Of a stretch of 64,000 bases of DNA, positions 1-64,000 are shown one piece after another. The stretch lies in NCBI GenBank assembly GCA_964486865.1, contig CAZAOZ010000010.1, positions 6,255 to 70,254 on the forward strand. The letters are read 5' to 3'. Position 1 is the first letter of the stretch, and each line of letters begins with the position of its first letter. Source of the stretch: an uncultured Bordetella sp. Its GTDB lineage: Bacteria > Pseudomonadota > Gammaproteobacteria > Burkholderiales > SG8-41. The translations under genes were made by a program, and so were the position numbers. Below the pieces are notes generated by a model. That model saw only the letters and a program-made list of their open reading frames with translations, was not told the DNA's origin and searched no databases.

Positions 1-313
1 TCAGGTCGGGAAACAACGGACGATGCAGATAATTGGTGACGATCACCGCGGCAAACTGCCGGCCGGCATAAGGCCAGGGGGCCATTTCGATGTCGGCGCA
101 CAGCGCGTGTACGCAGGGCGTGCCCGCGAGAGCGGCAATGGCCGCCGCGTCGCGGTCAACGGCGTCCACCACGTGGCCCTGTGCAGCGAAAAGTCTGGAA
201 TGCCGCCCGCCGCCGCATGCGACATCAAGCACTGCGCCGCCCTTGCGTACCTGCCGCGCCCAGCGCTGCACCCACGCCGAAGGTTCCGCAACCGAAACAT
301 GTCCACCGTTCAT
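1..313 (-). CDS. class I SAM-dependent methyltransferase (N-terminal part; the gene runs off the left edge)
   Basis: Reverse-strand ATG at 313-311. Translation MNGGHVSVAEPSAWVQRWARQVRKGGAVLDVACGGGRHSRLFAAQGHVVDAVDRD... has the Gly-rich SAM motif I (VLDVACGGG) and the acidic motif (VDAVD). The frame stays open to position 1, so it is absent from the ORF track. Confidence 0.6.
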   Translation of the reverse strand, partial: MNGGHVSVAEPSAWVQRWARQVRKGGAVLDVACGGGRHSRLFAAQGHVVDAVDRDAAAIAALAGTPCVHALCADIEMAPWPYAGRQFAAVIVTNYLHRPLFPDL

Positions 314-422
314 GTGAGGTTCCTGCCGCCATTCCACGCATAAAATTTGCCGTATTCAAGCACATCCGCAGTGACTGCTGCCGTAACCCCGTGACCGGTC
401 ACGCTTGGGAACCTCTGAAGAA

Positions 423-563
423 CCGTAGCGAGCGGCGTGAGTGCAAGGAGCACGCCCCCCCCCAAGGGGACTTGCTTCGCGGCGCGCAGGAGCCGAGACA
501 TATCAAATAGATAGGCGAGGCTCCGAGCACCGCGCGACGCAGCAATCGCGCCGCGCAGTAGGT
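423..563. repeat. 141-bp structured intergenic repeat, copy A (REP/MITE-like)
   Basis: Aligns over its whole length, same orientation, with 1681..1821. Shared ends ccgtagcgagcggcg ... cgcgccgcgcagtaggt. Contains internal palindromes. Confidence 0.85.
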
Positions 564-681
564 TATTCAGAGGTTCACTTGCGCAACCACCGCAATTTCC
601 TCTAGGCTGTCTGCCACGGGCCGCAAAACAATAACATCGGTCGGCACAAAACCATCACAAGAACCAACCCGGAGGGGAATC

Positions 682-1656
682 ATGTTTGCACGTGTAGTGT
701 TGTCGCTGTTTTCGCTATTGATGCTTGCCGTCGCGGGCGGTGTGGCGGCGCAGGTGCAATACCCCGTAAAACCGGTACGCCTGGTCATCCCTTACCCGCC
801 GGGCGGCGGCACCGACATCCTGGGACGCCCGATCGCCCGGCTGCTGGGCGAGAAGCTGGGGCAAAGCATCCTCATTGACAATCGCGGCGGCGCTTCCGGC
901 ATGGTCGGGGCGGAAATCGCAGCGCGCAGCGCGCCCGACGGCTATACCGTGCTGATGAGCACTTCCGGCGAAGCAGCGCTCAATGTCGCGCTGTACCCGA
1001 AAATGAACTACGACCCGATCAGGGATTTCACGCCGGTGACCCAGGTCGGCGTGTCCCCGCTGGTGCTGGTCGCGCATCCTTCGCTGCCGGTCAGGAACGT
1101 CAAGGACTATGTCGCTCTGGCGAAAAAGAATCCGGGCTCGATCAGCTATTCGTCGATCGGCTCCGGCAGCGCGCAACACATGGCCGGGGAATGGATGAGG
1201 CTGCTGACCGGCATCGACATCACCCACATTCCGTACAAGGGCGGCGGACCGCAAATGACCGATCTGCTGGGCGGACACTCGCCCAGCGGCTTTCTCGCGC
1301 TGCCGGTCGCCGCGCCCAATATCAAGAACGGCCGCATCCGCGCGGTCGGCATGACTTCGGCAAAACGTTCGTCCGCCTTCCCCGATGTGCCGACATTCGC
1401 CGAATCCGGCATGCCGGGTTTCGAAGTCAGCCAGTGGTGGGCAATCCTGGTGCCGCGCGGCACACCGAACGACATCGTGGCCAGGCTGCACACTGAAATT
1501 TCCGCCATCGTCAAAACCGCGGAAATGAAGGGGCGCATGGCCGATCTGGGCGTCGATCCGGTCGGCGGCACACCGGAACAGCTCGGCGAACTGGTGCGCA
1601 CGGAAATCGCCAAGTACAGGAAAATCGTCGCCGACGCGAAGATCACCTTGAACTGA
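682..1656 (+). CDS. Bug-family (TctC-like) tripartite tricarboxylate transporter substrate-binding protein
   Basis: 324-aa ORF with signal peptide MFARVVLSLFSLLMLAVAGGVAAQ. Family-typical segments PVRLVIPYPPGGGTDILGR, DNRGGASG and IPYKGGGP. Confidence 0.9.
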   Translation: MFARVVLSLFSLLMLAVAGGVAAQVQYPVKPVRLVIPYPPGGGTDILGRPIARLLGEKLGQSILIDNRGGASGMVGAEIAARSAPDGYTVLMSTSGEAALNVALYPKMNYDPIRDFTPVTQVGVSPLVLVAHPSLPVRNVKDYVALAKKNPGSISYSSIGSGSAQHMAGEWMRLLTGIDITHIPYKGGGPQMTDLLGGHSPSGFLALPVAAPNIKNGRIRAVGMTSAKRSSAFPDVPTFAESGMPGFEVSQWWAILVPRGTPNDIVARLHTEISAIVKTAEMKGRMADLGVDPVGGTPEQLGELVRTEIAKYRKIVADAKITLN

Positions 1657-1680
1657 TCCGCAAACCCGTACAGCAAAGGA

Positions 1681-1821
1681 CCGTAGCGAGCGGCGTGAGG
1701 GCAAGGAGCCCGGCGCCCCCAAGGGGACTTGCTTCGCGGCGCGCAGGAATCGAGACATATCCGCTTGGATAGGCGAGATTCCGAGCACCGCGCGACGCCG
1801 CCATCGCGCCGCGCAGTAGGT
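1681..1821. repeat. 141-bp structured intergenic repeat, copy B
   Basis: Second copy of the 423..563 element. It ends 2 nt before the hss stop codon. Confidence 0.85.
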
Positions 1822-1823
1822 CC

Positions 1824-3320
1824 TCAGGTCACCCGGATGTTCTTGAACTGCCAGGGATCCGACATATCCAGATCTTCCGCAAACGGGTGATTGCGCCCCT
1901 GCAACGGCGTCCAGTCCGTATACACGCCGACCATCTTGCCGAGATACGGCGTCGCAATCTCCAGCACCCGCCGGTAATCCATGTCGTCCGGATCGATGAT
2001 GCCGGCATGCGGATTCTCCATGGCCCAGACCACCGCGCCGATCACGCCGGCAGCCACCTGCAGGCTGGTCGCGTTGTTGTACGGCGCGAGTTTGCGCGCT
2101 TCATGAATCGACAGCTGCGAGCCGTACCAGTACGCACCCTTTGCATGACCAAGCAGCAATGCGCCGAGCTCATCCATGCCGTCGGAAATCTCGTCACGAT
2201 ATAAACGTCGCTGCTCCTGACCGACCCAGTTGCGCCCCGCGAGCTCATGCACCGACAGCACCGTGTCGTCGCAGGGATGATAGGCATAATGGCAGGTCGG
2301 GCGATATACCACCTTGTCGCCGTCGCGCCCCCCAAGAGGACTTGCTTCGCTGCGCCCCCCAAGAGGACTTGCTTCGCTGCGCCCCCCAAGAGGACTTGCT
2401 TCGCTGCGCACCGTCAGGTAATCGGATATCGAAATCGCTTCGCCGTGCGTGATCAGGAAGCCGTGGAATGCGCCCTCGTTGGGCGTCCAGGTGCGCACGC
2501 GCACCGATGCGCCGGGCCGGTCCAGGTAAATCGCCGCCTTGCAGCCGAAATCATGTTCGCGACCCTCGGGCGGAAAATGTTTCTCGTGGCTGCCCCAGCC
2601 CAGTTCGCAGGGCTGCGAGCCTTCACCGATAAAACCGTCCACCGACCAGGTATTCACGAACTCGCCCCGCCGCTTGCGCGGTGAAGCCACCTGGGTGTCG
2701 CGCTCCGAGCAATGAATGCTCTTCACGCCGAGTTCCATGGCCAGTTGCGCCCAGCCGGCTTTCGACTGCGGAATCTCCTCACGACCCAGTATGTCGCGGG
2801 AAAGATTCACCAGCGCCTGCTTGACCCAGTGTGAAATCAGGCCGGGATTGGCGCCATTCGTGGGAATGACCGTCGGCCCCACCGGAAATTTTTTACGCAG
2901 CTCCAGCACTTCTTCGCGCTGCCCGTAATTGGAGCGGCGCGACGCTGATACCGACTGATCCGTGTATCCGCCGGCCCACGGCTCGATGCACGAGTCGAGG
3001 TAGAGCACGCCTTTTTCACAGCAGAATTCGATCAATGCGGCGCTCGCCACATCGACCGACAGATTGATCAGGAAGTCACCGCGTTCCAGCCGCGGATCGA
3101 GAACCGCGCGATAGTTCTCGCGCGTCAGCGGATTTATCTCGTAGCGAATGCCGAAAGATTCAGCTTCGGCGCGGCCACGATCATGAGCGGTAATGATCGA
3201 TATCCGCTCTTTCGGCATGTCGATATGGCGCAGCAGCAGCGGGAGTACGCCCTGCGCGACGGAACCGAAGCCGACGAAAACGATTTTTCCCGCGAATTTG
3301 AAGTGCTTTTTATCTGCCAT
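1824..3320 (-). CDS. hss: homospermidine synthase (bacterial type, saccharopine-dehydrogenase-like NAD fold)
   Basis: 498-aa ORF. N-terminal Rossmann motif KIVFVGFGSVAQG. Full-length resemblance to bacterial homospermidine synthases as I remember them (LINLSVDV, NGANPGLISHWVK, ITHGEAISISDYLT, YRPTCHYAYHPCDD). Carries an extra 3 x 9-aa insertion. Confidence 0.8.
   Translation of the reverse strand: MADKKHFKFAGKIVFVGFGSVAQGVLPLLLRHIDMPKERISIITAHDRGRAEAESFGIRYEINPLTRENYRAVLDPRLERGDFLINLSVDVASAALIEFCCEKGVLYLDSCIEPWAGGYTDQSVSASRRSNYGQREEVLELRKKFPVGPTVIPTNGANPGLISHWVKQALVNLSRDILGREEIPQSKAGWAQLAMELGVKSIHCSERDTQVASPRKRRGEFVNTWSVDGFIGEGSQPCELGWGSHEKHFPPEGREHDFGCKAAIYLDRPGASVRVRTWTPNEGAFHGFLITHGEAISISDYLTVRSEASPLGGRSEASPLGGRSEASPLGGRDGDKVVYRPTCHYAYHPCDDTVLSVHELAGRNWVGQEQRRLYRDEISDGMDELGALLLGHAKGAYWYGSQLSIHEARKLAPYNNATSLQVAAGVIGAVVWAMENPHAGIIDPDDMDYRRVLEIATPYLGKMVGVYTDWTPLQGRNHPFAEDLDMSDPWQFKNIRVT
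2325..2405. repeat. perfect 3 x 27-bp tandem repeat inside the hss coding sequence
   Basis: The unit gcgccccccaagaggacttgcttcgct occurs three times without mismatch. It is in frame and encodes (SEASPLGGR)x3 on the minus strand. Confidence 0.95.
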
Positions 3321-3716
3321 TTCATAAACTGGTGTTGTAGTTTTTCGGGAACCCGGAGTCTAGCAACTTTTGCAGGGCAAGCACAGCAACACCGGCGCGC
3401 CGCATCTGTGCAACAGCAATCATCGCCGCGCGCCTGTCGTGCAACACCGCGGCACGCGGCTGACCGCGCGCACCGCCCATTCGTCGCTGCGCTCAGCCGC
3501 CCTGCGGCGGTGACGAATGAGCAGCCGCCGCCACATCAGCAGAACATCCGGATGATTTTCACAACATATTGTTTTTATTAATTATTTTTATGATGTGCCG
3601 GACAATATCCGTTGCCAAGACACGTCAATGAAAGCGTTTGCATTCCGCCGTCGTTATAATCACGCAGATTTATCCGCTGTTCCGTCCGCGCAGAAAAGCA
3701 GTCGAAGGAGTCGTTC

Positions 3717-5156
3717 ATGTCTGCAGCAGAAGTTTCGGGCACCTCCGTTCCGGGCGCATCCACCGCAGCGCAAACGGTTGCCGCACTGGTCGCGCGCGCG
3801 CGCAAGGCGCAAGCCGCCATCGCACGCTACTCCCAGGTGCAGCTCGATGAACTGGTCACGGCGGCCGGCTGGGCGATCATGGAACCCGCGCGCAACAAAT
3901 TGCTGGCCGAAATCGCCGTACGCGACACCGGTCTCGGCAACGTCGCGGACAAGATCGACAAGAATCATCGCAAGACGCTGGGCCTGCTGCGCGACCTGCA
4001 GGGCGCGGTTTCCACCGGCGTGCTGGCCGAACACCCGGAACTGGGCATCACCGAGATCGCGCGACCGGTCGGCGTGGTCGCCGCCGTCGTGCCCTCGACC
4101 AATCCCGGCGCAACGCCCGCCAACAACATCATCAACGCATTGAAGTGCGGCAATGCCGTGATTCTGTCGCCCTCGCCCAAGGGTTATTCGACGGCGGCGA
4201 AACTGCTGGAATTCATCCATGCCGAATTCGCCCGCATCGGCGCGCCGGCCGATCTGGTGCAGACCCTGCCGCATCCGGTCACCAAGGAAAGTTCCAGCGA
4301 GCTGATGAAGCAATGCGATCTGGTGGTCGTCACCGGCTCGCAGGCCAATGTGCGCGCGGGCTACTCCAGCGGCACACCGGCGCTGGGCGTGGGCGCGGGC
4401 AACGTCGCGGTGATCATCGATGACAGCGCCGATTGCGAGGACGCCGCGCGGAAAATCATGCGCTCGAAGATTTTTGACAACGCAACGAGCTGCTCGTCGG
4501 AAAACAGCGTCATCATCCATGCCGCGGTTTATGAACGCATGCTAAAGGCGCTGACCGCTGCCGGCGGCGCGCTGCTGACTGCGGCGGAAAAGGAAACGCT
4601 GCAGAAAACCATGTTTCCCGGCGGCAAGCTGTCACCCGCCGTCACCGCGCAGAGCGTCGCGAAGATCTGTGCGGTAGCCGGGCTGGCGCGCCCGGAACTG
4701 GTCGGCGCCAGATGCCTGATGGTCGAGGAAACCGGCACCGGCAAAGCCGCGCCATTCTCCGGCGAAAAACTGTCGCCGGTGCTGGCCGTTTACAAGGCAC
4801 GTGATTTCGAGCACGCGTTTGCCGCGCTGCGCGCGATCTACGACTATCAGGGCGACGGCCACTCCTGCGGCATCCACACCACAAACAACGAACACATCCG
4901 CCGGCTGGGCATGGAAATGACCGTCTGCCGCGTGATCGTCAACCAGGCCCACGCCATCGCCAACGGCGGCAGCTTCGACAACGGCCTGCCGTTCTCGCTG
5001 ACCATGGGCTGCGGCACCTGGGGCGGCAACAGTTTTTCCGAAAACCTGAACTACCGGCATTTCATGAACACCACGCGCATCGTGCGCCCCATCCCGCCGC
5101 GCGAGCCGACGGTGGACGACATCTTCGGCGCTTACCGGAAAAAATACGGCGCTTAA
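3717..5156 (+). CDS. CoA-acylating aldehyde dehydrogenase (EutE/SauS-like)
   Basis: 479-aa ORF with GGAG Shine-Dalgarno upstream. ALDH-superfamily blocks VVPSTNPGATP, GVGAGNV and a catalytic-Cys region FDNATSCSSENS typical of the acylating subgroup. Confidence 0.8.
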   Translation: MSAAEVSGTSVPGASTAAQTVAALVARARKAQAAIARYSQVQLDELVTAAGWAIMEPARNKLLAEIAVRDTGLGNVADKIDKNHRKTLGLLRDLQGAVSTGVLAEHPELGITEIARPVGVVAAVVPSTNPGATPANNIINALKCGNAVILSPSPKGYSTAAKLLEFIHAEFARIGAPADLVQTLPHPVTKESSSELMKQCDLVVVTGSQANVRAGYSSGTPALGVGAGNVAVIIDDSADCEDAARKIMRSKIFDNATSCSSENSVIIHAAVYERMLKALTAAGGALLTAAEKETLQKTMFPGGKLSPAVTAQSVAKICAVAGLARPELVGARCLMVEETGTGKAAPFSGEKLSPVLAVYKARDFEHAFAALRAIYDYQGDGHSCGIHTTNNEHIRRLGMEMTVCRVIVNQAHAIANGGSFDNGLPFSLTMGCGTWGGNSFSENLNYRHFMNTTRIVRPIPPREPTVDDIFGAYRKKYGA

Positions 5157-5168
5157 AACAACCCCTTA

Positions 5169-5273
5169 GCCACAGAGGTCACAGAGATCACAGAGAACTG
5201 CAAAACCAGAGCCTCACGATAACCAAATATTTTTAACCTTGATTTTCTCTGTGCTCTCTGTGTCCTCTGTGGC
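5169..5273. repeat. 29-bp imperfect inverted repeats built from CACAGAG 9-mers, 47-bp spacer
   Basis: Left arm gccacagaggtcacagagatcacagagaa (5169-5197). Right arm ttctctgtgctctctgtgtcctctgtggc (5245-5273). The arms are reverse complements with 2 mismatches. Confidence 0.85.
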
Positions 5274-5293
5274 CCGCTTTTGACTTTCAGTCT

Positions 5294-6826
5294 TTGGCCA
5301 CCATGCGCACCATCCGCCATTACGTTGATATCCGCGCCGCGGAGCAACCCGCCGCGCCGTTTCTGATCGCCCCCGAAACCGGCGCGGTGATGAGTTACGC
5401 GCAACTGCAGCGTGATTCGCGCGAACTCGGTCGCTACCTGCTCGGCCTGGGGCTCAACAAAGGCGACAAGGTCGCGCTGATGCTGCACAACGGCTACCAG
5501 ACCGGCCGCCTGCTGATCGGTGTGATGTACGCGGGTTTCACGGTGGCTCCGCTGAACCTGCTGGCGCAGCCCTCGCAACTCGCTTACGTGCTCGAACATT
5601 CCGATACGCGCGCGGTGTTCACCAGCAGCGAATTCACCGAACGGCTGAAGACCGCGCTTGCCGGCATTGACCGCAAAATTACAGTCATTACCATAGACCC
5701 CGATGCGACAGGGATTTTCGACCGGGCCGCATTGCCCGACGTAGCGCTGCCGGACATGCAGTTACCAAACGTCAGGGAAGCCGACGATGCCATGCTGATG
5801 TACACCTCGGGCACCACCGGCAAACCCAAGGGCTGCATGCTGTCGCAGCGCAGCGTCTGCGCCGGCGGCGAATACACCAGCGCGGCGCACGAACTCACCG
5901 CCGCCGACCGCGTGCTGTGCGCCATGCCGCTGTACCACATCAACGGCCAGATCGTCACCGCCGTCGCCCCGCTGGTCCACGGCGGCAGCGTGGTCATGCC
6001 CCACCGCTTCAGCGTCAGCAATTACTGGAATCTGGTCGTGCAATACCAATGCACGTGGATCAACGTGGTGCCGACCATGATTGCCTACCTGCTCAACGCG
6101 CCGGATCCGCGCGACCACGAACTCGATATTTCCCGTGTCAGGTTCTGCCGCTCGGCCTCCGCACCCCTGCCGCCGGAACTGCACCGCGCCTTCGAAGACC
6201 GCTTCGGCATCGGCATCATCGAAACTTTCGGCATGACCGAAACCAACGCGCCCTGCTTCACCAATCCCATAGACCCGGCCAGGCGCAAGATCGGCAGCCC
6301 CGGCACGGCCTTCGGCAACGAAGCCAGGGTGATCGACCCTGCCACCGGCGCCACGCAGCCGGCAGGCGTGGTCGGCGAACTGATGGTACGCGGCGACAAC
6401 GTGATGACCGGTTATTACAAGGACGCGGAGAACACCGCCAGAACGCTGGAGCCCGACGGCTGGATGCACACCGGCGACCTGGGTTACATGGACGCAGACG
6501 GTTTTGCGTTCGTCACCGGCCGCATCAAGGAACTGATCATCAAGGGTGGCGAAAACATCGCGCCGCGTGAAATCGACGAAGCATTGCTGAAACATCCCGC
6601 GGTACTCGAAGCCGCGGCAGTCGGCATTCCCGACGCCAATTACGGGCAGGACATCATGGCCTGTGTGGTGCTGAAGCCCGGCGCGGAATGTTCGGTGGAA
6701 GCGCTCGCCGGGTTTGCACAGCGGGAACTCGGCAAATACAAGACGCCTAAGATCATCAGGTTTGTAAGCGAACTGCCCAAGGGCCCGTCGGGCAAGGTGC
6801 AGCGGCTGAAGCTGCTGGAAGGCTGA
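5294..6826 (+). CDS. AMP-forming acyl-CoA synthetase/ligase (ANL superfamily)
   Basis: 510-aa ORF with AMP-binding signature MYTSGTTGKPKG, plus TGDLGYMDADG and the C-terminal GKVQR lysine motif. The track start is TTG 5294; ATG 5303 is an alternative. Confidence 0.9.
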   Translation: MATMRTIRHYVDIRAAEQPAAPFLIAPETGAVMSYAQLQRDSRELGRYLLGLGLNKGDKVALMLHNGYQTGRLLIGVMYAGFTVAPLNLLAQPSQLAYVLEHSDTRAVFTSSEFTERLKTALAGIDRKITVITIDPDATGIFDRAALPDVALPDMQLPNVREADDAMLMYTSGTTGKPKGCMLSQRSVCAGGEYTSAAHELTAADRVLCAMPLYHINGQIVTAVAPLVHGGSVVMPHRFSVSNYWNLVVQYQCTWINVVPTMIAYLLNAPDPRDHELDISRVRFCRSASAPLPPELHRAFEDRFGIGIIETFGMTETNAPCFTNPIDPARRKIGSPGTAFGNEARVIDPATGATQPAGVVGELMVRGDNVMTGYYKDAENTARTLEPDGWMHTGDLGYMDADGFAFVTGRIKELIIKGGENIAPREIDEALLKHPAVLEAAAVGIPDANYGQDIMACVVLKPGAECSVEALAGFAQRELGKYKTPKIIRFVSELPKGPSGKVQRLKLLEG

Positions 6827-6871
6827 CGCTCCGCGCGTCAGAACGGTGGGCACGCTAACGCTTTGCCCACC
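6823..6871. terminator. two GC hairpins between convergent genes (candidate bidirectional terminator)
   Basis: ctgacgc-tccgc-gcgtcag (6823-6841) and ggtgggca-N11-tgcccacc (6845-6871). They lie between the ligase stop and the PII-like gene stop. Confidence 0.5.
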
Positions 6872-6893
6872 CTTGTATATCTACGCTGGCTGT

Positions 6894-7241
6894 TTATCGC
6901 GAGTTGCTTTGAGGCCAGAACTCCTCAGGCGTTGCCTCGGATTGCGTGCGGATCAAGAATAATTTTTCGATCGGAACAACAGCAACGACCCCATCGCCGG
7001 GCAAGCCGGTGTGAGAGGCTTCCATAATCGCTGCTGTTATGGTTTCCACCTCGTCTTTTCGGGTGATAATTTCAAGCTTGACTTCCTCGACCATCCAGTT
7101 ACGCGAGAAGAAGTCGTGATATTCACCATATCCTTTTACCTTTGTAACGTTAATGCGCTCAACACCTGTTCCCTTAAGCTTCTGTTCGACCGATTCCAGC
7201 TTGTCACTCCGGATGATGGCAATAATCAGTTTAATGTCCAT
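6894..7241 (-). CDS. PII-superfamily protein with shortened T-loop (PII-NG-like), trailing gene of the cus operon
   Basis: Translation from ATG 7241 (GAGGAG 6 nt upstream): MDIKLIIAIIRSDKLESVEQKLKGTGVERINVTKVKGYGE...GLPGDGVVAVVPIEKLFLIRT. It has the GlnB-like beta-alpha-beta layout but lacks the canonical T-loop Tyr region. GC content is lower than the neighbours. Confidence 0.75.
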   Translation of the reverse strand: MDIKLIIAIIRSDKLESVEQKLKGTGVERINVTKVKGYGEYHDFFSRNWMVEEVKLEIITRKDEVETITAAIMEASHTGLPGDGVVAVVPIEKLFLIRTQSEATPEEFWPQSNSR

Positions 7242-7267
7242 GGCGTGCTCCTCTCGGTTTTCCATTT

Positions 7268-10200
7268 TCAACCTGCAGCCTTCGCTTGATTACCGCTATC
7301 GATACGGCCACGATTGATCGAAAATTCTTTCACCAATGCGTAGATCGCAGGGATCACGATCAGGGTAAGAATGGTTGAGGAGACCATGCCCCCGACCATG
7401 GGCGCGGCGATGCGGCGCATCACTTCGGAGCCGGTGCCGCTGCCCCACATGATCGGCAACAGGCCCGCCATGATCGCCACCACGGTCATCATCTTCGGCC
7501 GCACACGCTCGACCGCGCCTTCCATCACCGCTGCATAGAGTTCTGCAACCCCCGGTGTGCCGCCCTTGGCCGCGCATTTTGCCTTGACCTCCTCCCAGGC
7601 CTGGTCGAGATAGATCAGCATCACCACGCCCGTCTCCGCGGCAACACCGGCAAGCGCAATGAAGCCCACGACCACCGCGACGCTGATGTTGTAGTCCAGC
7701 AGCCAGATCAGCCAGACGCCGCCCACCAGCGAAAACGGCACCGACAGCATGACAATGAAGGTTTCGGTGAGCCGCCTGAAATTGAGGTAGAGGAGCAGGA
7801 AGATGGCCAGCAAGGTCAGCGGCACGACTATTTTCAGCTTCTGCTTGGCCCGCTCCATGTACTCGAACTGGCCGCTCCACGTCGCGTAGTATCCGGGCGG
7901 AAATTTCACCTGCTCGCGCACCGCCTTCTGCGCGTCGGCCACGTAACCGCCGATGTCGCGGCCGCGGATATCGACAAAGATGTAAGCCGCCAGCAGCGCG
8001 TTCTCGGTGCGTATGCTGGGCGGCGCCTTGACCGGCTTGACGCTCGCCACCTGTCCCAGCGGGATCATGCCGCCGTTCATGATGGGCACCAGGACCTGGG
8101 TCGCGATGGCCTGCGGATCGCTGCGCAGTTCGCGCGGGTAGCGCACGCTGACGCCATAGCGCTCGAGCCCTTCCACCGTGGTGGTCACCATCTCGCCGCC
8201 GAGGGCGGTGCCGATGACGTCCTGCAGATCGCCCACCGACAGGCCATAGCGCGCCAGGGCCATGCGGTCGGGCTCGATGTCGAGGTAGTACCCGCCCGTA
8301 ACCCGCTCGGCGTAGGCGCTGGTGGTACCCGGCACCGCTTTCACCGCCAACTCGATCTTTTGCGCCAGCTTCTCGATTTCGCCCAGGTCCTTGCCGAACA
8401 CCTTGATGCCGATGGGCGTGCGGATGCCGGTCGCCAGCATGTCGATGCGCGCCTTGATCGGCATGGTCCAGGCATTGGAAACGCCGGGGATCTGCATCGC
8501 CTGGTCCATTTCGGCGATGAGTTTGTCCACGGTCATGCCCGGGCGCCATTCGCTCTCGGGCTTGAGATTGATGACGGTTTCGGACATTTCGAACGGCGCC
8601 GGATCGGTGGCGGTGGCGGCGCGTCCCGCCTTGCCGAACACCGATTCCACCTCGGGGAAACTCTTGAGTATCTTGTCCTGGGTCTGCAACAACTCCGCCG
8701 ATTTGGTGACCGACAGCGCCGGCAGGGTGGCCGGCATGTACAGCAGGCTGCCTTCGTTCAATACCGGCATGAACTCGCTGCCCAGCTTCATCGCCGGCAA
8801 CACCGAAACGGCCAGCGTGATCACGGCCGCGGCGATGGTTAATTTTTTCCAGCGCATGACCCGGACGATGACGGGGCGGTAAATCCAGATCAGGAAGCGG
8901 TTCACCGGGTTTTTCTGCTCGGGCATGATCCTGCCGCGGATGAACAGCAGCATCAGCACCGGCACCAGCGTGATCGACAGCAGTGCTGCGCCCGCCATGG
9001 CGAAAGTCTTGGTATAGGCGAGCGGCGCGAACAGCCGTCCTTCCTGCGCTTCGAGCGTGAATACCGGCAGGAAGGAAACGGTGATGATCAGGAGCGAAAA
9101 GAACAGCGCCGGCCCGACTTCCCTGCAGGCGGCAATGATGGCCTCGACGCGGGACTCGCCTTCCTTGAGCCGCTCCAGGTGCTTGTGGGCGTTCTCGATC
9201 ATGACGATCGCCGCATCCACCATGGCGCCGATGGCGATGGCAATGCCGCCCAGGCTCATGATGTTGGAATTGAGCCCCATCAGGTGCATGGCGGTCAGCG
9301 CGATCAGCACGCCGATCGGCAGCATGACGATGGCCACCAGCGCGCTCCTCGCGTGCATCAGAAACACGATGCAGACCAGCGCCACGATGATGCTTTCCTC
9401 GATCAGCGTCCGCTTCAGATTGTCGATGGCGCGATGGATCAGGTCCGAACGGTCATAGACCGCCTGCAGGGTCACGCCTTCCGGCAGGCCGCTGGAGATT
9501 TCCGCAATCTTGGCTTTCAGGTTGTGGATGACGTCCAGCGCGTTCTGCCCGTAGCGCGCCACGGCGATGCCGGCGACCACCTCGCCCTCGCCGTTCAGTT
9601 CCGCGATCCCGCGCCGCTCGTCCGGCGCCAGTTCGACCCGCGCCACGTCGCGGATCAGCACCGGCGCGCCTTTTTCCGCCTTGATCACCAGATTTTCAAT
9701 GTCGGACACGCCGCGCAGATAGCCCCGGCCCCGCACCACGTATTCGGTTTCGGCCATCTCGATCACCCGGCCACCCACGTCGCGGTTGCTGGCGCGGATC
9801 ACCTCGGCGACCTTGTTGAGCGGGATGCCGTACGCCTGCAATTTCCGCGGCTCCACGGTGACCTGATAGGTTTTGACAAAACCGCCCACGCTCGCCACTT
9901 CCGCCACGCCCTGCGCCTTGGTGAGTTGATAGCGCACGAACCAGTCCTGTATGGTGCGCAGTTCCGCGAGCGTTCTCTGCGCTCCGATCACGACATACTG
10001 GTACACCCAGCCGACGCCGGTGGCATCCGGCCCCAGGGTCGGGGTGACGCCCCGCGGCATGCGCCCGGAGGCAAAGTTAAGGTATTCGAGTACCCGTGTC
10101 CGCGCCCAGTAAATGTCGGTGCCGTCCTCGAAAATGACATAGATGAATGAGGCGCCGAACACCGACAGCCCGCGCACCACTTTGGATTTCGGCACGGCCA

Positions 10201-10420
10201 GCATGGCCGTACTCAGCGGATAGGTGACCTGGTCTTCCACCACCTGCGGCGCCTGGCCCGGGTACTCGGTGTAGATGATGACCTGCACGTCGGAGAGATC
10301 GGGAATGGCGTCGAGCGGCGTTTTCATGACAGCGTAAATGCCCGCGCCGACGATGAACGCCGTTCCCAGCAGCACCAGGAACACGTTGCGCGCCGACCAT
10401 TCGATAATGCGGTTCAGCAT
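7268..10420 (-). CDS. cusA: CusA/CzcA-family heavy-metal efflux RND permease
   Basis: About 1050 aa from ATG 10420 (MLNRIIEWSARNVFLVLLG...), with 12-TM RND architecture. The start lies 1 nt after the cusB stop. The track's longer start at 10492 overlaps cusB. Confidence 0.9.
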   Translation of the reverse strand: MLNRIIEWSARNVFLVLLGTAFIVGAGIYAVMKTPLDAIPDLSDVQVIIYTEYPGQAPQVVEDQVTYPLSTAMLAVPKSKVVRGLSVFGASFIYVIFEDGTDIYWARTRVLEYLNFASGRMPRGVTPTLGPDATGVGWVYQYVVIGAQRTLAELRTIQDWFVRYQLTKAQGVAEVASVGGFVKTYQVTVEPRKLQAYGIPLNKVAEVIRASNRDVGGRVIEMAETEYVVRGRGYLRGVSDIENLVIKAEKGAPVLIRDVARVELAPDERRGIAELNGEGEVVAGIAVARYGQNALDVIHNLKAKIAEISSGLPEGVTLQAVYDRSDLIHRAIDNLKRTLIEESIIVALVCIVFLMHARSALVAIVMLPIGVLIALTAMHLMGLNSNIMSLGGIAIAIGAMVDAAIVMIENAHKHLERLKEGESRVEAIIAACREVGPALFFSLLIITVSFLPVFTLEAQEGRLFAPLAYTKTFAMAGAALLSITLVPVLMLLFIRGRIMPEQKNPVNRFLIWIYRPVIVRVMRWKKLTIAAAVITLAVSVLPAMKLGSEFMPVLNEGSLLYMPATLPALSVTKSAELLQTQDKILKSFPEVESVFGKAGRAATATDPAPFEMSETVINLKPESEWRPGMTVDKLIAEMDQAMQIPGVSNAWTMPIKARIDMLATGIRTPIGIKVFGKDLGEIEKLAQKIELAVKAVPGTTSAYAERVTGGYYLDIEPDRMALARYGLSVGDLQDVIGTALGGEMVTTTVEGLERYGVSVRYPRELRSDPQAIATQVLVPIMNGGMIPLGQVASVKPVKAPPSIRTENALLAAYIFVDIRGRDIGGYVADAQKAVREQVKFPPGYYATWSGQFEYMERAKQKLKIVVPLTLLAIFLLLYLNFRRLTETFIVMLSVPFSLVGGVWLIWLLDYNISVAVVVGFIALAGVAAETGVVMLIYLDQAWEEVKAKCAAKGGTPGVAELYAAVMEGAVERVRPKMMTVVAIMAGLLPIMWGSGTGSEVMRRIAAPMVGGMVSSTILTLIVIPAIYALVKEFSINRGRIDSGNQAKAAG

Positions 10421-10421
10421 G

Positions 10422-12068
10422 TCAGTGCCCCTTGTGGTCGGCAGGGCTGGCCGCAGCGGCAGGCTTCGCTCCGGCCGGTTGGGCGCCAACAATCACGTAC
10501 TCGCCGGCCGACGCCTCGATCATGTCGAAGGTGATGTTCTGACCCGGTTTCAGCGTGCGCAGCAATGCCGGGTCTTTCACCAGGAAGTCCATGGTCATCG
10601 CCGGCCACTTCAGGCTGGCAATCGGGCCATGGGTCAACGTTACCGTCGCGCGCGCCGCATCCACGGCATCGACACTGCCCTCGCCGCGATGAGTCGCGGG
10701 TGCCGCGGCAGACACGCCGGTCTTGACCTGCTGCCCCCGCTCGTCAGGCTTGGAACCGGGTGCGCTATGGCCGAAACCGCTCAGCGCCGCCTTGAGATTG
10801 CTCTCGGCGTCGATCAGGAAATTCGCACTGACCACCACGCTCTCGCCGGCCTTGATGCCCTCGAGCACTTCGAAGTAGCCGTCGGTGCGCCTTCCCAGTT
10901 TCACCGCGCGCGGTTCGAATGCGCCCTCGCCGCGTTGCACCAGCACCAGCTGGCGCGTGCCGGTATCGAGAATGGCCGAATCGGGAACGGCCAATACCCT
11001 GCCGCGGTCTCTGCCGGAGGCGATCTCCACCCGCGCGTACATGGCGGGCTTGAGCAGGCCGGCCGGATTGGGCAGTTCGATGCGCACTCTGGCAGTGCGG
11101 GTTTCCGGCACGACGGTCGGGTAGATAAACGTCACCTTGCCGGTGAAAGCCTGGTCCGGATACGCATCAACCCTGATTTTTACCGACTGCCCCAGGCGCA
11201 CCAATCCAAGGTCCTGCTCGAACACGTCCGCCAGCAACCACACCGAAGACAGGTCCGCGATCTGAAAGAGCATTTCACCCGGCATGAACCGCATGCCGGC
11301 GACGGCACGCTTCTCCAGCACCACGCCGCCGGCCTGCGCGCGCAACGTCAACGATTGCCGTGCCTTGCCCTCCTGCTGCAGCCGCTGCAACTCCGCCTCG
11401 GAAATGTCCCAGTTGCGCAACCGCTGCAGCGCGCTGTCAACGAGCGTGCGCATGCCCGCCTCGACCTCGGGACTCGCGCCTTTCACGGACTGCACGCCTT
11501 TCCATGCGATCAGGTATTCCTGCTGCGCAGTCACCAGATCGGGGCTGTAAACCTCAAGCAGCGGCTCGCCCCGGCGCACCAGCTGGCCGGTCGTATTCAC
11601 GTGGAGCTGCTGGATCCAGCCCTCGAACCTCGGCGAAACGGTATGCAGCTGGCGTTCGTTCGCCTGTATCGTCGCCACGGCCTGCACGGTGCGGGTGAGT
11701 TCGCGCAATTCCACGGCTTCAGTGCGCACGCCAAGCTTCTGCACCTTGTCGGGATTGATCTTCACCACGGAACCATCCGCCTCGGGCTCCCCGCCTTCAT
11801 AGACCGGGATGTAATCCATGCCCATCGGATCTTTTTTCGGCACCGGCGAGGTATCGGGCAACCCCATCGGGTTGCGGTAGTACAGAATCCTGTTCTCGGA
11901 CTTTTTCGCGGGACCCGCACTGCTTGCGCCGGCAGTGTCCGCTTTCATCACGGCGCCGTCCTTCCGTCCTCCCCACCAATAGCCTGCGGCAAGGGCGGCT
12001 GCGATCAGGGCGACAACAATAATCAGTTTGATGATGGATTTCACAGGAAACTCCGCTGACGTATGCAT
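10422..12068 (-). CDS. cusB: CusB-type RND periplasmic adaptor with C-terminal CusF-like metallochaperone domain
   Basis: 548 aa. N-terminal metal-binding segment YYRNPMGLPDTSPVPKKDPMGMDYIPVY, then the MFP barrel/hairpin body. The C-terminal 80 aa, GEGSVDAVDAARATVTLTHGPIASLKWPAMTMDFLV, match the CusF W-x-M-x-M fold signature. Confidence 0.85.
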   Translation of the reverse strand: MHTSAEFPVKSIIKLIIVVALIAAALAAGYWWGGRKDGAVMKADTAGASSAGPAKKSENRILYYRNPMGLPDTSPVPKKDPMGMDYIPVYEGGEPEADGSVVKINPDKVQKLGVRTEAVELRELTRTVQAVATIQANERQLHTVSPRFEGWIQQLHVNTTGQLVRRGEPLLEVYSPDLVTAQQEYLIAWKGVQSVKGASPEVEAGMRTLVDSALQRLRNWDISEAELQRLQQEGKARQSLTLRAQAGGVVLEKRAVAGMRFMPGEMLFQIADLSSVWLLADVFEQDLGLVRLGQSVKIRVDAYPDQAFTGKVTFIYPTVVPETRTARVRIELPNPAGLLKPAMYARVEIASGRDRGRVLAVPDSAILDTGTRQLVLVQRGEGAFEPRAVKLGRRTDGYFEVLEGIKAGESVVVSANFLIDAESNLKAALSGFGHSAPGSKPDERGQQVKTGVSAAAPATHRGEGSVDAVDAARATVTLTHGPIASLKWPAMTMDFLVKDPALLRTLKPGQNITFDMIEASAGEYVIVGAQPAGAKPAAAASPADHKGH

Positions 12069-12073
12069 TCAGG

Positions 12074-13441
12074 TTATTCGGATGATTTGCCGGCGAGCAG
12101 ATGGATTTCCGCGAGCGCCTTGTTGTAGTTGGCCACCGCGGTCGCCAGGCTGATTTCGTAGTTGAACACCGTCATCTGGCTGTCGAGCAGCGTCATGAAA
12201 TCGACCCGATTGACCCGGTATGCGGCCAGAGCCGATTCAACCGTAAGCCGGGCCTGCGGCAGGATGGCGGTCTGGTACAGCCGCGCCGATTTCAGATTCT
12301 GCTCGGCCGCCGCCGCCTGCTGGCGCAGTTTGGCATCCACCTCATTGCGCTGCGCCTGCTGCAGGCTCAGGGCCTGATCGCGCAGCGCCAGCGACTCCGC
12401 CACGCGCGGTTCAAGTTTGGTGCCGCGCCACACCGGCAGGTTGAAGGCCACGGTCAGGCTCACCATGTCGGAGCGCCTCGCGCCGTCCGGCATCCGGTCG
12501 CGCTGGCCGTACGACAGGCGCACATCGAAGTCGGGGTAGTATTCCTTGCGCGCCAGATCCAGCGCTTTTTCATTGCGCGAAACCATGCTTTGCAGTGCGA
12601 GCAGTTGCGGGCGCTGCGTCAGGGCGGTTTCACGCAATGATTCCAGGTTCAGGGTTACCTCGCGCAATTGCGGCGGCTCGGGCAATAGCGCCGCAACATT
12701 GGCGCCGCGGCCAAGCATGCGGTTGAGTTCCGCTTCGATCGTCGGCCGTTCGCGCGCGAGCTTGAGCAGTTCGTCCACCATTCTGGACAACTGCGTCTGC
12801 GCCTTGAGCACGTCGGCCTGGGTTCCCTGCCCCACCCCGTAGCGCGCCTCGGCGATACGCAGAAACTGCTCGAGGGTCAGCCTGTTTTTTTCGACCAGTT
12901 TGGCCATTTCGATCGTGAGGCCCAGATCAAAATAGGCGGTCTTGATGTCGCGCGCGACACGATTCACGGTTTCCTGGTAACCATAGCCGACCGTCTCCGC
13001 ATCCCTGGTCGCGACGTCCTGGCGCAGACCGCGTTTGCCCGGATAGGGCAGGCGCTGTGACAGACCGATCATTTTCATGGTCATGTCTTCGCGGTCAAAC
13101 CGTAGCGAATTGACCGGCACGTTGATGAACCCGGTCTCCAGCATCGGATCGTCGAGCGCGCCCGCCGGTGCAATTCTGTATTGCGCCGCCTCCTTTTCCC
13201 TGCGGGCCGCCTGAATTTCGGGATTGTTCTGCAGCGCTTCGACCACCACATCCTTCAGCGCAGCGACGCTGTAAATGGCCGGTCGCAACGGCTCGGCGGC
13301 CAGCGCCGGCAGCAGCAACCCGGCAGCCACGGAACAAAACACGGCTTGCAGATAACGCCTGCGGGACACCGGCGACCCGCAGAGTTGACGCCACTCTGGG
13401 AATACCCGGAATTCAAATAACGACATGACACACCTCCGCAA
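12074..13441 (-). CDS. cusC: TolC/CusC-family outer-membrane efflux protein
   Basis: 455-aa ORF with signal sequence and two OEP repeats. It sits directly upstream of cusB (5-nt gap). Confidence 0.8.
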   Translation of the reverse strand: MRRCVMSLFEFRVFPEWRQLCGSPVSRRRYLQAVFCSVAAGLLLPALAAEPLRPAIYSVAALKDVVVEALQNNPEIQAARREKEAAQYRIAPAGALDDPMLETGFINVPVNSLRFDREDMTMKMIGLSQRLPYPGKRGLRQDVATRDAETVGYGYQETVNRVARDIKTAYFDLGLTIEMAKLVEKNRLTLEQFLRIAEARYGVGQGTQADVLKAQTQLSRMVDELLKLARERPTIEAELNRMLGRGANVAALLPEPPQLREVTLNLESLRETALTQRPQLLALQSMVSRNEKALDLARKEYYPDFDVRLSYGQRDRMPDGARRSDMVSLTVAFNLPVWRGTKLEPRVAESLALRDQALSLQQAQRNEVDAKLRQQAAAAEQNLKSARLYQTAILPQARLTVESALAAYRVNRVDFMTLLDSQMTVFNYEISLATAVANYNKALAEIHLLAGKSSE

Positions 13442-13491
13442 AGAAAAACGAACGGCCGCGACTGCGGCGCGCTACTGCATGCGGAGGAGGA

Positions 13492-13914
13492 TCAAATCAG
13501 AAAACTGCAGAAGCGGATAGTTTTGGGAGGATCCTTTACCGGATCAACCAGACTGCGCATCGCCACTGCGACGAGTGCGTTATCCGGCAACGATGGCAGG
13601 ATCAGGATGGTACCAGTCGGCGGCAGCGGAACTGCCCAAGGGGCATAGGCAGTCGACTTGTCGCTGTCCGCACATTTTATTGCACACAGTTTGCTCGCAC
13701 TCGTGGCGTGTGTCTCGCAATCATCGCCCATCTGTCCCGGCATCTCGCTGGCCGGAGACATCCCAAGCATGCCGCAGGGTTGAGCCGCAAAAGCAGTCTG
13801 CGCCAACAGCAGCGTGACGACAACCGCACGGCTGAACGCAAAAAACCAGCGGGTTGAATTTCTGATCACCCTATCGACCCCTATATGAACGCGGTAGTGG
13901 GAATGGCACAGCAT
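13492..13914 (-). CDS. small exported Cys/Met-rich protein, first gene of the cus operon (start uncertain: ATG 13914 or GTG 13869)
   Basis: Signal-like RNSTRWFFAFSRAVVVTLLLAQTAFAA, then CGMLGMSPASEMPGQMGDDCETH...CAIKC. The proline-rich C-terminal tail ends PPKTIRFCSFLI. The track's longer N-terminus would run across an FNR box. Confidence 0.5.
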   Translation of the reverse strand: MLCHSHYRVHIGVDRVIRNSTRWFFAFSRAVVVTLLLAQTAFAAQPCGMLGMSPASEMPGQMGDDCETHATSASKLCAIKCADSDKSTAYAPWAVPLPPTGTILILPSLPDNALVAVAMRSLVDPVKDPPKTIRFCSFLI

Positions 13915-13972
13915 ACTGATCTGAAAGGCTTCATCCTGAGTTCGGATTGTTGCAAGAATCGTGTTTTCTTGC

Positions 13973-13986
13973 TTGATGTACATCAA
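13973..13986. promoter_or_regulatory. perfect FNR/CRP-family box TTGATGTACATCAA
   Basis: Exact palindrome TTGAT-N4-ATCAA in the AT-rich divergent region between the cus operon and the molybdoenzyme operon. Confidence 0.6.
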
Positions 13987-14313
13987 ATCTTTCAAAACAA
14001 CCTCGCCTGCTGCAACAGCTCATACCGTAGAATAAAAAATAATAATACCAATAAAAACATATAGTTAATATCAAAGCGGGGCTGGCACATGTCCAGCCGC
14101 TGGCGCCATACCGGACGTTGCCCAGCCGGCACCACGCCGTCCAGCCGATCGTCACCGGCAGGGCAATCAAGAATGTCATGACGCAGCAACGGTCAACAGC
14201 AAATCAAATGACCGATGAGCAGTTGACCCAAGTCAAGATCAGTCATCGCTGTACTCATATCATTATTTCCAATTGATGCAAGAGTACGCGCAGGCAACAA
14301 GGAGACTTGAACT

Positions 14314-15513
14314 GTGGGCTCCGCACCGCAAGGTGCCGCACATGGCACGACGATGGGTTGGCATGAAGTTGCCAGCCCGTCATTGTTGTGGCGCAGTGCC
14401 GATTGCCTGCCCCTGTCAGCACAAGGATGCCAACTCTGCGCCGAGGCTTGCCCCGCAGGCGCCTTGACGATCAGCGCGGGGGTTCCTGCAGCCTCGTCCC
14501 AATGCACAGGCTGCGCCCGTTGCACGGCAGCATGCCCTACCGATGCGCTGCAGATGAAGGATTTCCCGGCGCCTGTCGCACCCACCGCAACAGGCAGCGC
14601 GGTCTTCATTGACTGCATGAAAGTTCCACAGGCGATGAGCCCCGCCGGCACTGTTCGGGTGCCGTGCATGGGCGGCCTCTCGCCGGGATGGCTGCTCACC
14701 CTGCAGGATCGCATCGGCAACGCTCCAATCACCGCGCTTGATCGTGGCTGGTGCGCGCATTGCAGCGCCGGCGACTCATCGTCATTCAGCGCCACCAGTC
14801 TGCTTGCCAGTGCGACACGACTGCTGAAGGACGCGGGCGCGCCAGCGGACATGCTGCCGCGGAGCGAGCATCGGCCGCTGCCATTGTCACGGATGCCCGA
14901 TGCGATCCCGCCTTCGATCAATGAAGCAGCCGTTTCACGTCGCGCCTTCTTTACCCGGACCCTTTCTGAAATGGCGAGTGCCGTCGCCAACCGCCGTCAA
15001 CCGGAAGGAATCAGGCATTTTCCCCGTCTGTCTCCGCTCCGCACCCTGGGCCGTGTCGTGCCTGCCGAGCAGGTTCGACGCGTAACAGCGCTCTCGAACA
15101 TCAGCCATCGCTATCGCACTTCGCCAGCGACATTCAATCTGCCCGCAGTGGCGATTTCGCGGGAACGGTGCGAGAACCACCAGGTATGCGCCGTGACGTG
15201 TCCTACCAGTGCGCTCACAAAATACGGACACGAAGGCACCACAGGTATCCGCTTCAATGCGTTGTTGTGCATCGGATGTCGCCAATGCGAGCGTGGATGC
15301 CCCGAACAGGCAATCCGGCTGTCGCTGTTTAACGAGACCCCATCACACGCCATGGAAATAAACCTGACCAATCATCAAGTCAATGTGTGCGCGACTTGCG
15401 AGGATGAGTTTTCAGGCATCCCCGGCGACGTATGCACTGCTTGCCGCAAGACCGAAGCGCTATTCGCAGGACGCGCGACATTGGACAAATCGATAGGCAA
15501 ACCAGCAGCTTGA
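14314..15513 (+). CDS. multi-cluster 4Fe-4S ferredoxin-domain protein (ArxB'-like first gene of the molybdoenzyme operon)
   Basis: 399 aa from GTG 14314, preceded by AAGGAGA. CxxCxxCxxxCP-type motifs: CQLCAEACP, CTGCARCTAACP, CENHQVCAVTCP, CIGCRQCERGCP. C-terminal CATC...CTAC pair. Confidence 0.7.
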   Translation: MGSAPQGAAHGTTMGWHEVASPSLLWRSADCLPLSAQGCQLCAEACPAGALTISAGVPAASSQCTGCARCTAACPTDALQMKDFPAPVAPTATGSAVFIDCMKVPQAMSPAGTVRVPCMGGLSPGWLLTLQDRIGNAPITALDRGWCAHCSAGDSSSFSATSLLASATRLLKDAGAPADMLPRSEHRPLPLSRMPDAIPPSINEAAVSRRAFFTRTLSEMASAVANRRQPEGIRHFPRLSPLRTLGRVVPAEQVRRVTALSNISHRYRTSPATFNLPAVAISRERCENHQVCAVTCPTSALTKYGHEGTTGIRFNALLCIGCRQCERGCPEQAIRLSLFNETPSHAMEINLTNHQVNVCATCEDEFSGIPGDVCTACRKTEALFAGRATLDKSIGKPAA

Positions 15514-15534
15514 ACTGCACAGGAGGTACTGATC

Positions 15535-18024
15535 GTGGGCGACTTTGAACAGATGGACAGGCGGGGATTCCTCAAGACTTCAGCCGTTGCAGGCGCGGCA
15601 GGTGCCGCAGCAGTCGGTGGCGGCGCAGTTGTGTCGGCCTTGAGCACGGATGCCACCGGGCTGGGTACCCGTCCGGCAGCGCCGGCACCCGAAACCAGGA
15701 TCGTCAAAAACGTATGTCATCAGTGCCCTGCGCGCTGTGGCATCGATGTCTACGTGACTAACGGCAAGGTTCATGCGATCTACGGGTCGCTGGATCACCC
15801 GATCTCCAACGGCAAGCTGTGCCCCAAGGGCCATCTTGGCGCATACATCCTGTACGATCCGGATCGCTTCACCGGCCCGATGAAACGGACCAATCCGAAC
15901 AAGGGCCGGAACGAGGATCCGAAGTGGCAGTCCATCAGCTGGGATGAGGCCCTCGATGCCGTCGCCAAGCGACTGAACGGCTTGCGTGACAAGGCAGAAC
16001 CGCATCGCTTCGCGATCGTCAACGGCCGCGGCTGGGGCAGCACCGACGTCGGACTGCTCGGCAACTTTGGCAAACTCTACGGGACGCCCAATGCCACGAT
16101 GGGCCATTCGTCGATCTGCGCCGATACCAGCAAGAAAGCCAAATCTGCTGTCGACGGCAACTACAACTACAACTCATACGATTACAAGAACACCAATTAC
16201 CTGCTGATATTCGGCGCCGCCTTCCTCGAAGCCTACCGGCCCTACAACGCCAACATGCAGGCCTGGGGGCACATTCGCACCAAGGCACCCAAGACCAAGG
16301 TTGCGGTTGCAGACGTGCGCGTGACCACCACCGGTGCCGCCGCCGACCACCTGATGCTCGTCAAGCCCGGGACGGACGGTGCGCTGGCGCTGGCGATCGC
16401 ACACGTGATCCTCACCGAGGGGCTGTGGGACCGCAAGTTCGTCGGTGACTTCGTTGATGGCGTCAACCTCTTCAAAACCGGAGAGACCCTCGAAGTCAAA
16501 AGCTTCAAGGAAAAATGGACGCTCGGCCTGATCGAGTGGTGGAACGCCGAACTCAAGGACCGGACGCCGAAGTGGGCCGCGGAGATCACCACTGTGGCGG
16601 AGCGCGACATCCTCAATGTTGCGCGCGAGTTCGGCGCCACGCGCCCGGCCATGGCGATCTTCGAGCGTGGTGTAACGCTGCATACCAACGGCATGTACAG
16701 CGGCATGGCGGTGCATGTGCTGAACGCACTCGTCGGCGCGATGTATGCAGTCGGCGGCCTCGCCAACCAGATGGGCGTGCCCTACGGCAAGCTGTCCGTA
16801 AGCTCCGATGACTTCGTCGATGATGCCGCCAAGGAAGCAGCCGCCAGGAAAATGCCGCGTATCGACCGTGTGAAGAGCAAAGAGCTGCCATTGGCCGCCA
16901 ACAACATTCAGGGCATTCCACAAAGCATTATCGAAGGAAAGCCGTACACGCTCGACACGATCATGTTCTACATCACGAATCCGATTTACAGTGCTCCCAA
17001 CGCAAAACAATGGGAAGAGGCGCTGAAAAAAGTCTTTGTGATCGAAACATCCCCGTTTCCGAGCGAGACCTCAGTATTCGCAGACCTGGTGCTGCCCGAC
17101 CACACTTTCCTTGAGCGCTGGCAGGACACGCCCACTTATCCGTTTGAGGGATGGCCGCTGACCAACATCCGGGTACCGGCGGTAAAGCCGCTCCATAACA
17201 CCAAACACTTCGGTGACACGCTGATCGAGATCGGCAAGCGCATCAAGGGCCCGACCAGCGAGTATTACCAGAAGGTTGGCAACGTCGAGAACGTACTCAA
17301 AGCCATCGCCAAGGGTTTTGAGGCCAATCCGGGATCCAACGGCGTCAACAGTTTCGAAAAATGGGTCGAGAAAGGGGTTTGGTACAAAACGCCCTACCTC
17401 TACCGCCAGATCGCGGGGGAATTCTACGAGTGGGACGGCAGCGATTATCGCAAGCCGATGTCCGCCGAAGACGTCAAAAAGAAGCTGCTGAAGACCGAGT
17501 CGGGCAAGTTCGAGCTGAAATCGAGCTATCTCGAACACTACGACGAGTTCATCACATCCAAGCTTGGCATCGTCAAGGAAAAAGTCGGTTTCCCGCAGTG
17601 GATTCCGCCGAAATACACCGGCGGCGGCGACCTGCATTTCATCGCCACCAAAACGCCGATGCATGGTGAGGGGCGCACCGCAAATATTCCGACTGCGATT
17701 TCGCAATACCAGCCGACTTCCGGCGGCCGCCCCGAGCTGTTCCTCGAAATCCACCCTGAGACTGCAGCCAAGCGCGGCATCCGCAATGGCGACCGGGTGA
17801 AGATACACAACGAACTCGGCGCGATCTATGCCAGGGCCAGTATTTTCCCGGCATGCCGGCCCGACACGGTTGTGCTGCCTTACGGGTTCGGGCACTGGGC
17901 ACATGGCCGCTGGGCCAAGGGCCGCATGGAAGGCAACACCAACGAAATCATTCCGAATGTATCCGAACCGATTTCGAACGCCGCGGCAGTACACACGGTG
18001 ACGGTAAAGGTCGAGAAGGCTTAG
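15535..18024 (+). CDS. arxA: Tat-exported molybdopterin (DMSO-reductase-family) oxidoreductase catalytic subunit, Arr/Arx clade; ArxA-like
   Basis: 829 aa from GTG 15535 after AGGAGG. Twin-arginine signal MDRRGFLKTSAVAGAAG. C-x2-C-x3-C-x27-C cluster motif (CHQCPARC...27 aa...C). NGRGWG at 16021-16038. Candidate Mo-ligand region GHSSICAD. Confidence 0.6.
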   Translation: MGDFEQMDRRGFLKTSAVAGAAGAAAVGGGAVVSALSTDATGLGTRPAAPAPETRIVKNVCHQCPARCGIDVYVTNGKVHAIYGSLDHPISNGKLCPKGHLGAYILYDPDRFTGPMKRTNPNKGRNEDPKWQSISWDEALDAVAKRLNGLRDKAEPHRFAIVNGRGWGSTDVGLLGNFGKLYGTPNATMGHSSICADTSKKAKSAVDGNYNYNSYDYKNTNYLLIFGAAFLEAYRPYNANMQAWGHIRTKAPKTKVAVADVRVTTTGAAADHLMLVKPGTDGALALAIAHVILTEGLWDRKFVGDFVDGVNLFKTGETLEVKSFKEKWTLGLIEWWNAELKDRTPKWAAEITTVAERDILNVAREFGATRPAMAIFERGVTLHTNGMYSGMAVHVLNALVGAMYAVGGLANQMGVPYGKLSVSSDDFVDDAAKEAAARKMPRIDRVKSKELPLAANNIQGIPQSIIEGKPYTLDTIMFYITNPIYSAPNAKQWEEALKKVFVIETSPFPSETSVFADLVLPDHTFLERWQDTPTYPFEGWPLTNIRVPAVKPLHNTKHFGDTLIEIGKRIKGPTSEYYQKVGNVENVLKAIAKGFEANPGSNGVNSFEKWVEKGVWYKTPYLYRQIAGEFYEWDGSDYRKPMSAEDVKKKLLKTESGKFELKSSYLEHYDEFITSKLGIVKEKVGFPQWIPPKYTGGGDLHFIATKTPMHGEGRTANIPTAISQYQPTSGGRPELFLEIHPETAAKRGIRNGDRVKIHNELGAIYARASIFPACRPDTVVLPYGFGHWAHGRWAKGRMEGNTNEIIPNVSEPISNAAAVHTVTVKVEKA

Positions 18025-18070
18025 TCCCTGGTCATCAACGAATGCGCTGAATGAGAAAAGGAGAATAACC

Positions 18071-18832
18071 ATGGCCCGCTGGGGAATGGTAATTGATCTG
18101 GAAAAATGCACTGGCTGCCAGGCCTGCTCCACCGCCTGTTCGATGGAAAATTCCAGACTGCCCGGTGAGAACTGGCAGGACGTGCTGTTTTACAATGAAG
18201 GCGAGTATCCAAGCGGAAAACTGACATGGTTGCCGCGGCCGTGCATGCACTGCGAGGAAGCATCATGTGTTACGGTGTGTCCGACCAAGGCGACATACAA
18301 GGACAAGGACGGCTTCGTACTCATCAACTGGGATCTCTGCATTGGCTGCAAATACTGCATGATCGCCTGCCCCTACGGCGTCCGGTTTTATGCCGAGGAA
18401 AAGCAGAAGACGCAGCCCGACGTGCGCAAGGTCTGGCCCAGCAGCGAAGGCAACGTCTGGGATCCGCCCTGGGCAATGCCGAAGCATCTGCATGATCCAC
18501 AGCATGGTGTTGGCGTGCAGCCGCGAAATGTGGTCTCCAAGTGCACCTTCTGCTACCACCGTGTCAGCAAGGCGCCCAAGGGCACGCCGGACCTGGATCC
18601 GAACGATCCGAAAACGCGTGACTACACACCGGCCTGCGTCGTTACCTGCGCGCCAACTGCGCGCTACTTCGGCGATCTCGACAACCCGAAGAGCCACGTA
18701 CGCAAGCTGATTGCCGAAAAGCGGGGCGTCCGGCTGCAGGATCACACCGGCAACCGTCCCCAAGTCTACTACCTGGCAGGCGAAGCGGCATCCATACCGG
18801 AAACGCGCTCCACCCGCATGAAGAAAAGTTAA
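18071..18832 (+). CDS. arxB: 4Fe-4S electron-transfer subunit (DmsB/PsrB/ArxB-like)
   Basis: 253 aa. Four ferredoxin cysteine groups: CTGCQACSTAC, CMHCEEASCVTVCP, CIGCKYCMIACP, CTFCYHR...CVVTCP. Confidence 0.75.
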   Translation: MARWGMVIDLEKCTGCQACSTACSMENSRLPGENWQDVLFYNEGEYPSGKLTWLPRPCMHCEEASCVTVCPTKATYKDKDGFVLINWDLCIGCKYCMIACPYGVRFYAEEKQKTQPDVRKVWPSSEGNVWDPPWAMPKHLHDPQHGVGVQPRNVVSKCTFCYHRVSKAPKGTPDLDPNDPKTRDYTPACVVTCAPTARYFGDLDNPKSHVRKLIAEKRGVRLQDHTGNRPQVYYLAGEAASIPETRSTRMKKS

Positions 18833-18844
18833 GGGAGAGGAATC

Positions 18845-20035
18845 ATGAGCATACTTGCAATGAGAACACCCGACGGCCGGCCGCTGCTCGACCTGCAAAC
18901 GAAACCCGACGGAATATCGGCACTGATGATGATCGGCGGCGCAATTGTTGCCGGCGTCAGCCTTTCCATCGTTTTGTTCATGCTGTTCATGGAAGGCCAC
19001 GCCGCATACAACACCTCCAGCGATTTCCCGTGGGGAGCGCCGATTGCTTTTTACATGTTCTTTCTGCTCGCCTCCTCGGGGCTGTCGATCATATCTTCTC
19101 TCGACACGGTCTTCGGCCTTAATACCTTCTACCCGATTGTCAAACGCTGCATCTGGCTGTCGATCATTACGCTGGTAGCAGGTTTCACGCTGCTCGCACT
19201 GGAGCTTGGCAATCCGTTTCGCCTGCTATGGGCGGTGCCGATTGCCGCTCAGGTTAAATCGCCGATGTGGTGGATGGGCACTTTTTATTCAATAGATCTG
19301 GCATTGCTGTGCCTGAAGTTTTACTTCCTGCACACGGGCGAATGGAACAGCAAACGCATGCACTTGATTTCGATCAACTCGTTCATAATCTGCATCCTGG
19401 CCTCCGGCACGCTCGGACTCACGTTCGGCATGATGGCCATGCGACCGGCTTGGTACAGCCCGGTCATGCCCATGTATTTCATCCTGACCGGCTTTATGAC
19501 GGCGGTGGCATTCATCGTCTTCTTTACCGGCCTGATCCGCCGGGTCAACGGCACACCGGAAAATGTACGTAAACTTTTTGATGAAGTCCTGCCGCGTCTG
19601 TTTTTTGTCACCCTGCTGGCGGTAGTTGTGATGCGGGTCGGTCAAATCGTCACCGGACTGTGGAGCAATTTCGAAGGTATGGAAGCTCACTGGCGGGCGT
19701 TGACATCAGTCATGTTTCATATCGAAATCTGGATCGGATTAGCAATCCCGCTGGTATTGATGAGTAGCCGCGAACGGCGCACCAAAGTGACGATCCAGAT
19801 GGTCTCGGCACTGCTTTTCATGATCGGCATTTTCTCGGCACGATTGCACCTGCTGATCATGGGCCAGGAAGTACCATTATTCCGGGGCTACTGGGCGGGT
19901 TATGTCGAATACACCCCGTCATTCACCGAGTGGCTGCTGATTCCGGCAGGCTTCGGCATCGTCTTCATGTTATATGGTGCAGGCAACTGGTTGCTGAATC
20001 TGTCCGAACACCGTGAACCGACAACTGTACACTGA
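18845..20035 (+). CDS. arxC: NrfD/PsrC-family integral-membrane quinone-interacting subunit (ArxC-like)
   Basis: 396-aa polytopic hydrophobic ORF immediately after the FeS subunit, with an AGGGAGAGG Shine-Dalgarno. Confidence 0.7.
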   Translation: MSILAMRTPDGRPLLDLQTKPDGISALMMIGGAIVAGVSLSIVLFMLFMEGHAAYNTSSDFPWGAPIAFYMFFLLASSGLSIISSLDTVFGLNTFYPIVKRCIWLSIITLVAGFTLLALELGNPFRLLWAVPIAAQVKSPMWWMGTFYSIDLALLCLKFYFLHTGEWNSKRMHLISINSFIICILASGTLGLTFGMMAMRPAWYSPVMPMYFILTGFMTAVAFIVFFTGLIRRVNGTPENVRKLFDEVLPRLFFVTLLAVVVMRVGQIVTGLWSNFEGMEAHWRALTSVMFHIEIWIGLAIPLVLMSSRERRTKVTIQMVSALLFMIGIFSARLHLLIMGQEVPLFRGYWAGYVEYTPSFTEWLLIPAGFGIVFMLYGAGNWLLNLSEHREPTTVH

Positions 20036-20080
20036 AGCAGATTGAACTATTGAGCATTACGTATTTGAGTGACATTTTTT

Positions 20081-20158
20081 CCCTCATCCCAACCCTTCTC
20101 CCGGTGGGAGAAGGGCTCTTCACCCCTCGCCCTTCGGGAGAGGGGCCGGGGGTGAGGG
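20081..20158. repeat. nested-palindrome REP-like element
   Basis: ccctcatccc...cccttctccc-ggt-gggagaaggg...cccctcgcccttcgggagagggg...ggggtgaggg. The antisense ORF 19965..20168 (LTPGPSPEGRGV...) is its translation artefact. Confidence 0.7.
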
Positions 20159-20209
20159 AAGGAAGCACCGTGATCCACGCTTGTCACAAGGTTCTGTAAT
20201 CCTCAATAA

Positions 20210-21619
20210 TTACGGCAACCGGGGCAGCTTCAGCATCGCCACCAGCCCGCCCTCGGCGCGATTGCGCAATTCGATGCCCCCGCCGTGTAGTTCGGCAATG
20301 TTTTTCGCAATCGCCAGCCCCAGCCCGGTGCCGCCGGTATCGCGGTTGCGTGAACCTTCGACGCGGTAAAACGGCTCGAATACTTTTTCGAGTTGCTCCG
20401 GCGGCAGCCCCGGACCCTCGTCGAGGATGCTGATCTGCAGCCTTTCGTTGTTGTCGTCAACGACCACGCGCGCGGTCTTGCCGTACTTGATTGCGTTCTC
20501 CAATAAATTCGCAAGGCAGCGTTTCAGCGTCTGCGGCCGGCCGGGATACGGGGCCGTGACCTGGCCGCCGATCGCCACCGCACCGCCGGTTTCGCGCAGA
20601 TCAGCCTGCAGGCTTTCCAGCAGCGCCATCACATCCACCGGCTGCACCGCTTCGCCATTGTCCATGCCGCGCAGGAAATCCAGCGCGGATGCCACCATGG
20701 CTTCCATTTCCTGCAGGTCGTTGCCGAACTTGGCGCGCAGCTGCGCATCTTCCAGCAGTTCGGCACGCAGCCGGAGCCGCGTGATCGGCGTCTTCAGGTC
20801 GTGTGACATCGCCGCCAGCACCTGGGTGCGTTCGCGCAGGTAGCCGGCGAGCCGCGACTGCATGGTGTTGAAGGCGCGCGCCGCGCTCGCTACTTCCGCC
20901 GGGCCGGTTTCCGCCAGCGGCGGGCGGTTGATGTTCTTGCCGAGTTCGTCGGCGGCATCCGCCAAGGTCTTCAGCGGCTGGGTCGCCCAGCGCACCGCGA
21001 TCAGCGACACCGCAATGACTGCGCTCAGCAGCAAGACGATGCTCAGCAAGACCCGGTACGGCCAGTCTTCGGTCAACTGCGGCTGCCGGGCATCGAAGGT
21101 CGCGAGCGTGCCGTCCTGTAATCGTACTTGCGCGATGAACGACGGGCCGCCGCCGGGCGGGCCGCCATGGCGCATCATCGGCGGCGTCCATGCGCCGTCG
21201 CCGTGCGCCCATCCGGGGCCGCGCGGCGCACCACCCTTGTACGGCGCGCCCTCTGCCATGCCGACGGTCACCGGCCGGTCGTCGCCGAGAAACCGCCGCA
21301 GCAGCGTGGTGAACAGCGCCGCGCGCGCACCCGCCTCGGTCCTGGCATCCGGCGCAGCGAGAGGGCCGCGGTCGAGCGCAACGGTCAGCGGCGGCGCACT
21401 GAGTACCTTGACGATGCGACTGCGCTCAACCGGTGTCAGCGTATCCAGCAAACGCACGATGTCGGCAATGCGTTGCGCCGACTGCATGCCGCTGGCCTGC
21501 GCCAGCAGTTCACCGCGGTCGTGCATGTGAACCGCGAAACTCAGCAGTTGCGCGATCAGCAACCCGCCCAGCAGCACCAGCACCAGGCGGCTGAACAGCG
21601 AACGCGGCAGCAGGCTCAC
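20210..21619 (-). CDS. two-component sensor histidine kinase (EnvZ/CpxA-like, HAMP + HisKA + HATPase)
   Basis: 469 aa with two TM segments and a periplasmic loop. H-box AAMSHDLKTPIT. N/G boxes NLLENAIKY and DEGPGLP...GTGLGLAI. Confidence 0.9.
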   Translation of the reverse strand: MSLLPRSLFSRLVLVLLGGLLIAQLLSFAVHMHDRGELLAQASGMQSAQRIADIVRLLDTLTPVERSRIVKVLSAPPLTVALDRGPLAAPDARTEAGARAALFTTLLRRFLGDDRPVTVGMAEGAPYKGGAPRGPGWAHGDGAWTPPMMRHGGPPGGGPSFIAQVRLQDGTLATFDARQPQLTEDWPYRVLLSIVLLLSAVIAVSLIAVRWATQPLKTLADAADELGKNINRPPLAETGPAEVASAARAFNTMQSRLAGYLRERTQVLAAMSHDLKTPITRLRLRAELLEDAQLRAKFGNDLQEMEAMVASALDFLRGMDNGEAVQPVDVMALLESLQADLRETGGAVAIGGQVTAPYPGRPQTLKRCLANLLENAIKYGKTARVVVDDNNERLQISILDEGPGLPPEQLEKVFEPFYRVEGSRNRDTGGTGLGLAIAKNIAELHGGGIELRNRAEGGLVAMLKLPRLP

Positions 21620-22341
21620 TGCGCCCCCGCCTCGACATGCGCCGCGAACACGTAACCCTGCCCGCGCACGGTCTTGATGATCGCCGGATCCTTGGCATCC
21701 TCACCGAGGCGCTGCCGCAGCCGGCTGACCTGCACATCGATCGCCCGGTCGTAGGGGCCGGCATCGCGCGACAGCATCAGATCGATCAACTGGTCGCGTG
21801 TCAGCACCCGGTTGGGATGATCGACAAAAATCTTCAGCAGGCGGAAATCGGTGCCACTCAACGCCACCACCACTCCGGCAGGCGACGTCAGGTTGCGCGT
21901 GGCGCAGTCGAGAGTCCAACCGGCAAAACGAAAGATGCCCGATTCCTCGGTCTGCAGGTTGTCGGGTAGTGAACGCGAGCGTCGCAGCACGCTCTTGATC
22001 CGCGCCAGCAACTCGCGCGGACTAAATGGCTTGGCCACATAATCATCCGCGCCCAGTTCGAGGCCGACGATGCGGTCGGTCTCGTCGCCGCGCGCGGTGA
22101 GCATGATGATCGGCACCGTGGACCGGGCCCGCAGTTCGCGGCACAGCGTCAGTCCGTCCTCGCCGGGCAGCATGACGTCGAGAATAATCACGTCGGGATG
22201 GGAGGTTTCAACCGCCGCGCGCAGACCCCTGCCATCGGCGAGCGCAGTCACCCGATAGCCCTGTTTCTGCAGATACTCATGCAGCAGGTTGCGGATTTCT
22301 GCGTCGTCATCGACGACCAGGATATGGTCAGGGGAGTTCAT
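21616..22341 (-). CDS. OmpR-family response regulator
   Basis: 241 aa. Receiver domain (ILVVDDD...DVIILDVMLPGEDG) plus winged-helix output (TVRGQGYVF). 4-nt overlap with the kinase gene. Confidence 0.9.
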   Translation of the reverse strand: MNSPDHILVVDDDAEIRNLLHEYLQKQGYRVTALADGRGLRAAVETSHPDVIILDVMLPGEDGLTLCRELRARSTVPIIMLTARGDETDRIVGLELGADDYVAKPFSPRELLARIKSVLRRSRSLPDNLQTEESGIFRFAGWTLDCATRNLTSPAGVVVALSGTDFRLLKIFVDHPNRVLTRDQLIDLMLSRDAGPYDRAIDVQVSRLRQRLGEDAKDPAIIKTVRGQGYVFAAHVEAGAQ

Positions 22342-22575
22342 GATGGATGCTTATACCGGAGTGCCTGGCACTTACCCAAGAAAATTGTATCGCAGTGTAT
22401 CAATCCCCCGTGCCGCGCAAGGCTGCGTTACCAAAAGCCGCTTTACCGCAACATGCCGGTTACAGACCGGGGGTTTAATGGGAACCACTGAGAGCGTCTG
22501 ATTCAGCGACAAATAACCGGATCCGACAATCGACGTAACAGAAAGAATCCGAACAACTACACTAAGGAGCACATC

Positions 22576-23034
22576 ATGAAAACCTTCAACAAAATCGCAA
22601 CTGGAATCACCCTGACCGTGGCACTTGGTCTTGCTGTCACCGCTTTTGCCCATCCGGATCAACCCGGCAGCGGCATGGGTTACGGCATGCATCATGGCTA
22701 TGGCGCCCAGGGTGGATATGGCCCCGGCGCGATGATGCAAGGCGCCCAGGGCGGATACGGCCCCGGCGCGATGATGCAGGGCGGCCAGGGCCCGCAGGCT
22801 GCATTTCAGCTGATGACACCGGAAGAACGCACGGCAATGTGGGAAAAAATGCGCGCCGCCGCGACGCCGGAAGAGCGCCAGCAGATCGCCGCCGCGAACC
22901 ATGCCGAGATGCAGAAACGCGCCCAGGAAAAAGGCATCACGCTGCCTGAGTTTCGCGGACCGCAAGGTCACTTCGGCGCCGGCGGACCCTGCCCTGGTTT
23001 CACCGCATCGGCCACCACCACTCCGGCGCAGTAA
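22576..23034 (+). CDS. exported Gly/Met-rich CpxP/Spy/ZraP-like periplasmic protein
   Basis: 152 aa with signal peptide. Contains a GAQGGYGPGAMMQ x2 repeat, then the LTxxQ-like helix segment QLMTPEERTAMWEKMRAAATPEERQQIAAANHAEMQKRAQEKG. Divergent from the two-component system. Confidence 0.55.
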   Translation: MKTFNKIATGITLTVALGLAVTAFAHPDQPGSGMGYGMHHGYGAQGGYGPGAMMQGAQGGYGPGAMMQGGQGPQAAFQLMTPEERTAMWEKMRAAATPEERQQIAAANHAEMQKRAQEKGITLPEFRGPQGHFGAGGPCPGFTASATTTPAQ

Positions 23035-23130
23035 GCCCATCGGGAGGGGCGTAACACCCGCCCCTCTCTTTTTTTCGTGGCATCATCAACCACCATGATG
23101 ATGCCGCATTCACGTACAAGAGGTTCTCGC

Positions 23131-23796
23131 ATGAAACCGTTTTCGATGATGATCGCCGCTCTGATCCTGCTCATTGCCGCTGCGCTGCCGCTGCCGGCCA
23201 CAGCGCAGTCGCCCCACACCCACCAGCACAGCTTCGGCAATGCGGAAAAATGGGCGCAGGTATTCGACGACCCGGCGCGCGACGCGTGGCAGAAGCCGCA
23301 CGAAGTCATCCAGGCGCTGCAGCTCAAGCCGGACGCGGTGATCGCCGACATCGGCGCGGGCACCGGCTATTTCTCGGTGCGCTTTGCGAACATGACGCCG
23401 CAAGGCCGCGTCTATGGCATCGACACCGAGCCCGACATGGTGAAATACCTGGCCGAACGCGCGAAACGCGAAGGACTGAAAAACATTATCGCGGCGCAGG
23501 CCAAACCCGGTGATCCGCAACTGCCGGAAAAAGCTGATCTGATTATCTTGGTTGACGTTTACCACCACGTTGAAAACCGGGAACGGTATTTCCGCCAACT
23601 GCAAAGTTCATTGAAAGCGGGTGGCCGCCTCGCCGTGATCGATTTCACCATGGACTCACCCGTGGGCCCGCCCAAATCCGCGCGCATCGCGCCGGAGCAG
23701 GTCAAGGCTGAACTGCAGCGTGCCGGATATGCACTGGCAGAAGAACATACGTTCCTGCCGAACCAGTATTTCCTGGTATTCCGTTCCGGCGTCTGA
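23131..23796 (+). CDS. class I SAM-dependent methyltransferase fold with an N-terminal signal peptide
   Basis: From ATG 23131: MKPFSMMIAALILLIAAALPLPATAQSPHTHQH..., then motif I VIADIGAGTGYF. Confidence 0.75.
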   Translation: MKPFSMMIAALILLIAAALPLPATAQSPHTHQHSFGNAEKWAQVFDDPARDAWQKPHEVIQALQLKPDAVIADIGAGTGYFSVRFANMTPQGRVYGIDTEPDMVKYLAERAKREGLKNIIAAQAKPGDPQLPEKADLIILVDVYHHVENRERYFRQLQSSLKAGGRLAVIDFTMDSPVGPPKSARIAPEQVKAELQRAGYALAEEHTFLPNQYFLVFRSGV

Positions 23797-23802
23797 TCGG
23801 AA

Positions 23803-24978
23803 TTACGGACCTACGTACTGTGCACTTTCTCTTGCAGCAACCTCATCGCGCTTGGCCTTGAATTCTTTCTTCGCAGCATACATGTGGACATCGACCCGCT
23901 TGATAAACGAAGCAGCATCTTCGTATTCATCCGGGCCCACCTGCGCGATCCCGGTGCTTAATGTGACATCTCCCAGACATTCCTGGAGTTCAATGTTAAG
24001 ACGCTTTAAATAAATCTCCCGCGCCTGCTCTGCCCGGCAATTGGGCAAAATCAGACAGAACTCGTCACCGCCGTAACGAAAACAACTGTCCTCGGTCCGC
24101 GACACCTTCCTGACCAGTCTGCCAACCTCGCTCAAGACTTCATCACCACGCTGGTGGCCCTGGGTGTCATTGATTATCTTGAAATCATTAATATCAAAAT
24201 ACACCAGTGTCACGGGTTCGGAGCGTCGTTCGGCACTTCGCAGGGTTCTCGTCAGCGTTTCGTTCAGATACCTCACGCTCAGCAGCCCGGTTAACGCATC
24301 GGTACGCGCCATTTCCTCAAGCTGCCGGGTACGCTCCCTGACTTTTTCTTCCAGCGACTTGGCGTAGAGTTCCGACTTCTCTTTGGAGATTTCTATTTCA
24401 GAAACCAGACTCCGGATATAAGTCTCAAACACCAGCGTCACGTCAAACAGGAGCAGCTTCTCAAGCGCCAACATCATTGATGCACGCTGGTCCGCGTCGG
24501 TTAATTCCCTGGCAATGACCTCATTCAGCAATGTTTTCAGGGTGCTGACAGCCGAAAGATACAACTTCGGTTCGACACCAATGCGTTTATGCACAAGACC
24601 AATTCGCAGCCGATTGTTGACATACTCAAGGTCGTACATTCCCCCGAACAGATCCAGCACATATCTGCGCTGCGCAGTCCGCAGGCGAGCCAGGGTATCC
24701 GCATCACCAATCAGCAGCGAGATTTCAGCGATGCTGGTTTGCAACTCGTAAAATTTCGCAACCAATCCATCAATGCCAGCCTGGATGACTGGTTGAAAGC
24801 TGTTGAGAGTCCTGGCTTCAGCATCGGTAAAATCCAGCAAACTCTTGCGATGCGAAATATCGAATTCGCTAATCCGCATCTGCTCAAGCAGGCTTAGATT
24901 GGTTTGCCTCCTTTGGTCCATTTGCGCCACTGCACATCCCTTTTTCGTCGAGATATTGAAATCGGTGAATCCAGCCAT
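23803..24978 (-). CDS. globin-coupled-sensor diguanylate cyclase (GGDEF)
   Basis: 391 aa. N-terminal globin-coupled sensor-like domain (FTDAEARTLNSFQPVIQAGIDGLVAKFYE...RIGLVHKRIGVEPKLYLSA). C-terminal GGDEF domain with RYGGDEF and DALTGL. The gene and its upstream region have lower GC. Confidence 0.75.
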   Translation of the reverse strand: MAGFTDFNISTKKGCAVAQMDQRRQTNLSLLEQMRISEFDISHRKSLLDFTDAEARTLNSFQPVIQAGIDGLVAKFYELQTSIAEISLLIGDADTLARLRTAQRRYVLDLFGGMYDLEYVNNRLRIGLVHKRIGVEPKLYLSAVSTLKTLLNEVIARELTDADQRASMMLALEKLLLFDVTLVFETYIRSLVSEIEISKEKSELYAKSLEEKVRERTRQLEEMARTDALTGLLSVRYLNETLTRTLRSAERRSEPVTLVYFDINDFKIINDTQGHQRGDEVLSEVGRLVRKVSRTEDSCFRYGGDEFCLILPNCRAEQAREIYLKRLNIELQECLGDVTLSTGIAQVGPDEYEDAASFIKRVDVHMYAAKKEFKAKRDEVAARESAQYVGP

Positions 24979-25336
24979 TAAGCACCCAAGCCAGCATGCT
25001 GCATTGTGGAGACCACTGATCGCCCGAACAGGCGCAAAAAATACGAGTGTTTCCCGGATTAGGGCCTCTTCTTCGTATCCCTCACTGGCCGTCTGGGAGT
25101 CATGGAAGACGCGATTACGCCGCCCTGTAGCACTGCCACTTCGCGGCGTTGACTTAATTCCGTCAATATCTCATTAAAAAAACAAATTAAATCAATTACT
25201 TATAATTTATCGCTGCGATTGCCTACATAGCCTGGCCGCACCTTGCCGGAAAGCGCCAGCACACAGATTGGCACTGCACCAGCGAAAGGTTTCCTCGGCA
25301 ACACCAGCGCACAGGCCGCCCGGGACCATGCACCAC

Positions 25337-28300
25337 TTACGGAGCTGCGCCCTCGAACCGTCGCCGATAAGCCACGTAATACAGTACCGGGATGACCACC
25401 AGCGTCAGCAATGTTGACACCAGAATGCCGAAAATCAGCGCAATCGCCAGCCCGTTGAATATCGGATCGTCGAGAATGAACATCGCCCCGAGCATCGCCG
25501 CCAGCCCGGTCAGCACAATCGGCTTGGCCCGCGCCACCGCGGATTGCATCACCGCCTCGCGCAGCGACACACCTTCGGCCATCTTCAGGTTGATGAAATC
25601 CACCAGCAGGATCGAGTTGCGCACGATGATGCCGGCCAGCGCGATCATGCCGATCATCGAGGTTGCGGTGAAATTCGCACCGAACAGCGCATGGCCGGGC
25701 ATCACGCCGATCACCGTCAGCGGGATCGGCGCCATGATGATCAGCGGCGCGAGATAGGAGCGGAACTGCGCCACCACCAGCAGATAGATCAGGATCAGGC
25801 CCACCGCATAGGCAATGCCCATATCGCGGAAGGTTTCGTAGGTGACTTTCCATTCACCATCCCACTTGATCGCGTACTCGCGGTACGGATCGTCCGGCAC
25901 ACGAATGAAATATTCGCCGAGCACGCCGCCCTCTTCCAGCGGCTGCCCGGCCACTTTGCCGCGCGCGGCGAACATGCCGTAGAGCGGGCTGTCGACGCGC
26001 CCTGCCTGGTCGCCGATCACGTACACCACCGGCAGCAGGTCCTTGTGATAAATCGGCCGGTCGCGCAGGTTGCGCACCTCCGTCACCAGTTCCGACAGAG
26101 GCACCAGACCGCCGGCCTGCCCGCGCACCGTCAGCTTCAGGAAATCCGCCAGTTCACCCTTGCGCTCCGCCGGCATCGACAGCCGCACCGGCACTTCGTA
26201 TTTCGACTGCCCGTCGTGCAGCGGCGTCACGTCGGCGCCGGCCAGCCCGATGCGCATGGTTTCGACGATGTCGCGGCGATTGACTCCGGCCAGCGCCGCC
26301 TTGGCCTGATCGACCTTGAGCACGATGCGCGGCGCCGGATCTTCCACGCTGTCGTCAATGCCGACGATACCCGCGGTCGCCGCAAAGGCTGCACGCACCT
26401 TCTTTGCCACGCGGATGCGGCCCTGTTCATCCGGGCCGTAGACTTCGGCGACCAGCGGCGACAGCACCGGCGGCCCCGGCGGCACCTCGACCACCTTGAC
26501 CTTGGCATCCCACTGCGCGGCGATGGCTTCCAGCTTCGGACGCACCGCCTGCGCGATCTCGTGGCTCTGCCGGTCGCGCGCATGCTTGTCGACCAGGTTG
26601 ACCTGAATGTCGCCCTGCTCGGACAGCGCGCGCAAATAGTATTGCCGCACCAGGCCGTTGAAATTGATCGGCGCCGCAGTACCCGCATAGACCTGGTAAT
26701 GCGTCACTTCAGGTACCGTCGCCAGATGTGCACCCATGTCGCGTAACGCGGCTGCAGTGATTTCCACCGGGGTGCCGGCCGGCATGTCAACAACCACCTG
26801 AAATTCCGACTTGTTGTCAAAGGGCAGCATTTTCAGAATCACCAGCTTGAAGCCCGCCAGTGCTACCGAACCGAGAATCAGCGCCACCACAACCAGCAAC
26901 AACCGGCGGCGATTGCGCGCAGCATGCTGCATGGTGATGAACGGGCCGAGCAGCCGCTGGAACAGGCGCTCGAGCCGGTCGCCACCGGCATTGTGATGGG
27001 CGGTCTTGCCGAGCAGCTTCAAGGCCAGCCATGGCGTCAACACAAATGCGATCACCAGCGAAATCAGCATGCCCATGCTGGCGTTGATCGGGATCGGGCT
27101 CATGTACGGCCCCATCAGGCCGGTGACGAAGGCCATCGGCAGCAATGCGGCAATCACCGTGAAGGTCGCCAGTATGGTCGGCCCGCCGACTTCATCGACC
27201 GCCAGCGGGATGACTTCCGCCAGCGGCTTGCGGTCGAGCGCCATGCGACGGTGGATGTTTTCGACGACCACGATCGCGTCGTCAACCAGGATGCCGATCG
27301 AGAAGATCAATGCGAACAACGACACCCGGTTCAACGTAAAGCCCCACGCCCAGGACGCGAACAGCGTCGCCGCCAGAGTCAGAGCCACCGCCACACCGAC
27401 GATCAGTGCCTCGCGGCGCCCCAGGGTCAGGAATACCAGCACCACCACCGACAGCGTGGCAAAGATCAGCTTCTGGATCAGCTTCATCGCCTTGTCGTTG
27501 GCCGTCGCGCCATAGTCGCGCGTAACGCTGACCTGCACATCATCGGGAATCACCGTACCGCGCAATTCCTCCACGCGCTGTATCACGCGTGCCGTGACCG
27601 CCACAGCGTTCTCACTGGCTTTCTTGGTGATTTGCATCGTCACCGCCGGCTGCTCGCCGCCGGCTGCAACACCCTGGTTCGCGCCGGCAGGGCCCGACCC
27701 GGTCCATACATACCGCGCTGGCTGATCCGGACCGTCCACCACTTCGGCCACATCCGCCAGATAGACCGGCCGGCTCTCGTAAGTACCGACGACCATATTC
27801 CTGACGTCGGATACAGAACTGAAAAATTCGCCGGTCTCCACCACCACGTCGCGGTTATCGCGGGTCAGTGTGCCGGCAGGCTGTGCAAGGTTCGACGCCT
27901 GCAGTGCATTGCGCAAATCCAGAACCGACAGACCGTGCGCAGTCAGGCGATCGGCATCCAGCCGGATCAGCGCTGCGCGGCCGGGGCCGCCGATCGTCTG
28001 CACTTCACGGGTACCGGGCACGCGCTTGAGTTCCACTTCCACAGCATGCGCCACGCGCTCGAGCTCGTAGGCGCCGTGCGCACTATCTCTGCTCCATAAC
28101 GTCAGCGTCACCACCGGCACATCATCAATACCCTTGGGCTTGATGATGGGCTCGCCGACGCCCAGATTGGGCGATACCCAGTCGCGATTGGAATTGATAG
28201 TGTCGTGGAGCCGCACCAGTGCGTCGATGCGCGGCACACCAACCTTGAACTGCACTGTAATGATCGCCAGCCCGCTGCGCGATACCGAGTACACGTGATC

Positions 28301-28546
28301 AACGCCGGTCATCTGTGCCAATACCTGTTCGGCCGGTGTAGCCACCAGGTTCTCGACGTCTTTTACAGCGGCGCCCGGAAATGCGATCAGCACATTGGCC
28401 ATCGTCACATCGATCTGCGGCTCTTCCTCACGCGGCGTCACCACCACGGCGAACACCCCGAGCAGCAGCGCCACCAGTGCCAGCAACGGCGTGACCTGCG
28501 AACCCTGAAAGTAGCGGGCAATGCGCCCGGAAATCCCCATGTTCAC
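25337..28546 (-). CDS. RND efflux permease (AcrB/HAE-type)
   Basis: 1069-aa 12-TM RND architecture. 4-nt overlap with the upstream adaptor gene. Confidence 0.9.
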   Translation of the reverse strand: MNMGISGRIARYFQGSQVTPLLALVALLLGVFAVVVTPREEEPQIDVTMANVLIAFPGAAVKDVENLVATPAEQVLAQMTGVDHVYSVSRSGLAIITVQFKVGVPRIDALVRLHDTINSNRDWVSPNLGVGEPIIKPKGIDDVPVVTLTLWSRDSAHGAYELERVAHAVEVELKRVPGTREVQTIGGPGRAALIRLDADRLTAHGLSVLDLRNALQASNLAQPAGTLTRDNRDVVVETGEFFSSVSDVRNMVVGTYESRPVYLADVAEVVDGPDQPARYVWTGSGPAGANQGVAAGGEQPAVTMQITKKASENAVAVTARVIQRVEELRGTVIPDDVQVSVTRDYGATANDKAMKLIQKLIFATLSVVVLVFLTLGRREALIVGVAVALTLAATLFASWAWGFTLNRVSLFALIFSIGILVDDAIVVVENIHRRMALDRKPLAEVIPLAVDEVGGPTILATFTVIAALLPMAFVTGLMGPYMSPIPINASMGMLISLVIAFVLTPWLALKLLGKTAHHNAGGDRLERLFQRLLGPFITMQHAARNRRRLLLVVVALILGSVALAGFKLVILKMLPFDNKSEFQVVVDMPAGTPVEITAAALRDMGAHLATVPEVTHYQVYAGTAAPINFNGLVRQYYLRALSEQGDIQVNLVDKHARDRQSHEIAQAVRPKLEAIAAQWDAKVKVVEVPPGPPVLSPLVAEVYGPDEQGRIRVAKKVRAAFAATAGIVGIDDSVEDPAPRIVLKVDQAKAALAGVNRRDIVETMRIGLAGADVTPLHDGQSKYEVPVRLSMPAERKGELADFLKLTVRGQAGGLVPLSELVTEVRNLRDRPIYHKDLLPVVYVIGDQAGRVDSPLYGMFAARGKVAGQPLEEGGVLGEYFIRVPDDPYREYAIKWDGEWKVTYETFRDMGIAYAVGLILIYLLVVAQFRSYLAPLIIMAPIPLTVIGVMPGHALFGANFTATSMIGMIALAGIIVRNSILLVDFINLKMAEGVSLREAVMQSAVARAKPIVLTGLAAMLGAMFILDDPIFNGLAIALIFGILVSTLLTLVVIPVLYYVAYRRRFEGAAP

Positions 28547-29598
28547 CGGCCGTGCGCCATGCCGGCCTTGACCGGCTCCAGCGCCACCCGCTCACCCGCT
28601 TTCAGGCCTGCGAGCACTTCGATGCCCTGCCCGTCGCCTGCCGTGCCGAGACGGATCTGGCGCAACCGCGGCGCACCTTTGTCGTCGATTACATAGACCG
28701 CAGTCACCTCACTGCGTCGCAGGACTGCGGCGCGCGGCACCAGCAGCCGTGTCGCGCGGCCCGTTGCAAAATGCGCGCGGGCAAACACGCCGGGAATAAT
28801 GCCGTTGATGTCCGCAGGCAGTTCAAGTCGTACACGGGTGGTATGCGTGCGTGGATCGGCCGAGGGTACAACCGTAATCTGCTTCGCCTCAAATCGACGA
28901 CCCAGTGCCGGCACTTCGACCCAGGCTCTACCGATGGCCCGTATCGCCGTCAACTGTGCCTGCGGCAGATTGGCCACGACCCGCAGCGTCGACGGATCAA
29001 ACCCCGTCATCACCGGCTTGCCGGGTACCGCCATTTCACCGACCTCAACATGGCGCGCGGAAACCACCCCGCTGTACGGCGCGACAATGGTGGCAAAACT
29101 GCGTTCGGTGGCGGCCAACCCTGCACCGGCAATCAGCGAGGAAACACGGGCCTGCGCGGCCTTGTAGTCCGCTTCCGCGCGGTCGAGTCCGGCCGCGCTG
29201 ATGAATTTCTGAGCAGCCAACTGTTTGGAACGTTCAAACTGCGCGCGGGCATTGGCGAGTGCCGCCTGCGCCTCCAGCACCTGCGCCGCACTGGCAGCCA
29301 CGGCCTGGTTGACCGTACGCTCATCAATGCGCGCGATGACTTCACCCTTCTTCACAATGTCACCGACGTCGAAGCGCACTTCGACCACGCGGCCGGCAAT
29401 CTGCGCAGCGACTGTGGATTGGCGCACCGCCTCGACCACCGCTTCCGCCGTGTAAACCAGATCAATCTCGCGCGCTTCGACGACTGCCGACGGCAGCGGT
29501 GCCGCCGGCGCCCGTGCCGGCGCTCCGGATTCTCCGCCGCAGGCGGCAATCAGCGCGACGACGGCAAGTGCGGTCGGCAATCTCATGCGGGTATTCAT
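28543..29598 (-). CDS. RND periplasmic adaptor (MFP) lipoprotein
   Basis: 351 aa with lipobox LIAAC, plus coiled-coil hairpin and beta-barrel segments. Confidence 0.85.
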   Translation of the reverse strand: MNTRMRLPTALAVVALIAACGGESGAPARAPAAPLPSAVVEAREIDLVYTAEAVVEAVRQSTVAAQIAGRVVEVRFDVGDIVKKGEVIARIDERTVNQAVAASAAQVLEAQAALANARAQFERSKQLAAQKFISAAGLDRAEADYKAAQARVSSLIAGAGLAATERSFATIVAPYSGVVSARHVEVGEMAVPGKPVMTGFDPSTLRVVANLPQAQLTAIRAIGRAWVEVPALGRRFEAKQITVVPSADPRTHTTRVRLELPADINGIIPGVFARAHFATGRATRLLVPRAAVLRRSEVTAVYVIDDKGAPRLRQIRLGTAGDGQGIEVLAGLKAGERVALEPVKAGMAHGR

Positions 29599-29607
29599 GC
29601 GGATATG

Positions 29608-30060
29608 TTAGACCTGTTTGGTGATCCAGTTGACCAGCGTGCGCGCATCCATCGCGCCGGAGGTGCGCGCCACCTCCCGCCCGTCGCGGAACAGTACCAG
29701 CGTCGGAATTGCCCGGATGCCCGCGCGCGCGGCCACGGCCTGCGCTGCCTCGGTATCGACCTTGGCGAACAGCACGCGGGTCTGCAACTCGCGCGCCGCC
29801 GCCTTGAACTGCGGCGCCATCGCCCGGCACGGACCGCACCAGGCCGCCCAGTAGTCCACAACCACCGGCAACCCGGTGCGGGCAATCACGGTGTCATAGG
29901 TCGCATCGGTCAGCTCAACCGGCCCGTCCGGTAACAGCGCTGCTCCGCACTTGCCGCATTTGGGCGCGTCGCCCAGACGCTGCGCAGCGATGCGGTTTTC
30001 GGTCGCGCAAGCGGCGCATACCACATGCACATCATCAGCCTGCTGTGCCTGCATGACCAA
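29608..30060 (-). CDS. trxC: thioredoxin 2 (TrxC-type, N-terminal zinc finger)
   Basis: 150 aa. CAAC...CGKC zinc-finger extension followed by the WCGPC active site. Confidence 0.9.
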   Translation of the reverse strand: MVMQAQQADDVHVVCAACATENRIAAQRLGDAPKCGKCGAALLPDGPVELTDATYDTVIARTGLPVVVDYWAAWCGPCRAMAPQFKAAARELQTRVLFAKVDTEAAQAVAARAGIRAIPTLVLFRDGREVARTSGAMDARTLVNWITKQV

Positions 30061-30102
30061 ATCTCCTTTCGGCGTTTCGCCCGCAGTAAATCCGTGCCGG
30101 GC

Positions 30103-30128
30103 TATATACTATGGGGAGTATAGTATAT
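30103..30128. promoter_or_regulatory. candidate CsoR/RcnR-family operator (TACT-N2-G4-AGTA core inside an AT-rich palindrome)
   Basis: tatatactatggggagtatagtatat lies in the 136-bp divergent region between trxC and the CsoR-like gene. Confidence 0.55.
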
Positions 30129-30196
30129 CAAACAACCGACCCCTTGCAACCGCATACCCGGCGGAGTACCCTGAATCACCTTTTTACGGAGCCCCC

Positions 30197-30472
30197 ATGG
30201 CCGTCATCGAAGACCAGCAACACCGCAAGGAACTGATTCTGCGCCTGAAACGCGTCGAAGGTCAGATACGCGGCATCCAGGCGATGATCGACAGCGGCGC
30301 CGAGTGCGAAAAAGTGACCCAGCAGTTGTCCGCGGCGCGGCGCGCGCTGGACAAGGCATTTTTCAGCGTGCTCGCCTGCGCGATCCAGACCACACCGGAA
30401 AAAGCAGGCGGCACCAAAGCCGCCGAAGAACGCGTCAAACACGCGGCAGCCCTGCTGGCCAAGTTCGGCTGA
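30197..30472 (+). CDS. CsoR/RcnR/FrmR-family metal-sensing transcriptional repressor
   Basis: 91 aa from ATG 30197: MAVIEDQQHRKELILRLKRVEGQIRGIQAMIDSGAECEKVTQQLSAARRALDKAFFSVLAC... shows the RLxRIEGQxRG signature and the conserved Cys positions. Confidence 0.85.
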   Translation: MAVIEDQQHRKELILRLKRVEGQIRGIQAMIDSGAECEKVTQQLSAARRALDKAFFSVLACAIQTTPEKAGGTKAAEERVKHAAALLAKFG

Positions 30473-30546
30473 TGAACTTTTCGCCAGCGCAATGGTCTCC
30501 AAATATTAATTGCGGGACTTGCTGAAAATCCATAAACTGCTGTCCG

Positions 30547-30918
30547 ATGAAAAGCGTGCGACTGATTGCCGTCTGGTTGTTGATGCTGGCCCTGCCGCTG
30601 CAGGGACTGGCCGCAATTGCGCCATCGGCAGGCTGCGCCGACGACCCGTCAGGGGCTGCGGTACAGACCATGCACGACAGCCAGCATGGCGTCATCGCGC
30701 AGCAGGCCCATGACCACCCCGCGGATTATCCGCAGCACGACGACAGCCAGCCCGCAAACCAGACCAGCGGGCATTCCTGCTGCCATCATGCGTTTTCCGG
30801 CACGCCATCGGCCGCAATCCCGGGCCTGCCCGCGCCGCCGCATGCGGTAATGCCGCGCGTATCGCTGCTGGCCACGCTCCACATCCCCGAACTGCCCCAG
30901 CGCCCGCCCCGGGCCTGA
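30547..30918 (+). CDS. small exported His/Cys-rich protein, CzcI-like (C-terminal ...PQRPPRA)
   Basis: 123 aa with signal peptide MKSVRLIAVWLLMLALPLQGLAA. His-rich stretch and SGHSCCHH. Proline-rich tail ending ELPQRPPRA. Confidence 0.5.
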   Translation: MKSVRLIAVWLLMLALPLQGLAAIAPSAGCADDPSGAAVQTMHDSQHGVIAQQAHDHPADYPQHDDSQPANQTSGHSCCHHAFSGTPSAAIPGLPAPPHAVMPRVSLLATLHIPELPQRPPRA

Positions 30919-31010
30919 TCCCCTGCTTTTCCAGCAGGCACTCCACGCTGATTGCGCGGCAGTGCTGCGTTGGGCGACGCAATCGCCCGTAACACGCTTT
31001 GGGGATCATC

Positions 31011-31355
31011 ATGCAGTTGAAACTTGCAGTGTTGTGCTGCGCCTGCGCAGCGTTCTGGTTGTCACCCGCGATGGCGCAACAGCGCACGAACGCCAATCCC
31101 GCGGATCCGCGGGCTGAAGTACCTCCCGCGCGCTACCAGTCGGCATTCACCGGCTATCAGTCGTTTCGCGATGAAAAGCTCGCGCCCTGGCGCGAAGTCA
31201 ATGACGAAGCCGCGCGCGTCGGCGGCCATACCGGCATCTTCGGCGGCGGCGCGCACACCGGCCATGGCGCCACCAAACCCGCCGCCGGCACGCCCGCGCC
31301 TGCAGCAGCACCGCATGCGATGCATGGCAAGGACCATAAAGGAATGACCAAATGA
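31011..31355 (+). CDS. small exported protein of unknown function, translationally coupled to the TolC-family gene
   Basis: Signal peptide MQLKLAVLCCACAAFWLSPAMA and a His/Gly-rich C-terminus. Its stop overlaps the next ATG (ATGA at 31352-31355). Confidence 0.5.
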   Translation: MQLKLAVLCCACAAFWLSPAMAQQRTNANPADPRAEVPPARYQSAFTGYQSFRDEKLAPWREVNDEAARVGGHTGIFGGGAHTGHGATKPAAGTPAPAAAPHAMHGKDHKGMTK

Positions 31356-32791
31356 ATCCATCAACACAACAACAGTCCGGACGCCCGGCGCGCGTGATCG
31401 CCGCGGCGGTCGCGCTCGCCTTGCTGGGCGGCTGCGCCTCGCTCTCCGAGGACGGCGGCTTCAGTTCCGTGCAAAGCGCAGCGAGAGAACGCGGCATCAA
31501 TCAGGACATGCCATGGATCAAGACTGAGCAGGATGCCGGTAACGCCCGCGTATCGGTCAGAAAACTGCTGGCTGCGCCGCTGACCGCGGATACCGCCGTA
31601 CAGATCGCGTTGATCAACAACCGCGGGCTGCAGGCCACCTACTCCGAGCTCGGCATTGCCGAAGCCGACGTGGTACAGGCCGGACGGCTGCGCAATCCGG
31701 GTTTTTCTTTCGGACGCTTCACCCGCGCGGACGAAGTGGAGATCGAGCGCACTTTTCTGTTCGACATCCTCGGCCTGATTACCATGCCGATCCGCACCGA
31801 TCTGGAAAAGCGGCGCTTCGAGCTGACCAAAGGCCGCGTCGCAATGGAAGCGCTGCAGGTGGCCGCCGATACCCGCCGCGCGTACTTCAGCGCAGTCGCC
31901 GCGCAGGAAGCCGTCAAATACATGGAGCAAGTCAGGATGGCCGCGGAAACCAGCGCCGAACTGGCACGCCGCATGGCTGCTGTCGGCAACTTCAGCAAGC
32001 TCGACCGGGCGCGCGAGCAGGTGTTTTATGCCGAAACGACGGCACAACTTGCGCGCGTCAAACAACAAACACTGGCCGAGCGCGAACGACTCACGCGACT
32101 GATGGGCCTGTGGGGCGAGGACATCGCTTTCAAACTGCCCGAACGCCTGCCCGACCTGCCGAAATCAGCACCGGACATCGCCAACCTGGAAGCAACGACG
32201 CTGAAGCAACGCCTCGATGTGCAAGGCGCGATGCAGGAAGCGGAAAACCTCGCCGCTTCGCTCGGCCTGACCAAGGCAACCGGTTTCATCAATGTCATTG
32301 AGGTCGGATATTCACGCATCAGCGAAACCCATGAGCCGCGAAAATCCGGCTACGAAATCGAGTTGCGGCTGCCGATATTCGACTGGGGCGGCGCCCGCGT
32401 CGCCCGCGCCGAGCATACCTACATGCAGGCGGTAAACCGCGCCGCCGACATCGCAGTCAGGGCCCGTTCCGAAGTGCGTGAGGCGTACGCCGCCTACCGC
32501 ACGACGTACGATCTGGCGCGTCACTACCGCGACGAGATTGTGCCGCTGCGAAAACGCATCTCCGAAGAAAATCTGCTGCGTTACAACGGCATGCTGATCG
32601 GCGTATTCGAGCTGCTCGCCGATGCCCGCCAGCAGGTGGCCGGCGTCAACGCCTACATCGAGGCCCTGCGCGATTACTGGCTCAGTGAAACCAATCTGAA
32701 TCTCGCGCTGACCGGCAAGTCACCGGGCGCCATGAGCGTCGGCAGCAGCAGCGCCCAAGCCGCTGCCGGCGACGCCCAGCCCGGCCACTAA
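31352..32791 (+). CDS. TolC-family outer-membrane efflux lipoprotein
   Basis: 479 aa with lipobox LLGGC and two OEP repeats. Confidence 0.8.
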   Translation: MNPSTQQQSGRPARVIAAAVALALLGGCASLSEDGGFSSVQSAARERGINQDMPWIKTEQDAGNARVSVRKLLAAPLTADTAVQIALINNRGLQATYSELGIAEADVVQAGRLRNPGFSFGRFTRADEVEIERTFLFDILGLITMPIRTDLEKRRFELTKGRVAMEALQVAADTRRAYFSAVAAQEAVKYMEQVRMAAETSAELARRMAAVGNFSKLDRAREQVFYAETTAQLARVKQQTLAERERLTRLMGLWGEDIAFKLPERLPDLPKSAPDIANLEATTLKQRLDVQGAMQEAENLAASLGLTKATGFINVIEVGYSRISETHEPRKSGYEIELRLPIFDWGGARVARAEHTYMQAVNRAADIAVRARSEVREAYAAYRTTYDLARHYRDEIVPLRKRISEENLLRYNGMLIGVFELLADARQQVAGVNAYIEALRDYWLSETNLNLALTGKSPGAMSVGSSSAQAAAGDAQPGH

Positions 32792-32810
32792 CACATTTCC
32801 CGGAGACACC

Positions 32811-34193
32811 ATGACCTCACGTCGCAATTTTCTACGTACTGCCGGAGGCGCCCTGCTGGGCGCCGCTGCAGTCAGCAAAGCCGCCCAGGGCGCCGTGCCC
32901 GAGGCGCCGATGCAGACCAAACCCGACATGCAGCAACCGCTGATGCCGCCGAACGGCCGCCCTTACCAACCGGTGGCGACACTCAACGGCTGGACGCTGC
33001 CGTGGCGCATGAACAACGGCTGGAAGGAATTCCACCTGATCGCCGAGCCGGTGCGCCGGCAGATGGCGCCGGGCATGACTGCACACCTGTGGGGCTACAA
33101 CGGCCAGTCGCCGGGACCGACGATCGAATGCGTCGAAGGCGACAAGGTGCGCATTTTCGTCACCAACAAGCTGCCCGAGCACACGACGATCCACTGGCAC
33201 GGCATCCTGCTGCCCAACGGCATGGACGGCGTCGGCGGGCTGAACCAGCCGCAGATTCCGGTCGGCAAGACTTTCGTCTATGAATTCGAGATGAAAAAGT
33301 CCGGCACCTTCATGTATCACCCGCATGCCGATGAAATGGTGCAGATGGCGATGGGCATGATGGGCTTTTTCGTGGTTCATCCGAAGAACCCGAATTTCAT
33401 GAAAGTCGATCGCGATTTCGTGTTTCTGATCAATGCCTACGACATCGCGCCCGGCGCCTATACGCCGAAAATCGCCACCATGACGGACTTCAACCTGTGG
33501 TCATGGAACAGCCGCGTGTTTCCCGGCATCGACCCTTTCGTCGTCAGCAAAGGCGACCGGGTGCGCATCCGTTTCGGCAACCTGACCATGACCAATCATC
33601 CGATCCACATGCACGGCTACGACTTCGAGGTCACCTGTACCGACGGCGGCTGGGTGCCGAAGAACGCGCGCTGGCCGGAAGTGACGGTGGATGTAGCGGT
33701 CGGCCAGATGCGCGCTTTCGAGTTCGTTGCCGACGCGCCGGGCGATTGGGCGATCCATTGCCACAAGTCGCACCACACCATGAACGCCATGGGCCACGAC
33801 GTGCCGACCATGATCGGCGTCGATCACCGCGGTATCGCGCAGAAAATCATCAATCTGGTACCCGACTACATGGTGATGGGCGAACGCGGCATGGCCGACA
33901 TGGGCGAGATGGAAATGCCGATTCCCGACAACACGCTGCCGATGATGACGGGCACCGGACCGTTCGGCCCGCTGGAAATGGGCGGCATGTTCAGCGTGGT
34001 CAAGGTGCGCGAAGGGCTGGCGAAAAACGACTACAAGGATCCCGGCTGGTACAAGCATCCGCCAGGCACGGTCGCTTACGAGTGGACCGGAGCGGCGCCT
34101 GTGGCCGCGCGACCCGCACCAGCCGCCCCCGCCCGCGCAGCCGCACCCACGCGTGAGTTGCGCGTGCGCAAACCTGCAACACACCAACATTAA
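32811..34193 (+). CDS. Tat-exported multicopper oxidase
   Basis: 460 aa with Tat signal MTSRRNFLRTAGGALLGAAAV. Copper-ligand motifs HWHG, HPH, HPIHMHG and HCHKSHH. Confidence 0.9.
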   Translation: MTSRRNFLRTAGGALLGAAAVSKAAQGAVPEAPMQTKPDMQQPLMPPNGRPYQPVATLNGWTLPWRMNNGWKEFHLIAEPVRRQMAPGMTAHLWGYNGQSPGPTIECVEGDKVRIFVTNKLPEHTTIHWHGILLPNGMDGVGGLNQPQIPVGKTFVYEFEMKKSGTFMYHPHADEMVQMAMGMMGFFVVHPKNPNFMKVDRDFVFLINAYDIAPGAYTPKIATMTDFNLWSWNSRVFPGIDPFVVSKGDRVRIRFGNLTMTNHPIHMHGYDFEVTCTDGGWVPKNARWPEVTVDVAVGQMRAFEFVADAPGDWAIHCHKSHHTMNAMGHDVPTMIGVDHRGIAQKIINLVPDYMVMGERGMADMGEMEMPIPDNTLPMMTGTGPFGPLEMGGMFSVVKVREGLAKNDYKDPGWYKHPPGTVAYEWTGAAPVAARPAPAAPARAAAPTRELRVRKPATHQH

Positions 34194-34215
34194 CCCAACC
34201 AAGGAAAAACTTGTT

Positions 34216-34695
34216 ATGAAACAAATAGTTGCGATGATACTTCTCGGCGGCCTCCTGTCCGGTCACGCGTGGGCGCACGGCGATCCGAAGAAACCCTCGG
34301 CGAAAAAAGCTGTTGCCGAAGAAAAGGCCTTCGGGCGCGAAGGTGATCCCAAAAAAGTCACCCGTACCATTCAGGTGGACATGACCGACACCATGCGCTA
34401 TTCGCCGATGGAAATTACCGTCCAGCGCGGCGACACCGTGCGCTTCGTCGCGAAGAACTCCGGCAAGGTCATGCACGAAATGGTGCTCGGCACACTGCCG
34501 GAGCTGAAGGAACATCTCGAACTCATGAGAAAACACCCGGGCATGGAACACGATGAGCCGCACATGGCGCACGTGAAACCCGCCAAAACGGCGCAAATGG
34601 TGTGGGAGTTCACCAAGGCCGGTGAGTTCTACTACGGCTGCCTGATGCCGGGGCACTTCGAGGCCGGCATGATCGGCAAAGTCATCGTCAGGTAA
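34216..34695 (+). CDS. exported cupredoxin-fold copper protein (CopI/plastocyanin-like)
   Basis: From ATG 34216: signal peptide, then type-1 copper ligand pattern ...H...YGCLMPGHFEAGM at the C-terminus, plus a Met/His-rich loop. Confidence 0.8.
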   Translation: MKQIVAMILLGGLLSGHAWAHGDPKKPSAKKAVAEEKAFGREGDPKKVTRTIQVDMTDTMRYSPMEITVQRGDTVRFVAKNSGKVMHEMVLGTLPELKEHLELMRKHPGMEHDEPHMAHVKPAKTAQMVWEFTKAGEFYYGCLMPGHFEAGMIGKVIVR

Positions 34696-34741
34696 GAGAG
34701 AACCACCTGCACGAGAAACGCGCAACACTGATGCTTATGGC

Positions 34742-34775
34742 CTGCGTCCGACCGGGAATTTCCGGTCGGACGCAG
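34742..34775. other. perfect 14-bp-stem hairpin between the cupredoxin and CusF-like genes
   Basis: ctgcgtccgaccgg-gaattt-ccggtcggacgcag. No T-tract follows it. Confidence 0.6.
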
Positions 34776-34854
34776 ACCGCGGACGGGATCAACATTCGCT
34801 ACAGCCCGCACGGAAATCAACCTTGAACACCACCACAACAGAGGAGTCACCATC

Positions 34855-35187
34855 ATGAAACTCAAAATCATCACCCCCCTTGTGCTCGCCCTGATCATGC
34901 CGGCCGCGGGTTATGCAGTCGAAGCGCATCACCAGCCGGCCGCCGCTGGCGCCGCAAACTCAGTGCCGATGAGCGACGGCGAAGTGCGCAAAGTCGATAA
35001 AGAGACGCAAAAGGTCACCATCAAGCACGGCCCGATCGAGAATCTGGGCATGCCGGCGATGACCATGGTGTTCCGTGTATCCAATCCCGCCATGCTCGGC
35101 CAGTTGAACACAGGAGACAAAGTCCGGTTCTCGGCCGACAAGGTTGGCGGCGTGTACACGGTGACCAAAGTCGAAATTGCAAAATAG
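34855..35187 (+). CDS. cusF: CusF-family periplasmic Cu(I)/Ag(I) binding protein
   Basis: 110 aa with signal peptide. KVTIKHGPIENLGMPAMTMVFRV matches the CusF metal-site signature. Confidence 0.85.
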   Translation: MKLKIITPLVLALIMPAAGYAVEAHHQPAAAGAANSVPMSDGEVRKVDKETQKVTIKHGPIENLGMPAMTMVFRVSNPAMLGQLNTGDKVRFSADKVGGVYTVTKVEIAK

Positions 35188-35274
35188 GCGATGCCCGCTC
35201 GCGGCCATCATGCATCGTGCTCCGGCCTGATTGCACCACTCCGCGCTTGCCACGTTACCTGAGGGAGCCGTCCG

Positions 35275-35919
35275 ATGGAGAATGAACACTATATTCCGCC
35301 GCTCCGTTACAGATGGCTGACCCGGCTCTATGATCCGGTCGTGCATTGGACCACGCGCGAGGCTGCGTTCAAGCAGGCCCTTGTGGCGCAGCTCGCGGGC
35401 GCTCGCCCGCGCCGCGTTCTTGACTTGGGATGCGGCACCGGCACGCTCACCATCGCGATTGCCAGCTCCATGCCGGATACCGCAGTCGCCGGGCTCGACG
35501 CAGACCATGAGGCGCTCAAAATCGCTGCCGGCAAGGCCCGGCGCTCGGCGGTCAAGATAGAACTGCATCAGGGATTCAGCGATGCGCTGCCTTTCGAAAA
35601 TGCCCGATTCGATGGCGTGGCAAGCAGCCTGTTTTTCCACCATCTCACGCGCGAAGCAAAGCTGGCTGCGCTACGGGAAGTGCGTCGGGTACTCGCCCCC
35701 GGGGGCCTGCTGCACATCGCTGATTGGGGCAAACCGGAAAATGTCCTGATGCGCTGCCTTTTCTTCCCCGTCCAGTTGCTGGATGGCTTCGAAACCACCC
35801 GGGACTCGGTCATCGGCGCATTGCCTGAACTGATGCGGAAATCCGGATTTCCGGAAACCGCCGAAACCGCAAGCTTTGCCACGCCGCTGGGCACGATGCG
35901 CCTGCACCGGGCAGCGTAG
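35275..35919 (+). CDS. class I SAM-dependent methyltransferase (cytoplasmic)
   Basis: 214 aa with motif I VLDLGCGTG and post-I DADHE. No signal peptide. Confidence 0.8.
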   Translation: MENEHYIPPLRYRWLTRLYDPVVHWTTREAAFKQALVAQLAGARPRRVLDLGCGTGTLTIAIASSMPDTAVAGLDADHEALKIAAGKARRSAVKIELHQGFSDALPFENARFDGVASSLFFHHLTREAKLAALREVRRVLAPGGLLHIADWGKPENVLMRCLFFPVQLLDGFETTRDSVIGALPELMRKSGFPETAETASFATPLGTMRLHRAA

Positions 35920-35957
35920 CCTTGCGGACCGCACCTTGAAACAGCCTCACCGCCGGA

Positions 35958-36094
35958 CTCAAGCATGAGAAACCGCACTGCAACAACGGATTTCACGCGA
36001 GATTTCCCGTGCGCCCTGTTCGCGCCTGTCATGGCTGTTGCCGTGACACTGCGAAGCCGGCATGATCGGCAAAATCAACGTAACCGCGAGGTGA
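35958..36094 (+). pseudogene. decayed 3' fragment of a second cupredoxin gene copy
   Basis: 36033-36081 (ggctgttgccgtgacactgcgaagccggcatgatcggcaaaatcaacgt) aligns with 34636-34688 of the intact gene (ggctgcctgatgccggggcacttcgaggccggcatgatcggcaaagtcatcgt). There are indels and an internal stop. Confidence 0.6.
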
Positions 36095-36098
36095 TGAC

Positions 36099-36539
36099 AT
36101 GACCAACAGACGCACTTTCATGCTGGCGCTCTCCGCTGCTGCAATTTCAGGAGCGGTGTCCGCCGCACAACCGCCGCAGGTGGATGTTTATCTCAACCCG
36201 ACGTGAGGCTGCTGCGGCGCGTGGATGGATCATCTGCGCGCCAACGGCTTCCGGGTGAAGTCGATTGCAGTCGAAGATACCGGTGTCGAGCGCCGGCGCC
36301 GCGGCATTCCCGATGAGCTCGGCGGCTGCCATACCGCGGTGGTGGATGGTTACGCCATCGAAGGCCATGTGCCGGCACGCGAAATCAAACGCCTGCTGGC
36401 CGAACGTCCGGTCGCCGCCGGCCTCGCCGTGCCGGGCATGCCGGCCGGCTCGCCCGGCATGGAGGGCACACGCACCGACCGCTACAACGTACTGCTGGTG
36501 GACAAGCGTGGCCGTTATTCCGTTTACGCCCGTTACTGA
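36099..36539 (+). CDS. copG: DUF411/CopG-family periplasmic copper protein interrupted by one in-frame TGA at 36204-36206 (candidate selenocysteine codon, otherwise a nonsense pseudogene)
   Basis: ATG 36099 is preceded by GAGG. Signal peptide MTNRRTFMLALSAAAISGAVSA. The frame continues through the TGA into track ORF 36225..36539: VDVYLNPT-TGA-GCCGAWMDHLRANGF...GGCHTAVVDGYAIEGHVP...VPGMPAGSPGME. Confidence 0.6.
36216..36242 (+). other. hairpin 10 nt downstream of the in-frame TGA (candidate bacterial SECIS)
   Basis: ggcgcgtggatg-gat-catctgcgcgcc: a 12-bp stem (10 Watson-Crick + 2 G-U) with an apical loop beginning with G. Confidence 0.35.
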
Positions 36540-36736
36540 TACTCAAAACCAGTCGACAGAAAACATGTTTAAAACAAACGGTATTTTGAGCCGGCCAGGT
36601 TGGCACGAGCCCATTTTTTTAATGCGGAGCAGCAATCCGCCATTGCCTGCCGGCGCTTGATCCATATCAGTACCCGGCGCGTGTCGGCACGGAAATATTT
36701 TACATGAGTAAAGTCAGTCTCAGGAGTTTCAGCATC

Positions 36737-37108
36737 ATGCGATTGGTCGCGATACTGATCGCTTTGCTGTTCGCCCCTTTGACAGCCGCGGCAACAGGTT
36801 CCGCTGCGCACGCTTCAGGGCATGCGGAACATGGCGCCGGCGGCGGCCACTGCGCCGACCATTGCCTGGGCATGTGGGAGCGCCTGGGTTCCCCGGCACA
36901 GACACCTGTGCATTGCCATCTCCAGTCCCCGCAGCCGCAAAGCAGCGGGCTGAACCGGGCGCCGGTCACAGGTGATCTGCCATTGCCGGTACTGCACGCC
37001 ACATCCGCTCCCGCCCGGGAAACGGCAGCGCGCCTGCCCGTCACTGCGGCCCACGCCCCCATCCCCGCTCCACCCCGCTTCATCCTGTTCGGCAACTTCC
37101 GCAGCTAG
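36737..37108 (+). CDS. small exported His/Cys-rich protein (CzcI-like architecture)
   Basis: From ATG 36737 (AGGAG upstream): MRLVAILIALLFAPLTAAATG, then HASGHAEHGAGGGHCADHC. Proline-rich tail ending APPRFILFGNFRS. Confidence 0.45.
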   Translation: MRLVAILIALLFAPLTAAATGSAAHASGHAEHGAGGGHCADHCLGMWERLGSPAQTPVHCHLQSPQPQSSGLNRAPVTGDLPLPVLHATSAPARETAARLPVTAAHAPIPAPPRFILFGNFRS

Positions 37109-37266
37109 CTCCTGTCCGGCACAACGCACCGGAACAATCTTTGACGATGCACCACCGCACCGGGGGTCCCCCGGAGCCTTCTTGTTTCATTTACTGTTTC
37201 ATTTACTCAATGTGCACATCGGCAGCCGGAAGAGGTCAACTCCGCAGCACCGGGGATAACGCCTGC

Positions 37267-37851
37267 ATGCGTGAGCATCGCTGGGCGCTGCATTTTATGC
37301 CGCTCTTCCTGTTCTGGATCAGCCTCAACGCTCTTGCAGAGCCCGCAATCAGCATAGAACGCGACGGGGACATCATCCGCGTGGAAGCGCAGCTGCAAGT
37401 CGATGCGCACCATCACATCGCCTGGCAGGTATTGACCGATTACAACAACCTTTCCCGCTTTGTCCCGGGCATGCAGGTCAGCCGCATAGTCAGCAGCCCG
37501 GGCGAACCCCTGCTGCTGAAGCAGATCGGGCAAACCGGCTTTCTGGTGTTCACATTACCCGTCGAGGTTGTGGTGCAGATCACGGAGACGCCGCTTGAGG
37601 CAATAAACTTTTCAGCAGTCAGCGGGAATTTGAAAAGCATGTCCGGAAAGTGGCGCATCAAGCAACAGGACGACAGGACGTTGGTGACCTATCAAAGCAG
37701 CATCGTTCCGGGTTTCTGGATACCGCTTCTGATCGGAACCGTAGTCATCGGCCAGGATGTAAGAAGCAAGATGGCGGGCATAGCCGAGGAGATGCAACGA
37801 CGTGCCGCATCCGAAATACCCGGAAAATCCGGGCAGGCAGTGCAGCAGTGA
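37267..37851 (+). CDS. SRPBCC (START/polyketide-cyclase-like) fold protein with signal peptide
   Basis: From ATG 37267: signal-like HFMPLFLFWISLNALAEP. AWQVLTDYNNLSRFVPGM is typical of SRPBCC ligand-binding proteins. GC is lower than in the neighbours. Confidence 0.55.
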   Translation: MREHRWALHFMPLFLFWISLNALAEPAISIERDGDIIRVEAQLQVDAHHHIAWQVLTDYNNLSRFVPGMQVSRIVSSPGEPLLLKQIGQTGFLVFTLPVEVVVQITETPLEAINFSAVSGNLKSMSGKWRIKQQDDRTLVTYQSSIVPGFWIPLLIGTVVIGQDVRSKMAGIAEEMQRRAASEIPGKSGQAVQQ

Positions 37852-37904
37852 TGTGATTTTCAGCACGGGCGGAAGCACGCCCATTGGTAAAGGAGCATGA
37901 CAAC

Positions 37905-38132
37905 ATGTACGGATTTGATCATGGCGTTTGGATGCTGGGCGGGTGGATGGTGATGCTGGCGCTATGGCTGTTGCCATTTGCCATCTTGTTTATGGCAATC
38001 AAAATCTTCTTCGACAGATTCAAGGCGACCGCCGGCAAAAGCGCGCTCGAAATACTGGAAGAAGCTTATGCCAGCGGAAATATCAGCCGGGAAGAGTTCC
38101 TGCAAAAGCGCGATGACTTGCAGAAAAAATAA
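37905..38132 (+). CDS. small membrane protein with C-terminal SHOCT domain
   Basis: MYGFDHGVWMLGGWMVMLALWLLPFAILFMAIKIF... followed by LEILEEAYASGNISREEFLQKRDDL. Confidence 0.6.
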   Translation: MYGFDHGVWMLGGWMVMLALWLLPFAILFMAIKIFFDRFKATAGKSALEILEEAYASGNISREEFLQKRDDLQKK

Positions 38133-38267
38133 TGCCGAATGACTTTTGAGCGGCAACGTGAAATCAGTTCCATTGCCACCTGGCGCTGTACGGCGGACGC
38201 CAATAAACGGCAGCGATCGCCACGACTGGATTACACGTAACGTAACCAACTCTCAAGGAGCCCATTT

Positions 38268-38558
38268 ATGAAACACGGCACAATGAAAACCCTGGTCTTT
38301 GTTCTGACTGCCGCCATGGCCACGACAGCACTTGCCCAAGGCCGGCATGACGAAAAACCGCACGCTCAGCAAAAACCTGCCCAGGTATCCAAAGAAGACG
38401 GGGTTCGCGCTCCGCCAATGACTGGAGGCCGGCATGACGAGCGTCCGCACGGCCCTCCCAAAAAAGCCGTCAAAAAAGACACCGCGGGCAAGACAGACGA
38501 TATGCACAAAAAGGACATGATGAAAAATGAAAGCGATATGGGCAAAGGCATGAAGTAA
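38268..38558 (+). CDS. small secreted His/Lys/Met-rich protein
   Basis: Signal peptide MKTLVFVLTAAMATTALAQG. GRHDEKPH / GGRHDERPHG repeat and a Met/Lys-rich tail. Confidence 0.5.
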   Translation: MKHGTMKTLVFVLTAAMATTALAQGRHDEKPHAQQKPAQVSKEDGVRAPPMTGGRHDERPHGPPKKAVKKDTAGKTDDMHKKDMMKNESDMGKGMK

Positions 38559-38582
38559 GGAATACAGTGAAAGGAGAATCCC

Positions 38583-38900
38583 ATGGATACGGAAAGCCTG
38601 AAAAGCCTGGTCTGGCTGGTGGTCTGGGGCGGCCTGTTCTACGTGATGATGCGCTACGGCTGCGGCGCGCACATGATGGGAGGTCACAGTCATGGCGGTC
38701 GCCCTGACCGCGAACCCGCAGCAGCGGATGGCACCAAAGATCCCGTATGCGGAATGCCGGTTGATCCGAGCCATGCAAAAGCAGCATCGGTGCATGGCGG
38801 CAGAATCTATTACTTCTGTTCGGCTTCCTGCCGGGAAAAATTCGAGCAGAACCCCGCCAAATTCGTCTCAACCCGATCACAGGAGGCGCATCATGAATAA
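38583..38900 (+). CDS. membrane-anchored YHS/TRASH-domain metal-binding protein
   Basis: N-terminal TM segment with an HMMGGHSHGG stretch. C-terminal DPVCGMPVDPSHAKAASVHGGRIYYFCSASCREKFEQNP matches the YHS domain. Confidence 0.75.
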   Translation: MDTESLKSLVWLVVWGGLFYVMMRYGCGAHMMGGHSHGGRPDREPAAADGTKDPVCGMPVDPSHAKAASVHGGRIYYFCSASCREKFEQNPAKFVSTRSQEAHHE

Positions 38901-39159
38901 ACTCGACTGGCGTGTTGTGGGTCTCGCCGCAGGCTTTTTCCTGATGACCAGCTATGTCATCTGCGTGGCCGGCGACCTTGTGTTCGACCATCGCATGTAC
39001 GAAGTTTGGCTGAAGCTCCTGCCCGGATTTACCTGGCTGACCTGGCCCAGCTTCCTGCTCGGGCTGCTCGAAACGTTCCTCTACGGTATTTATTTCGGCC
39101 TGGTGTTTGCTCCTTTGTACAACTTTTTCCAGAGCTGGCTGTCGCCGCAAGGCAGATAA
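38893..39159 (+). CDS. small two/three-TM membrane protein of unknown function
   Basis: ATG 38893 overlaps the end of the YHS gene. MNKLDWRVVGLAAGFFLMTSYVICVAG...GLLETFLYGIYFGLVFAPLYNFF. Confidence 0.5.
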   Translation: MNKLDWRVVGLAAGFFLMTSYVICVAGDLVFDHRMYEVWLKLLPGFTWLTWPSFLLGLLETFLYGIYFGLVFAPLYNFFQSWLSPQGR

Positions 39160-39175
39160 GGCCCGGCATGGGCGC

Positions 39176-39700
39176 ATGCCGATGAGCATGGATCAGGGTT
39201 TGGCAAAAACGGGCATCATCGCGCGCGCCGGCCTGTGGTCCGCGCTCGCCTTCGCACTGAATCTGGCGTGGGAAATCGCCCATGTCAGGCTCTATACCCT
39301 CTGGGACGAAGCGAACCGCATGAGCATCGCGCAGGCCTTGGTGCATTGCTCACTGGGCGATGTTGCGATCGCACTCACGCTGTTCGCGCTGGCCGGCATT
39401 GCGCTGCGGCAGGAAGACTGGCCGGTATTCCGGCCGTGGGCCGGCAGCGTCATCGTCGTCACCGGAGCCATGGCGTTCACCGCGTGGAGCGAATGGTATA
39501 ACGTGTATCAGGCCGGCAACTGGGGCTATACGGCAAGCATGCCGGTGATTTACGGCATCGGTCTTTCCCCGTTGCTGCAGTGGCTGGTGCTGCCGCCATT
39601 GCTGACCATCGCCTACCGGGCGCTGCGGCTGCGGTGGTCCGACCGGCGCAGCACGCCAGACCCGATACCGGCACGCGATGTTACGGAGCCCCGAAAATGA
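39176..39700 (+). CDS. polytopic membrane protein of unknown function, translationally coupled to the ATPase gene
   Basis: Hydrophobic ORF from about ATG 39176. Its stop overlaps the copA ATG (ATGA at 39697-39700). Confidence 0.5.
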
Positions 39701-41874
39701 AAGCGGACGTGAAGCATTCCCCCCATGCACACGCTCACGATCACGGACACGCGGGGCCTGCAGCGACCGCAGCCCAGTGGACATGCCCGATGCATCCGGA
39801 GATCCTGCGCGATGCCCCCGGCGACTGCCCGCTCTGCGGCATGGCGCTGGTACCTGTCGCCGGCACTGCCGAAGCGGACGACAGCGAACTGCGCGACCTG
39901 ACACGGCGACTGTGGATCGGCGCCGCGCTGTCGATTCCGCTGATCATCCTCGCCATGTCGCCGATGGTCGGCATCATGGAGCCCTTCGGCCTGCGGCCGC
40001 GAACGCGCGGCTGGATAGAGTTCGTGCTCGGCACCCCCGCGGTGCTGTGGGTCGGCTGGCCTATCCTGCGCAAATTCTGGCTGTCGCTGGCGCACCGCGC
40101 GCTCAACATGTATTCGCTGATCGGACTGGGCGTGGGGCTCGCCTACTTGTTCAGCCTGTTTGCAATTTTTCTGCCCGACCTGTTTCCGGTTGAATTCCGC
40201 GAACATGACGGCGCCGTGGGCACTTATTTCGAAGCGGCAGCAGTCATCGTGACGCTGGTGATCCTGGGTGACGTGCTGCAGTTGCGCGCCATGGGTCAGA
40301 CCAGCCAGGCGATCCGGGAACTGCTGCAGCTCGCGCCCAATCTCGCGTGGCGCCTGCGCAAAGACGGCACCGAGGAACAGGTGGCGCTTGAATCCGTCGT
40401 GGTCGGCGACCGGCTGCGCGTGAAGCCCGGTGACAAGGTGCCGGTGGACGGCACCGTGCTCGACGGTGCGAGCCGGGTGGACGAATCCATGCTCACCGGT
40501 GAGCCGGTGCCGGTGGCCAAGGCTGCCGGCGACCGGGTGACCGGCGCCACCATCAACGGCAGCGGCGCGCTGGTCATGCGCGCCGAACGCGTGGGTTCGG
40601 ATACGCTGCTCGCCAAAATCGTGCATATGGTGGCAGAGGCGCAGCGCACGCGCGCGCCGATCCAGCGGCTCGCCGACCTGATCGCAGCCTGGTTTGTACA
40701 GGTCGTGGTGGCGATTGCCGTGGTGACGGCGCTGGTCTGGTGGCTCATGGGGCCGGAACCGCGGCTCACCTATGCGCTGCTCAACGCCATCGCCGTGCTG
40801 ATCATCGCCTGCCCCTGCGCGGTCGGGCTGGCCACGCCGATTTCGATGACGGTGGCCATGGGCGAAGGCGCCCGCGCCGGCATCCTGTTCCGCAATGCCG
40901 AGGCCATCGAGCGCATGCGCGACATCGACACCGTGGTCGTGGACAAGACCGGCACGCTGACCATGGGCAAACCGGCACTCACCGATTTTGCCGCAGCCGG
41001 CATGCCGGAGAACGAGGCGCTGGCGCTGATGGCGGCGGTGGAGCAGTTGTCCGAGCACCCCATCGCACATGCCGTCGCCCAGGGTGCGCAAGCGCGCGGA
41101 CTCGTGCTGCAGCCTGCCACGGCGTTTGACGCCGTCAACGGCTTGGGCGTCCAGGCGGTGATTGATGGCCGAACAATCCTCGTCGGCAGCCGCGATTTCC
41201 TGAAGCGAAACGGCATCGATACGCAAAGCTGGGAAGCGCAGGCGGAGAAACTGCGCGCCGAGGCCAAGACGGTGGTCTTCCTTGGCATGAACGGCACCGC
41301 CGCCGGTATCGCGGCAGTCGCCGACCCGATCAAGGACAGCACGCCCGAGGCCATTGCCGCCCTCAAGCGCTCCGGCGTGCGCATCGTGATGCTGACCGGC
41401 GATTCGCGCCGCACTGCCGAGGCGGTCGCGCGCCATCTTGGCATTGACGAAGCCCTGGCCGAGGTGCTGCCGGAAGACAAGGCGGGACATGTCAAACGCC
41501 TGCAGTCTGCCGGCCACAAAGTCGCCATGGCCGGCGACGGCATCAATGATGCCCCGGCTCTCGCCCAGGCCGACGTCGGCATTGCGATGGGCACCGGCAC
41601 CGATGTCGCCATGGAAAGCGCGGGGGTGACTTTGGTAAAAGGGGATTTGCGCGGCATCGCCCGCGCTGCGGTGCTGTCACGCGCCACCATGCGCAATATC
41701 CGGCAGAACCTGATGTTTGCCTTCGGTTACAACGCGCTGGGCATCCCGATTGCCGCGGGCGTGCTGTATCCCGGGTTCGGCATATTGCTGTCGCCCATAT
41801 TCGCCGGGGCCGCGATGGCGCTCAGTTCCGTTTCCGTCGTGACCAATGCCCTGCGGCTCAGGCGCAAAGGGTAA
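39697..41874 (+). CDS. copA: P1B-type copper-translocating ATPase
   Basis: 725 aa from ATG 39697. His-rich start plus a CPMHPE...CPLCGM N-terminal metal-binding domain. TM CPC motif [24 protein letters not shown] and GDGINDAP. Confidence 0.9.
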
Positions 41875-41911
41875 TGCTCAGGGTCCCGGTGCGGCGCGAT
41901 ACCAGCACATC

Positions 41912-42631
41912 TCAAGGAACAGTTGTCAACAGGTCCGGGCTCACCACGCAAGAGCGCAAACGCCCGACATCCGGAATCCGCACCCGCTGCCCGTCAACCT
42001 CGATCAGGGCGGCGGACGTCAGTTCATGCAGGATGCGCGAGAAATGTTCCTGCGTCAGGTTAAGCCTTGAGGCGATGATCCCCTTGCGTGTCGACAAGGT
42101 GACTTCGACTGCGCCGGATGCGCCGGTCTCGTCCGGAATCTCGTGCAGCAGATGGCTGATGACGCGCTGTGTGCCGGAGAACAGCACATAGCTTTTGATG
42201 TCGTGGGTGCGACCGCGGACCCGCTGCGCCAGCACCCGGATGACGCGCATGGCGAGATCGCCGTTCGCCGCGATTTCCCTGAGCAATGCCGTCCGCGCCA
42301 GCAGCACCAGTTGCGAATCGATGATCGCCTCCGCGGCGACCTGGTGCGGCTGATCCAGAAACAGCGCGGACTCGCCGAAACTGGCATCCGCACCAATCAC
42401 ATCAAACACCTTTTCGTGGCCATTGCCGGCATGCAGCAGGAGTTTGATCTGGCCGCTGACCACAACATGCAGCCCGGCACAGGGATCGCCCTCGCGAAAC
42501 ACGATGTGCCCGCGGGGCGCTGTCAATAACGCCGCACCGCCGGCCAGCCGGCCACGGGTTTTCGCATCCAGCCCCTTGAACAGGGTCATCCCGGCCAGCG
42601 CATCCGCGATACTGGTCATGGCAGCCGTCAT
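41912..42631 (-). CDS. Crp/Fnr-family transcriptional regulator (no N-terminal Cys cluster; Dnr/Nnr-like)
   Basis: 239 aa. cNMP-binding fold plus HTH IIASRLNLTQEHFSRILHEL. Paralogue of 60547..61269. Confidence 0.85.
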   Translation of the reverse strand: MTAAMTSIADALAGMTLFKGLDAKTRGRLAGGAALLTAPRGHIVFREGDPCAGLHVVVSGQIKLLLHAGNGHEKVFDVIGADASFGESALFLDQPHQVAAEAIIDSQLVLLARTALLREIAANGDLAMRVIRVLAQRVRGRTHDIKSYVLFSGTQRVISHLLHEIPDETGASGAVEVTLSTRKGIIASRLNLTQEHFSRILHELTSAALIEVDGQRVRIPDVGRLRSCVVSPDLLTTVP

Positions 42632-42748
42632 GAAACGTCTTCCTCCTTGCGCGTTGCAGCAACCACAATATCAGGGTGGACATATCAGCTTTTGATCCAC
42701 GTCAAACATGCGCCTCGACCAATTGCAAGGAAATCCTGTATATTTTCT

Positions 42749-42762
42749 TTGATCTGCATCAA
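42749..42762. promoter_or_regulatory. perfect FNR-type box TTGATCTGCATCAA upstream of the mto operon
   Basis: Centre lies about 82 bp upstream of the mtoD-like ATG, in the divergent region shared with the Crp/Fnr gene. Confidence 0.6.
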
Positions 42763-42837
42763 AGCATTCTGATTACAGGCCTTTTATGCTGCATCTGCGT
42801 AAAAGTGGCTTTACCGCACAGCAAAGGGAGCAAAAGA

Positions 42838-43182
42838 ATGAATAGCAAGAGCTTCTTGATGACCGCAGGCAGTCTGTTTTTCGTCATCGCCATTACTGCC
42901 TCCACCCGTGCCGCCGACGTCGATGCCGACGCCGCACAGGCCCTGGCCAAGAAAAGCAACTGTCTGAAATGCCATGCGATCGACAAGAAAAAAGATGCGC
43001 CGTCCTTCAAGGAAACCGCCACAAAAAACAAGGGCAAGGCCGACGCCGAGGACAAGATCTACAAACACCTGACCACCAACCCCAAGGTCAAGGTTGACGG
43101 CAAGGAAGAAACCCACGACTCGCTGAAAACCAAGGATGACAAGGAAATCCGCAACGTCGTGCGCTGGATCCTGAGCCGTTGA
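42838..43182 (+). CDS. mtoD: periplasmic monohaem class-I cytochrome c (MtoD-like)
   Basis: From ATG 42838: signal peptide and a single CLKCH haem motif. About 114 aa. Confidence 0.6.
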   Translation: MNSKSFLMTAGSLFFVIAITASTRAADVDADAAQALAKKSNCLKCHAIDKKKDAPSFKETATKNKGKADAEDKIYKHLTTNPKVKVDGKEETHDSLKTKDDKEIRNVVRWILSR

Positions 43183-43207
43183 CCGCGCATCCCTGGGAAA
43201 AACAAGG

Positions 43208-43822
43208 ATGATCCGCAAATGGTGGAAAAACCTGCAGGAGCGCTGCAAGACCTGCTCCCGGGTCACCCTGACCGCAGGCGTGGTCATCACCGCACTGGTC
43301 GTCGCCGGCCTGTTGATGACCGCCGGTGCCGCCGGCCTTGCCTGGACCAACACCGAGCAGTTCTGCATCGGCTGTCACGAGATGAAGGACAACGTGTACG
43401 CCGAATTCAAGGGCACCATCCACGATACCAACCGTTCCGGCGTGCGCGCCATCTGCTCCGACTGCCATGTGCCGCGCGAGCCGGGGCCGATGCTGGTACG
43501 CAAGGTCAGCGCCACGTTCGAGCTGTGGGGACATTTCGTCACGGGCGTGATCGACACCAAGGAAAAATTCCAGGCGCATCGTCCCGCAATGGCCCACCGC
43601 GTGTGGGAGCGCATGCTCGACACCGATTCGCTCGAATGCCGCAACTGCCACAAGCGTGATGCCATGAGCGCGGACAAACAGTCCGAGAAGGCGCGCAGCC
43701 GCCACGCCAAGGCGCAAAAAGAGGGTCAGACCTGCATCGAATGCCACTACGGCATCGCCCACGGGGAGCCGGACGGCATCGGTCCGCAGGAACTCAAAGA
43801 GGCACGGTTGAAGAACAAGTAG
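43208..43822 (+). CDS. cymA: NapC/NirT/CymA-family membrane-anchored tetrahaem quinol dehydrogenase
   Basis: 204 aa with an N-terminal TM helix. Four CxxCH motifs: CIGCH, CSDCH, CRNCH, CIECH. Confidence 0.85.
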   Translation: MIRKWWKNLQERCKTCSRVTLTAGVVITALVVAGLLMTAGAAGLAWTNTEQFCIGCHEMKDNVYAEFKGTIHDTNRSGVRAICSDCHVPREPGPMLVRKVSATFELWGHFVTGVIDTKEKFQAHRPAMAHRVWERMLDTDSLECRNCHKRDAMSADKQSEKARSRHAKAQKEGQTCIECHYGIAHGEPDGIGPQELKEARLKNK

Positions 43823-43877
43823 CGGTAATGGACAACGCGGGCTCGCCCGCACATCGTCAACAACGAGGTACGACGAC

Positions 43878-44840
43878 ATGAAACCAGGATCTGCGATCAT
43901 CACCCTGCTGAGAAGCTTGGCCTTTGCCGCGCTCCTCGCCTTCACATCACAGGTCGCCGTTGCGCAGGACGCGGCAAAAGCGCCGCGCAAGGACATGGTG
44001 CTCAAGGGCGACGCGCAATGTACGCGCTGCCACGACGAGACCGAAGAATTCCCGGTGCTGGCCATCGGCAAAACCAAGCACGGCACGGTGGCCGACAAGC
44101 GCACGCCCACCTGCACCAGTTGCCACGGGGCCAGCGAAACCCACGTCAACAAACCTGCCAACGCCAAGGAGCGTCCGAAGCCCCAGCGCGTATTCAGCAA
44201 AAAAGGCGACACACCGCCGGAAACCCAGAATGCTGCCTGCCTGACCTGCCATCAGGGCGGCAAGCGCACGCACTGGCAGATGAGCCTGCACGCCAGCCGC
44301 GACACCACCTGCACCTCCTGCCACCAGGTGCATACGGGCCACGACAAGGTGCGCGACAAGCAGCAGCAGGCGGAAGTCTGCTACACCTGCCACAAGGAAC
44401 AGCGCGCGCAGATGTTGCGCCCGTCGCGCCACCCGGTTCCCGAAGGCAAGGTGACCTGCTCCGATTGCCACAATGCGCACGGCTCGGCAGGCCCGAAAAA
44501 CCTGGTCCGCGATAACGTCAACGACACCTGCTACACCTGCCACATGGAAAAACGCGGCCCCTTCGTCCGCACCCACCAGCCGGTGCAGGAAGATTGCTCG
44601 ATCTGCCACAACCCGCACGGGACAACCACGCCGAATCTGTTGAAGACCCGGCCGCCGTTCCTGTGCCAGCAGTGTCACGAACCCGCCGCACACGCCAACA
44701 ACCCAGGAGTATTTACAGCCCCCGGTGCCACCACCTCAACCGCCAACCTGGTGGCGCGGGGCTGCGTGAACTGCCATACCAACATTCACGGCACCAACAA
44801 TCCGATCAATGCCACCGGCGAACGGGTGTTCCGTCGCTGA
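43878..44840 (+). CDS. mtoA: periplasmic decahaem c-type cytochrome (MtrA/MtoA/PioA family)
   Basis: 320 aa with signal peptide. Ten CxxCH motifs counted: CTRCH, CTSCH, CLTCH, CTSCH, CYTCH, CSDCH, CYTCH, CSICH, CQQCH, CVNCH. Confidence 0.85.
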   Translation: MKPGSAIITLLRSLAFAALLAFTSQVAVAQDAAKAPRKDMVLKGDAQCTRCHDETEEFPVLAIGKTKHGTVADKRTPTCTSCHGASETHVNKPANAKERPKPQRVFSKKGDTPPETQNAACLTCHQGGKRTHWQMSLHASRDTTCTSCHQVHTGHDKVRDKQQQAEVCYTCHKEQRAQMLRPSRHPVPEGKVTCSDCHNAHGSAGPKNLVRDNVNDTCYTCHMEKRGPFVRTHQPVQEDCSICHNPHGTTTPNLLKTRPPFLCQQCHEPAAHANNPGVFTAPGATTSTANLVARGCVNCHTNIHGTNNPINATGERVFRR

Positions 44841-44860
44841 CCGGTAGACAGGAGACGATC

Positions 44861-46879
44861 ATGAACAAACATGCACGCTGCGCGATCCGTCTGACCGCAA
44901 TCACCGCGGCCGTACTCGGGGCTTTCGGGCCGGCTGCTGCTGCCGAAGACGACGACATCAAGGCGCTGACCAAACCCGAAAGCAACATCGAGTTCGGCGT
45001 CGGCATCACGGATAACGACGGCAAGCGCTTCGGCCTCTACAACGGCATGAACGAAAACAAGACCTACGGACTGCTCGGCGGCAGGCTGATCCGCCGTGAC
45101 GACGACACTGGCACCTGGCTGACGCTCAGCGGCAGCAACCTGGGGCTGGACACGCGCCAGTTGCGCTTTGAACACAACCGCCAAGGCAACTGGGGCTATT
45201 TCATCGAGTATGACGAGATCCCGCGCTTCAATCCCTACACCGTGAACACCGGACTCACCGGCATCGGCAGCGCTACCCAGACCCTCGGCAACGGCACCAC
45301 CCCCCGGCGGGACGTCGATCTGGAAACCAAGCGCAAGGCCATGACTCTCGGTTTCAGCAAAATACTGCCGACCGGCTTCGACGTGCAGGTGCGTTTCCGC
45401 AATGAGGACAAGGACGGTTCTCGGCAATGGGGTCAGGGCACATCGAACACCGTCAACTTTCTGGTCGATCCGATCAACCAGACTACCCGCCAGCTCGACA
45501 TCATCCTGGGATACACCAGCGAAAAACTGCAACTCTCCGGCGGTTATTACGGCACAACATTCGACAACAACGATGGCGCACTGAATATCCCCAACAGCAC
45601 CGTGTTCACGCAAATGGCGCTGCCGCCCGGAAATCAATCGCATCAACTGTATTTGTCCGGCGGCTACAGCTTCACGCCGACCACGCGCGGCACCTTCAAG
45701 GTGGCCTACGCCAAGGCGACCCAGAACGAGGCCTTTATCAACATCCCGACGCTCAACAACCGTCGCGACCTCGGCGGCGCCATCGATACCACGCAAGTAC
45801 AAATGGGCATCACGGCGCGCCCGCTGCCCAAGCTGTCGCTGCTGGGCAATCTGCGCTTTGAGGACCGTGATGACCGGACGCCGATTGTCCAATACACCAC
45901 CGCCGGTAGCTCTCTGAACGGCAATAACGAACCACGCTCCATCCGTACGCTGGCCGGCAAGCTGGAGGCCAGTTACGCCCTGCCCATGAACCTCCGGCTG
46001 ATCGGCGGCGTCGATTACGAAGAGAAAAAACGCAACACCAGCCCCGTGCGTATCGTCAGCTACCGCGACACGACCGAGGAAACGACCTACCGCGCGGAAC
46101 TGCGCCGTTCCATTTCCGACACGCTGACCGGATCTCTCAGCTACCTCTACAGCGACCGCGGCGGCTCGGATTTCATTACGACGACCCAATTAAGTGGAGC
46201 GGCCGGCAGCAACCGGATTGCACCGATTTACCTTGCCGACCGCGAACGCCACAAGGTGCGTGTAACCGCCAACTGGCAGGCCACGGAAAAGCTGTCCCTG
46301 CAGTTCAGGGTGGACGATTCGCATGACAACTATGGCCAGCGCCCCGGTAACGGCGTCACTCCTGCCGGAACCGCCTTGGGTCCGCAAAAAGGCCAAGCTA
46401 CGGGGTATTCAGTGGATGCCGCGCTTGCCCTCAATGACCGGTGGCAGGCTACCGCCTGGGCATCCCGTGACGACATGCGCTACGAACAACTGTTCCGCAC
46501 GACGGTCTTTTCGTACAAACAGCGCAACCTCGGTGATGCACTCGGCCTGGGCATCCGCGGCAAACCTTACAGTTGGCTGGAAGTCGGCGCGGATTTCAGC
46601 CAGTCCGACATCACCGACGAAAACCGCCAGCAGGCGCTGGCCGGCGCCGCGATCAATGTGATTCCGGATATCGCCACCAAGCTGACCAAGCTCAAGCTGT
46701 TCGCGAATTACACTGTGAAAAAAGATATCACCCTCCGCGCCACCTACATCTACGACCGGTTCAGCACGGACGACTGGACCTGGGACCGGTGGACTTACTC
46801 GGACGGCACGCGGGTGATGGCCAGCCCGACCCAGGAAGTCCATTTCATTGGCTTCACCATCAACTACCGCTTCCGTTAA
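44861..46879 (+). CDS. mtoB: outer-membrane beta-barrel porin partner of the decahaem cytochrome (MtrB/MtoB family)
   Basis: 672 aa from ATG 44861 (GGAGA upstream). Signal peptide ...AFGPAAAAED. Alternating beta-strand pattern and C-terminal ...FIGFTINYRF aromatic terminus. The track's upstream extension to 44594 overlaps mtoA. Confidence 0.8.
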   Translation: MNKHARCAIRLTAITAAVLGAFGPAAAAEDDDIKALTKPESNIEFGVGITDNDGKRFGLYNGMNENKTYGLLGGRLIRRDDDTGTWLTLSGSNLGLDTRQLRFEHNRQGNWGYFIEYDEIPRFNPYTVNTGLTGIGSATQTLGNGTTPRRDVDLETKRKAMTLGFSKILPTGFDVQVRFRNEDKDGSRQWGQGTSNTVNFLVDPINQTTRQLDIILGYTSEKLQLSGGYYGTTFDNNDGALNIPNSTVFTQMALPPGNQSHQLYLSGGYSFTPTTRGTFKVAYAKATQNEAFINIPTLNNRRDLGGAIDTTQVQMGITARPLPKLSLLGNLRFEDRDDRTPIVQYTTAGSSLNGNNEPRSIRTLAGKLEASYALPMNLRLIGGVDYEEKKRNTSPVRIVSYRDTTEETTYRAELRRSISDTLTGSLSYLYSDRGGSDFITTTQLSGAAGSNRIAPIYLADRERHKVRVTANWQATEKLSLQFRVDDSHDNYGQRPGNGVTPAGTALGPQKGQATGYSVDAALALNDRWQATAWASRDDMRYEQLFRTTVFSYKQRNLGDALGLGIRGKPYSWLEVGADFSQSDITDENRQQALAGAAINVIPDIATKLTKLKLFANYTVKKDITLRATYIYDRFSTDDWTWDRWTYSDGTRVMASPTQEVHFIGFTINYRFR

Positions 46880-46960
46880 CGGTTACCACGTCAACCTTCG
46901 GGGCCTGTCCTACTACTGCCGCCGGCCGTAACCCCCTCCGGCGCGCAGTAAGGCCCATTC

Positions 46961-46987
46961 CAGCCCGTATCAGCGGGCTGTTTTTTT
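46961..46987 (+). terminator. Rho-independent terminator after mtoB
   Basis: cagcccg-tatcag-cgggctg followed by TTTTTTT. Confidence 0.7.
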
Positions 46988-47047
46988 GTGTGGTTTTTGC
47001 GCGGTATTTGACAGCCCCGGCGCAACCCCGAAGAATAGGCGCCGATC

Positions 47048-47770
47048 ATGCAACGCCGCGACTTTATCCGCGCTTGCGCCACATCCTGCGCCGCCTCTGC
47101 ACTGGGCATGAGCGCGGAACATGCCATGCCCGCAGCCGATGCCCGGCCGCGGCAATATGCGCGTACGCAACTCGTTGACGGCGGCGGCCGGCCGCTGCGC
47201 GCATCGGCACTCACGGTCGGCGAAAACTATGTCTTCCATTATCCCTTCGAAGGCACGCCCTGCTTTTTGCTCAATCTGGGCAAACCCACCGTGCAGAACG
47301 TCGATCTCAAAACCGGGGATGGCGCCGCCTATCAGTGGCCGGGCGGCGCCGGGCCGCAGCGCGCCATCGTCGCCTACTCGGCCATCTGCTCGCATCAACT
47401 GGCCTATCCCACCAAACAGATCAGCTTCATCAGCTACCGCGACCAGTCCACCGCATCCAAAATCAGCAAGCCGCGGATGATCCATTGCTGCTCCGAACAC
47501 AGCGAGTATGATCCCTCTGCCGGGGCGCGCGTGATGGGCGGGCCGGCGCCGCAGCCGTTGTGCACCATTCTGCTCGAACATGACCGCACCGGCGATGCGC
47601 TGTTTGCCACCGGTACGCTGGGCGGTGAAATGTTCAATACATTTTTTGCCAAATACAACATGCGCCTGGCGCTCGAACACGGATCTTCGAACCGCGCACA
47701 GCAGCGGGTCAGCGGCAGCACCACCGTCACCGCGCTGGCGCAATTCTGCAGGCAGCAGGTGCGTTGCTGA
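47048..47770 (+). CDS. Tat-exported Rieske [2Fe-2S] protein
   Basis: 240 aa with Tat signal MQRRDFIRACATSCAASALG. Rieske ligands CSH ... CCSEH, with the extra Cys of the disulfide-type (bc1/AioB-like) Rieske domains. Confidence 0.75.
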   Translation: MQRRDFIRACATSCAASALGMSAEHAMPAADARPRQYARTQLVDGGGRPLRASALTVGENYVFHYPFEGTPCFLLNLGKPTVQNVDLKTGDGAAYQWPGGAGPQRAIVAYSAICSHQLAYPTKQISFISYRDQSTASKISKPRMIHCCSEHSEYDPSAGARVMGGPAPQPLCTILLEHDRTGDALFATGTLGGEMFNTFFAKYNMRLALEHGSSNRAQQRVSGSTTVTALAQFCRQQVRC

Positions 47771-47839
47771 AAACATCAATAAAAATAACGAGTTACATAT
47801 GCACGCCGCAATCAAGCATTTACCCAAAGGAGATTACTG

Positions 47840-48358
47840 ATGAAACGCACGATCATTGCCGCCACGTTGCTCGGCCTCACCGCCGGCTGCGCCGGAACCG
47901 CGGAGCACAAGGAAGTCAGCGCCACTGCCACTCTCGAACCGCGCAGCGGCAGCAAGGTGATCGGCAAAGTCACATTCACCCAGGCCGGCCCGGACATCGT
48001 CCGCGTCAGCGGCCAGGTCAGTGGCCACAGCAAAGGGCCCAAGGGGTTTCACATCCATGAAAAAGGCGACTGCAGCGACGCCAAGGGCATGAGCACCGGC
48101 GGCCATTTCAATCCCGGCAAGCACAAGCACGGCGGCCCGTATGATCCGGTGCGGCATGCCGGCGATCTCGGCAACCTGAATTTCAACGATCAGGGCGTCG
48201 CCAGCTTCAACTTTGTCGTCGGCGGCATTTCCGTCAGCAGCGACAAGGCGGACGACATCATCGGCCGCGCAGTCATCGTGCATGCGGATGTGGATGACCT
48301 CAAGACCGATCCCACCGGCAACGCCGGCGGACGCGTCGCCTGCGGCATCATCAAGTAA
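47840..48358 (+). CDS. sodC: periplasmic Cu,Zn superoxide dismutase (lipoprotein)
   Basis: 172 aa with lipobox LTAGC. Motifs GFHIHEKGDC, GGHFNP, HAGDLGN and GNAGGRVACGII. Confidence 0.9.
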   Translation: MKRTIIAATLLGLTAGCAGTAEHKEVSATATLEPRSGSKVIGKVTFTQAGPDIVRVSGQVSGHSKGPKGFHIHEKGDCSDAKGMSTGGHFNPGKHKHGGPYDPVRHAGDLGNLNFNDQGVASFNFVVGGISVSSDKADDIIGRAVIVHADVDDLKTDPTGNAGGRVACGIIK

Positions 48359-48361
48359 CGC

Positions 48362-48406
48362 CTGCTGCCGGATTACCGCCGCGATCTCCGATCACGGCGG
48401 CAGCAG
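48362..48406. terminator. candidate hairpin between convergent sodC and the membrane-protein gene
   Basis: ctgctgccg (48362-48370) pairs with cggcagcag (48398-48406), with an inner ccgccg/cggcgg stem. Confidence 0.35.
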
Positions 48407-48416
48407 AGTTCAGGTT

Positions 48417-49172
48417 TCAGTGACGGATCAATTCAGCCAGGCCCGGAGCCAGACGGCACAACAGGCTGTCCGGCTGCAGTGCCACCGGCTGCAGCACATG
48501 CAACATGCCGTAGATTCCCACCGCGGCAATGACCGCGCTGACCGCATAACGCGCGGGCCGGTTCTGCAGCCAGCGCCGCGCACGCGTCACGGCCGCGCCG
48601 ATCAGCAGCAGATTGGGCAAGGTACCCAGACCGAAGGCGGCAAGGATCAGCGCGCCCTCCGCGGCATCACCTGAGGCGAGCGCGGTGAGCAGCATTGCAT
48701 AGACCATGCCGCAGGGCAGCCAGCCCCACAACGCGCCCAGTCCCAACGCCTGCCATGGCGACGTCACCGGCAAAAAATGACGGGCGGCAGGCTGCAAGCG
48801 CCGCCACAGAAAACTCCCGGCGGCTTCCAGGCCCTGCGCCACCGGTTTGACGCCGGCGACGTTGAGCGCGACCACGATCAGCGTCGCCCCCATCAGGAAC
48901 ATCAGCACATGTTGCGCCAGCGCGCCGCCGCGCAACGCCATACCGCCCTGCCCCAATGCGCCCGCCAGCGCGCCGGCAGCGGCATAGCTCGCGATGCGTC
49001 CGGCGTTGTATATCAGCAGGAATCGCCAGCGCGGCGATTCACCGGCGCTGTGCGGCGCACAGGTCATGCCGACAATGCCGCCGCACATGGCGGCGCAGTG
49101 CGCACCGCCCAGCAGGCCTGCGGCGAACGCGGTGAGCAGCATGGCCTGCATCCAGCCGCTCATGGACCACAC
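48417..49172 (-). CDS. DsbD_2 / TauE-SafE-like membrane protein (HCxxMCGG motif) of the kind found with cco/fix accessory genes
   Basis: 251-aa polytopic ORF with LLGGAHCAAMCGGIV near the N-terminus. 1-nt gap after hemN. Confidence 0.6.
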   Translation of the reverse strand: MWSMSGWMQAMLLTAFAAGLLGGAHCAAMCGGIVGMTCAPHSAGESPRWRFLLIYNAGRIASYAAAGALAGALGQGGMALRGGALAQHVLMFLMGATLIVVALNVAGVKPVAQGLEAAGSFLWRRLQPAARHFLPVTSPWQALGLGALWGWLPCGMVYAMLLTALASGDAAEGALILAAFGLGTLPNLLLIGAAVTRARRWLQNRPARYAVSAVIAAVGIYGMLHVLQPVALQPDSLLCRLAPGLAELIRH

Positions 49173-49173
49173 T

Positions 49174-50583
49174 TCAGATCACCCGCGAATAGCGCTGCGT
49201 CTCCTGCTCGCGCCGCAAATACCGGTCGAACACCATGCAGATATTGCGCACCAGCATGCGGCCGCGCGGCGTGACGGTGATCCATTCGCCGTTGAGTTCC
49301 ACCAGGCCGTCCCGCGCCAGCTGCCGCAGATCCGCGATCTCCTCGGCGAAATAGCGGTCGAAATCGAGCAGGTAGGCAATGCCGATCGATTCCTTGGACA
49401 CCCGGAACTGGCAGGTCAGCGCCTGAATCACGGCGCGGCGCGCCAGATCGTCCTGCGACAGCTCCATGCCGCGCGCCACCGGCAGCAGGCCGTGATCCAG
49501 ACTGTCGTAGTAACTGTCAAGGTCACGATGGTTCTGGCTGTAGGTCGGACCGATGGCGCCGATCGATGAAACACCGAGGCCGATCAGGTCGCAATCGGCG
49601 TGCGTCGAGTATCCCTGGAAATTGCGGTGCAGGCGCCCGTCGCGCTGCGCCAGCGCCAGCGCATCCCCGGGCCTGGCAAAATGATCCATGCCGATATAGA
49701 CATAACCGGCCGCTCCCAGCCGCTGCGCCGCCAGCCCGATCAATTTGAGCTTGATGTCGGGCGACGGCAGTTCCGCATCGACGATGCGGCGCTGGGGCTT
49801 GAAACGGGTCGGCAGATGGGCGTAGTTGTAAATCGCGATGCGATCGGGCTGCGCGACGACGACCTTGTCCAGCGTGCGGCCGAAGGTTTCCAGGGTCTGC
49901 CGCGGCAGGCCATAGATCAAATCCACGTTGATCGACGCGAAACCGGCGTCCCGCGCGGTTGCCATGACCTCCAGCGTCTGCTTTTCATTCTGAATGCGGT
50001 TAACCGCGCGCTGCACATCCGGATCGAAATCCTGCACCCCCATGCTGATGCGGTTGAAACCCATGTCACGCAATGCGTGGATCTTTTCGCCATCCACGCT
50101 GCGCGGATCGATTTCGATGGAGTATTCCCCGTCCGGCGCCATGCGGAAATGACGCCCCAGATGCCCCCACAGCGATGCCAGCTGCGGCATCGTGAAAAAC
50201 GTCGGCGTGCCGCCGCCCCAATGCATCTGCTCGACGACAGGGTCATCCCGGAACAGCGGCCCCTGCAAATCGATTTCCCGGAACAGATATTCGAGATACT
50301 GCTCGCCCTTGCCGCGATTACGCGTGATCACCTTGTTGCAGGCGCAATAAAAACAGATCGTGCTGCAAAACGGCAGATGCACATAAATCGACAGCGCGCG
50401 GCGTATGCCGCCGATATTCCGGCGCGCCACCCAGGATTGATAGATTTCGGAGCCGAACGCTTCCACAAAGCGGTCTGCCGTCGGATAGGATGTGTAGCGC
50501 GGACCGTTACGGTCCAGGCGCCGGATCAGGTCGAGATCAACCTCAAAGGACAGGTGATCGGGGAGCGCTACAGGGGTGTTCAT
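49174..50583 (-). CDS. hemN: oxygen-independent coproporphyrinogen III oxidase (radical SAM)
   Basis: About 469 aa from ATG 50583. GPRYTSYPTA, radical-SAM CxxxCxxC (CSTICFYCAC) and the HemN C-terminal domain. Confidence 0.9.
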   Translation of the reverse strand: MNTPVALPDHLSFEVDLDLIRRLDRNGPRYTSYPTADRFVEAFGSEIYQSWVARRNIGGIRRALSIYVHLPFCSTICFYCACNKVITRNRGKGEQYLEYLFREIDLQGPLFRDDPVVEQMHWGGGTPTFFTMPQLASLWGHLGRHFRMAPDGEYSIEIDPRSVDGEKIHALRDMGFNRISMGVQDFDPDVQRAVNRIQNEKQTLEVMATARDAGFASINVDLIYGLPRQTLETFGRTLDKVVVAQPDRIAIYNYAHLPTRFKPQRRIVDAELPSPDIKLKLIGLAAQRLGAAGYVYIGMDHFARPGDALALAQRDGRLHRNFQGYSTHADCDLIGLGVSSIGAIGPTYSQNHRDLDSYYDSLDHGLLPVARGMELSQDDLARRAVIQALTCQFRVSKESIGIAYLLDFDRYFAEEIADLRQLARDGLVELNGEWITVTPRGRMLVRNICMVFDRYLRREQETQRYSRVI

Positions 50584-50636
50584 GGGGTTCCGGTAACCGT
50601 ATGTGCGCCATTGTGACCATATTGCGCCAAACGGAT

Positions 50637-50650
50637 TTGACATGGATCAA
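50637..50650. promoter_or_regulatory. FNR box TTGACATGGATCAA between hemN and fnr
   Basis: 9/10 match to TTGAT-N4-ATCAA. Centre lies about 60 bp upstream of the hemN ATG. Confidence 0.6.
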
Positions 50651-50727
50651 TATGGGGGTAGGATTACGACTGTCCACAGTGCTGCTGCACTGCCGCACCG
50701 CCCGCCCCGCAACCTCCGGATGCCTGA

Positions 50728-51471
50728 ATGACAGGATCGCTGCACATCGTTGAAATCGGCAAGCTCAAGACCGCCTGCTCCGCCTGCAGCCTGCATGAGT
50801 TGTGCCTGCCCGCGGGACTCACGCCAGACGAACTGAAATCCGTGGACCAGGTCATTGACCAGCGGCGACCGGTGAAGCGCGGCGACTACCTGTTCCGGGC
50901 GGGCGCCACCCTGCACGCACTCTATGCCATACGCTCGGGTTTCATCAAAAGCTGCGTGCTGCATGAAGACGGGCGGGAACAGGTCGCCGGTTTTCACATG
51001 ATGGGCGATCTGATGGGCATGGACGCCATCGGCACCAATCAGCACCTGTGCGATGCCGTGGCGCTGGAAGACAGCGATGTCTGCGAAATTCCGTTGAAGG
51101 ATCTGGAAACGCTGTCGCGCCAGATTCCGTCATTGCAGCAGCATTTTCACCGCATCATGAGCCGCGAAATCGCCCGCGACCATGGGGTGATGCTGCTGCT
51201 CGGCAGCATGCGCGCCGAGGAGCGGCTCGCCGCATTCCTGCTCAACCTGTCCCAGCGTTTCGCCCTGCGCGGCTATTCGCCGACCGAGTTTCACCTGCGC
51301 ATGACGCGTGAGGAAATCGGCAGTTACCTCGGCCTCAAGCTCGAAACCGTCAGTCGCGCGCTGTCGCACTTCCAGGCGCAGGGGCTGATCGCCGTGCAGA
51401 ACAAGCACCTGCGCATCCTGCAAATCGACGGCCTCCGCGAACTGGTCGGCCAGCACAGCTGCCGCACCTGA
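50728..51471 (+). CDS. fnr: FNR-type oxygen-sensing Crp/Fnr regulator
   Basis: 247 aa. N-terminal Cys cluster CSACSLHELC plus an internal Cys. HTH with EIGSYLGLKLETVSR (E--SR recognition motif). Confidence 0.9.
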   Translation: MTGSLHIVEIGKLKTACSACSLHELCLPAGLTPDELKSVDQVIDQRRPVKRGDYLFRAGATLHALYAIRSGFIKSCVLHEDGREQVAGFHMMGDLMGMDAIGTNQHLCDAVALEDSDVCEIPLKDLETLSRQIPSLQQHFHRIMSREIARDHGVMLLLGSMRAEERLAAFLLNLSQRFALRGYSPTEFHLRMTREEIGSYLGLKLETVSRALSHFQAQGLIAVQNKHLRILQIDGLRELVGQHSCRT

Positions 51472-51476
51472 AACGG

Positions 51477-51797
51477 TTATTGCGGGGCGTAGCCGTAACG
51501 CGTACGGCCCAGAAATTCCACGACATCGGCGACATCCTGCGCATCCCAGCGCAATTGTTCCGCCTGCTGCCAGCGATCGATAACACCGCGCAACTCGTCC
51601 CTGCTGATCGGCAGTCTGTTGGGACGGCTATGCACCCGCGGCGTATGGCACACCACGCAGTGATTCTCATAGAGCGCCCGTCCGCGCTCCGGGTCGGCAA
51701 CGCCCTGCCCGGCAGCAGGCAGCGGCAGCACCACTATGGCCGCAACCATCGCCAGCCGCCGGATCATCCGCAGCGCCGCCATCCCGCCCGCACTCAA
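51477..51797 (-). CDS. small exported monohaem cytochrome c
   Basis: 106 aa with signal peptide and a single CVVCH motif. 4-nt overlap with the hsp20 stop. Confidence 0.7.
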   Translation of the reverse strand: MSAGGMAALRMIRRLAMVAAIVVLPLPAAGQGVADPERGRALYENHCVVCHTPRVHSRPNRLPISRDELRGVIDRWQQAEQLRWDAQDVADVVEFLGRTRYGYAPQ

Positions 51798-52219
51798 GTC
51801 ACCGTGATTTTCCGGGTTGACGATTTCATTTTCACCGGTAACGTCAGCGTCAGTACGCCGTCGGCAGATTTGGCGACCACCTTGTTTTCATCCACTTCCT
51901 GGGGCAGTACGAAACTGCGCGACACAGCGCCGTAGTACCGCTCGCTGCGGATCACTTCCTCGCCCTTTTTCTCTTCTTTTTCCTTGCGCACTTCCCCGGA
52001 GATGGTGACCTGATTGCCATCGACCGTCACCTGAATGTCATCCTTGGCCACGCCCGGCATTTCCGCTTCCACGGTATAGGTATCGTCGGTCTTGGCGACA
52101 TCCATCTTGAGCCGCAACTGCGAATCATCATCGAAATCGAAACGCATCGGCCGCAAGAACAGGCCCTTGAAAAAATCATCGACATCGTTCGCCGGATTGA
52201 CACGTGTAATGTTGGTCAT
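51794..52219 (-). CDS. Hsp20/alpha-crystallin small heat-shock protein
   Basis: 141 aa with alpha-crystallin domain (DDTYTVEAEMPGVAKDDIQVTVDGNQVTISGE...RSFVLPQEVD). Confidence 0.9.
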   Translation of the reverse strand: MTNITRVNPANDVDDFFKGLFLRPMRFDFDDDSQLRLKMDVAKTDDTYTVEAEMPGVAKDDIQVTVDGNQVTISGEVRKEKEEKKGEEVIRSERYYGAVSRSFVLPQEVDENKVVAKSADGVLTLTLPVKMKSSTRKITVT

Positions 52220-52318
52220 GATCTGCTCCTGAAATAATTACCCGGCCGATCTTTGTGCCGCTCTCATACCGGCACTATCGCCGCAGAAATCATGCTATGC
52301 CCGCGGCACCCGGACATG

Positions 52319-52332
52319 TTGACCTGTGTCAA
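52319..52332. promoter_or_regulatory. palindromic TTGACCTGTGTCAA box upstream of hsp20
   Basis: TTGAC-N4-GTCAA. Centre lies about 106 bp upstream of the hsp20 ATG. Confidence 0.5.
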
Positions 52333-52405
52333 TGCGCGCCGCCGGCGCAGCCCGGCGGGAAGGCGACCTCTCACCGGAATACACGAGGGCCCGCCGTTGA
52401 TCCGG

Positions 52406-52957
52406 TTATTTTCCGCCTGACAGTTGCAACTGCTGCATCAACGCGCTGGGCGTCAGTGCCGTATAGTCGTGGCGAATTTGCTCCAGCCGGACTGTCGGCT
52501 GCAACGCCGCCTGCACGGACTCGCGCAGCATGCCCAGCATTTTCGGGTTGGCGGACAGCACCACCAGACCGGATTTCCAGCTGCCGAACAGCTTTTTGAC
52601 CTGCGCGGCTATTTCGTGGGCGAAGCGCCGCTCGATTTCCGCACGGTGCTGCGCGCGTTTCTCGCCGATGGGATGCATGGGGCCCAGCTGACGGCTGGTA
52701 TTGCGTTCCGTGCGCACGCCGGGTGCATCGGCGCCCCTCGCCGCAGACACGGCGTTGTTCAGGCCGGTCTGCTCGGCGAGGCGGTAGCGCGCCCGGGGCT
52801 GCGCGGTTTCCTCAAGGACGAAAAAGCGCGCCCGTAGTCCGTTGGCGACCACCACGCAACAGCGGTCGCTCAACACCCCGCCCCGGTGCGTCGCGCCGGT
52901 GGATGATTTTGCAGTGCTGCCTTTACGGACTGTCGCCATGGGGCTGGTCCCTTTCAT
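52406..52957 (-). CDS. host-attachment-protein-family protein
   Basis: 183 aa. VVVANGLRARFFVL ... RFAHEIAAQV layout typical of the Host_attach family. 4-nt overlap with the upstream gene. Confidence 0.55.
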   Translation of the reverse strand: MKGTSPMATVRKGSTAKSSTGATHRGGVLSDRCCVVVANGLRARFFVLEETAQPRARYRLAEQTGLNNAVSAARGADAPGVRTERNTSRQLGPMHPIGEKRAQHRAEIERRFAHEIAAQVKKLFGSWKSGLVVLSANPKMLGMLRESVQAALQPTVRLEQIRHDYTALTPSALMQQLQLSGGK

Positions 52958-53199
52958 GGCTGGACGTGGTGGCGTTTGAGCAATGCTTCAAGCTCGGCAG
53001 CGGCAGCACGTTCGTCATCCTTCCGGCATTCACCTGCACAGAGATCGCGGTAGCGCGCCGCACGGAAATAAGCCGCCGCTGTAACCAGATGCTGCTTTTC
53101 ATCCTTGGGAATGACCACTTTTACGGAAACCCGCCGCCGCTTTGCCGGCTTGGCCGTCCTGATGTCTGATTTCAAAGGTTTTTTTTTGACCATGTGCAT
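52954..53199 (-). CDS. small basic protein, DUF2934-like
   Basis: 81 aa. The AAAYFRAARYRD...ERAAAAELEALL segment resembles the DUF2934 AYFxAExRG...DWxxAE motif. Confidence 0.4.
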   Translation of the reverse strand: MHMVKKKPLKSDIRTAKPAKRRRVSVKVVIPKDEKQHLVTAAAYFRAARYRDLCAGECRKDDERAAAAELEALLKRHHVQP

Positions 53200-53287
53200 T
53201 ACCTCCTGACACCACCCGATTCACGCACCGCCGTGTTCAACACAAACTCCACAGCATCATGCTGCGCCCGGAGGCGATGGATGCGCC

Positions 53288-53301
53288 TTGACACAGGTCA
53301 A
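53288..53301. promoter_or_regulatory. palindromic TTGACACAGGTCAA box
   Basis: TTGAC-N4-GTCAA. Centre lies about 95 bp upstream of the ATG at 53199. Confidence 0.5.
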
Positions 53302-53537
53302 ACGGAACGATTGATCTGCGCGGACGAGCGCTGCAGAAAACAGGTGAAGGCGCTGGAAGCAGCGGCAATCCCCCAGAACATGAAGAATCCCAGCGAATAA
53401 ACCGCGGTCGGCGACCAATGCACCGGCTGTCCGAGCAGGTACAGTTCCTGCGGGTCGATCAGGGTAAAGAACACCATTTCCGCGATGCCGCCGACGATGA
53501 ACGACGGCCACAGTATCCAGATCAGTTGCTTGCCCAT
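53298..53537 (-). CDS. small two-TM membrane protein of unknown function
   Basis: From ATG 53537: MGKQLIWILWPSFIVGGIAEMVFFTLIDP...YSLGFFMFWGIAAASSAF. Confidence 0.45.
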   Translation of the reverse strand: MGKQLIWILWPSFIVGGIAEMVFFTLIDPQELYLLGQPVHWSPTAVYSLGFFMFWGIAAASSAFTCFLQRSSAQINRSV

Positions 53538-53559
53538 GGTGATGGTCTCCTGCTCCGTT

Positions 53560-53718
53560 TCAAGTCTTCCCGGGACCATCGCGGGATTCCCCGCTCTCGT
53601 CCTCTGTCATTTTCCTGCGGAAAAACAAATACATCCAGACACCGATGCCGATCACCACCACGATCGTCAGCAGGCTGAGCAGGCCGGCATCCGAACCAAA
53701 CAGCAGCTTCCACGCCAT
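53560..53718 (-). CDS. 52-aa single-TM protein (DUF3149-like), below the ORF-track length cutoff
   Basis: Hand translation: MAWKLLFGSDAGLLSLLTIVVVIGIGVWMYLFFRRKMTEDESGESRDGPGKT. It sits between ccoH and the next small membrane ORF. Confidence 0.4.
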   Translation of the reverse strand: MAWKLLFGSDAGLLSLLTIVVVIGIGVWMYLFFRRKMTEDESGESRDGPGKT

Positions 53719-53731
53719 GGGACACCTCCTC

Positions 53732-54250
53732 CTATTGCAGGTTTGCCGGTTTCAGCACGATGCGATCATGCATGGGAAACGCGGCATCGGCGGTCAGCCG
53801 CCATGCCGATTGCGCATCTTCGAGTACGAGGATCCGGCGTCCGTCAGCCAATCCCGGCGCAATGCCCTCATAGGTGCCGGGCCGGCCTTGCCGCAGCAAT
53901 ATCACGCCGTCCATGCCGGCACGCGTCGGATGCACGATGCGCAGACTCAATAGGTCCGGCAACGGCACGCCCGCCGCGGCCGCCAGTTGCACGGTCACGC
54001 TGCGCCCTTCCCCGGACATCACGGCCGTGGCGCGATAGCCGCGCTGCGCCGCCAGCGCGTCGCGCTGTATCGCCTGATTGATCGCCATGCCCTGTTTGTA
54101 ATAATCGTCAACGACCAGGCCGTCGCTGCTGGCCACCGCGATCCAGATGGTTGCAAAACCCGCAACCACCACGGCCGCCGGACCCGCCATCAGCAGCCAC
54201 GGCCACGGCTCCCGGTACCACGGTCCCGCATCGACTTCCGCGAATTTCAT
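53732..54250 (-). CDS. ccoH: FixH/CcoH-family cbb3 oxidase assembly protein
   Basis: From ATG 54250 (GGAGG upstream): MKFAEVDAGPWYREPWPWLLMAGPAAVVVAGF...VVDDYYKQG. Confidence 0.75.
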   Translation of the reverse strand: MKFAEVDAGPWYREPWPWLLMAGPAAVVVAGFATIWIAVASSDGLVVDDYYKQGMAINQAIQRDALAAQRGYRATAVMSGEGRSVTVQLAAAAGVPLPDLLSLRIVHPTRAGMDGVILLRQGRPGTYEGIAPGLADGRRILVLEDAQSAWRLTADAAFPMHDRIVLKPANLQ

Positions 54251-54272
54251 TCCAGCCTCCTTAATAGTTACC

Positions 54273-55694
54273 TTAGCGGACAAAAAACCGGGATTTTTCA
54301 TCAGCCCTGACTTCCGTGCGTTCAATGTCATTGATGTGGAACATGATCACATGCGAACCCGGCGCCAGACCCGCCGGATCCACGCGCACCACCACCGGAA
54401 ACGCCTGCGTGGTCGCCGGCGGCACTGCGATCGGCTGCTGCACCACCACTTCCAGCCCCGGCAAACCGCTGACGGCCACCTGGTAGCGGTGCGTGTTTTC
54501 GTCAGTATTGATGAACTGCAACCGGTACACGTTCTCGATGCGTCCGCCCGCTCCGTCGCGCACCATGGCGCCGCGGTCGCGCAGCACATCGACCTTCAGC
54601 GGACTCCTCAACAGCAACCCGGCGAAAAACGCAATCACGATGGCGACCAGCAGTGCGCTGTAGATCAGCACGCGCGGACGCGCCACGTGGCGCCTGATGT
54701 CGCCATCGGCATACTTTCCCGCCACGGCATTTTCAGTGGAATACCGGATCAGGCCCCGCGGGTATCCCATGCGATCCATGACCTGATCGCAGCCGTCGAT
54801 GCAGGCGGCGCAGCCGATGCATTCATACTGCAGCCCCTGGCGGATATCGATGCCCGTGGGGCAGACCTGCACGCAGATATTGCAGTCCACGCAGTCGCCC
54901 AGCCCCAGCGCGTGCGGATCCGCTTTTCTCGTGCGCGAGCCGCGCGGTTCGCCGCGCTTCGCATCGTAGGTAATGACCAGCGTGTCGGAATCGAACATCA
55001 CGCTCTGGAAGCGCGCGTACGGGCACATATACTTGCAGACCTGTTCGCGCATCCAGCCGGCATTGCCGTAGGTGGCGAATCCGTAGAAAAAAATCCAGAA
55101 TGTCTCCCACGGCCCGAGCGTCCAGTTGACGAACGACACCGCCAACGTGTTGATCGGCGTGAAATAGCCGACAAAGGTGAATCCCGTCCACAGGGCCAGC
55201 GCAATCCACACGCCGTGCTTGAATACCTTCAAGCCAACCTTGCGTGCGCCCGGCGACGACCGGTCGAGGCGCATGCGCTGCACATGATCGCCCTCGATCC
55301 TGCGCTCGATCCACATGAACATCTCGGTGTACACCGTCTGCGGGCAGGCATAGCCGCACCACAACCGGCCGGCTACCGCCGTAAACAGAAACAGCAGGTA
55401 GGCGGAAATGATCAGCAGCACCGTCAGGAATATGAAATCCTGCGGCCAGAACACCAACCCGAATATGTAGAACTTGCGGGATACGAGGTCAAACAATACA
55501 GCCTGACGGTCATTCCAGGTCAGCCACGGCATGCCGTAGAAAACGATTTGCGTGGCAAGGACCAGCGCCACACGCCAGCGCGCAAACACTCCGGTTACAG
55601 CCCGGGCATAAATCTCCTTGCGGACTTCATACAGCGAGACTTCGACTTCATCGACAGCCGACGCCGGCGGCGACGCGCGGTCCGGCGCAAGCAT
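54273..55694 (-). CDS. ccoG: cytochrome c oxidase accessory protein CcoG/FixG (polyferredoxin membrane protein)
   Basis: 473 aa with TM segments and two ferredoxin motifs, CVDCNICVQVCP and CIGCAACIDGC. Confidence 0.9.
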   Translation of the reverse strand: MLAPDRASPPASAVDEVEVSLYEVRKEIYARAVTGVFARWRVALVLATQIVFYGMPWLTWNDRQAVLFDLVSRKFYIFGLVFWPQDFIFLTVLLIISAYLLFLFTAVAGRLWCGYACPQTVYTEMFMWIERRIEGDHVQRMRLDRSSPGARKVGLKVFKHGVWIALALWTGFTFVGYFTPINTLAVSFVNWTLGPWETFWIFFYGFATYGNAGWMREQVCKYMCPYARFQSVMFDSDTLVITYDAKRGEPRGSRTRKADPHALGLGDCVDCNICVQVCPTGIDIRQGLQYECIGCAACIDGCDQVMDRMGYPRGLIRYSTENAVAGKYADGDIRRHVARPRVLIYSALLVAIVIAFFAGLLLRSPLKVDVLRDRGAMVRDGAGGRIENVYRLQFINTDENTHRYQVAVSGLPGLEVVVQQPIAVPPATTQAFPVVVRVDPAGLAPGSHVIMFHINDIERTEVRADEKSRFFVR

Positions 55695-56609
55695 TTACTT
55701 CCCGGCCTGACCCGAGATGCCGAGCACGTACGCGGTCAGCAGATGCACCTTGCCTTCGTCGAGAAAATCCCTGTGCGCCGGCATCTGGTTGATCCGCCCC
55801 CTGACGATGGTTTCGGTGATGGCTGCCTCGGTGCCGCCATGCAGCCAGATGTCGTCGGTCAGGTTCGGTGCGCCGACCTGCTGGTTGCCCTTGCCGTCCG
55901 CACCATGACAGGCCGCGCAGACAGCCGCAAACTTCGGCTTGCCGCGTTGCGCGCGCAGGCCGTCATGGGTGCGTCCCGACAGCGACAGCACATGATGCAC
56001 GACATCGCGTACGTCCTCGCCGCCGCCGACTGCAGCCCCCAGCGGCGGCATCACGCCGTTGCGGCCGCCGTTGATCGTTGCGCGCACGGCATCGGGCGTG
56101 CCGCCGTACAGCCAGTCGCCGTCGCGCAGATTGGGATAGCCGCGCGATCCGCCGGCATCGGACCCGTGACACTGCGCGCAGTAATTCAGAAACAGGCGCT
56201 GGCCGATTTCACGCGCCTGCGGATCGGCCGCTACCGCCATCACGTCCTGCCTGAGGAACCGGTCAATGACCGGGCCGAAGGTCGCAGCCGCCTGTTTCTG
56301 CTCGTCTTCGTACTGGCCTTTGGAACTCCAGCCCAGATAACCCGTATACGATCCCAGCCCCGGATAGAGCAGCAGGTAGGCAAAGGAGAACACTATCGTG
56401 ATGTAGAACAGCCACATCCACCAGCTCGGCAGCGGGTTGTGCCATTCCTGCAGATCCTCGTCCCAGATATGACCGGTCGTGCCCGGCTTCTCTCCCGGAG
56501 CCAGCTTGCGCGTGGACATCACCTGCAACAGCACCGCGCAGGCCAGCAGGCTCGCTATGGTGATGATGGCGATATAAAAGCTCCAGCCGTCGTGGACAAA
56601 ATCACTCAT
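55695..56609 (-). CDS. ccoP: cbb3-type cytochrome c oxidase subunit III (dihaem)
   Basis: 304 aa with an N-terminal TM helix and two CxxCH motifs (CAQCH, CAACH). Confidence 0.9.
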   Translation of the reverse strand: MSDFVHDGWSFYIAIITIASLLACAVLLQVMSTRKLAPGEKPGTTGHIWDEDLQEWHNPLPSWWMWLFYITIVFSFAYLLLYPGLGSYTGYLGWSSKGQYEDEQKQAAATFGPVIDRFLRQDVMAVAADPQAREIGQRLFLNYCAQCHGSDAGGSRGYPNLRDGDWLYGGTPDAVRATINGGRNGVMPPLGAAVGGGEDVRDVVHHVLSLSGRTHDGLRAQRGKPKFAAVCAACHGADGKGNQQVGAPNLTDDIWLHGGTEAAITETIVRGRINQMPAHRDFLDEGKVHLLTAYVLGISGQAGK

Positions 56610-56785
56610 TGTTGCGCCCCCCCTTTACGGGTCAGCTCCTGTTCAGCCAGATCGTCATCGAGCGGCAGGCGCGCCGCGGCCTCGAAATCAGCCTTGCGCC
56701 GACCGCTCCAGGCCCACCACACAATGCCGATGAACACGACAAACAGCACTGCCGTCCATATTGAACGCATCAGGTTGATGTCCAT
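56606..56785 (-). CDS. ccoQ: cbb3-type oxidase subunit IV
   Basis: Hand translation of 59 aa: MDINLMRSIWTAVLFVVFIGIVWWAWSGRRKADFEAAARLPLDDD... ATGA overlap with ccoP. Absent from the ORF track (<60 aa). Confidence 0.75.
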   Translation of the reverse strand: MDINLMRSIWTAVLFVVFIGIVWWAWSGRRKADFEAAARLPLDDDLAEQELTRKGGAQQ

Positions 56786-56788
56786 GGG

Positions 56789-57406
56789 TTACCTCACATT
56801 CCGCAATACGGTGCCGAGGCCCTGCAGATAGGCCACCAGGGCATCCATTTCCGTCCTGCCCTTGACCGCTGCCGCGGCTCCGGCAACGTCCTCTTCGCTG
56901 TACGGTACTCCGAGCAGACGCAGCGCGCGCAGCTTCGCCGGCATGATGTCCGCATCGACCTGGGCCGAGTTGAGCCATGCATAGCCCGGCATGTTCGATT
57001 CCGGCACCAGATCGCGGGGATTGGTCAGATGCACGCGATGCCAGTCATCGGAATAGCGGCCGCCGACCCGCGCCAGGTCCGGCCCGGTACGCTTGCTGCC
57101 CCACAGGAACGGATGGTCATAGACGAATTCGCCCGCTACCGAATAATGTCCATAACGCTCAGTCTCGGCGCGAAACGGCCGGATCATCTGCGAATGGCAG
57201 TTGTAGCAGCCTTCGCGGATGTAGATGTCGCGCCCGGACAGTTGCAGCGGCGTGTACGGCTTCAGCCCGCTGACCGGCTGCGTGGTCGATTTCTGGAAAA
57301 ACAACGGCACGATCTCGACCAGACCGCCGAAGCTGATCGCCAGGATCACCAGCGCGACGAGCAGGCCCAGATTCTTTTCGATAATTGCATGGCCCGAACT
57401 ATCCAT
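56789..57406 (-). CDS. ccoO: cbb3-type cytochrome c oxidase subunit II (monohaem)
   Basis: 205 aa with an N-terminal TM helix and a CYNCH haem motif. Confidence 0.9.
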
Positions 57407-57459
57407 ACAGGCTCCCGATTTCTAAAATATGTTTAAAATCAACATGTCATATTGACACT

Positions 57460-58884
57460 TCAGGTGTGCGCCCCAGCCACGGCGGGTATCGGCGCATCTA
57501 CCGGCCGCTGCCCGACGACGGTCTTGTACACGTTCCAGGCCATGATCAGCATCCCGGAGAAATACAGTACGCCGCCGAGCAGCCGCACCGCGTAGTAGGG
57601 ATAGGTGGCCTTCACCGATTCAACGAAGGCATAAGTCAGCGTGCCGTCAGGATTCACCGCGCGCCACATCAAACCCTGCATGACACCGGCAATCCACATG
57701 GCCGCGATATAGAGCACGATGCCGATGGTCGCCACCCAGAAATGCAGCGTCACCAGCTTCATGCTGTGCATCTCGATACGTCCGTAGAGGCGCGGAATCA
57801 GGTAATAGAGGCTGCCGATCGACACCATGCCGACCCAGCCCAGCGCGCCGCTGTGCACATGGCCGATGGTCCAGTCGGTGAAATGCGACAGCGCATTCAC
57901 CGTCTTGATCGACATCATCGGCCCCTCGAAGGTTGACATGCCATAGAACGACAGCGACACGACGAGGAACTTCAGGATGGGATCGGTGCGCAGTTTATGC
58001 CAGGCGCCCGACAGCGTCATGATGCCGTTGATCATGCCGCCCCACGACGGCGCCAGCAGCACCAGCGAAAACAGCATGCCGATCGATTGCGCCCAGTCCG
58101 GCAGCGCGGTGTAATGCAGGTGGTGGGGCCCCGCCCACATGTAGGTAAAAATCAGCGTCCAGAAATGCACCACCGACAACCGGTAGGAGTACACCGGACG
58201 GCCGGCCTGCTTCGGGATGAAGTAATACATCATGCCCAGAAACCCCGCGGTCAGGAAAAAACCGACCGCGTTGTGGCCATACCACCACTGCACCATCGCA
58301 TCCTGCACGCCGGCATAGGCCGAGTACGATTTGGTCAGGCTGACCGGAACCGCCGCGCTGTTGACCAGATGCAGCACCGCCACCGTCAGGATAAACGCCC
58401 CGAAAAACCAGTTGGCAACATAGATATGCGGTGTCTTGCGCCTGGCCATGGTGCCGAAAAACACCACCGCATAGGACACCCACACCAGCGTAATCAGGAT
58501 GTCGATCGGCCATTCGAGTTCGGCATACTCCTTGGAACTGGTATAGCCGAGCGGCAACGTCACGGCCGCCAGCACGATGACCGCCTGCCAGCCCCAGAAC
58601 GTGAATGCCGCCAGGGCGTCGCCGAACAGGCGGACATGGCAGGTGCGCTGCACCACGTAATACGAGGTGGCGAACAGCGCCGATCCGCCAAAGGCAAAAA
58701 TCACCGCATTGGTATGCAGCGGCCGCAGCCGCCCGTAGGACAGCCAGGGCGCCAGGTTGAGTTCGGGCCAGATCAGCTGGGCGGCGATGAAAACCCCCAC
58801 CAGCATGCCGACGATGCCCCAGACCACGGTCATGATCGCAAACTGCCGGACCACCGTGTAGTTATAGGTCGATTGCACCTGCAT
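57460..58884 (-). CDS. ccoN: cbb3-type cytochrome c oxidase subunit I
   Basis: 474-aa 12-TM haem-copper oxidase with conserved His ligands (HFWTLIF..., [16 protein letters not shown]). Confidence 0.95.
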
Positions 58885-58943
58885 GACATCTCCCCGCCGG
58901 ATTGATCACGGGCAAAGAATAGTCAACGCTTTGGAGTGCCGGT

Positions 58944-58957
58944 TTGATCTACATCAA
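58944..58957. promoter_or_regulatory. perfect FNR box TTGATCTACATCAA shared by divergent ccoN and usp
   Basis: Centre is 66 bp from the ccoN ATG and 90 bp from the usp ATG. A half-site-quality second box, TTGATCACGGGCAA, lies at 58902-58915. Confidence 0.65.
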
Positions 58958-59039
58958 ACTGCGGTCGCGTGATTCGCACTAACGTGACCATATATTCCCG
59001 AAGCCCCGCGAGGGTCCAATCACACTGAGGAGAGCAGCC

Positions 59040-59483
59040 ATGTTCCGCAATATTATGGTTCCCACTGACGGCTCGGCGCTTTCGCGCAAAGCCGTAAAAA
59101 AGGCCGTGGCACTGGCAAAGGCAACCGGCGCCCGCATCACGGGATTTCATGTCGCGCCGGGGTATAACTTCAACGTTTACGCGGAATACATCCCGCCTGA
59201 TTTCATTGCGCCCAGGGATTTTGAAGCGCGAGCCAAAAAGGTGGCGGCGCGCCACCTGGAGCCGATCAAAAAAGAATGCGCCGCCAGCGGCGTGTCCTGC
59301 GCCACTTACCACGTGTGCAGTGATTTTCCTGCCGATGCCATCGTCAAGACGGCCAAAAAATACAAATGTGACCTGATTGCCATGGCCTCCCATGGCCGCA
59401 GCGGCCTGCCCAAGCTGCTCATCGGCAGCGAAACGCAGAAAGTGCTCGCAAACACGACCATCCCCGTCCTGGTTCTGCGCTAG
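59040..59483 (+). CDS. universal stress protein (UspA family)
   Basis: 147 aa: MFRNIMVPTDGS...DLIAMASHGRSGL...GSETQKVLANTTIPVLVLR. Confidence 0.9.
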   Translation: MFRNIMVPTDGSALSRKAVKKAVALAKATGARITGFHVAPGYNFNVYAEYIPPDFIAPRDFEARAKKVAARHLEPIKKECAASGVSCATYHVCSDFPADAIVKTAKKYKCDLIAMASHGRSGLPKLLIGSETQKVLANTTIPVLVLR

Positions 59484-59577
59484 CCATCGCCATCGACCTG
59501 CTTCCGGAAGAAAAACTGCGTGCGGCTTTCCGGGATTGCCGGATCCATGTCCAACCCATCAGCATAAAGCGCAAATA

Positions 59578-60540
59578 ATGAGCCAATCCACGATCACCGA
59601 GCGTATCGACAACATCACCCGCGTGCCGCCCGAATACTGCCACGCAAAACCGCCGGCGCCGAAAAGCGTGAAGATTGAAATCTCGCCGCGCTGCAACTAC
59701 CGCTGCGGCTTTTGCGCGCTGCGCACGCGCGAAGTTCAGCCGAAATGGGACATGGATTTCAACCTGTTCAAGCGCATTACCCGGGAAATGCGCGATGCCG
59801 GTGTCGAGGAAGTCGGGATGTTCTATCTCGGCGAATCCTTCATGAACCCGCGGCTGCTGGTGGATTGCATCGCATACGCAAAGCAGGATCTCGGTTTTCC
59901 CTACGTCTTCCTGACCTCGAATGCCTCGATGGCTTTCCCCGAAGCCGTCGAGGCCTGCATGAAAGCAGGCCTGGATTCCCTGAAATGGTCGATGAACGCT
60001 GCCGACGAAAAGCAGTTCGAGGCCATCATGGGCGTATCCGGCCGGCTGTTCCGGCACGCGCTGGAAAACGTCAAATCAGCCTGGGAAGTGCGCAAGCGCG
60101 GCGGCCACAAGACCGGCCTGTATGCCTCATCCATACGCTACGACGGCGAACAGCAGGAGAAAATGGAGAAACTGCTCGACGCCAGCGTGCGCCCGTACGT
60201 CGATGAGCACTATTGGCTGCCGCTGTATTCCATGGGCGCCTTCGCCACCCAGCGCGAAGAACAACTGGGATACCGCCCCACCGCCGGCAACCAGGGACGC
60301 ATCGGCGCGCTGCGCGAACCGCTGCCCTGCTGGTCGGCATTTACCGAAGGCCACGTCACCGCCGAAGGCAAACTGTCCGCATGCTGCTTTGATGCCACCG
60401 CCAACTGGACGATGGGCGATCTGACGAATGTATCGTTCATGGATGCGTGGAATTCAGAAAAATTCGCGCAATTGCGCGCGGCGCATCTCAAACGCGATGT
60501 GCGCGGCACCGTCTGCGAAAACTGCATCGCCTACGGTTGA
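59578..60540 (+). CDS. radical SAM protein with C-terminal Cys-rich (SPASM-like) region, function unknown
   Basis: About 320 aa from ATG 59578. CNYRCGFC radical-SAM motif. C-terminal CWSAF...ACCFD...VCENC. Confidence 0.75.
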   Translation: MSQSTITERIDNITRVPPEYCHAKPPAPKSVKIEISPRCNYRCGFCALRTREVQPKWDMDFNLFKRITREMRDAGVEEVGMFYLGESFMNPRLLVDCIAYAKQDLGFPYVFLTSNASMAFPEAVEACMKAGLDSLKWSMNAADEKQFEAIMGVSGRLFRHALENVKSAWEVRKRGGHKTGLYASSIRYDGEQQEKMEKLLDASVRPYVDEHYWLPLYSMGAFATQREEQLGYRPTAGNQGRIGALREPLPCWSAFTEGHVTAEGKLSACCFDATANWTMGDLTNVSFMDAWNSEKFAQLRAAHLKRDVRGTVCENCIAYG

Positions 60541-60546
60541 AAACCA

Positions 60547-61269
60547 GTGCATCCGTCTCAATCCACGCATTCGATGATCGGGAAAGGCAGTTCGCCCGGG
60601 GCGGCAACGTTTCTCGCCGACCTCCCGCTGTTCCAGGATCTTGGTCACGATGAAATCAGGCGCATTGCCGCAGGGACACAGCAAATCGATGTGCCGCGCG
60701 GCACCGTGCTGTTCCACCGCGGCCAGTCATGCACGGGCTTTCACATCATCATCCGCGGCCAGATCAAACTGTCCCTGCAGACTTCCCAGGGCAACGAAAA
60801 AGTCATCGACATACTCGACGCGCGGCAAAGCTTCGGCGAAGCAATGATGTTTCTGGAAAAACCGTACATGGCGACTGCGGAAGCGCTCGCCGATACCAGG
60901 CTGCTGCATGTTACGCGCGCAGCCGTCTTTGCCGGACTCGATCGCGATCCGCAGCTGGCGCGCCGGATCATCACCAGCCTGAGCATGCGCCTGCACCACC
61001 TGCTCTGCGATCTGGAATCATATACCCTGCAATCCGCAACGCAGCGCGCAATCGGTTACCTGCTGAACCTGATCGACGGCCCCGTTGAAGGCGACGCGCA
61101 GATAGAACTGCCCGCGAAAAAAAGCATCATCGCCTCCCGCCTGAATCTCACCCAGGAACATTTTTCAAGAGTGCTGCACCAGTTGATGAAAGCGGGCCTG
61201 ATCGAGGTCAGCGGGCGTGAAATCCGCATTCCCGACGTGGGACGGCTGCGCACTCACGGAGCCGGCTGA
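60547..61269 (+). CDS. Crp/Fnr-family regulator lacking the FNR Cys cluster (Dnr/Nnr-like)
   Basis: 240 aa with HTH IIASRLNLTQEHFSRVLHQL. Clear paralogue of 41912..42631, sharing the C-terminal IRIPDVGRLR. Confidence 0.85.
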   Translation: MHPSQSTHSMIGKGSSPGAATFLADLPLFQDLGHDEIRRIAAGTQQIDVPRGTVLFHRGQSCTGFHIIIRGQIKLSLQTSQGNEKVIDILDARQSFGEAMMFLEKPYMATAEALADTRLLHVTRAAVFAGLDRDPQLARRIITSLSMRLHHLLCDLESYTLQSATQRAIGYLLNLIDGPVEGDAQIELPAKKSIIASRLNLTQEHFSRVLHQLMKAGLIEVSGREIRIPDVGRLRTHGAG

Positions 61270-61300
61270 GATGCGCCGCCGCGGCCGCTGCAGCGGATTT

Positions 61301-61314
61301 TTCATGCTCATCAA
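61301..61314. promoter_or_regulatory. degenerate FNR-type box TTCATGCTCATCAA upstream of the NMO gene
   Basis: 9/10 match. Centre lies about 57 bp upstream of ATG 61365. Confidence 0.35.
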
Positions 61315-61364
61315 AGACTTCCTGACACAGGATTCCATGAAATTTTCATATATTCATACGACAC

Positions 61365-62576
61365 ATGCCCACGCTTGACGCTCTGACCCCGGGTCCGCGC
61401 ACACTCCCTTTGTGGCGCCTCAAAAACCGGGCGCTGCTGCCCGTCGTCCAGGGCGGCATGGGCATAGGCGTCTCGGCACACCGGCTGGCCGGCACGGTCG
61501 CCAGGCTCGGTGCGACGGGAACGATATCCAGCGTCGATCTGCGCCATCATCATCCCGATCTGCTCGCCAAAACCGAGGGCAGCCAGGACAAGGCCGCAAT
61601 CGACCAAGCCAATCTCGTTGCGCTGGACCGGGAGATCAGGAGCGCCCTCGCCCTCTCGCAGGGCCACGGTGCCATTGCCGTTAACATCATGAAGGCCGTA
61701 GGCGCGCACGCCGCCTACGTGCGCCAGTCCTGCGAGAGCGGCGCGCACGCCATCGTGATGGGGGCGGGGCTGCCGCTGGACCTTCCCGACATGACGAAGG
61801 ATTTCCCCGGCATCGCACTGATCCCGATTCTTTCCGATGTGCGCGGCACCGCCATCGTTCTCAAAAAATGGCTGCGCAAGAAATGCCTGCCCGACGCCGT
61901 TGTCATCGAACACCCGCGCTACGCCGGCGGCCACCTCGGCGCCACGCGCCCAGAGGAGATCAATGACCCGCGCTTCGACTTTGAAGCAGTGCTGACGGGC
62001 ATCTTCAATATATTCAAAGAGCTGGGCATCGAACGCGAGCGCATCCCGCTGATCCCCGCCGGGGGCATCAACACTCACGAAAAAGTGCGCGGTCTGCTCG
62101 AGCTGGGCGCGGCCGCAGTGCAGATCGGCACGCCATTTGCCGTCACCGTCGAAGGTGACGCCCACCCTGAATTCAAACGGGTGCTGGCGGAAGCCAAACC
62201 TGAAGACATCGTCACTTTCATGAGCGTCGCCGGCCTGCCGGCACGCGCCGTGCTGACTCCCTGGCTGAAAAACTATCTGCGCCGCGAGAAATCACTGCAG
62301 GCGCATGCCAAAGCCGACCCGCGCCGCTGCGTGCCGGGATTCGAATGCCTCACGGTCTGCGGACTGCGCGACGGCATCGCCAGCGTCGGCCAGTTCTGTA
62401 TCGACATGCGGCTGGCGTTCGCGCTCAAAGGTGATGTCAAAAAAGGCCTGTTTTTCCGCGGCAGCGAAAGCCTGCCGTTCGGCAGCGCGATCCGGCCGGT
62501 GGCGGAGCTGCTCGATTATCTGCTGACCGGAAAAATGCCGGATTCCGGCACGGCCCCGGCGGCGGGCCTGGCATAG
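61365..62576 (+). CDS. nitronate monooxygenase / 2-nitropropane dioxygenase-family FMN oxidoreductase
   Basis: 403 aa: PVVQGGMGIGVS ... IVMGAGLP ... PAGGI TIM-barrel FMN pattern. Confidence 0.75.
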   Translation: MPTLDALTPGPRTLPLWRLKNRALLPVVQGGMGIGVSAHRLAGTVARLGATGTISSVDLRHHHPDLLAKTEGSQDKAAIDQANLVALDREIRSALALSQGHGAIAVNIMKAVGAHAAYVRQSCESGAHAIVMGAGLPLDLPDMTKDFPGIALIPILSDVRGTAIVLKKWLRKKCLPDAVVIEHPRYAGGHLGATRPEEINDPRFDFEAVLTGIFNIFKELGIERERIPLIPAGGINTHEKVRGLLELGAAAVQIGTPFAVTVEGDAHPEFKRVLAEAKPEDIVTFMSVAGLPARAVLTPWLKNYLRREKSLQAHAKADPRRCVPGFECLTVCGLRDGIASVGQFCIDMRLAFALKGDVKKGLFFRGSESLPFGSAIRPVAELLDYLLTGKMPDSGTAPAAGLA

Positions 62577-62612
62577 TCGATCTGCGAGTTCCGGCAAAAA
62601 CGCCCCGGAATT

Positions 62613-63275
62613 TCACGGCAGGAGATTTACACCGGAAAGCGGATCATTCGTTCGCGCTGCCTCGATGGCCGCGTCGAACGCCTCGAACCGCCCGCTCTCG
62701 ACATTGAGCACCAGTACCTTGCCCTCTTCTATCAGGTAGTGCCAGCCGCGCAGATACAGATCACCGGCCTCGACGCGCCGCCGCACCATGGGATAGTCCA
62801 TCAGGCGTTCGAGTTGCAGCGCCACCGCGCGCTGTTCGGTGCGGCGCAGCGCCTCTTCCGACAGCATCACGGGCAGCACGGCGTCTTGCGCAAGTTCCAG
62901 CCACTTCGTCATATGCCGCGCCTCGGCAGGCGGCCCGGTGTACAGGGCGCGGATTGCGCCGCAATGGCTGTGGCCGCAGACAATGATTTCGCGCACGCCA
63001 AGACTGAGTACCGCGAACTCGATCGCTGCCGCCGTGCCGTGATAGCCATGGGACGCATCGAACGGCGGCACAAGACTGCCGACATTGCGCACGACAAACA
63101 GCTCTCCCGGGCCGCTGTCCATCAGCAGGTGGGGCACCACGCGCGAGTCCGAGCAGCCGATGAAGAGCACCGTCGGATGCTGCCCCTGCTCCACCAGGTC
63201 CTGGAATTGACGCCTGAGCTGTGGAAAATAACGGGTTTGAAAGCGTCGCAGGCGGCTGATGATATGGTCAGGCAT
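62613..63275 (-). CDS. beta-class carbonic anhydrase
   Basis: From ATG 63275. Motifs CSDSRV and HSHCGA, and VRNVG. Confidence 0.85.
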   Translation of the reverse strand: MPDHIISRLRRFQTRYFPQLRRQFQDLVEQGQHPTVLFIGCSDSRVVPHLLMDSGPGELFVVRNVGSLVPPFDASHGYHGTAAAIEFAVLSLGVREIIVCGHSHCGAIRALYTGPPAEARHMTKWLELAQDAVLPVMLSEEALRRTEQRAVALQLERLMDYPMVRRRVEAGDLYLRGWHYLIEEGKVLVLNVESGRFEAFDAAIEAARTNDPLSGVNLLP

Positions 63276-63288
63276 AGTCGCTTCCCGA

Positions 63289-64000
63289 TCAGCCCGGCTT
63301 GCCGTCCAACCGCGGCCGCGACAGCACCGGCCAGTAACGGACGGCATAAATGCCGAAAGCGGCGGACCAGAGCACGCCGGACAGCTGAATGCCCGGCAGA
63401 TACAGCGTCGCAGCAATCATGCCGCTGAAAACACGCACGATTGCCGCTGCCTGCACCAGCAGAAAACATGCCGATTCCCAGTGGTCCGCCACCAGCGGCC
63501 GCGCCGTATGCCCGCGCGCAGTGCGGGTCATCATGCCGAGTGTCAGTCCGCCGATCGCACCCGCGGTCAGCGCATGGATGGAATAGGAATCAGCGAGTCC
63601 CGTCGCCCCGGACAGTGCGCGCAGCGCGAGATGCACGACGATCCAGGCATAGGCCGCATGCAGTATCCACACCAGCGGCACTGCGAGGACCCGCCAGGGT
63701 CGCCAGAGATACAGGCGCACGCCATGCGCGATTGCTCCGGTCAGCGCGACCAGCGCAACAGCCGCGGCCGGCAACTGCAAAAGGTCGGCGAGAAACAGCA
63801 GCAATACCGACCCCAGCGCCGCTTTTTCCACCAGCGCATGGCGCATCGCACCCGCACCGGGCACGCCATTATTGGTAAACATCGGAATGACCCGCCCGCC
63901 CATCACCGCCATGATAAACAGCATCACATCGAGCCCCAGCTGCAGCCCCAGCCGCGGCGGGAGCTCAAAAATCCCCTGCAGCGCAAGGTGCAGCGCAGCG
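63289..64000 (-). CDS. nnrS: NnrS-family haem/copper membrane protein (C-terminal part; the gene start lies beyond the right edge)
   Basis: Hydrophobic ORF with GGRVIPMFT and GHTARPL segments characteristic of NnrS. The frame stays open to 64000. Confidence 0.7.
   Translation of the reverse strand, partial: AALHLALQGIFELPPRLGLQLGLDVMLFIMAVMGGRVIPMFTNNGVPGAGAMRHALVEKAALGSVLLLFLADLLQLPAAAVALVALTGAIAHGVRLYLWRPWRVLAVPLVWILHAAYAWIVVHLALRALSGATGLADSYSIHALTAGAIGGLTLGMMTRTARGHTARPLVADHWESACFLLVQAAAIVRVFSGMIAATLYLPGIQLSGVLWSAAFGIYAVRYWPVLSRPRLDGKPG

Follow-up and report, generated by a model that had tools for sequence, protein, structure and literature searches.

Four adjacent genes in a genome fragment of an uncultured Bordetella sp. 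probably form an arxB2-arxA-arxB-arxC operon that encodes a quinone-linked arsenite oxidase of the Arx type. The window, the whole stretch of DNA analysed, has a length of 64 kb, and positions are counted from its first letter. The genes and their predicted products are:

14314-15513, plus strand: arxB2 (399 aa), cytoplasmic poly-ferredoxin (Pfam, orthology to ArxB2)
15535-18024, plus strand: arxA (829 aa), Tat-exported Mo-bisPGD catalytic subunit (Pfam, tree, profiles)
18071-18832, plus strand: arxB (253 aa), electron-transfer subunit with four [4Fe-4S] clusters (Pfam Fer4_11, orthology)
18845-20035, plus strand: arxC (396 aa), NrfD/PsrC-type integral membrane anchor interacting with quinone (Pfam NrfD, hydropathy)

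This order of ferredoxin, molybdoenzyme, iron-sulfur protein and NrfD protein, with good Shine-Dalgarno sites and short gaps, had been described in an earlier note on the same DNA and was borne out by coordinates, Pfam and sequence. The Shine-Dalgarno sites of arxB2, arxA, arxB and arxC (AAGGAGA, AGGAGG, AAGGAGA and AGGGAGAGG) lie 6-9 nt 5' of the starts, and the intergenic gaps are 21 nt between arxB2 and arxA, 46 nt between arxA and arxB and 12 nt between arxB and arxC. Purifying selection on the core genes is strong: against relatives 91 % identical, dN/dS was 0.06 for arxA, 0.03-0.04 for arxB and 0.07 for arxC; for arxB2 it was 0.21. A protein identical to the ArxA of the window is present on six metagenome contigs.

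ArxA contains the Pfam domains TAT_signal, Molybdop_Fe4S4, Molybdopterin and Molydop_binding. The following elements were located in its gene:

15556-15576, plus strand: twin-arginine motif DRRGFLK, residues 8-14 (translation; Pfam TAT_signal at residues 6-26)
15715-15822, plus strand: FS0 [4Fe-4S] motif C61-x2-C64-x3-C68-x27-C96 (regular expression; Pfam Molybdop_Fe4S4 at residues 55-107)
16021-16038, plus strand: NGRGWG, residues 163-168, the XGRGWG signature of ArxA (translation)
16105-16170, plus strand: active-site stretch H191-S192-S193-x-C195...K200...Y212 (pairwise alignment to ArrA)

Residues 61-96 read CHQCPARC, 27 further residues and a cysteine; the Tat signal, this spacing and NGRGWG, all listed in the earlier note, were recovered by translation and Pfam. 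C195 is the predicted molybdenum ligand. H191, S192, K200 and Y212 presumably correspond to the oxyanion-binding residues H189, S190, K198 and Y210 of ArrA, a correspondence that rests also on the shift in residue numbers between the two aligned sequences (PDB 6CZ7). The positions H191, S192, C195, K200 and Y212 are conserved to 100 % in the subclade to which the protein belongs and generally conserved in Arx and Arr. In the alignment to ArrA of Shewanella sp. ANA-3 (PDB 6CZ7), NGRGWG falls onto RGRYSH. A passage in PMC6549141, citing Glasser 2018, names XGRGWG for ArxA versus (R/K)GRY for ArrA at the equivalent position. The clade specificity of the motif, on which the earlier note had made its assignment depend, holds in our sampling: each of the 83 Arx loci carried GRGWG, and among the 150 nearest cluster representatives at 50 % identity it appeared outside the Arx cluster only in four fragments of Arx proteins, with no full-length non-Arx representative carrying it. 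ArrA-type representatives have RGRY at this place. Most canonical ArxA proteins begin the motif with Y or F, whereas the window has N and the subclade N, H, T or others.

Sequence identity of ArxA to canonical ArxA proteins (Sulfuricella denitrificans skB26, Cereibacter azotoformans ORIO, Ectothiorhodospira shaposhnikovii) is 57-61 %. A reference-sequence phylogeny, proposed in the earlier note, was calculated as a distance-based, bootstrapped neighbor-joining tree, not by maximum likelihood, from 102 sequences and 775 columns with 100 bootstraps; ArxA of Alkalilimnicola ehrlichii was outside the 80 loci retrieved. All GRGWG proteins, 82 Arx sequences including that of the window, formed one clade (100/100 bootstraps), the ArxA clade within the DMSO-reductase family. 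ArrA proteins, including that of Shewanella, formed a separate clade (100 %), and PhsA was the outgroup. A profile made of canonical ArxA only scored the window protein with 1386 bits, an ArrA profile with 617 bits. Window ArxA and canonical ArxA fall into one 50 %-identity cluster; the next cluster is just 48 % identical. The best NCBIfam model was ArrA (NF041714, 452.6 bits, under the cut-off of 1600), and the PhsA model gave 310 bits (cut-off 694). Among solved structures, ArrA 6CZ7 matched best with 397 bits. An identity as ArrA was ruled out by NGRGWG, the clade and the NCBIfam cut-off. Tree, profile scores, clade-specific motif and subunit orthology thus support the earlier assignment as an Arx-type candidate, and the four genes are supported as coding for a genuine member of the Arx family.

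The earlier note had kept a polysulfide or thiosulfate-type reductase as an alternative. PsrABC and PhsABC are likewise complex iron-sulfur molybdoenzymes of three subunits, anchored by an NrfD protein and encoded by operons that lack a TorD chaperone gene, and the source annotations of some relatives include 'thiosulfate reductase/polysulfide reductase chain A' and 'phsA'. However, identity to PhsA is about 25 %, GRGWG is lacking in the Psr/Phs enzymes, the Arx profile gave PhsA only 209 bits, the structure of PsrA (2VPW) reached 198 bits, and PhsA stood outside the Arx/Arr group. Identity, profile scores and tree position ruled out a Psr/Phs assignment; the phylogeny effectively refutes a polysulfide, thiosulfate or sulfur reductase (Psr/Phs/Sre type), whose probability we consider next to nil.

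ArrAB(C) of Shewanella sp. ANA-3 shares with the window FS0, the molybdenum-ligand cysteine and the H/S/K/Y pocket residues, and it differs in RGRY versus NGRGWG and in its own clade. Physiologically, the enzyme might be a respiratory arsenate reductase that runs the reaction backwards, or it might work both ways; electrons would then pass from quinol via ArxC and ArxB to ArxA. Arx and Arr are sister clades with common oxyanion-binding residues, the A. ehrlichii enzyme is reportedly reversible in vitro (Richey et al. 2009), and the FNR-type box upstream of the operon (see below) would suit an anaerobic reductase equally well. The motif is, however, of the ArxA and not of the ArrA type, and every member of the GRGWG clade studied experimentally oxidizes arsenite. 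In one subclade locus (L007), a separate ArrA-like operon with the RGRY motif and, in addition, acr3 are found, the former immediately adjacent to the arx operon, which argues for different roles of the two. A reductive function is therefore regarded as unlikely, and we infer arsenite oxidation as the physiological reaction.

The accessory subunits agree with an Arx system. ArxB2 has two separate Fer4 dicluster regions (Pfam Fer4 at residues 38-82 and 280-337) and 23 cysteines, arranged in four CxxCxxCxxxC-like groups, one 4-Cys site and a C-terminal CxxC-x11-CxxC; each of these cysteines is kept in at least 94 % of 64 ArxB2 orthologues. It is 36 % identical to ArxB2 of Sulfuricella over 351 aa (E 3e-54) and 28 % to that of Cereibacter. 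An arxB2 ferredoxin gene was reported as specific to arx clusters (PMC6549141). By these comparisons the upstream gene, which the earlier note had taken as a trait of the arx layout, is a true ArxB2 orthologue. Neither a signal peptide nor a transmembrane segment was detected in ArxB2, and the hydropathy analysis found no hydrophobic segment; the protein would therefore not be a part of the periplasmic electron wire. ArxB carries 16 cysteines in four groups (Pfam Fer4_11, four-cluster type) and shares 67 % of its residues with ArxB of Sulfuricella and 65 % with that of Cereibacter; matches to the NCBIfam models ArrB, DsrO and QrcC-like were all under their cut-offs. Since ArxB has no signal peptide, it is presumably co-exported with ArxA. 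ArxC matches Pfam NrfD (1e-25), has about 8-9 hydrophobic segments and is 48 % identical to ArxC of Sulfuricella and 35 % to that of Cereibacter. The arx clusters that hold these matching ArxB2, ArxB and ArxC subunits bear arxXSR, arxD and ars genes.

From these assignments a working model of the oxidase can be drawn. ArxA would obtain Mo-bisPGD and the FS0 cluster in the cytoplasm, after which the Tat system would carry it across the membrane along with ArxB, which has no signal of its own. On the periplasmic side, oxidation of As(III) to As(V) may take place at the molybdenum centre, with Cys195 as predicted ligand and R165, H191, S192, K200 and Y212 as putative oxyanion pocket. Electrons would pass from FS0 over the four ArxB clusters to ArxC and reduce quinone. 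The quinol may be consumed by a terminal acceptor system, candidates being a cbb3 oxidase of the window or a denitrification enzyme encoded elsewhere. ArxB2 most likely stays in the cytoplasm and may serve in maturation or redox support. Experimental data exist for relatives: E. shaposhnikovii DSM 243, whose ArxA is 61 % identical, oxidizes As(III) anaerobically and possesses arxA and no aioA (PMC5370401), and Azoarcus sp. CIB no longer oxidized As(III) once arxA was disrupted (PMC6683785). The genes for the cbb3 oxidase are located at 54-59 kb of the window.

The gene order B2-A-B-C is common to the window and the arxB2ABCD/arxXSR clusters of A. ehrlichii MLHE-1, Ectothiorhodospira spp. and Azoarcus sp. 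CIB, as are the Tat signal, FS0 and XGRGWG of ArxA, the four-cluster ArxB, the NrfD-type ArxC and the cysteine pattern of ArxB2. In contrast to these canonical clusters, the window lacks arxD after arxC, divergent arxXSR genes and ars genes within the 64 kb. A betaproteobacterial, low-salt type like the window is the arx cluster on plasmid pSCD of S. denitrificans skB26 (ARX group 3, Ospino et al. 2019). Identities between the two are 67 % for ArxB, 48 % for ArxC, 36 % for ArxB2 and 56-59 % for ArxA, but ArxA of skB26 is lengthened by a large insertion (937 versus 829 aa) and stands outside the subclade of the window protein, and the cluster carries moaA together with arxXSR, arxD and ars genes, the latter three not shared by the window.

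This subclade comprises 16 members, all from metagenome-assembled genomes (MAGs), and is supported by 100 % of the bootstraps in the neighbor-joining tree. Of 13 subclade loci, 1 has arxD after arxC, versus 49 of 51 other loci; usually a small secreted ORF takes its place, and ArxX-type sensors are rare. The position of arxD or of the small secreted orf101 in relatives corresponds in the window to one further feature:

20036-20209, no strand assigned: gap of about 175 bp with GC-rich inverted repeats, between arxC and a convergent histidine-kinase gene (sequence)

Comparison with the relatives revealed no recognisable remnant of arxD or orf101 in this gap. The orf101 is intact in relative L015, disrupted by a stop codon and a frameshift in relative L003 and, judged from this comparison, deleted in the window. 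A hidden Markov model of 49 ArxD orthologues had no match in all six frames of the 64-kb window, nor was a TorD-family chaperone present, and no homologue of ArxD, ArxX or the ars gene products was found in the window by tblastn, profile HMMs in six frames and Pfam on about 40 ORFs. ArxXSR consists of a periplasmic As(III) binder, a histidine kinase and a sigma-54 activator. The kinase and regulator next to the operon were considered as ArxSR or CusRS and rejected: EnvZ/OmpR matched best, the scores were under the cut-offs for heavy-metal two-component systems, and matches to ArxS and ArxR were confined to generic domains. The absence of arxD, arxXSR and ars genes from the window, pointed out in the earlier note, was confirmed; it marks the subclade as a whole and is no peculiarity of this locus. 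A few arx clusters without arxD are already in the literature, thus its absence is compatible with ARX membership; Halomonas, Marinospirillum, Nitrincola and Halorhodospira halophila lack arxXSR as well. Literature searches for a described ArxD-less Arx group and for ArxA together with GRGWG yielded nothing, and the subclade is a distinct, uncultured and apparently undescribed Arx branch.

Because chaperone and regulators are gone, the operon could be seen as a decaying remnant whose enzyme is no longer active, and the state of the small accessory ORF, still whole in L015 but broken in L003 and lost from the window, would fit. Decay is highly improbable in view of four intact ORFs with strong Shine-Dalgarno sites, the dN/dS values of 0.03-0.07 for A, B and C and the recurrence of the identical protein on metagenome contigs. 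Shewanella arrAB and phsABC, moreover, function without an operon-encoded TorD.

The genomic surroundings of the operon in the window are copper and silver resistance genes. The cus operon named as a neighbour in the earlier note was verified with Pfam as cusC-cusB-cusA on the minus strand (OEP, CusB with a CusF domain, ACR_tran). A search of the 64-kb window by tblastn and profile HMMs for ars, aio, pst and arsenite-sensor genes found none. A downstream methyltransferase was rejected as ArsM, with a signal peptide, no cysteine and weak generic ArsM matches far under the cut-offs. Five independent loci of the subclade are embedded in arsenic gene sets: arsRC-acr3, aioBA and aioXS lie alongside one locus, arsC-acr3-pstSCAB beside another and an XSR-like set beside a further one. 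One subclade MAG also holds a canonical arx cluster.

Such a distribution invites the thought that the ArxD-less subclade has moved to another substrate or role, e.g., Sb(III), another oxyanion or a stress function in metal islands, and is Arx-like by descent only. It forms a monophyletic group (100 %) with accessory genes of its own, shares single islands with canonical Arx, Aio or Arr, which could mean a different job, deviates from canonical ArxA in position X of the motif, and in the window resides among copper and silver resistance genes without ars genes. Yet no more than 3 of the 777 columns in the alignment set the subclade apart from other Arx, none of them a known pocket residue; its stem branch is short (0.04 versus 0.25 for the Arx stem, neighbor-joining), and the arsenic gene sets surround five independent loci. 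A change of substrate or role thus appears improbable. A related and rather doubtful proposal regards the subclade lacking ArxD and XSR, i.e., sixteen species-level MAGs and probably dozens of the closest metagenome proteins, as a functionally separate paralogue, an oxidase induced by oxygen limitation via FNR and not by arsenite. A separate substrate range, quinone partner or role is hinted at by its own small periplasmic partner, faintly similar to CpxP/Spy, by the repeated location beside canonical Arx, Aio or Arr and by the copper/silver resistance region around the window copy. If so, the cytoplasmic ArxB2 might replace the missing TorD-type chaperone in maturation.

Where canonical clusters lead one to expect control by ArxR, a sigma-54 activator, the window has an element of another type:

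14223-14236, plus strand: FNR/FixK-type box TTGACCCAAGTCAA, 78-91 nt 5' of the arxB2 start

A -10-like hexamer, TATCAT, follows about 21 nt 3' of the box. The pattern TTGAY-N4-RTCAA has 9 copies in the window versus 0.11 expected, among them copies 5' of ccoN and hemN. The half-sites of the box are kept at -79 and -77 in L003 and L015, the closest relatives, and the spacer differs. A sigma-54 promoter upstream of arxB2 was found in none of the subclade loci, which is weak evidence because the strict pattern detects only 5 of 64 canonical loci. An FNR/FixK-type regulator probably switches the operon on when oxygen is limiting.

An Arx-type arsenite oxidase, the preferred reading of this locus, bears on the use of arxA as marker gene in surveys of groundwater, paddy soil and sediment for anaerobic arsenite oxidation. 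A coherent ArxA branch is widespread in MAGs of Beta- and Alphaproteobacteria, where databases name it simply 'molybdopterin-dependent oxidoreductase' or 'thiosulfate reductase', and it has neither the chaperone nor the arsenite-responsive regulators by which the textbook arx cluster is defined. If these enzymes are not active, arxA-based surveys over-count. If they are active, the capacity for arsenite oxidation is under-annotated in low-salt, low-arsenic habitats, and its expression may follow oxygen scarcity regardless of arsenic. The branch offers a natural experiment on whether ArxD is dispensable and on what ArxB2 does.

The four open reading frames were found on the plus strand at the positions assigned to them by the earlier note:

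14314-15513, +, predicted arxB2, 399 aa; two separated 4Fe-4S dicluster regions (Pfam)
15535-18024, +, predicted arxA, 829 aa; TAT_signal, Molybdop_Fe4S4, Molybdopterin and Molydop_binding (Pfam)
18071-18832, +, predicted arxB, 253 aa; Fer4_11 (Pfam)
18845-20035, +, predicted arxC, 396 aa; NrfD (Pfam)

A strong Shine-Dalgarno site precedes every start and the intergenic distances are 21, 46 and 12 nt, in agreement with the good sites and short gaps described before. Also recovered were the Tat signal of the catalytic subunit (DRRGFLK), the FS0 motif with its proposed spacing (C61-x2-C64-x3-C68-x27-C96), NGRGWG at nt 16021-16038 and the cus operon as neighbour, with cusCBA adjoining on the minus strand.

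The top NCBIfam model for the 829-aa protein was ArrA (452 bits, cut-off 1600), followed by PhsA (310 bits), and the top solved-structure match was ArrA 6CZ7 (397 bits; PsrA 2VPW, 198 bits). In the structure alignment, IVNGRGWGS of the window pairs with LLRGRYSH of ArrA. A tblastn search against plasmids yielded PhsA with only 25 % identity and, with an ArxA 59 % identical to that of the window, two annotated complete arx clusters on pSCD of Sulfuricella denitrificans skB26 and pORIO3 of Cereibacter azotoformans ORIO, each comprising arxXSR, arxB2ABCD with the TorD gene, and ars genes. A genome scan with the window's protein returned 80 loci, among them those of arx-bearing Ectothiorhodospira shaposhnikovii, Thioalkalivibrio, Halomonas, Marinospirillum, Nitrincola and Ca. 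Muproteobacteria with 57-61 % identity. An exhaustive search of 50 %-identity representatives united window and canonical ArxA in one cluster (P0121), the nearest cluster thereafter having 48 % identity. The XGRGWG motif is stated to distinguish ArxA from ArrA (PMC6549141); GRGWG was invariant in the Arx loci (83 of 83), present in 119 of 120 nearest database proteins and, among the 150 nearest cluster representatives, restricted to the Arx cluster plus four fragments of Arx. In a distance-based neighbour-joining tree (102 sequences, A. ehrlichii ArxA not among them, 775 columns, 100 bootstraps; references were ArrA from the PDB alignment and plasmid PhsA), all GRGWG proteins formed a single clade with 100 % bootstrap and a long stem. 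Its sister was a group of three uncharacterised clusters, and the next group out was the ArrA clade (100 % support) with RGRY in every member. A profile from canonical ArxA alone gave 1386 bits for the window, the Arr profile 617. A grouping with Psr/Phs enzymes, or a motif shared beyond the clade, would have spoken against the earlier assignment; clade placement and motif specificity thus both favour Arx. The window's ArxA is almost certainly a member of the Arx clade, and tree, profiles and motif support the earlier candidate assignment: the locus is a genuine operon of the Arx clade.

The 399-aa protein shares 36 % identity with Sulfuricella ArxB2 (E 3e-54) and is, judged by its sequence, the ArxB2 orthologue; all its 23 cysteines are kept in at least 94 % of 64 ArxB2 sequences. 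Neither a signal peptide nor a hydrophobic segment was found in the protein sequence, thus a cytoplasmic location is expected. Identities to the canonical proteins were 65-67 % for ArxB and 35-48 % for ArxC.

Within the tree the window belongs to a 16-member subclade (100 % bootstrap) made up entirely of MAGs of Beta- and Alphaproteobacteria, the nearest relatives being two Burkholderiales MAGs with 91 % identity (loci L003 and L015). As to a sister or nested position of the subclade, the rest of Arx was monophyletic in only 55 % of replicates. The gene arxD lies directly 3' of arxC in one of 13 subclade loci, the basal member L013, versus 49 of 51 other Arx loci (p 3e-10), and an ArxX/AioX-type binding protein is encoded in 1/11 versus 26/40 loci (p 0.001). 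Conversely, a secreted coiled-coil ORF of ~100 aa with a faint, sub-threshold Pfam match to Metal_resist, a CpxP/Spy-like family, follows arxC in 9/13 subclade loci and in none of the 51 others (p 3e-8), e.g., in L015 (13606-13893), L003 (~14550-14900), L087 (14467-14772) and L088 (14498-14806). The ORF is intact in L015 and a pseudogene with stop and frameshift in L003. The window has lost it and has a hairpin-rich gap of 175 bp in that position, so this lineage can do without the ORF. B2 changes far faster than the other three subunits (window to L003, 54 % versus 86-93 % identity). In the subclade loci L005/L087, L091, L092, L008, L006 and L017 it is cut to ~180-226 aa, the C-terminal ferredoxin half alone, while L088/L089 has a full-length B2-like gene relocated downstream on the opposite strand.

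Only three of 777 columns are fixed differences between the subclade and other Arx. R165, H191, S192, C195, K200 and Y212 are invariant across the subclade and equivalent to ArrA R165, H189, S190, C193, K198 and Y210 (offset checked on the PDB alignment), residues with reported functional roles in ArrA (Glasser 2018). Neighbours of subclade operons are arsR-arsC-acr3 with aioBA and aioXS, arsC-acr3-pstSCAB, an X-S-R-like set, in locus L007 an ArrA-type operon (14663-18450, minus strand; IRGRYS motif, ArrB, TorD; acr3 nearby), and in one MAG a complete canonical arx cluster; none of these arsenic genes occurs in the window's 64 kb. The L007 ArrA-type operon is convergent to a subclade-type arxB2ABC, and this island would hold both directions of arsenic redox. 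In the MAG CAZVHU01 (L053 and L017), behind a complete canonical arxXSR-B2ABCD-acr3 cluster come, in convergent orientation, a subclade-type arxC and the small ORF, at the contig end; the matching subclade-type arxA is on another contig of this MAG, an arrangement that points to two adjacent Arx paralogues. Comparison with the 91 %-identical relatives gave dN/dS values of 0.06 (A), 0.03-0.04 (B), 0.07 (C) and 0.21 (B2), all approximate because dS is near saturation; the core genes of the window operon are under strong purifying selection. Catalytic site and gene context argue that the subclade is still an arsenic enzyme.

An adjacent convergent two-component pair was considered as ArxSR or heavy-metal CusRS and ruled out, being EnvZ/OmpR-like. 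A perfect palindromic FNR/FixK-type box (TTGACCCAAGTCAA) is located 78-91 nt upstream of arxB2; L003 and L015 retain its half-sites at this position, with a diverged spacer. The window contains nine perfect TTGAY-N4-RTCAA boxes (13973, 14223, 19364, 42692, 42749, 50637, 52319, 53288 and 58944) versus 0.11 expected by chance, including copies ahead of ccoN and in the gap separating hemN from an fnr-like gene, which suggests a dense Fnr/FixK regulon. One box falls inside arxC. The window also encodes a cbb3 oxidase and three regulators of the Crp/Fnr family. We infer, as a prediction, that oxygen limitation, and not arsenite sensing, controls the operon.

Further genes of the window were:

~6900-7250, -, P-II family protein, after cusA
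10422-12068, -, CusB membrane-fusion protein with C-terminal CusF-like domain, thus a fused metallochaperone
13492-13983, -, 163-aa Cys-containing ORF between cusC and arxB2
22576-23796, +, Gly/Met/His-rich secreted protein (152 aa, no Pfam match), then class I SAM methyltransferase
23803-24921, -, protoglobin-GGDEF protein
43208-43822, +, NapC/NirT (CymA-like) tetrahaem cytochrome
43878-44840, +, DmsE-family decahaem cytochrome
to 46879, +, MtrB/PioB outer-membrane porin

The genes at 43208-46879 look like a Mto/Pio-type module for extracellular electron transfer or Fe(II) oxidation, with the FNR-type boxes 42692 and 42749 upstream. The methyltransferase lacks cysteine and seems to carry a signal peptide; a SAM methyltransferase in the periplasm would be unusual. 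The pair with the secreted protein also lies beside subclade arx in L003, L015 and L088/L089 (methyltransferase 72-82 % identity). The 163-aa ORF, its start overlapped by an FNR-type box, had no family match and homologues only on near-identical contigs. The gene of the protoglobin-GGDEF protein, possibly a gas- or redox-sensing diguanylate cyclase, neighbours a second RND efflux system (25337-29598).

Judged from how complex iron-sulfur molybdoenzymes are known to be built, and from the ARX literature, Tat would export ArxAB and the periplasmic Mo centre would oxidise As(III); electrons would then run through FS0 and the four clusters of ArxB and reach quinone at ArxC. The quinol may be oxidised by a high-affinity oxidase or denitrification enzymes. 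ArxB2 would work in the cytoplasm, speculatively in maturation, analogous to NapF. Likewise, phsABC and Shewanella arrAB are not known to have an operon-encoded TorD chaperone; by analogy, its absence does not preclude function. The window's ArxA probably oxidises arsenite in vivo. Among the genomes examined from the supplement of Ospino et al. 2019 no subclade members were found, nor was a later description in the literature searched. The locus is ordinary in its enzyme family, but represents a coherent, stripped-down variant that is apparently undescribed.

Follow-up and report, generated by a model that had tools for sequence, protein, structure and literature searches.

We identified a gene on the forward strand of the analysed DNA (a stretch of 64 kb, hereafter the window) that very probably codes for a periplasmic copper-resistance protein of the CopG/DUF411 family containing selenocysteine. 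The gene spans positions 36099–36539 and comprises 146 codons, ending with a TGA stop codon at 36537–36539. Codon 36 is an in-frame UGA (36204–36206), which we propose to be read as selenocysteine (Sec) with the help of the gene's own insertion hairpin. Comparison with homologous genes showed that this TGA is conserved, that both of its flanks are coding and in frame, and that it is followed by a hairpin with SECIS geometry.

The full gene was delineated by translation, Pfam analysis and its match to PDB 6WIS. Its start codon, ATG 36099, is preceded at a distance of 7 nt by the Shine-Dalgarno-like GAGG that the initial annotation had pointed out (36088–36091, forward strand, read directly from the sequence). 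Based on translation and comparison of Sec forms, codons 1–35 (36099–36203) correspond to a signal peptide followed by the first strand, VDVYLNPT, a motif homologous to VYK.P. in the Cys forms. The N-terminal peptide, MTNRRTFMLALSAAAISGAVSA, precedes the mature domain; inspected by eye, it features the twin-arginine-like motif TNRRTFM and an AxA-type end (VSA). The peptide had been described as a Sec-type signal. It is indeed of the export type, but its RRxF motif makes it look Tat-like rather than plainly Sec-type. The export signal of the CopG family is thus represented here by this peptide (by eye), and equivalents were present in each of the 21 Sec forms examined, where a start codon in frame and a signal peptide, 30–40 codons in length, precede the TGA.

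A single TGA joins the frame of ATG 36099 to the downstream ORF at 36225–36539, as first reported, and the read-through product continues as ...VDVYLNPT-[TGA]-GCCGAWMDHLRANGF.... This product matched Pfam DUF411 (PF04214) with an E-value of 1.1e-26 (bit score 92.7, cut-off 27) and the CopG structure 6WIS_A with an E-value of 8e-33, product residues 25–146 aligning on residues 2–123 over the whole mature length. Both matches bear out the earlier assignment to a complete DUF411/CopG-type protein. The CH[TS], EGHVP and MPxGSPGM motifs were found in GGCHTAVVDGYAIEGHVP and VPGMPAGSPGME, aligned with 6WIS. The reference protein is CopG of Pseudomonas aeruginosa, whose structures (PDB 6WIS/6WJE) were reportedly described by Hausrath et al in 2020.

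The cluster motif of the product has Cys at positions 3 and 4 and the UGA codon at position 1, giving U-G-C-C if Sec is inserted. The C-x-C-C feature of the family would be complete with Sec or Cys at the UGA, a decoding that the comparative data strongly support. Alignment with 6WIS placed the TGA on the first Cys of its C-G-C-C motif, and tblastn identified Cys in the same column of 53 Cys-form ORFs; the column is Cys in 111 distinct Cys forms. The position of the TGA on the first Cys of CxCC, as originally proposed, is therefore confirmed by alignment.

Conservation of the TGA speaks directly to the default interpretation when one gene alone is interrupted, namely that a one-base TGC-to-TGA nonsense mutation has made it a pseudogene or that the sequence of this strain was misread or misassembled; TGA is indeed only one substitution away from TGC. 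A TGA confined to this strain among TGC-carrying relatives, which the initial annotation had raised as a counter-indication, was not what we observed. TGA occupies the identical codon in 35 distinct gene sequences, compared with 111 distinct Cys sequences, and is spread over several clades and phyla. These TGA forms represent 15 of 80 GTDB species representatives, including MAGs of Burkholderiales, Gemmatimonadota and Anaerolineae, and 17 of 69 metagenome loci. They range down to about 50% protein identity and fall into about nine clades in a neighbour-joining tree. Carriers include GCA_975043665.1, GCA_038316355.1, GCA_050184805.1, GCA_050250695.1 and GCA_964427255.1, as well as MAGs of JADZGE01 (JADZGE010000024), JAUXYA01 (JAUXYA010000003) and JALHRQ01 (JALHRQ010000017) and those with JBDLJJ010000003 and JBBQRS010000024. 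Because the TGA is conserved in all 35 sequences, it is not a nonsense mutation. Four other assemblies with the same sequence (L093–L096) also have TGA at this codon, which argues against an error, as do the coding constraint on the flanks and the RNA-level constraint on the hairpin described below. We assign this explanation a negligible probability and regard it as effectively refuted by the conservation data.

Gene callers return two ORFs from genes of this kind, one of 34–35 aa and one of 104–106 aa; in the window, the latter is the 104-aa ORF at 36225–36539 (P0001, forward strand), identified from the ORF list and database clusters. At face value, translation would end at the UGA and a separate truncated, cytoplasmic DUF411 domain would be made from ATG 36225, leaving the 35-residue N-terminal peptide as a separate or useless product. 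In the window, the eighth codon after the UGA is an ATG, which is compatible with such a restart. However, this codon is ATC or GTC in five main-clade Sec forms (L021, L022, L026, L042 and L092), so there is no conserved restart codon. The G-C-C and six codons between the UGA and the ATG are conserved and in frame, and the frame relationship is invariant across the 35 sequences. The truncated product would also have neither a signal peptide nor the cluster motif, with a conserved signal peptide stranded on a 35-mer. We consider termination at the UGA highly improbable; the ORF at 36225–36539 is an annotation artefact that results from stopping at this codon.

The same artefact pervades public databases, which list the Sec-form genes as truncated "DUF411" proteins of 104–106 aa. 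Truncations of this length account for 18 of the best 120 database clusters, and every truncated cluster checked has TGA at this codon with an in-frame ORF of 34–35 codons before it. The Pfam DUF411 model comprises only 48 positions, all downstream of the cluster motif, and spans only residues 75–121. Therefore, the truncated ORF still scores as a full DUF411 hit and the model cannot flag the truncation. A full-length DUF411 model combined with a Sec-aware rule would mend many records.

The SECIS-type hairpin (36216–36242, forward strand) was characterised by folding, fit to the bSECIS model and covariation. It starts 9 nt after the UGA and not 10 nt, as first counted. RNA folding confirmed the remaining features ascribed to it, namely a 12-bp stem (36216–36227 paired with 36231–36242; 10 Watson-Crick and 2 G-U pairs) and an apical loop starting with G (GAU, 36228–36230), which lies 21 nt after the UGA. 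The hairpin alone has a folding energy of −19.4 kcal/mol. A 60-nt fold reached −29.8 kcal/mol (z = −2.9) and was equalled by 1 of 200 shuffles. The published bacterial model allows an upper stem of 4–16 bp, an apical loop of 3–9 nt with G in its first two positions, a distance of 16–37 nt from the UGA and a minimum free energy of −7.5 kcal/mol or lower (PMC13188914). In its stem, loop, spacing and energy, the window hairpin fits this model, in line with the SECIS-compatible geometry suggested earlier.

Strict perfect-stem bSECIS geometry was found in 17 of 21 Sec forms versus 2 of 65 Cys forms, and 63-nt folds averaged −28.9 kcal/mol in Sec forms versus −18.1 kcal/mol in Cys forms (p = 1e-9). 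The strict test failed for four of the 21 Sec forms. In L014 and L022, an internal A.C mismatch leaves a 9-bp stem and a loop without G in its first two positions; the stem of L021 still has 11 bp, but its loop (CAGUC) likewise has no G there. We found no canonical SECIS in the Chloroflexota-type forms L066 and L162, and the Gemmatimonadota form carries an unrelated 8-bp hairpin with a GGU loop and 17-nt spacing.

The initial annotation had also raised the possibility that the stem is a by-product of the GAW...LRA codons. This holds only in part: the stem is partly forced by conserved amino acids (G/A-A-W ... H-L-R), and the closest Cys forms, such as L023, L025 and L033, retain a weaker stem. 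Helix positions were paired in 83% of cells in Sec forms versus 49% in Cys forms, and in 88% versus 54% when only proteins with the W..H[LM]R motif were compared. In the main Sec clade, the fraction of synonymous differences was 0.13 over the first 19 codons downstream of the UGA versus 0.46 in the rest of the gene, with the zone of suppressed synonymous change extending to about codon 19; none of the three Cys groups showed such a dip. Stem pair 22:30 is A-U in 19, G-C in 14, A.C in 2 and G.U in none of the 35 distinct Sec forms (A-U in 18 and G-C in 11 of a 32-sequence alignment). The association between its two positions gave a Fisher value of 5e-8 in Sec forms versus p = 0.53 in Cys forms, although the relatedness of the sequences means that independence is overstated in the shuffle as well as the Fisher statistics, and the double-sided covariation rests mainly on this pair. 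At the level of sequence comparison, these patterns show selection on the RNA structure in the TGA forms only.

Folding and alignment identified a second conserved hairpin, CGGCUUC-CGGGU-GAAGUCG, at 36245–36263 (forward strand). Its 5' arm can alternatively pair with 36205–36211 (GAGGCUG), which would enclose the UGA in a lower stem; this lower stem was paired in 95% of cells in Sec forms versus 74% in Cys forms. Double-sided covariation was seen in neither the second hairpin nor the lower stem, and the data fit both. We infer a role for the second hairpin. An Rfam search gave no family at gathering thresholds and only chance-level matches at E ≤ 10.

The hairpin shares several features with the SECIS elements of E. 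coli fdhF and fdnG: it is a stem-loop located directly 3' of the UGA within the ORF, with a small loop starting with G. The 21-nt spacing and the possible lower stem including the UGA are consistent with these elements and with the consensus bSECIS. It differs from them in its unrelated sequence, its perfect 12-bp upper stem, its 3-nt loop and the absence of a bulged U. Based on its sequence features, we consider the hairpin a candidate SelB-binding SECIS.

Searches for the selenocysteine machinery with ARAGORN and with E. coli queries in tblastn detected no tRNAs and no SelA, SelB or SelD in the 64-kb window, and neither SelA/SelB/SelD nor tRNA-Sec in about 1.7 Mb of fetched loci. This negative result counts against Sec insertion and towards an alternative in which hairpin-stimulated read-through or a SelB-like factor places Cys or, for example, Trp at the UGA, yielding a normal or variant C-x-C-C CopG. 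The conserved TGA, coding flanks and constrained hairpin show recoding and not the identity of the inserted residue, and for some Actinobacteria it has been proposed that SelB-like factors recode UGA to Cys. However, the UGA falls exactly on a Cys of a redox/metal-binding motif for which Cys homologues are abundant, and this UGA/Cys pairing is the defining Sec/Cys signature in all selenoprotein surveys. The hairpin also has the geometry of a SelB-type bSECIS, and a costly insertion of Cys maintained across about nine clades would be hard to rationalise with TGC one mutation away. We therefore regard recoding to a residue other than Sec as improbable and favour selenocysteine.

Further scans gave little. 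An all-against-all tblastn search for Sec/Cys pairs over 1.4 Mb of loci left only this site after filtering of off-frame noise, and hence no other selenoprotein genes near the TGA forms. A GC3-based scan of the window for read-through ORFs yielded only off-frame junk and missed the true site as well. The plasmid collection contained only Cys forms, at about 70% identity, and no cultured host of a Sec form was found there; a promoter and terminator scan around the gene returned nothing informative.

In the mechanism that we propose, the gene would be co-transcribed with the upstream genes for a multicopper oxidase, a cupredoxin and CusF, downstream of which it lies on the same strand. With the ribosome at the UGA, the hairpin 9 nt downstream would act as a bacterial SECIS and recruit SelB-GTP-Sec-tRNA(Sec), so that Sec is inserted and translation proceeds to the stop codon at 36537. 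The 146-residue precursor would then be exported via its N-terminal signal peptide with the RRxF twin-arginine motif, and the mature thioredoxin-fold protein would carry U-G-C-C in place of the C-G-C-C of CopG.

The predicted protein resembles CopG (P. aeruginosa) and CutG (Rhodobacter capsulatus) in its thioredoxin-like layout, the position of the x-G-C-C motif, the CH[TS], EGHVP and MPxGSPGM (methionine pair) motifs, the N-terminal export signal, and linkage to multicopper oxidase, CusF, RND and P-type ATPase genes. In contrast to these described proteins, all of which have Cys, the first Cys of C-x-C-C is represented here by UGA accompanied by a SECIS-type hairpin, and the surroundings of the motif in Sec forms (A-W-[MVI]-x-H-L-R) show nucleotide-level constraint. 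We also compared it with bacterial thioredoxin-fold selenoproteins of the UxxC type (Sec-thioredoxin, Sec-glutaredoxin, DsbA-like, DsbG-like and thiol:disulfide interchange proteins; PMC13188914). As in these proteins, Sec would take the place of the first Cys in a CxxC-type motif where helix 1 begins, Cys homologues are abundant, and the putative SECIS is located within the coding region, shortly after the UGA. The motif here is U-x-C-C; in members with Cys, the corresponding motif binds a Cu4 cluster and does not merely form a disulfide. A Sec at a predicted metal-ligand position in a protein of heavy-metal homeostasis is shared with CopZ-like (2Fe-2S)-binding, YHS-domain, SO_0444-family Cu/Zn efflux, E1-E2 cation ATPase (UxxC), MerT-like and MerB-like selenoproteins. 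These predicted metal-related selenoproteins, however, belong to other folds and families, none being a periplasmic CopG-type cluster protein, and are mostly from anaerobic Desulfobacterota or Firmicutes and not from metal islands of the Burkholderiales type.

According to two reports, the tetranuclear copper cluster of CopG is held by the C-x-C-C motif and a conserved Met pair (PMC7558416, PMC8456105), which has the sequence MPAGSPGM here. As C-G-C-C is also a CxxC motif, Sec would occupy its N-terminal nucleophilic position, the classical UxxC of thioredoxin-fold selenoproteins. At this position, the selenolate would ligate copper, act as the redox-active nucleophile of the proposed Cu(I)/Cu(II) oxidoreductase, or both. 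We see an even chance that it forms a natural copper-selenolate cluster, in which Sec replaces a bridging or terminal Cys thiolate of the tetranuclear site. To our knowledge, selection for Sec is normally confined to catalytic redox positions, so its recurrence at the first CxCC position points to redox catalysis there. CopG itself may be a copper oxidoreductase or a copper-transfer protein. If such a cluster exists, it would be the first case of Sec ligating a multinuclear copper site, and in an exported, perhaps Tat-routed protein. The exchange of Cys and Sec in about nine clades would then mark the first CxCC position as catalytically limiting and redox-active, and CopG as an enzyme, with Cu(I)/Cu(II) or thiol oxidoreductase activity, and not a chaperone.

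Sec-CopG is apparently an uncatalogued selenoprotein version of CopG. DUF411/PF04214 is absent from the 119 selenoprotein families of the May 2026 catalogue (PMC13188914). Our literature searches found no paper pairing DUF411 with selenocysteine, nothing for PF04214, only eukaryotic COPG papers for CopG with selenoprotein, and nothing for Gallionellaceae with selenocysteine. The literature searched and NCBIfam thus agree with the earlier statement that no Sec form of this family had been described. If the assignment is correct, it would add a widespread selenoprotein family, present in Burkholderiales-type, Gemmatimonadota-type and other lineages, that constitutes between roughly a fifth and a quarter of our sample of CopG-like genes. 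All its records now carry the wrong annotation of a truncated "DUF411 domain-containing protein". It would also tie selenium use to periplasmic copper resistance, a link missing from the current catalogue.

The genomic context is in accordance with a copper-related function. Upstream genes on the same strand (31352–35919), assigned from ORFs, a Pfam scan and Pfam annotation of identical contigs, encode an outer-membrane factor (31352–32791), a multicopper oxidase (32811–34193), a cupredoxin (34216–34695), CusF (34855–35187) and a SAM methyltransferase (35275–35919). The downstream copper genes, also on the forward strand (38583–41874; ORFs and Pfam annotation of identical contigs), encode a YHS-domain protein (38583–38900) and a copper P-type ATPase (39697–41874), between which lie genes for a DUF5676 protein and then an unknown 174-aa protein. 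Both in the window and at loci L001, L002 and L008, the gene is flanked by those for multicopper oxidase, cupredoxin, CusF, RND systems and P-type ATPase, and a copper-resistance cluster surrounds it at every locus examined.

The gene encoding the CopG/DUF411 protein spans positions 36099–36539 of the forward strand, with an ATG at 36099 preceded by GAGG (36088–36091, forward strand) and a stop codon at 36537–36539. The read-through frame proposed in the initial annotation is borne out by the sequence and its translation: MTNRRTFMLALSAAAISGAVSAAQPPQVDVYLNPT precedes one single in-frame TGA at 36204–36206 (codon 36), after which the frame continues as GCCGAWMDHLRANGF...GGCHTAVVDGYAIEGHVP...GLAVPGMPAGSPGME... 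up to the stop. With cysteine placed at the TGA, the 146-residue product matched Pfam DUF411 (E 1.1e-26) and, over residues 25–146, the structure of Pseudomonas aeruginosa CopG (6WIS; E 8e-33). The latter alignment sets the TGA opposite the first cysteine of C-G-C-C, in agreement with its earlier placement on the first cysteine of the copper-cluster motif. Its sequence and motifs, together with the signal peptide and the genes around it, make the product a member of the CopG/DUF411 family; the only defining feature from which it departs is this first cysteine, where UGA takes its place.

A check of relatives established that the TGA is not private to this strain. Eighteen of the top 120 protein-search matches were clusters of 104–106 residues, 81–85% identical to the window protein and starting at a methionine eight codons past the TGA (P0001, the product of the window’s own short ORF, P0029, P0031, P0039, P0045, P0050, P0061, P0062, P0069–P0071, P0088, P0091, P0097, P0105, P0115, P0117, and P0120). 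DNA was retrieved for the window’s own cluster and three further ones, and every contig obtained contained an ORF of 34–35 codons whose product is a divergent signal peptide leading into ...VYLNPT; this ORF ended with a TGA located 18 nt ahead of the called gene and in frame with it. When GTDB species were scanned, each represented by a single genome, 15 of the 80 best loci had TGA at this codon: 11 Burkholderiales-type MAGs (63–77% identity), a further two betaproteobacterial MAGs and one MAG each from Anaerolineae and Gemmatimonadota. The other loci all carried TGC or TGT. Using the Gemmatimonadota form as the seed for a metagenome scan brought in several further sequence types, with TGA in 17 of 69 loci. 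The totals were 35 distinct TGA sequences (TGA forms) and 111 distinct TGC or TGT sequences (Cys forms), and in a rough neighbour-joining tree the TGA forms fell into about nine groups, with eight parsimony changes. One JGI protein, P0002 (L092 155–919), has tryptophan both at the codon in question and at its natural TGA stop. The contig DNA has TGA at the former position; these residues, and an artificial DUF411–CusF fusion, result from translation of the contig under a TGA=Trp code.

These data bear on three simpler readings of the TGA. A nonsense mutation is very unlikely since the codon is common to 35 distinct sequences, and an assembly error equally so since four other assemblies of the window’s own sequence share the TGA, as do its relatives. 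A split gene, in which translation stops and restarts at the downstream methionine, is likewise very unlikely: the in-frame start codon and signal peptide were kept in all 21 TGA forms looked at in detail, whereas the restart ATG of the window is replaced by ATC or GTC in five TGA forms of the main clade.

Downstream of the TGA, a 12-bp stem (36216–36227 with 36231–36242, forward strand) encloses the loop GAU; its 10 Watson–Crick and two G-U pairs are as initially described, but it begins 9 nt past the UGA and not 10. The folding energy of the 60-nt stretch is -29.8 kcal/mol (z = -2.9 relative to dinucleotide shuffles). The bacterial SECIS consensus requires an upper stem of 4–16 bp, an apical loop of 3–9 nt whose first two positions include a G, a UGA-to-loop distance of 16–37 nt and a minimum free energy of -7.5 kcal/mol or lower (PMC13188914). 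With 12 bp, loop GAU, 21-nt spacing and -19.4 kcal/mol, the putative insertion signal fits this generic model; it matched no Rfam family. A strict perfect-stem version of the test was passed by 17/21 TGA forms versus 2/65 Cys forms, the four failures among the former being due to an internal mismatch or a loop without an early G, and the 63 nt past the codon folded at a mean of -28.9 versus -18.1 kcal/mol. In the Gemmatimonadota gene, the hairpin is an unrelated one of 8 bp, with loop GGU and 17-nt spacing. No hairpin fitting the model was found in two Chloroflexota-type TGA forms (L066 10019–10108 and L162 211–300; GCCGDW[SI][DE]YM...), which may be genes in decay or else rely on an atypical element.

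The initial annotation had raised the possibility that the stem is a by-product of the GAW...LRA codons. This holds in part, yet three results, the synonymous, pairing and covariation statistics of which overstate independence because the sequences are related, show selection on the stem beyond amino-acid demand in TGA forms: the fraction of synonymous codon differences in the main TGA clade (19 sequences averaging 75% protein identity) was 0.13 in the 19 codons past the UGA versus 0.46 in the rest of the gene; helix positions were paired in 83% of cells in TGA forms versus 49% in Cys forms (88% versus 54% among W..H[LM]R proteins); and pair 22:30, which joins the first base of a Met/Ile/Val codon with the synonymous third base of a His codon, was A-U in 19, G-C in 14, A.C in two and G.U in none of the TGA forms (Fisher 5e-8), versus no association in 111 Cys forms (p = 0.53). 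The same synonymous measure in three Cys groups gave 0.53/0.55, 0.52/0.60, and 0.41/0.52. In L023, L025, and L033, the closest Cys forms sharing the same amino acids, the stem is weaker and has mismatches; the stem alanine codon is GCG in 27/29 TGA forms versus GCC in the few Cys forms with alanine there, and L042 features a compensatory G-C to U-A change. In a very close pair (89% protein identity), the Cys form L166 687 (TGC) differs from L117 1031 (TGA) by a Leu to Val change (CTG to GTG) that breaks stem pair 21:31; codons 16–22, just past the hairpin, are strongly diverged and the remaining gene is almost identical.

A second conserved hairpin lies at 36245–36263 (forward strand), the 5' arm of which can pair alternatively with 36205–36211 (GAGGCUG), forming a lower stem around the UGA. 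In the 35 TGA forms this stem was paired in 95% of cells, versus 74% in the 111 Cys forms, and no double-sided covariation was found in either structure across these sequences. The two could represent alternative foldings.

Taken with the conservation of the codon, we consider it highly probable that the UGA is a genuine selenocysteine codon with a functional SECIS element. The main surviving rival, recoding of the UGA to another residue, appears improbable. Neither the fetched loci, which are parts of genomes, nor the 64-kb window contained tRNA-Sec or homologues of selA, selB or selD; the window lacks tRNA genes altogether, and a search for a second selenoprotein gene close by yielded none. 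CopG-like proteins are periplasmic, adopt a thioredoxin fold and bind a tetranuclear copper cluster via CxCC together with two methionine residues. They play a part in copper resistance, above all anaerobically, and have been proposed either to convert copper between Cu(I) and Cu(II) or to hand it over to other proteins (PMC7558416; PMC8456105). For the selenocysteine form, the model with most support is that hairpin-bound SelB would bring Sec-tRNA(Sec) to codon 36, that the full-length precursor would be exported and that the mature protein would contain U-G-C-C, the selenolate coordinating copper, serving as the attacking redox residue, or both. Because C-G-C-C is also a CxxC motif, selenocysteine would occupy the N-terminal nucleophilic position, as in many UxxC thioredoxin-fold selenoproteins of the selenoprotein catalogue.

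New bacterial selenoprotein families are regularly reported. In the literature searched, DUF411 and selenocysteine were not mentioned jointly; DUF411, PF04214, CopG and a UxCC motif were absent from the May 2026 catalogue of 119 prokaryotic selenoprotein families or subfamilies, DUF411 and CopG terms from the BSepDB and deep-Sep papers, and a matching model from NCBIfam release 20. The initial annotation, which knew of no described selenocysteine form, agrees with the sources searched; an earlier listing in the supplementary tables of selenoprotein surveys is possible. The gene probably encodes a selenocysteine form of CopG for which we found no earlier description. One reason for the oversight is that the truncation resembles a complete Pfam match: the 48-position DUF411 model covers residues 75–121, wholly downstream of the UGA, so the short ORFs of 104–106 residues obtain a full match, and GenBank labels them “DUF411 domain-containing protein”. 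Such a protein would be widespread, would tie selenium to periplasmic copper handling and would offer a direct handle on the still debated function of CopG.

The signal peptide was initially described as plain Sec-type; its presence is confirmed but it contains a twin-arginine-type motif (TNRRTFM, within 36099–36164), with equivalents in L002, L008, L012–L019 and L092. RRxF[ILMV] occurs in 13/21 TGA forms, which points to export by Tat and not by Sec; by contrast, the signals of the Gemmatimonadota and Anaerolineae forms are of Sec type or resemble those of lipoproteins.

The gene is located in a large metal-resistance island, in the order two RND efflux systems, outer-membrane factor, multicopper oxidase, cupredoxin, CusF, SAM methyltransferase, the gene described here, YHS protein and copper P-type ATPase. 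In other genomes, the TGA form adjoins CusCBA/CusF or multicopper oxidase/cupredoxin/CusF/glutaredoxin. The gene directly upstream varies by lineage, being the SAM-dependent methyltransferase in the window (35275–35919) and, in the L002–L007 lineage, a 130-residue glutaredoxin-domain protein (L002 6223–6615) that could be a redox partner. Between the two RND efflux systems lies a four-gene molybdopterin oxidoreductase cluster (14314–20035; ferredoxin-like, 399 residues; Mo-pterin subunit, 829; 4Fe-4S subunit, 253; NrfD-type membrane subunit, 396) with no in-frame TGA inside it. Past the island, both here (42838–46879) and in L001, follows a cluster of cytochrome c, NapC/NirT-type tetrahaem protein, multihaem cytochrome and MtrB/PioB-type porin. 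This cluster is similar to the Mto-type module for extracellular electron transfer or iron oxidation, a hint that the host is Gallionellaceae-like.
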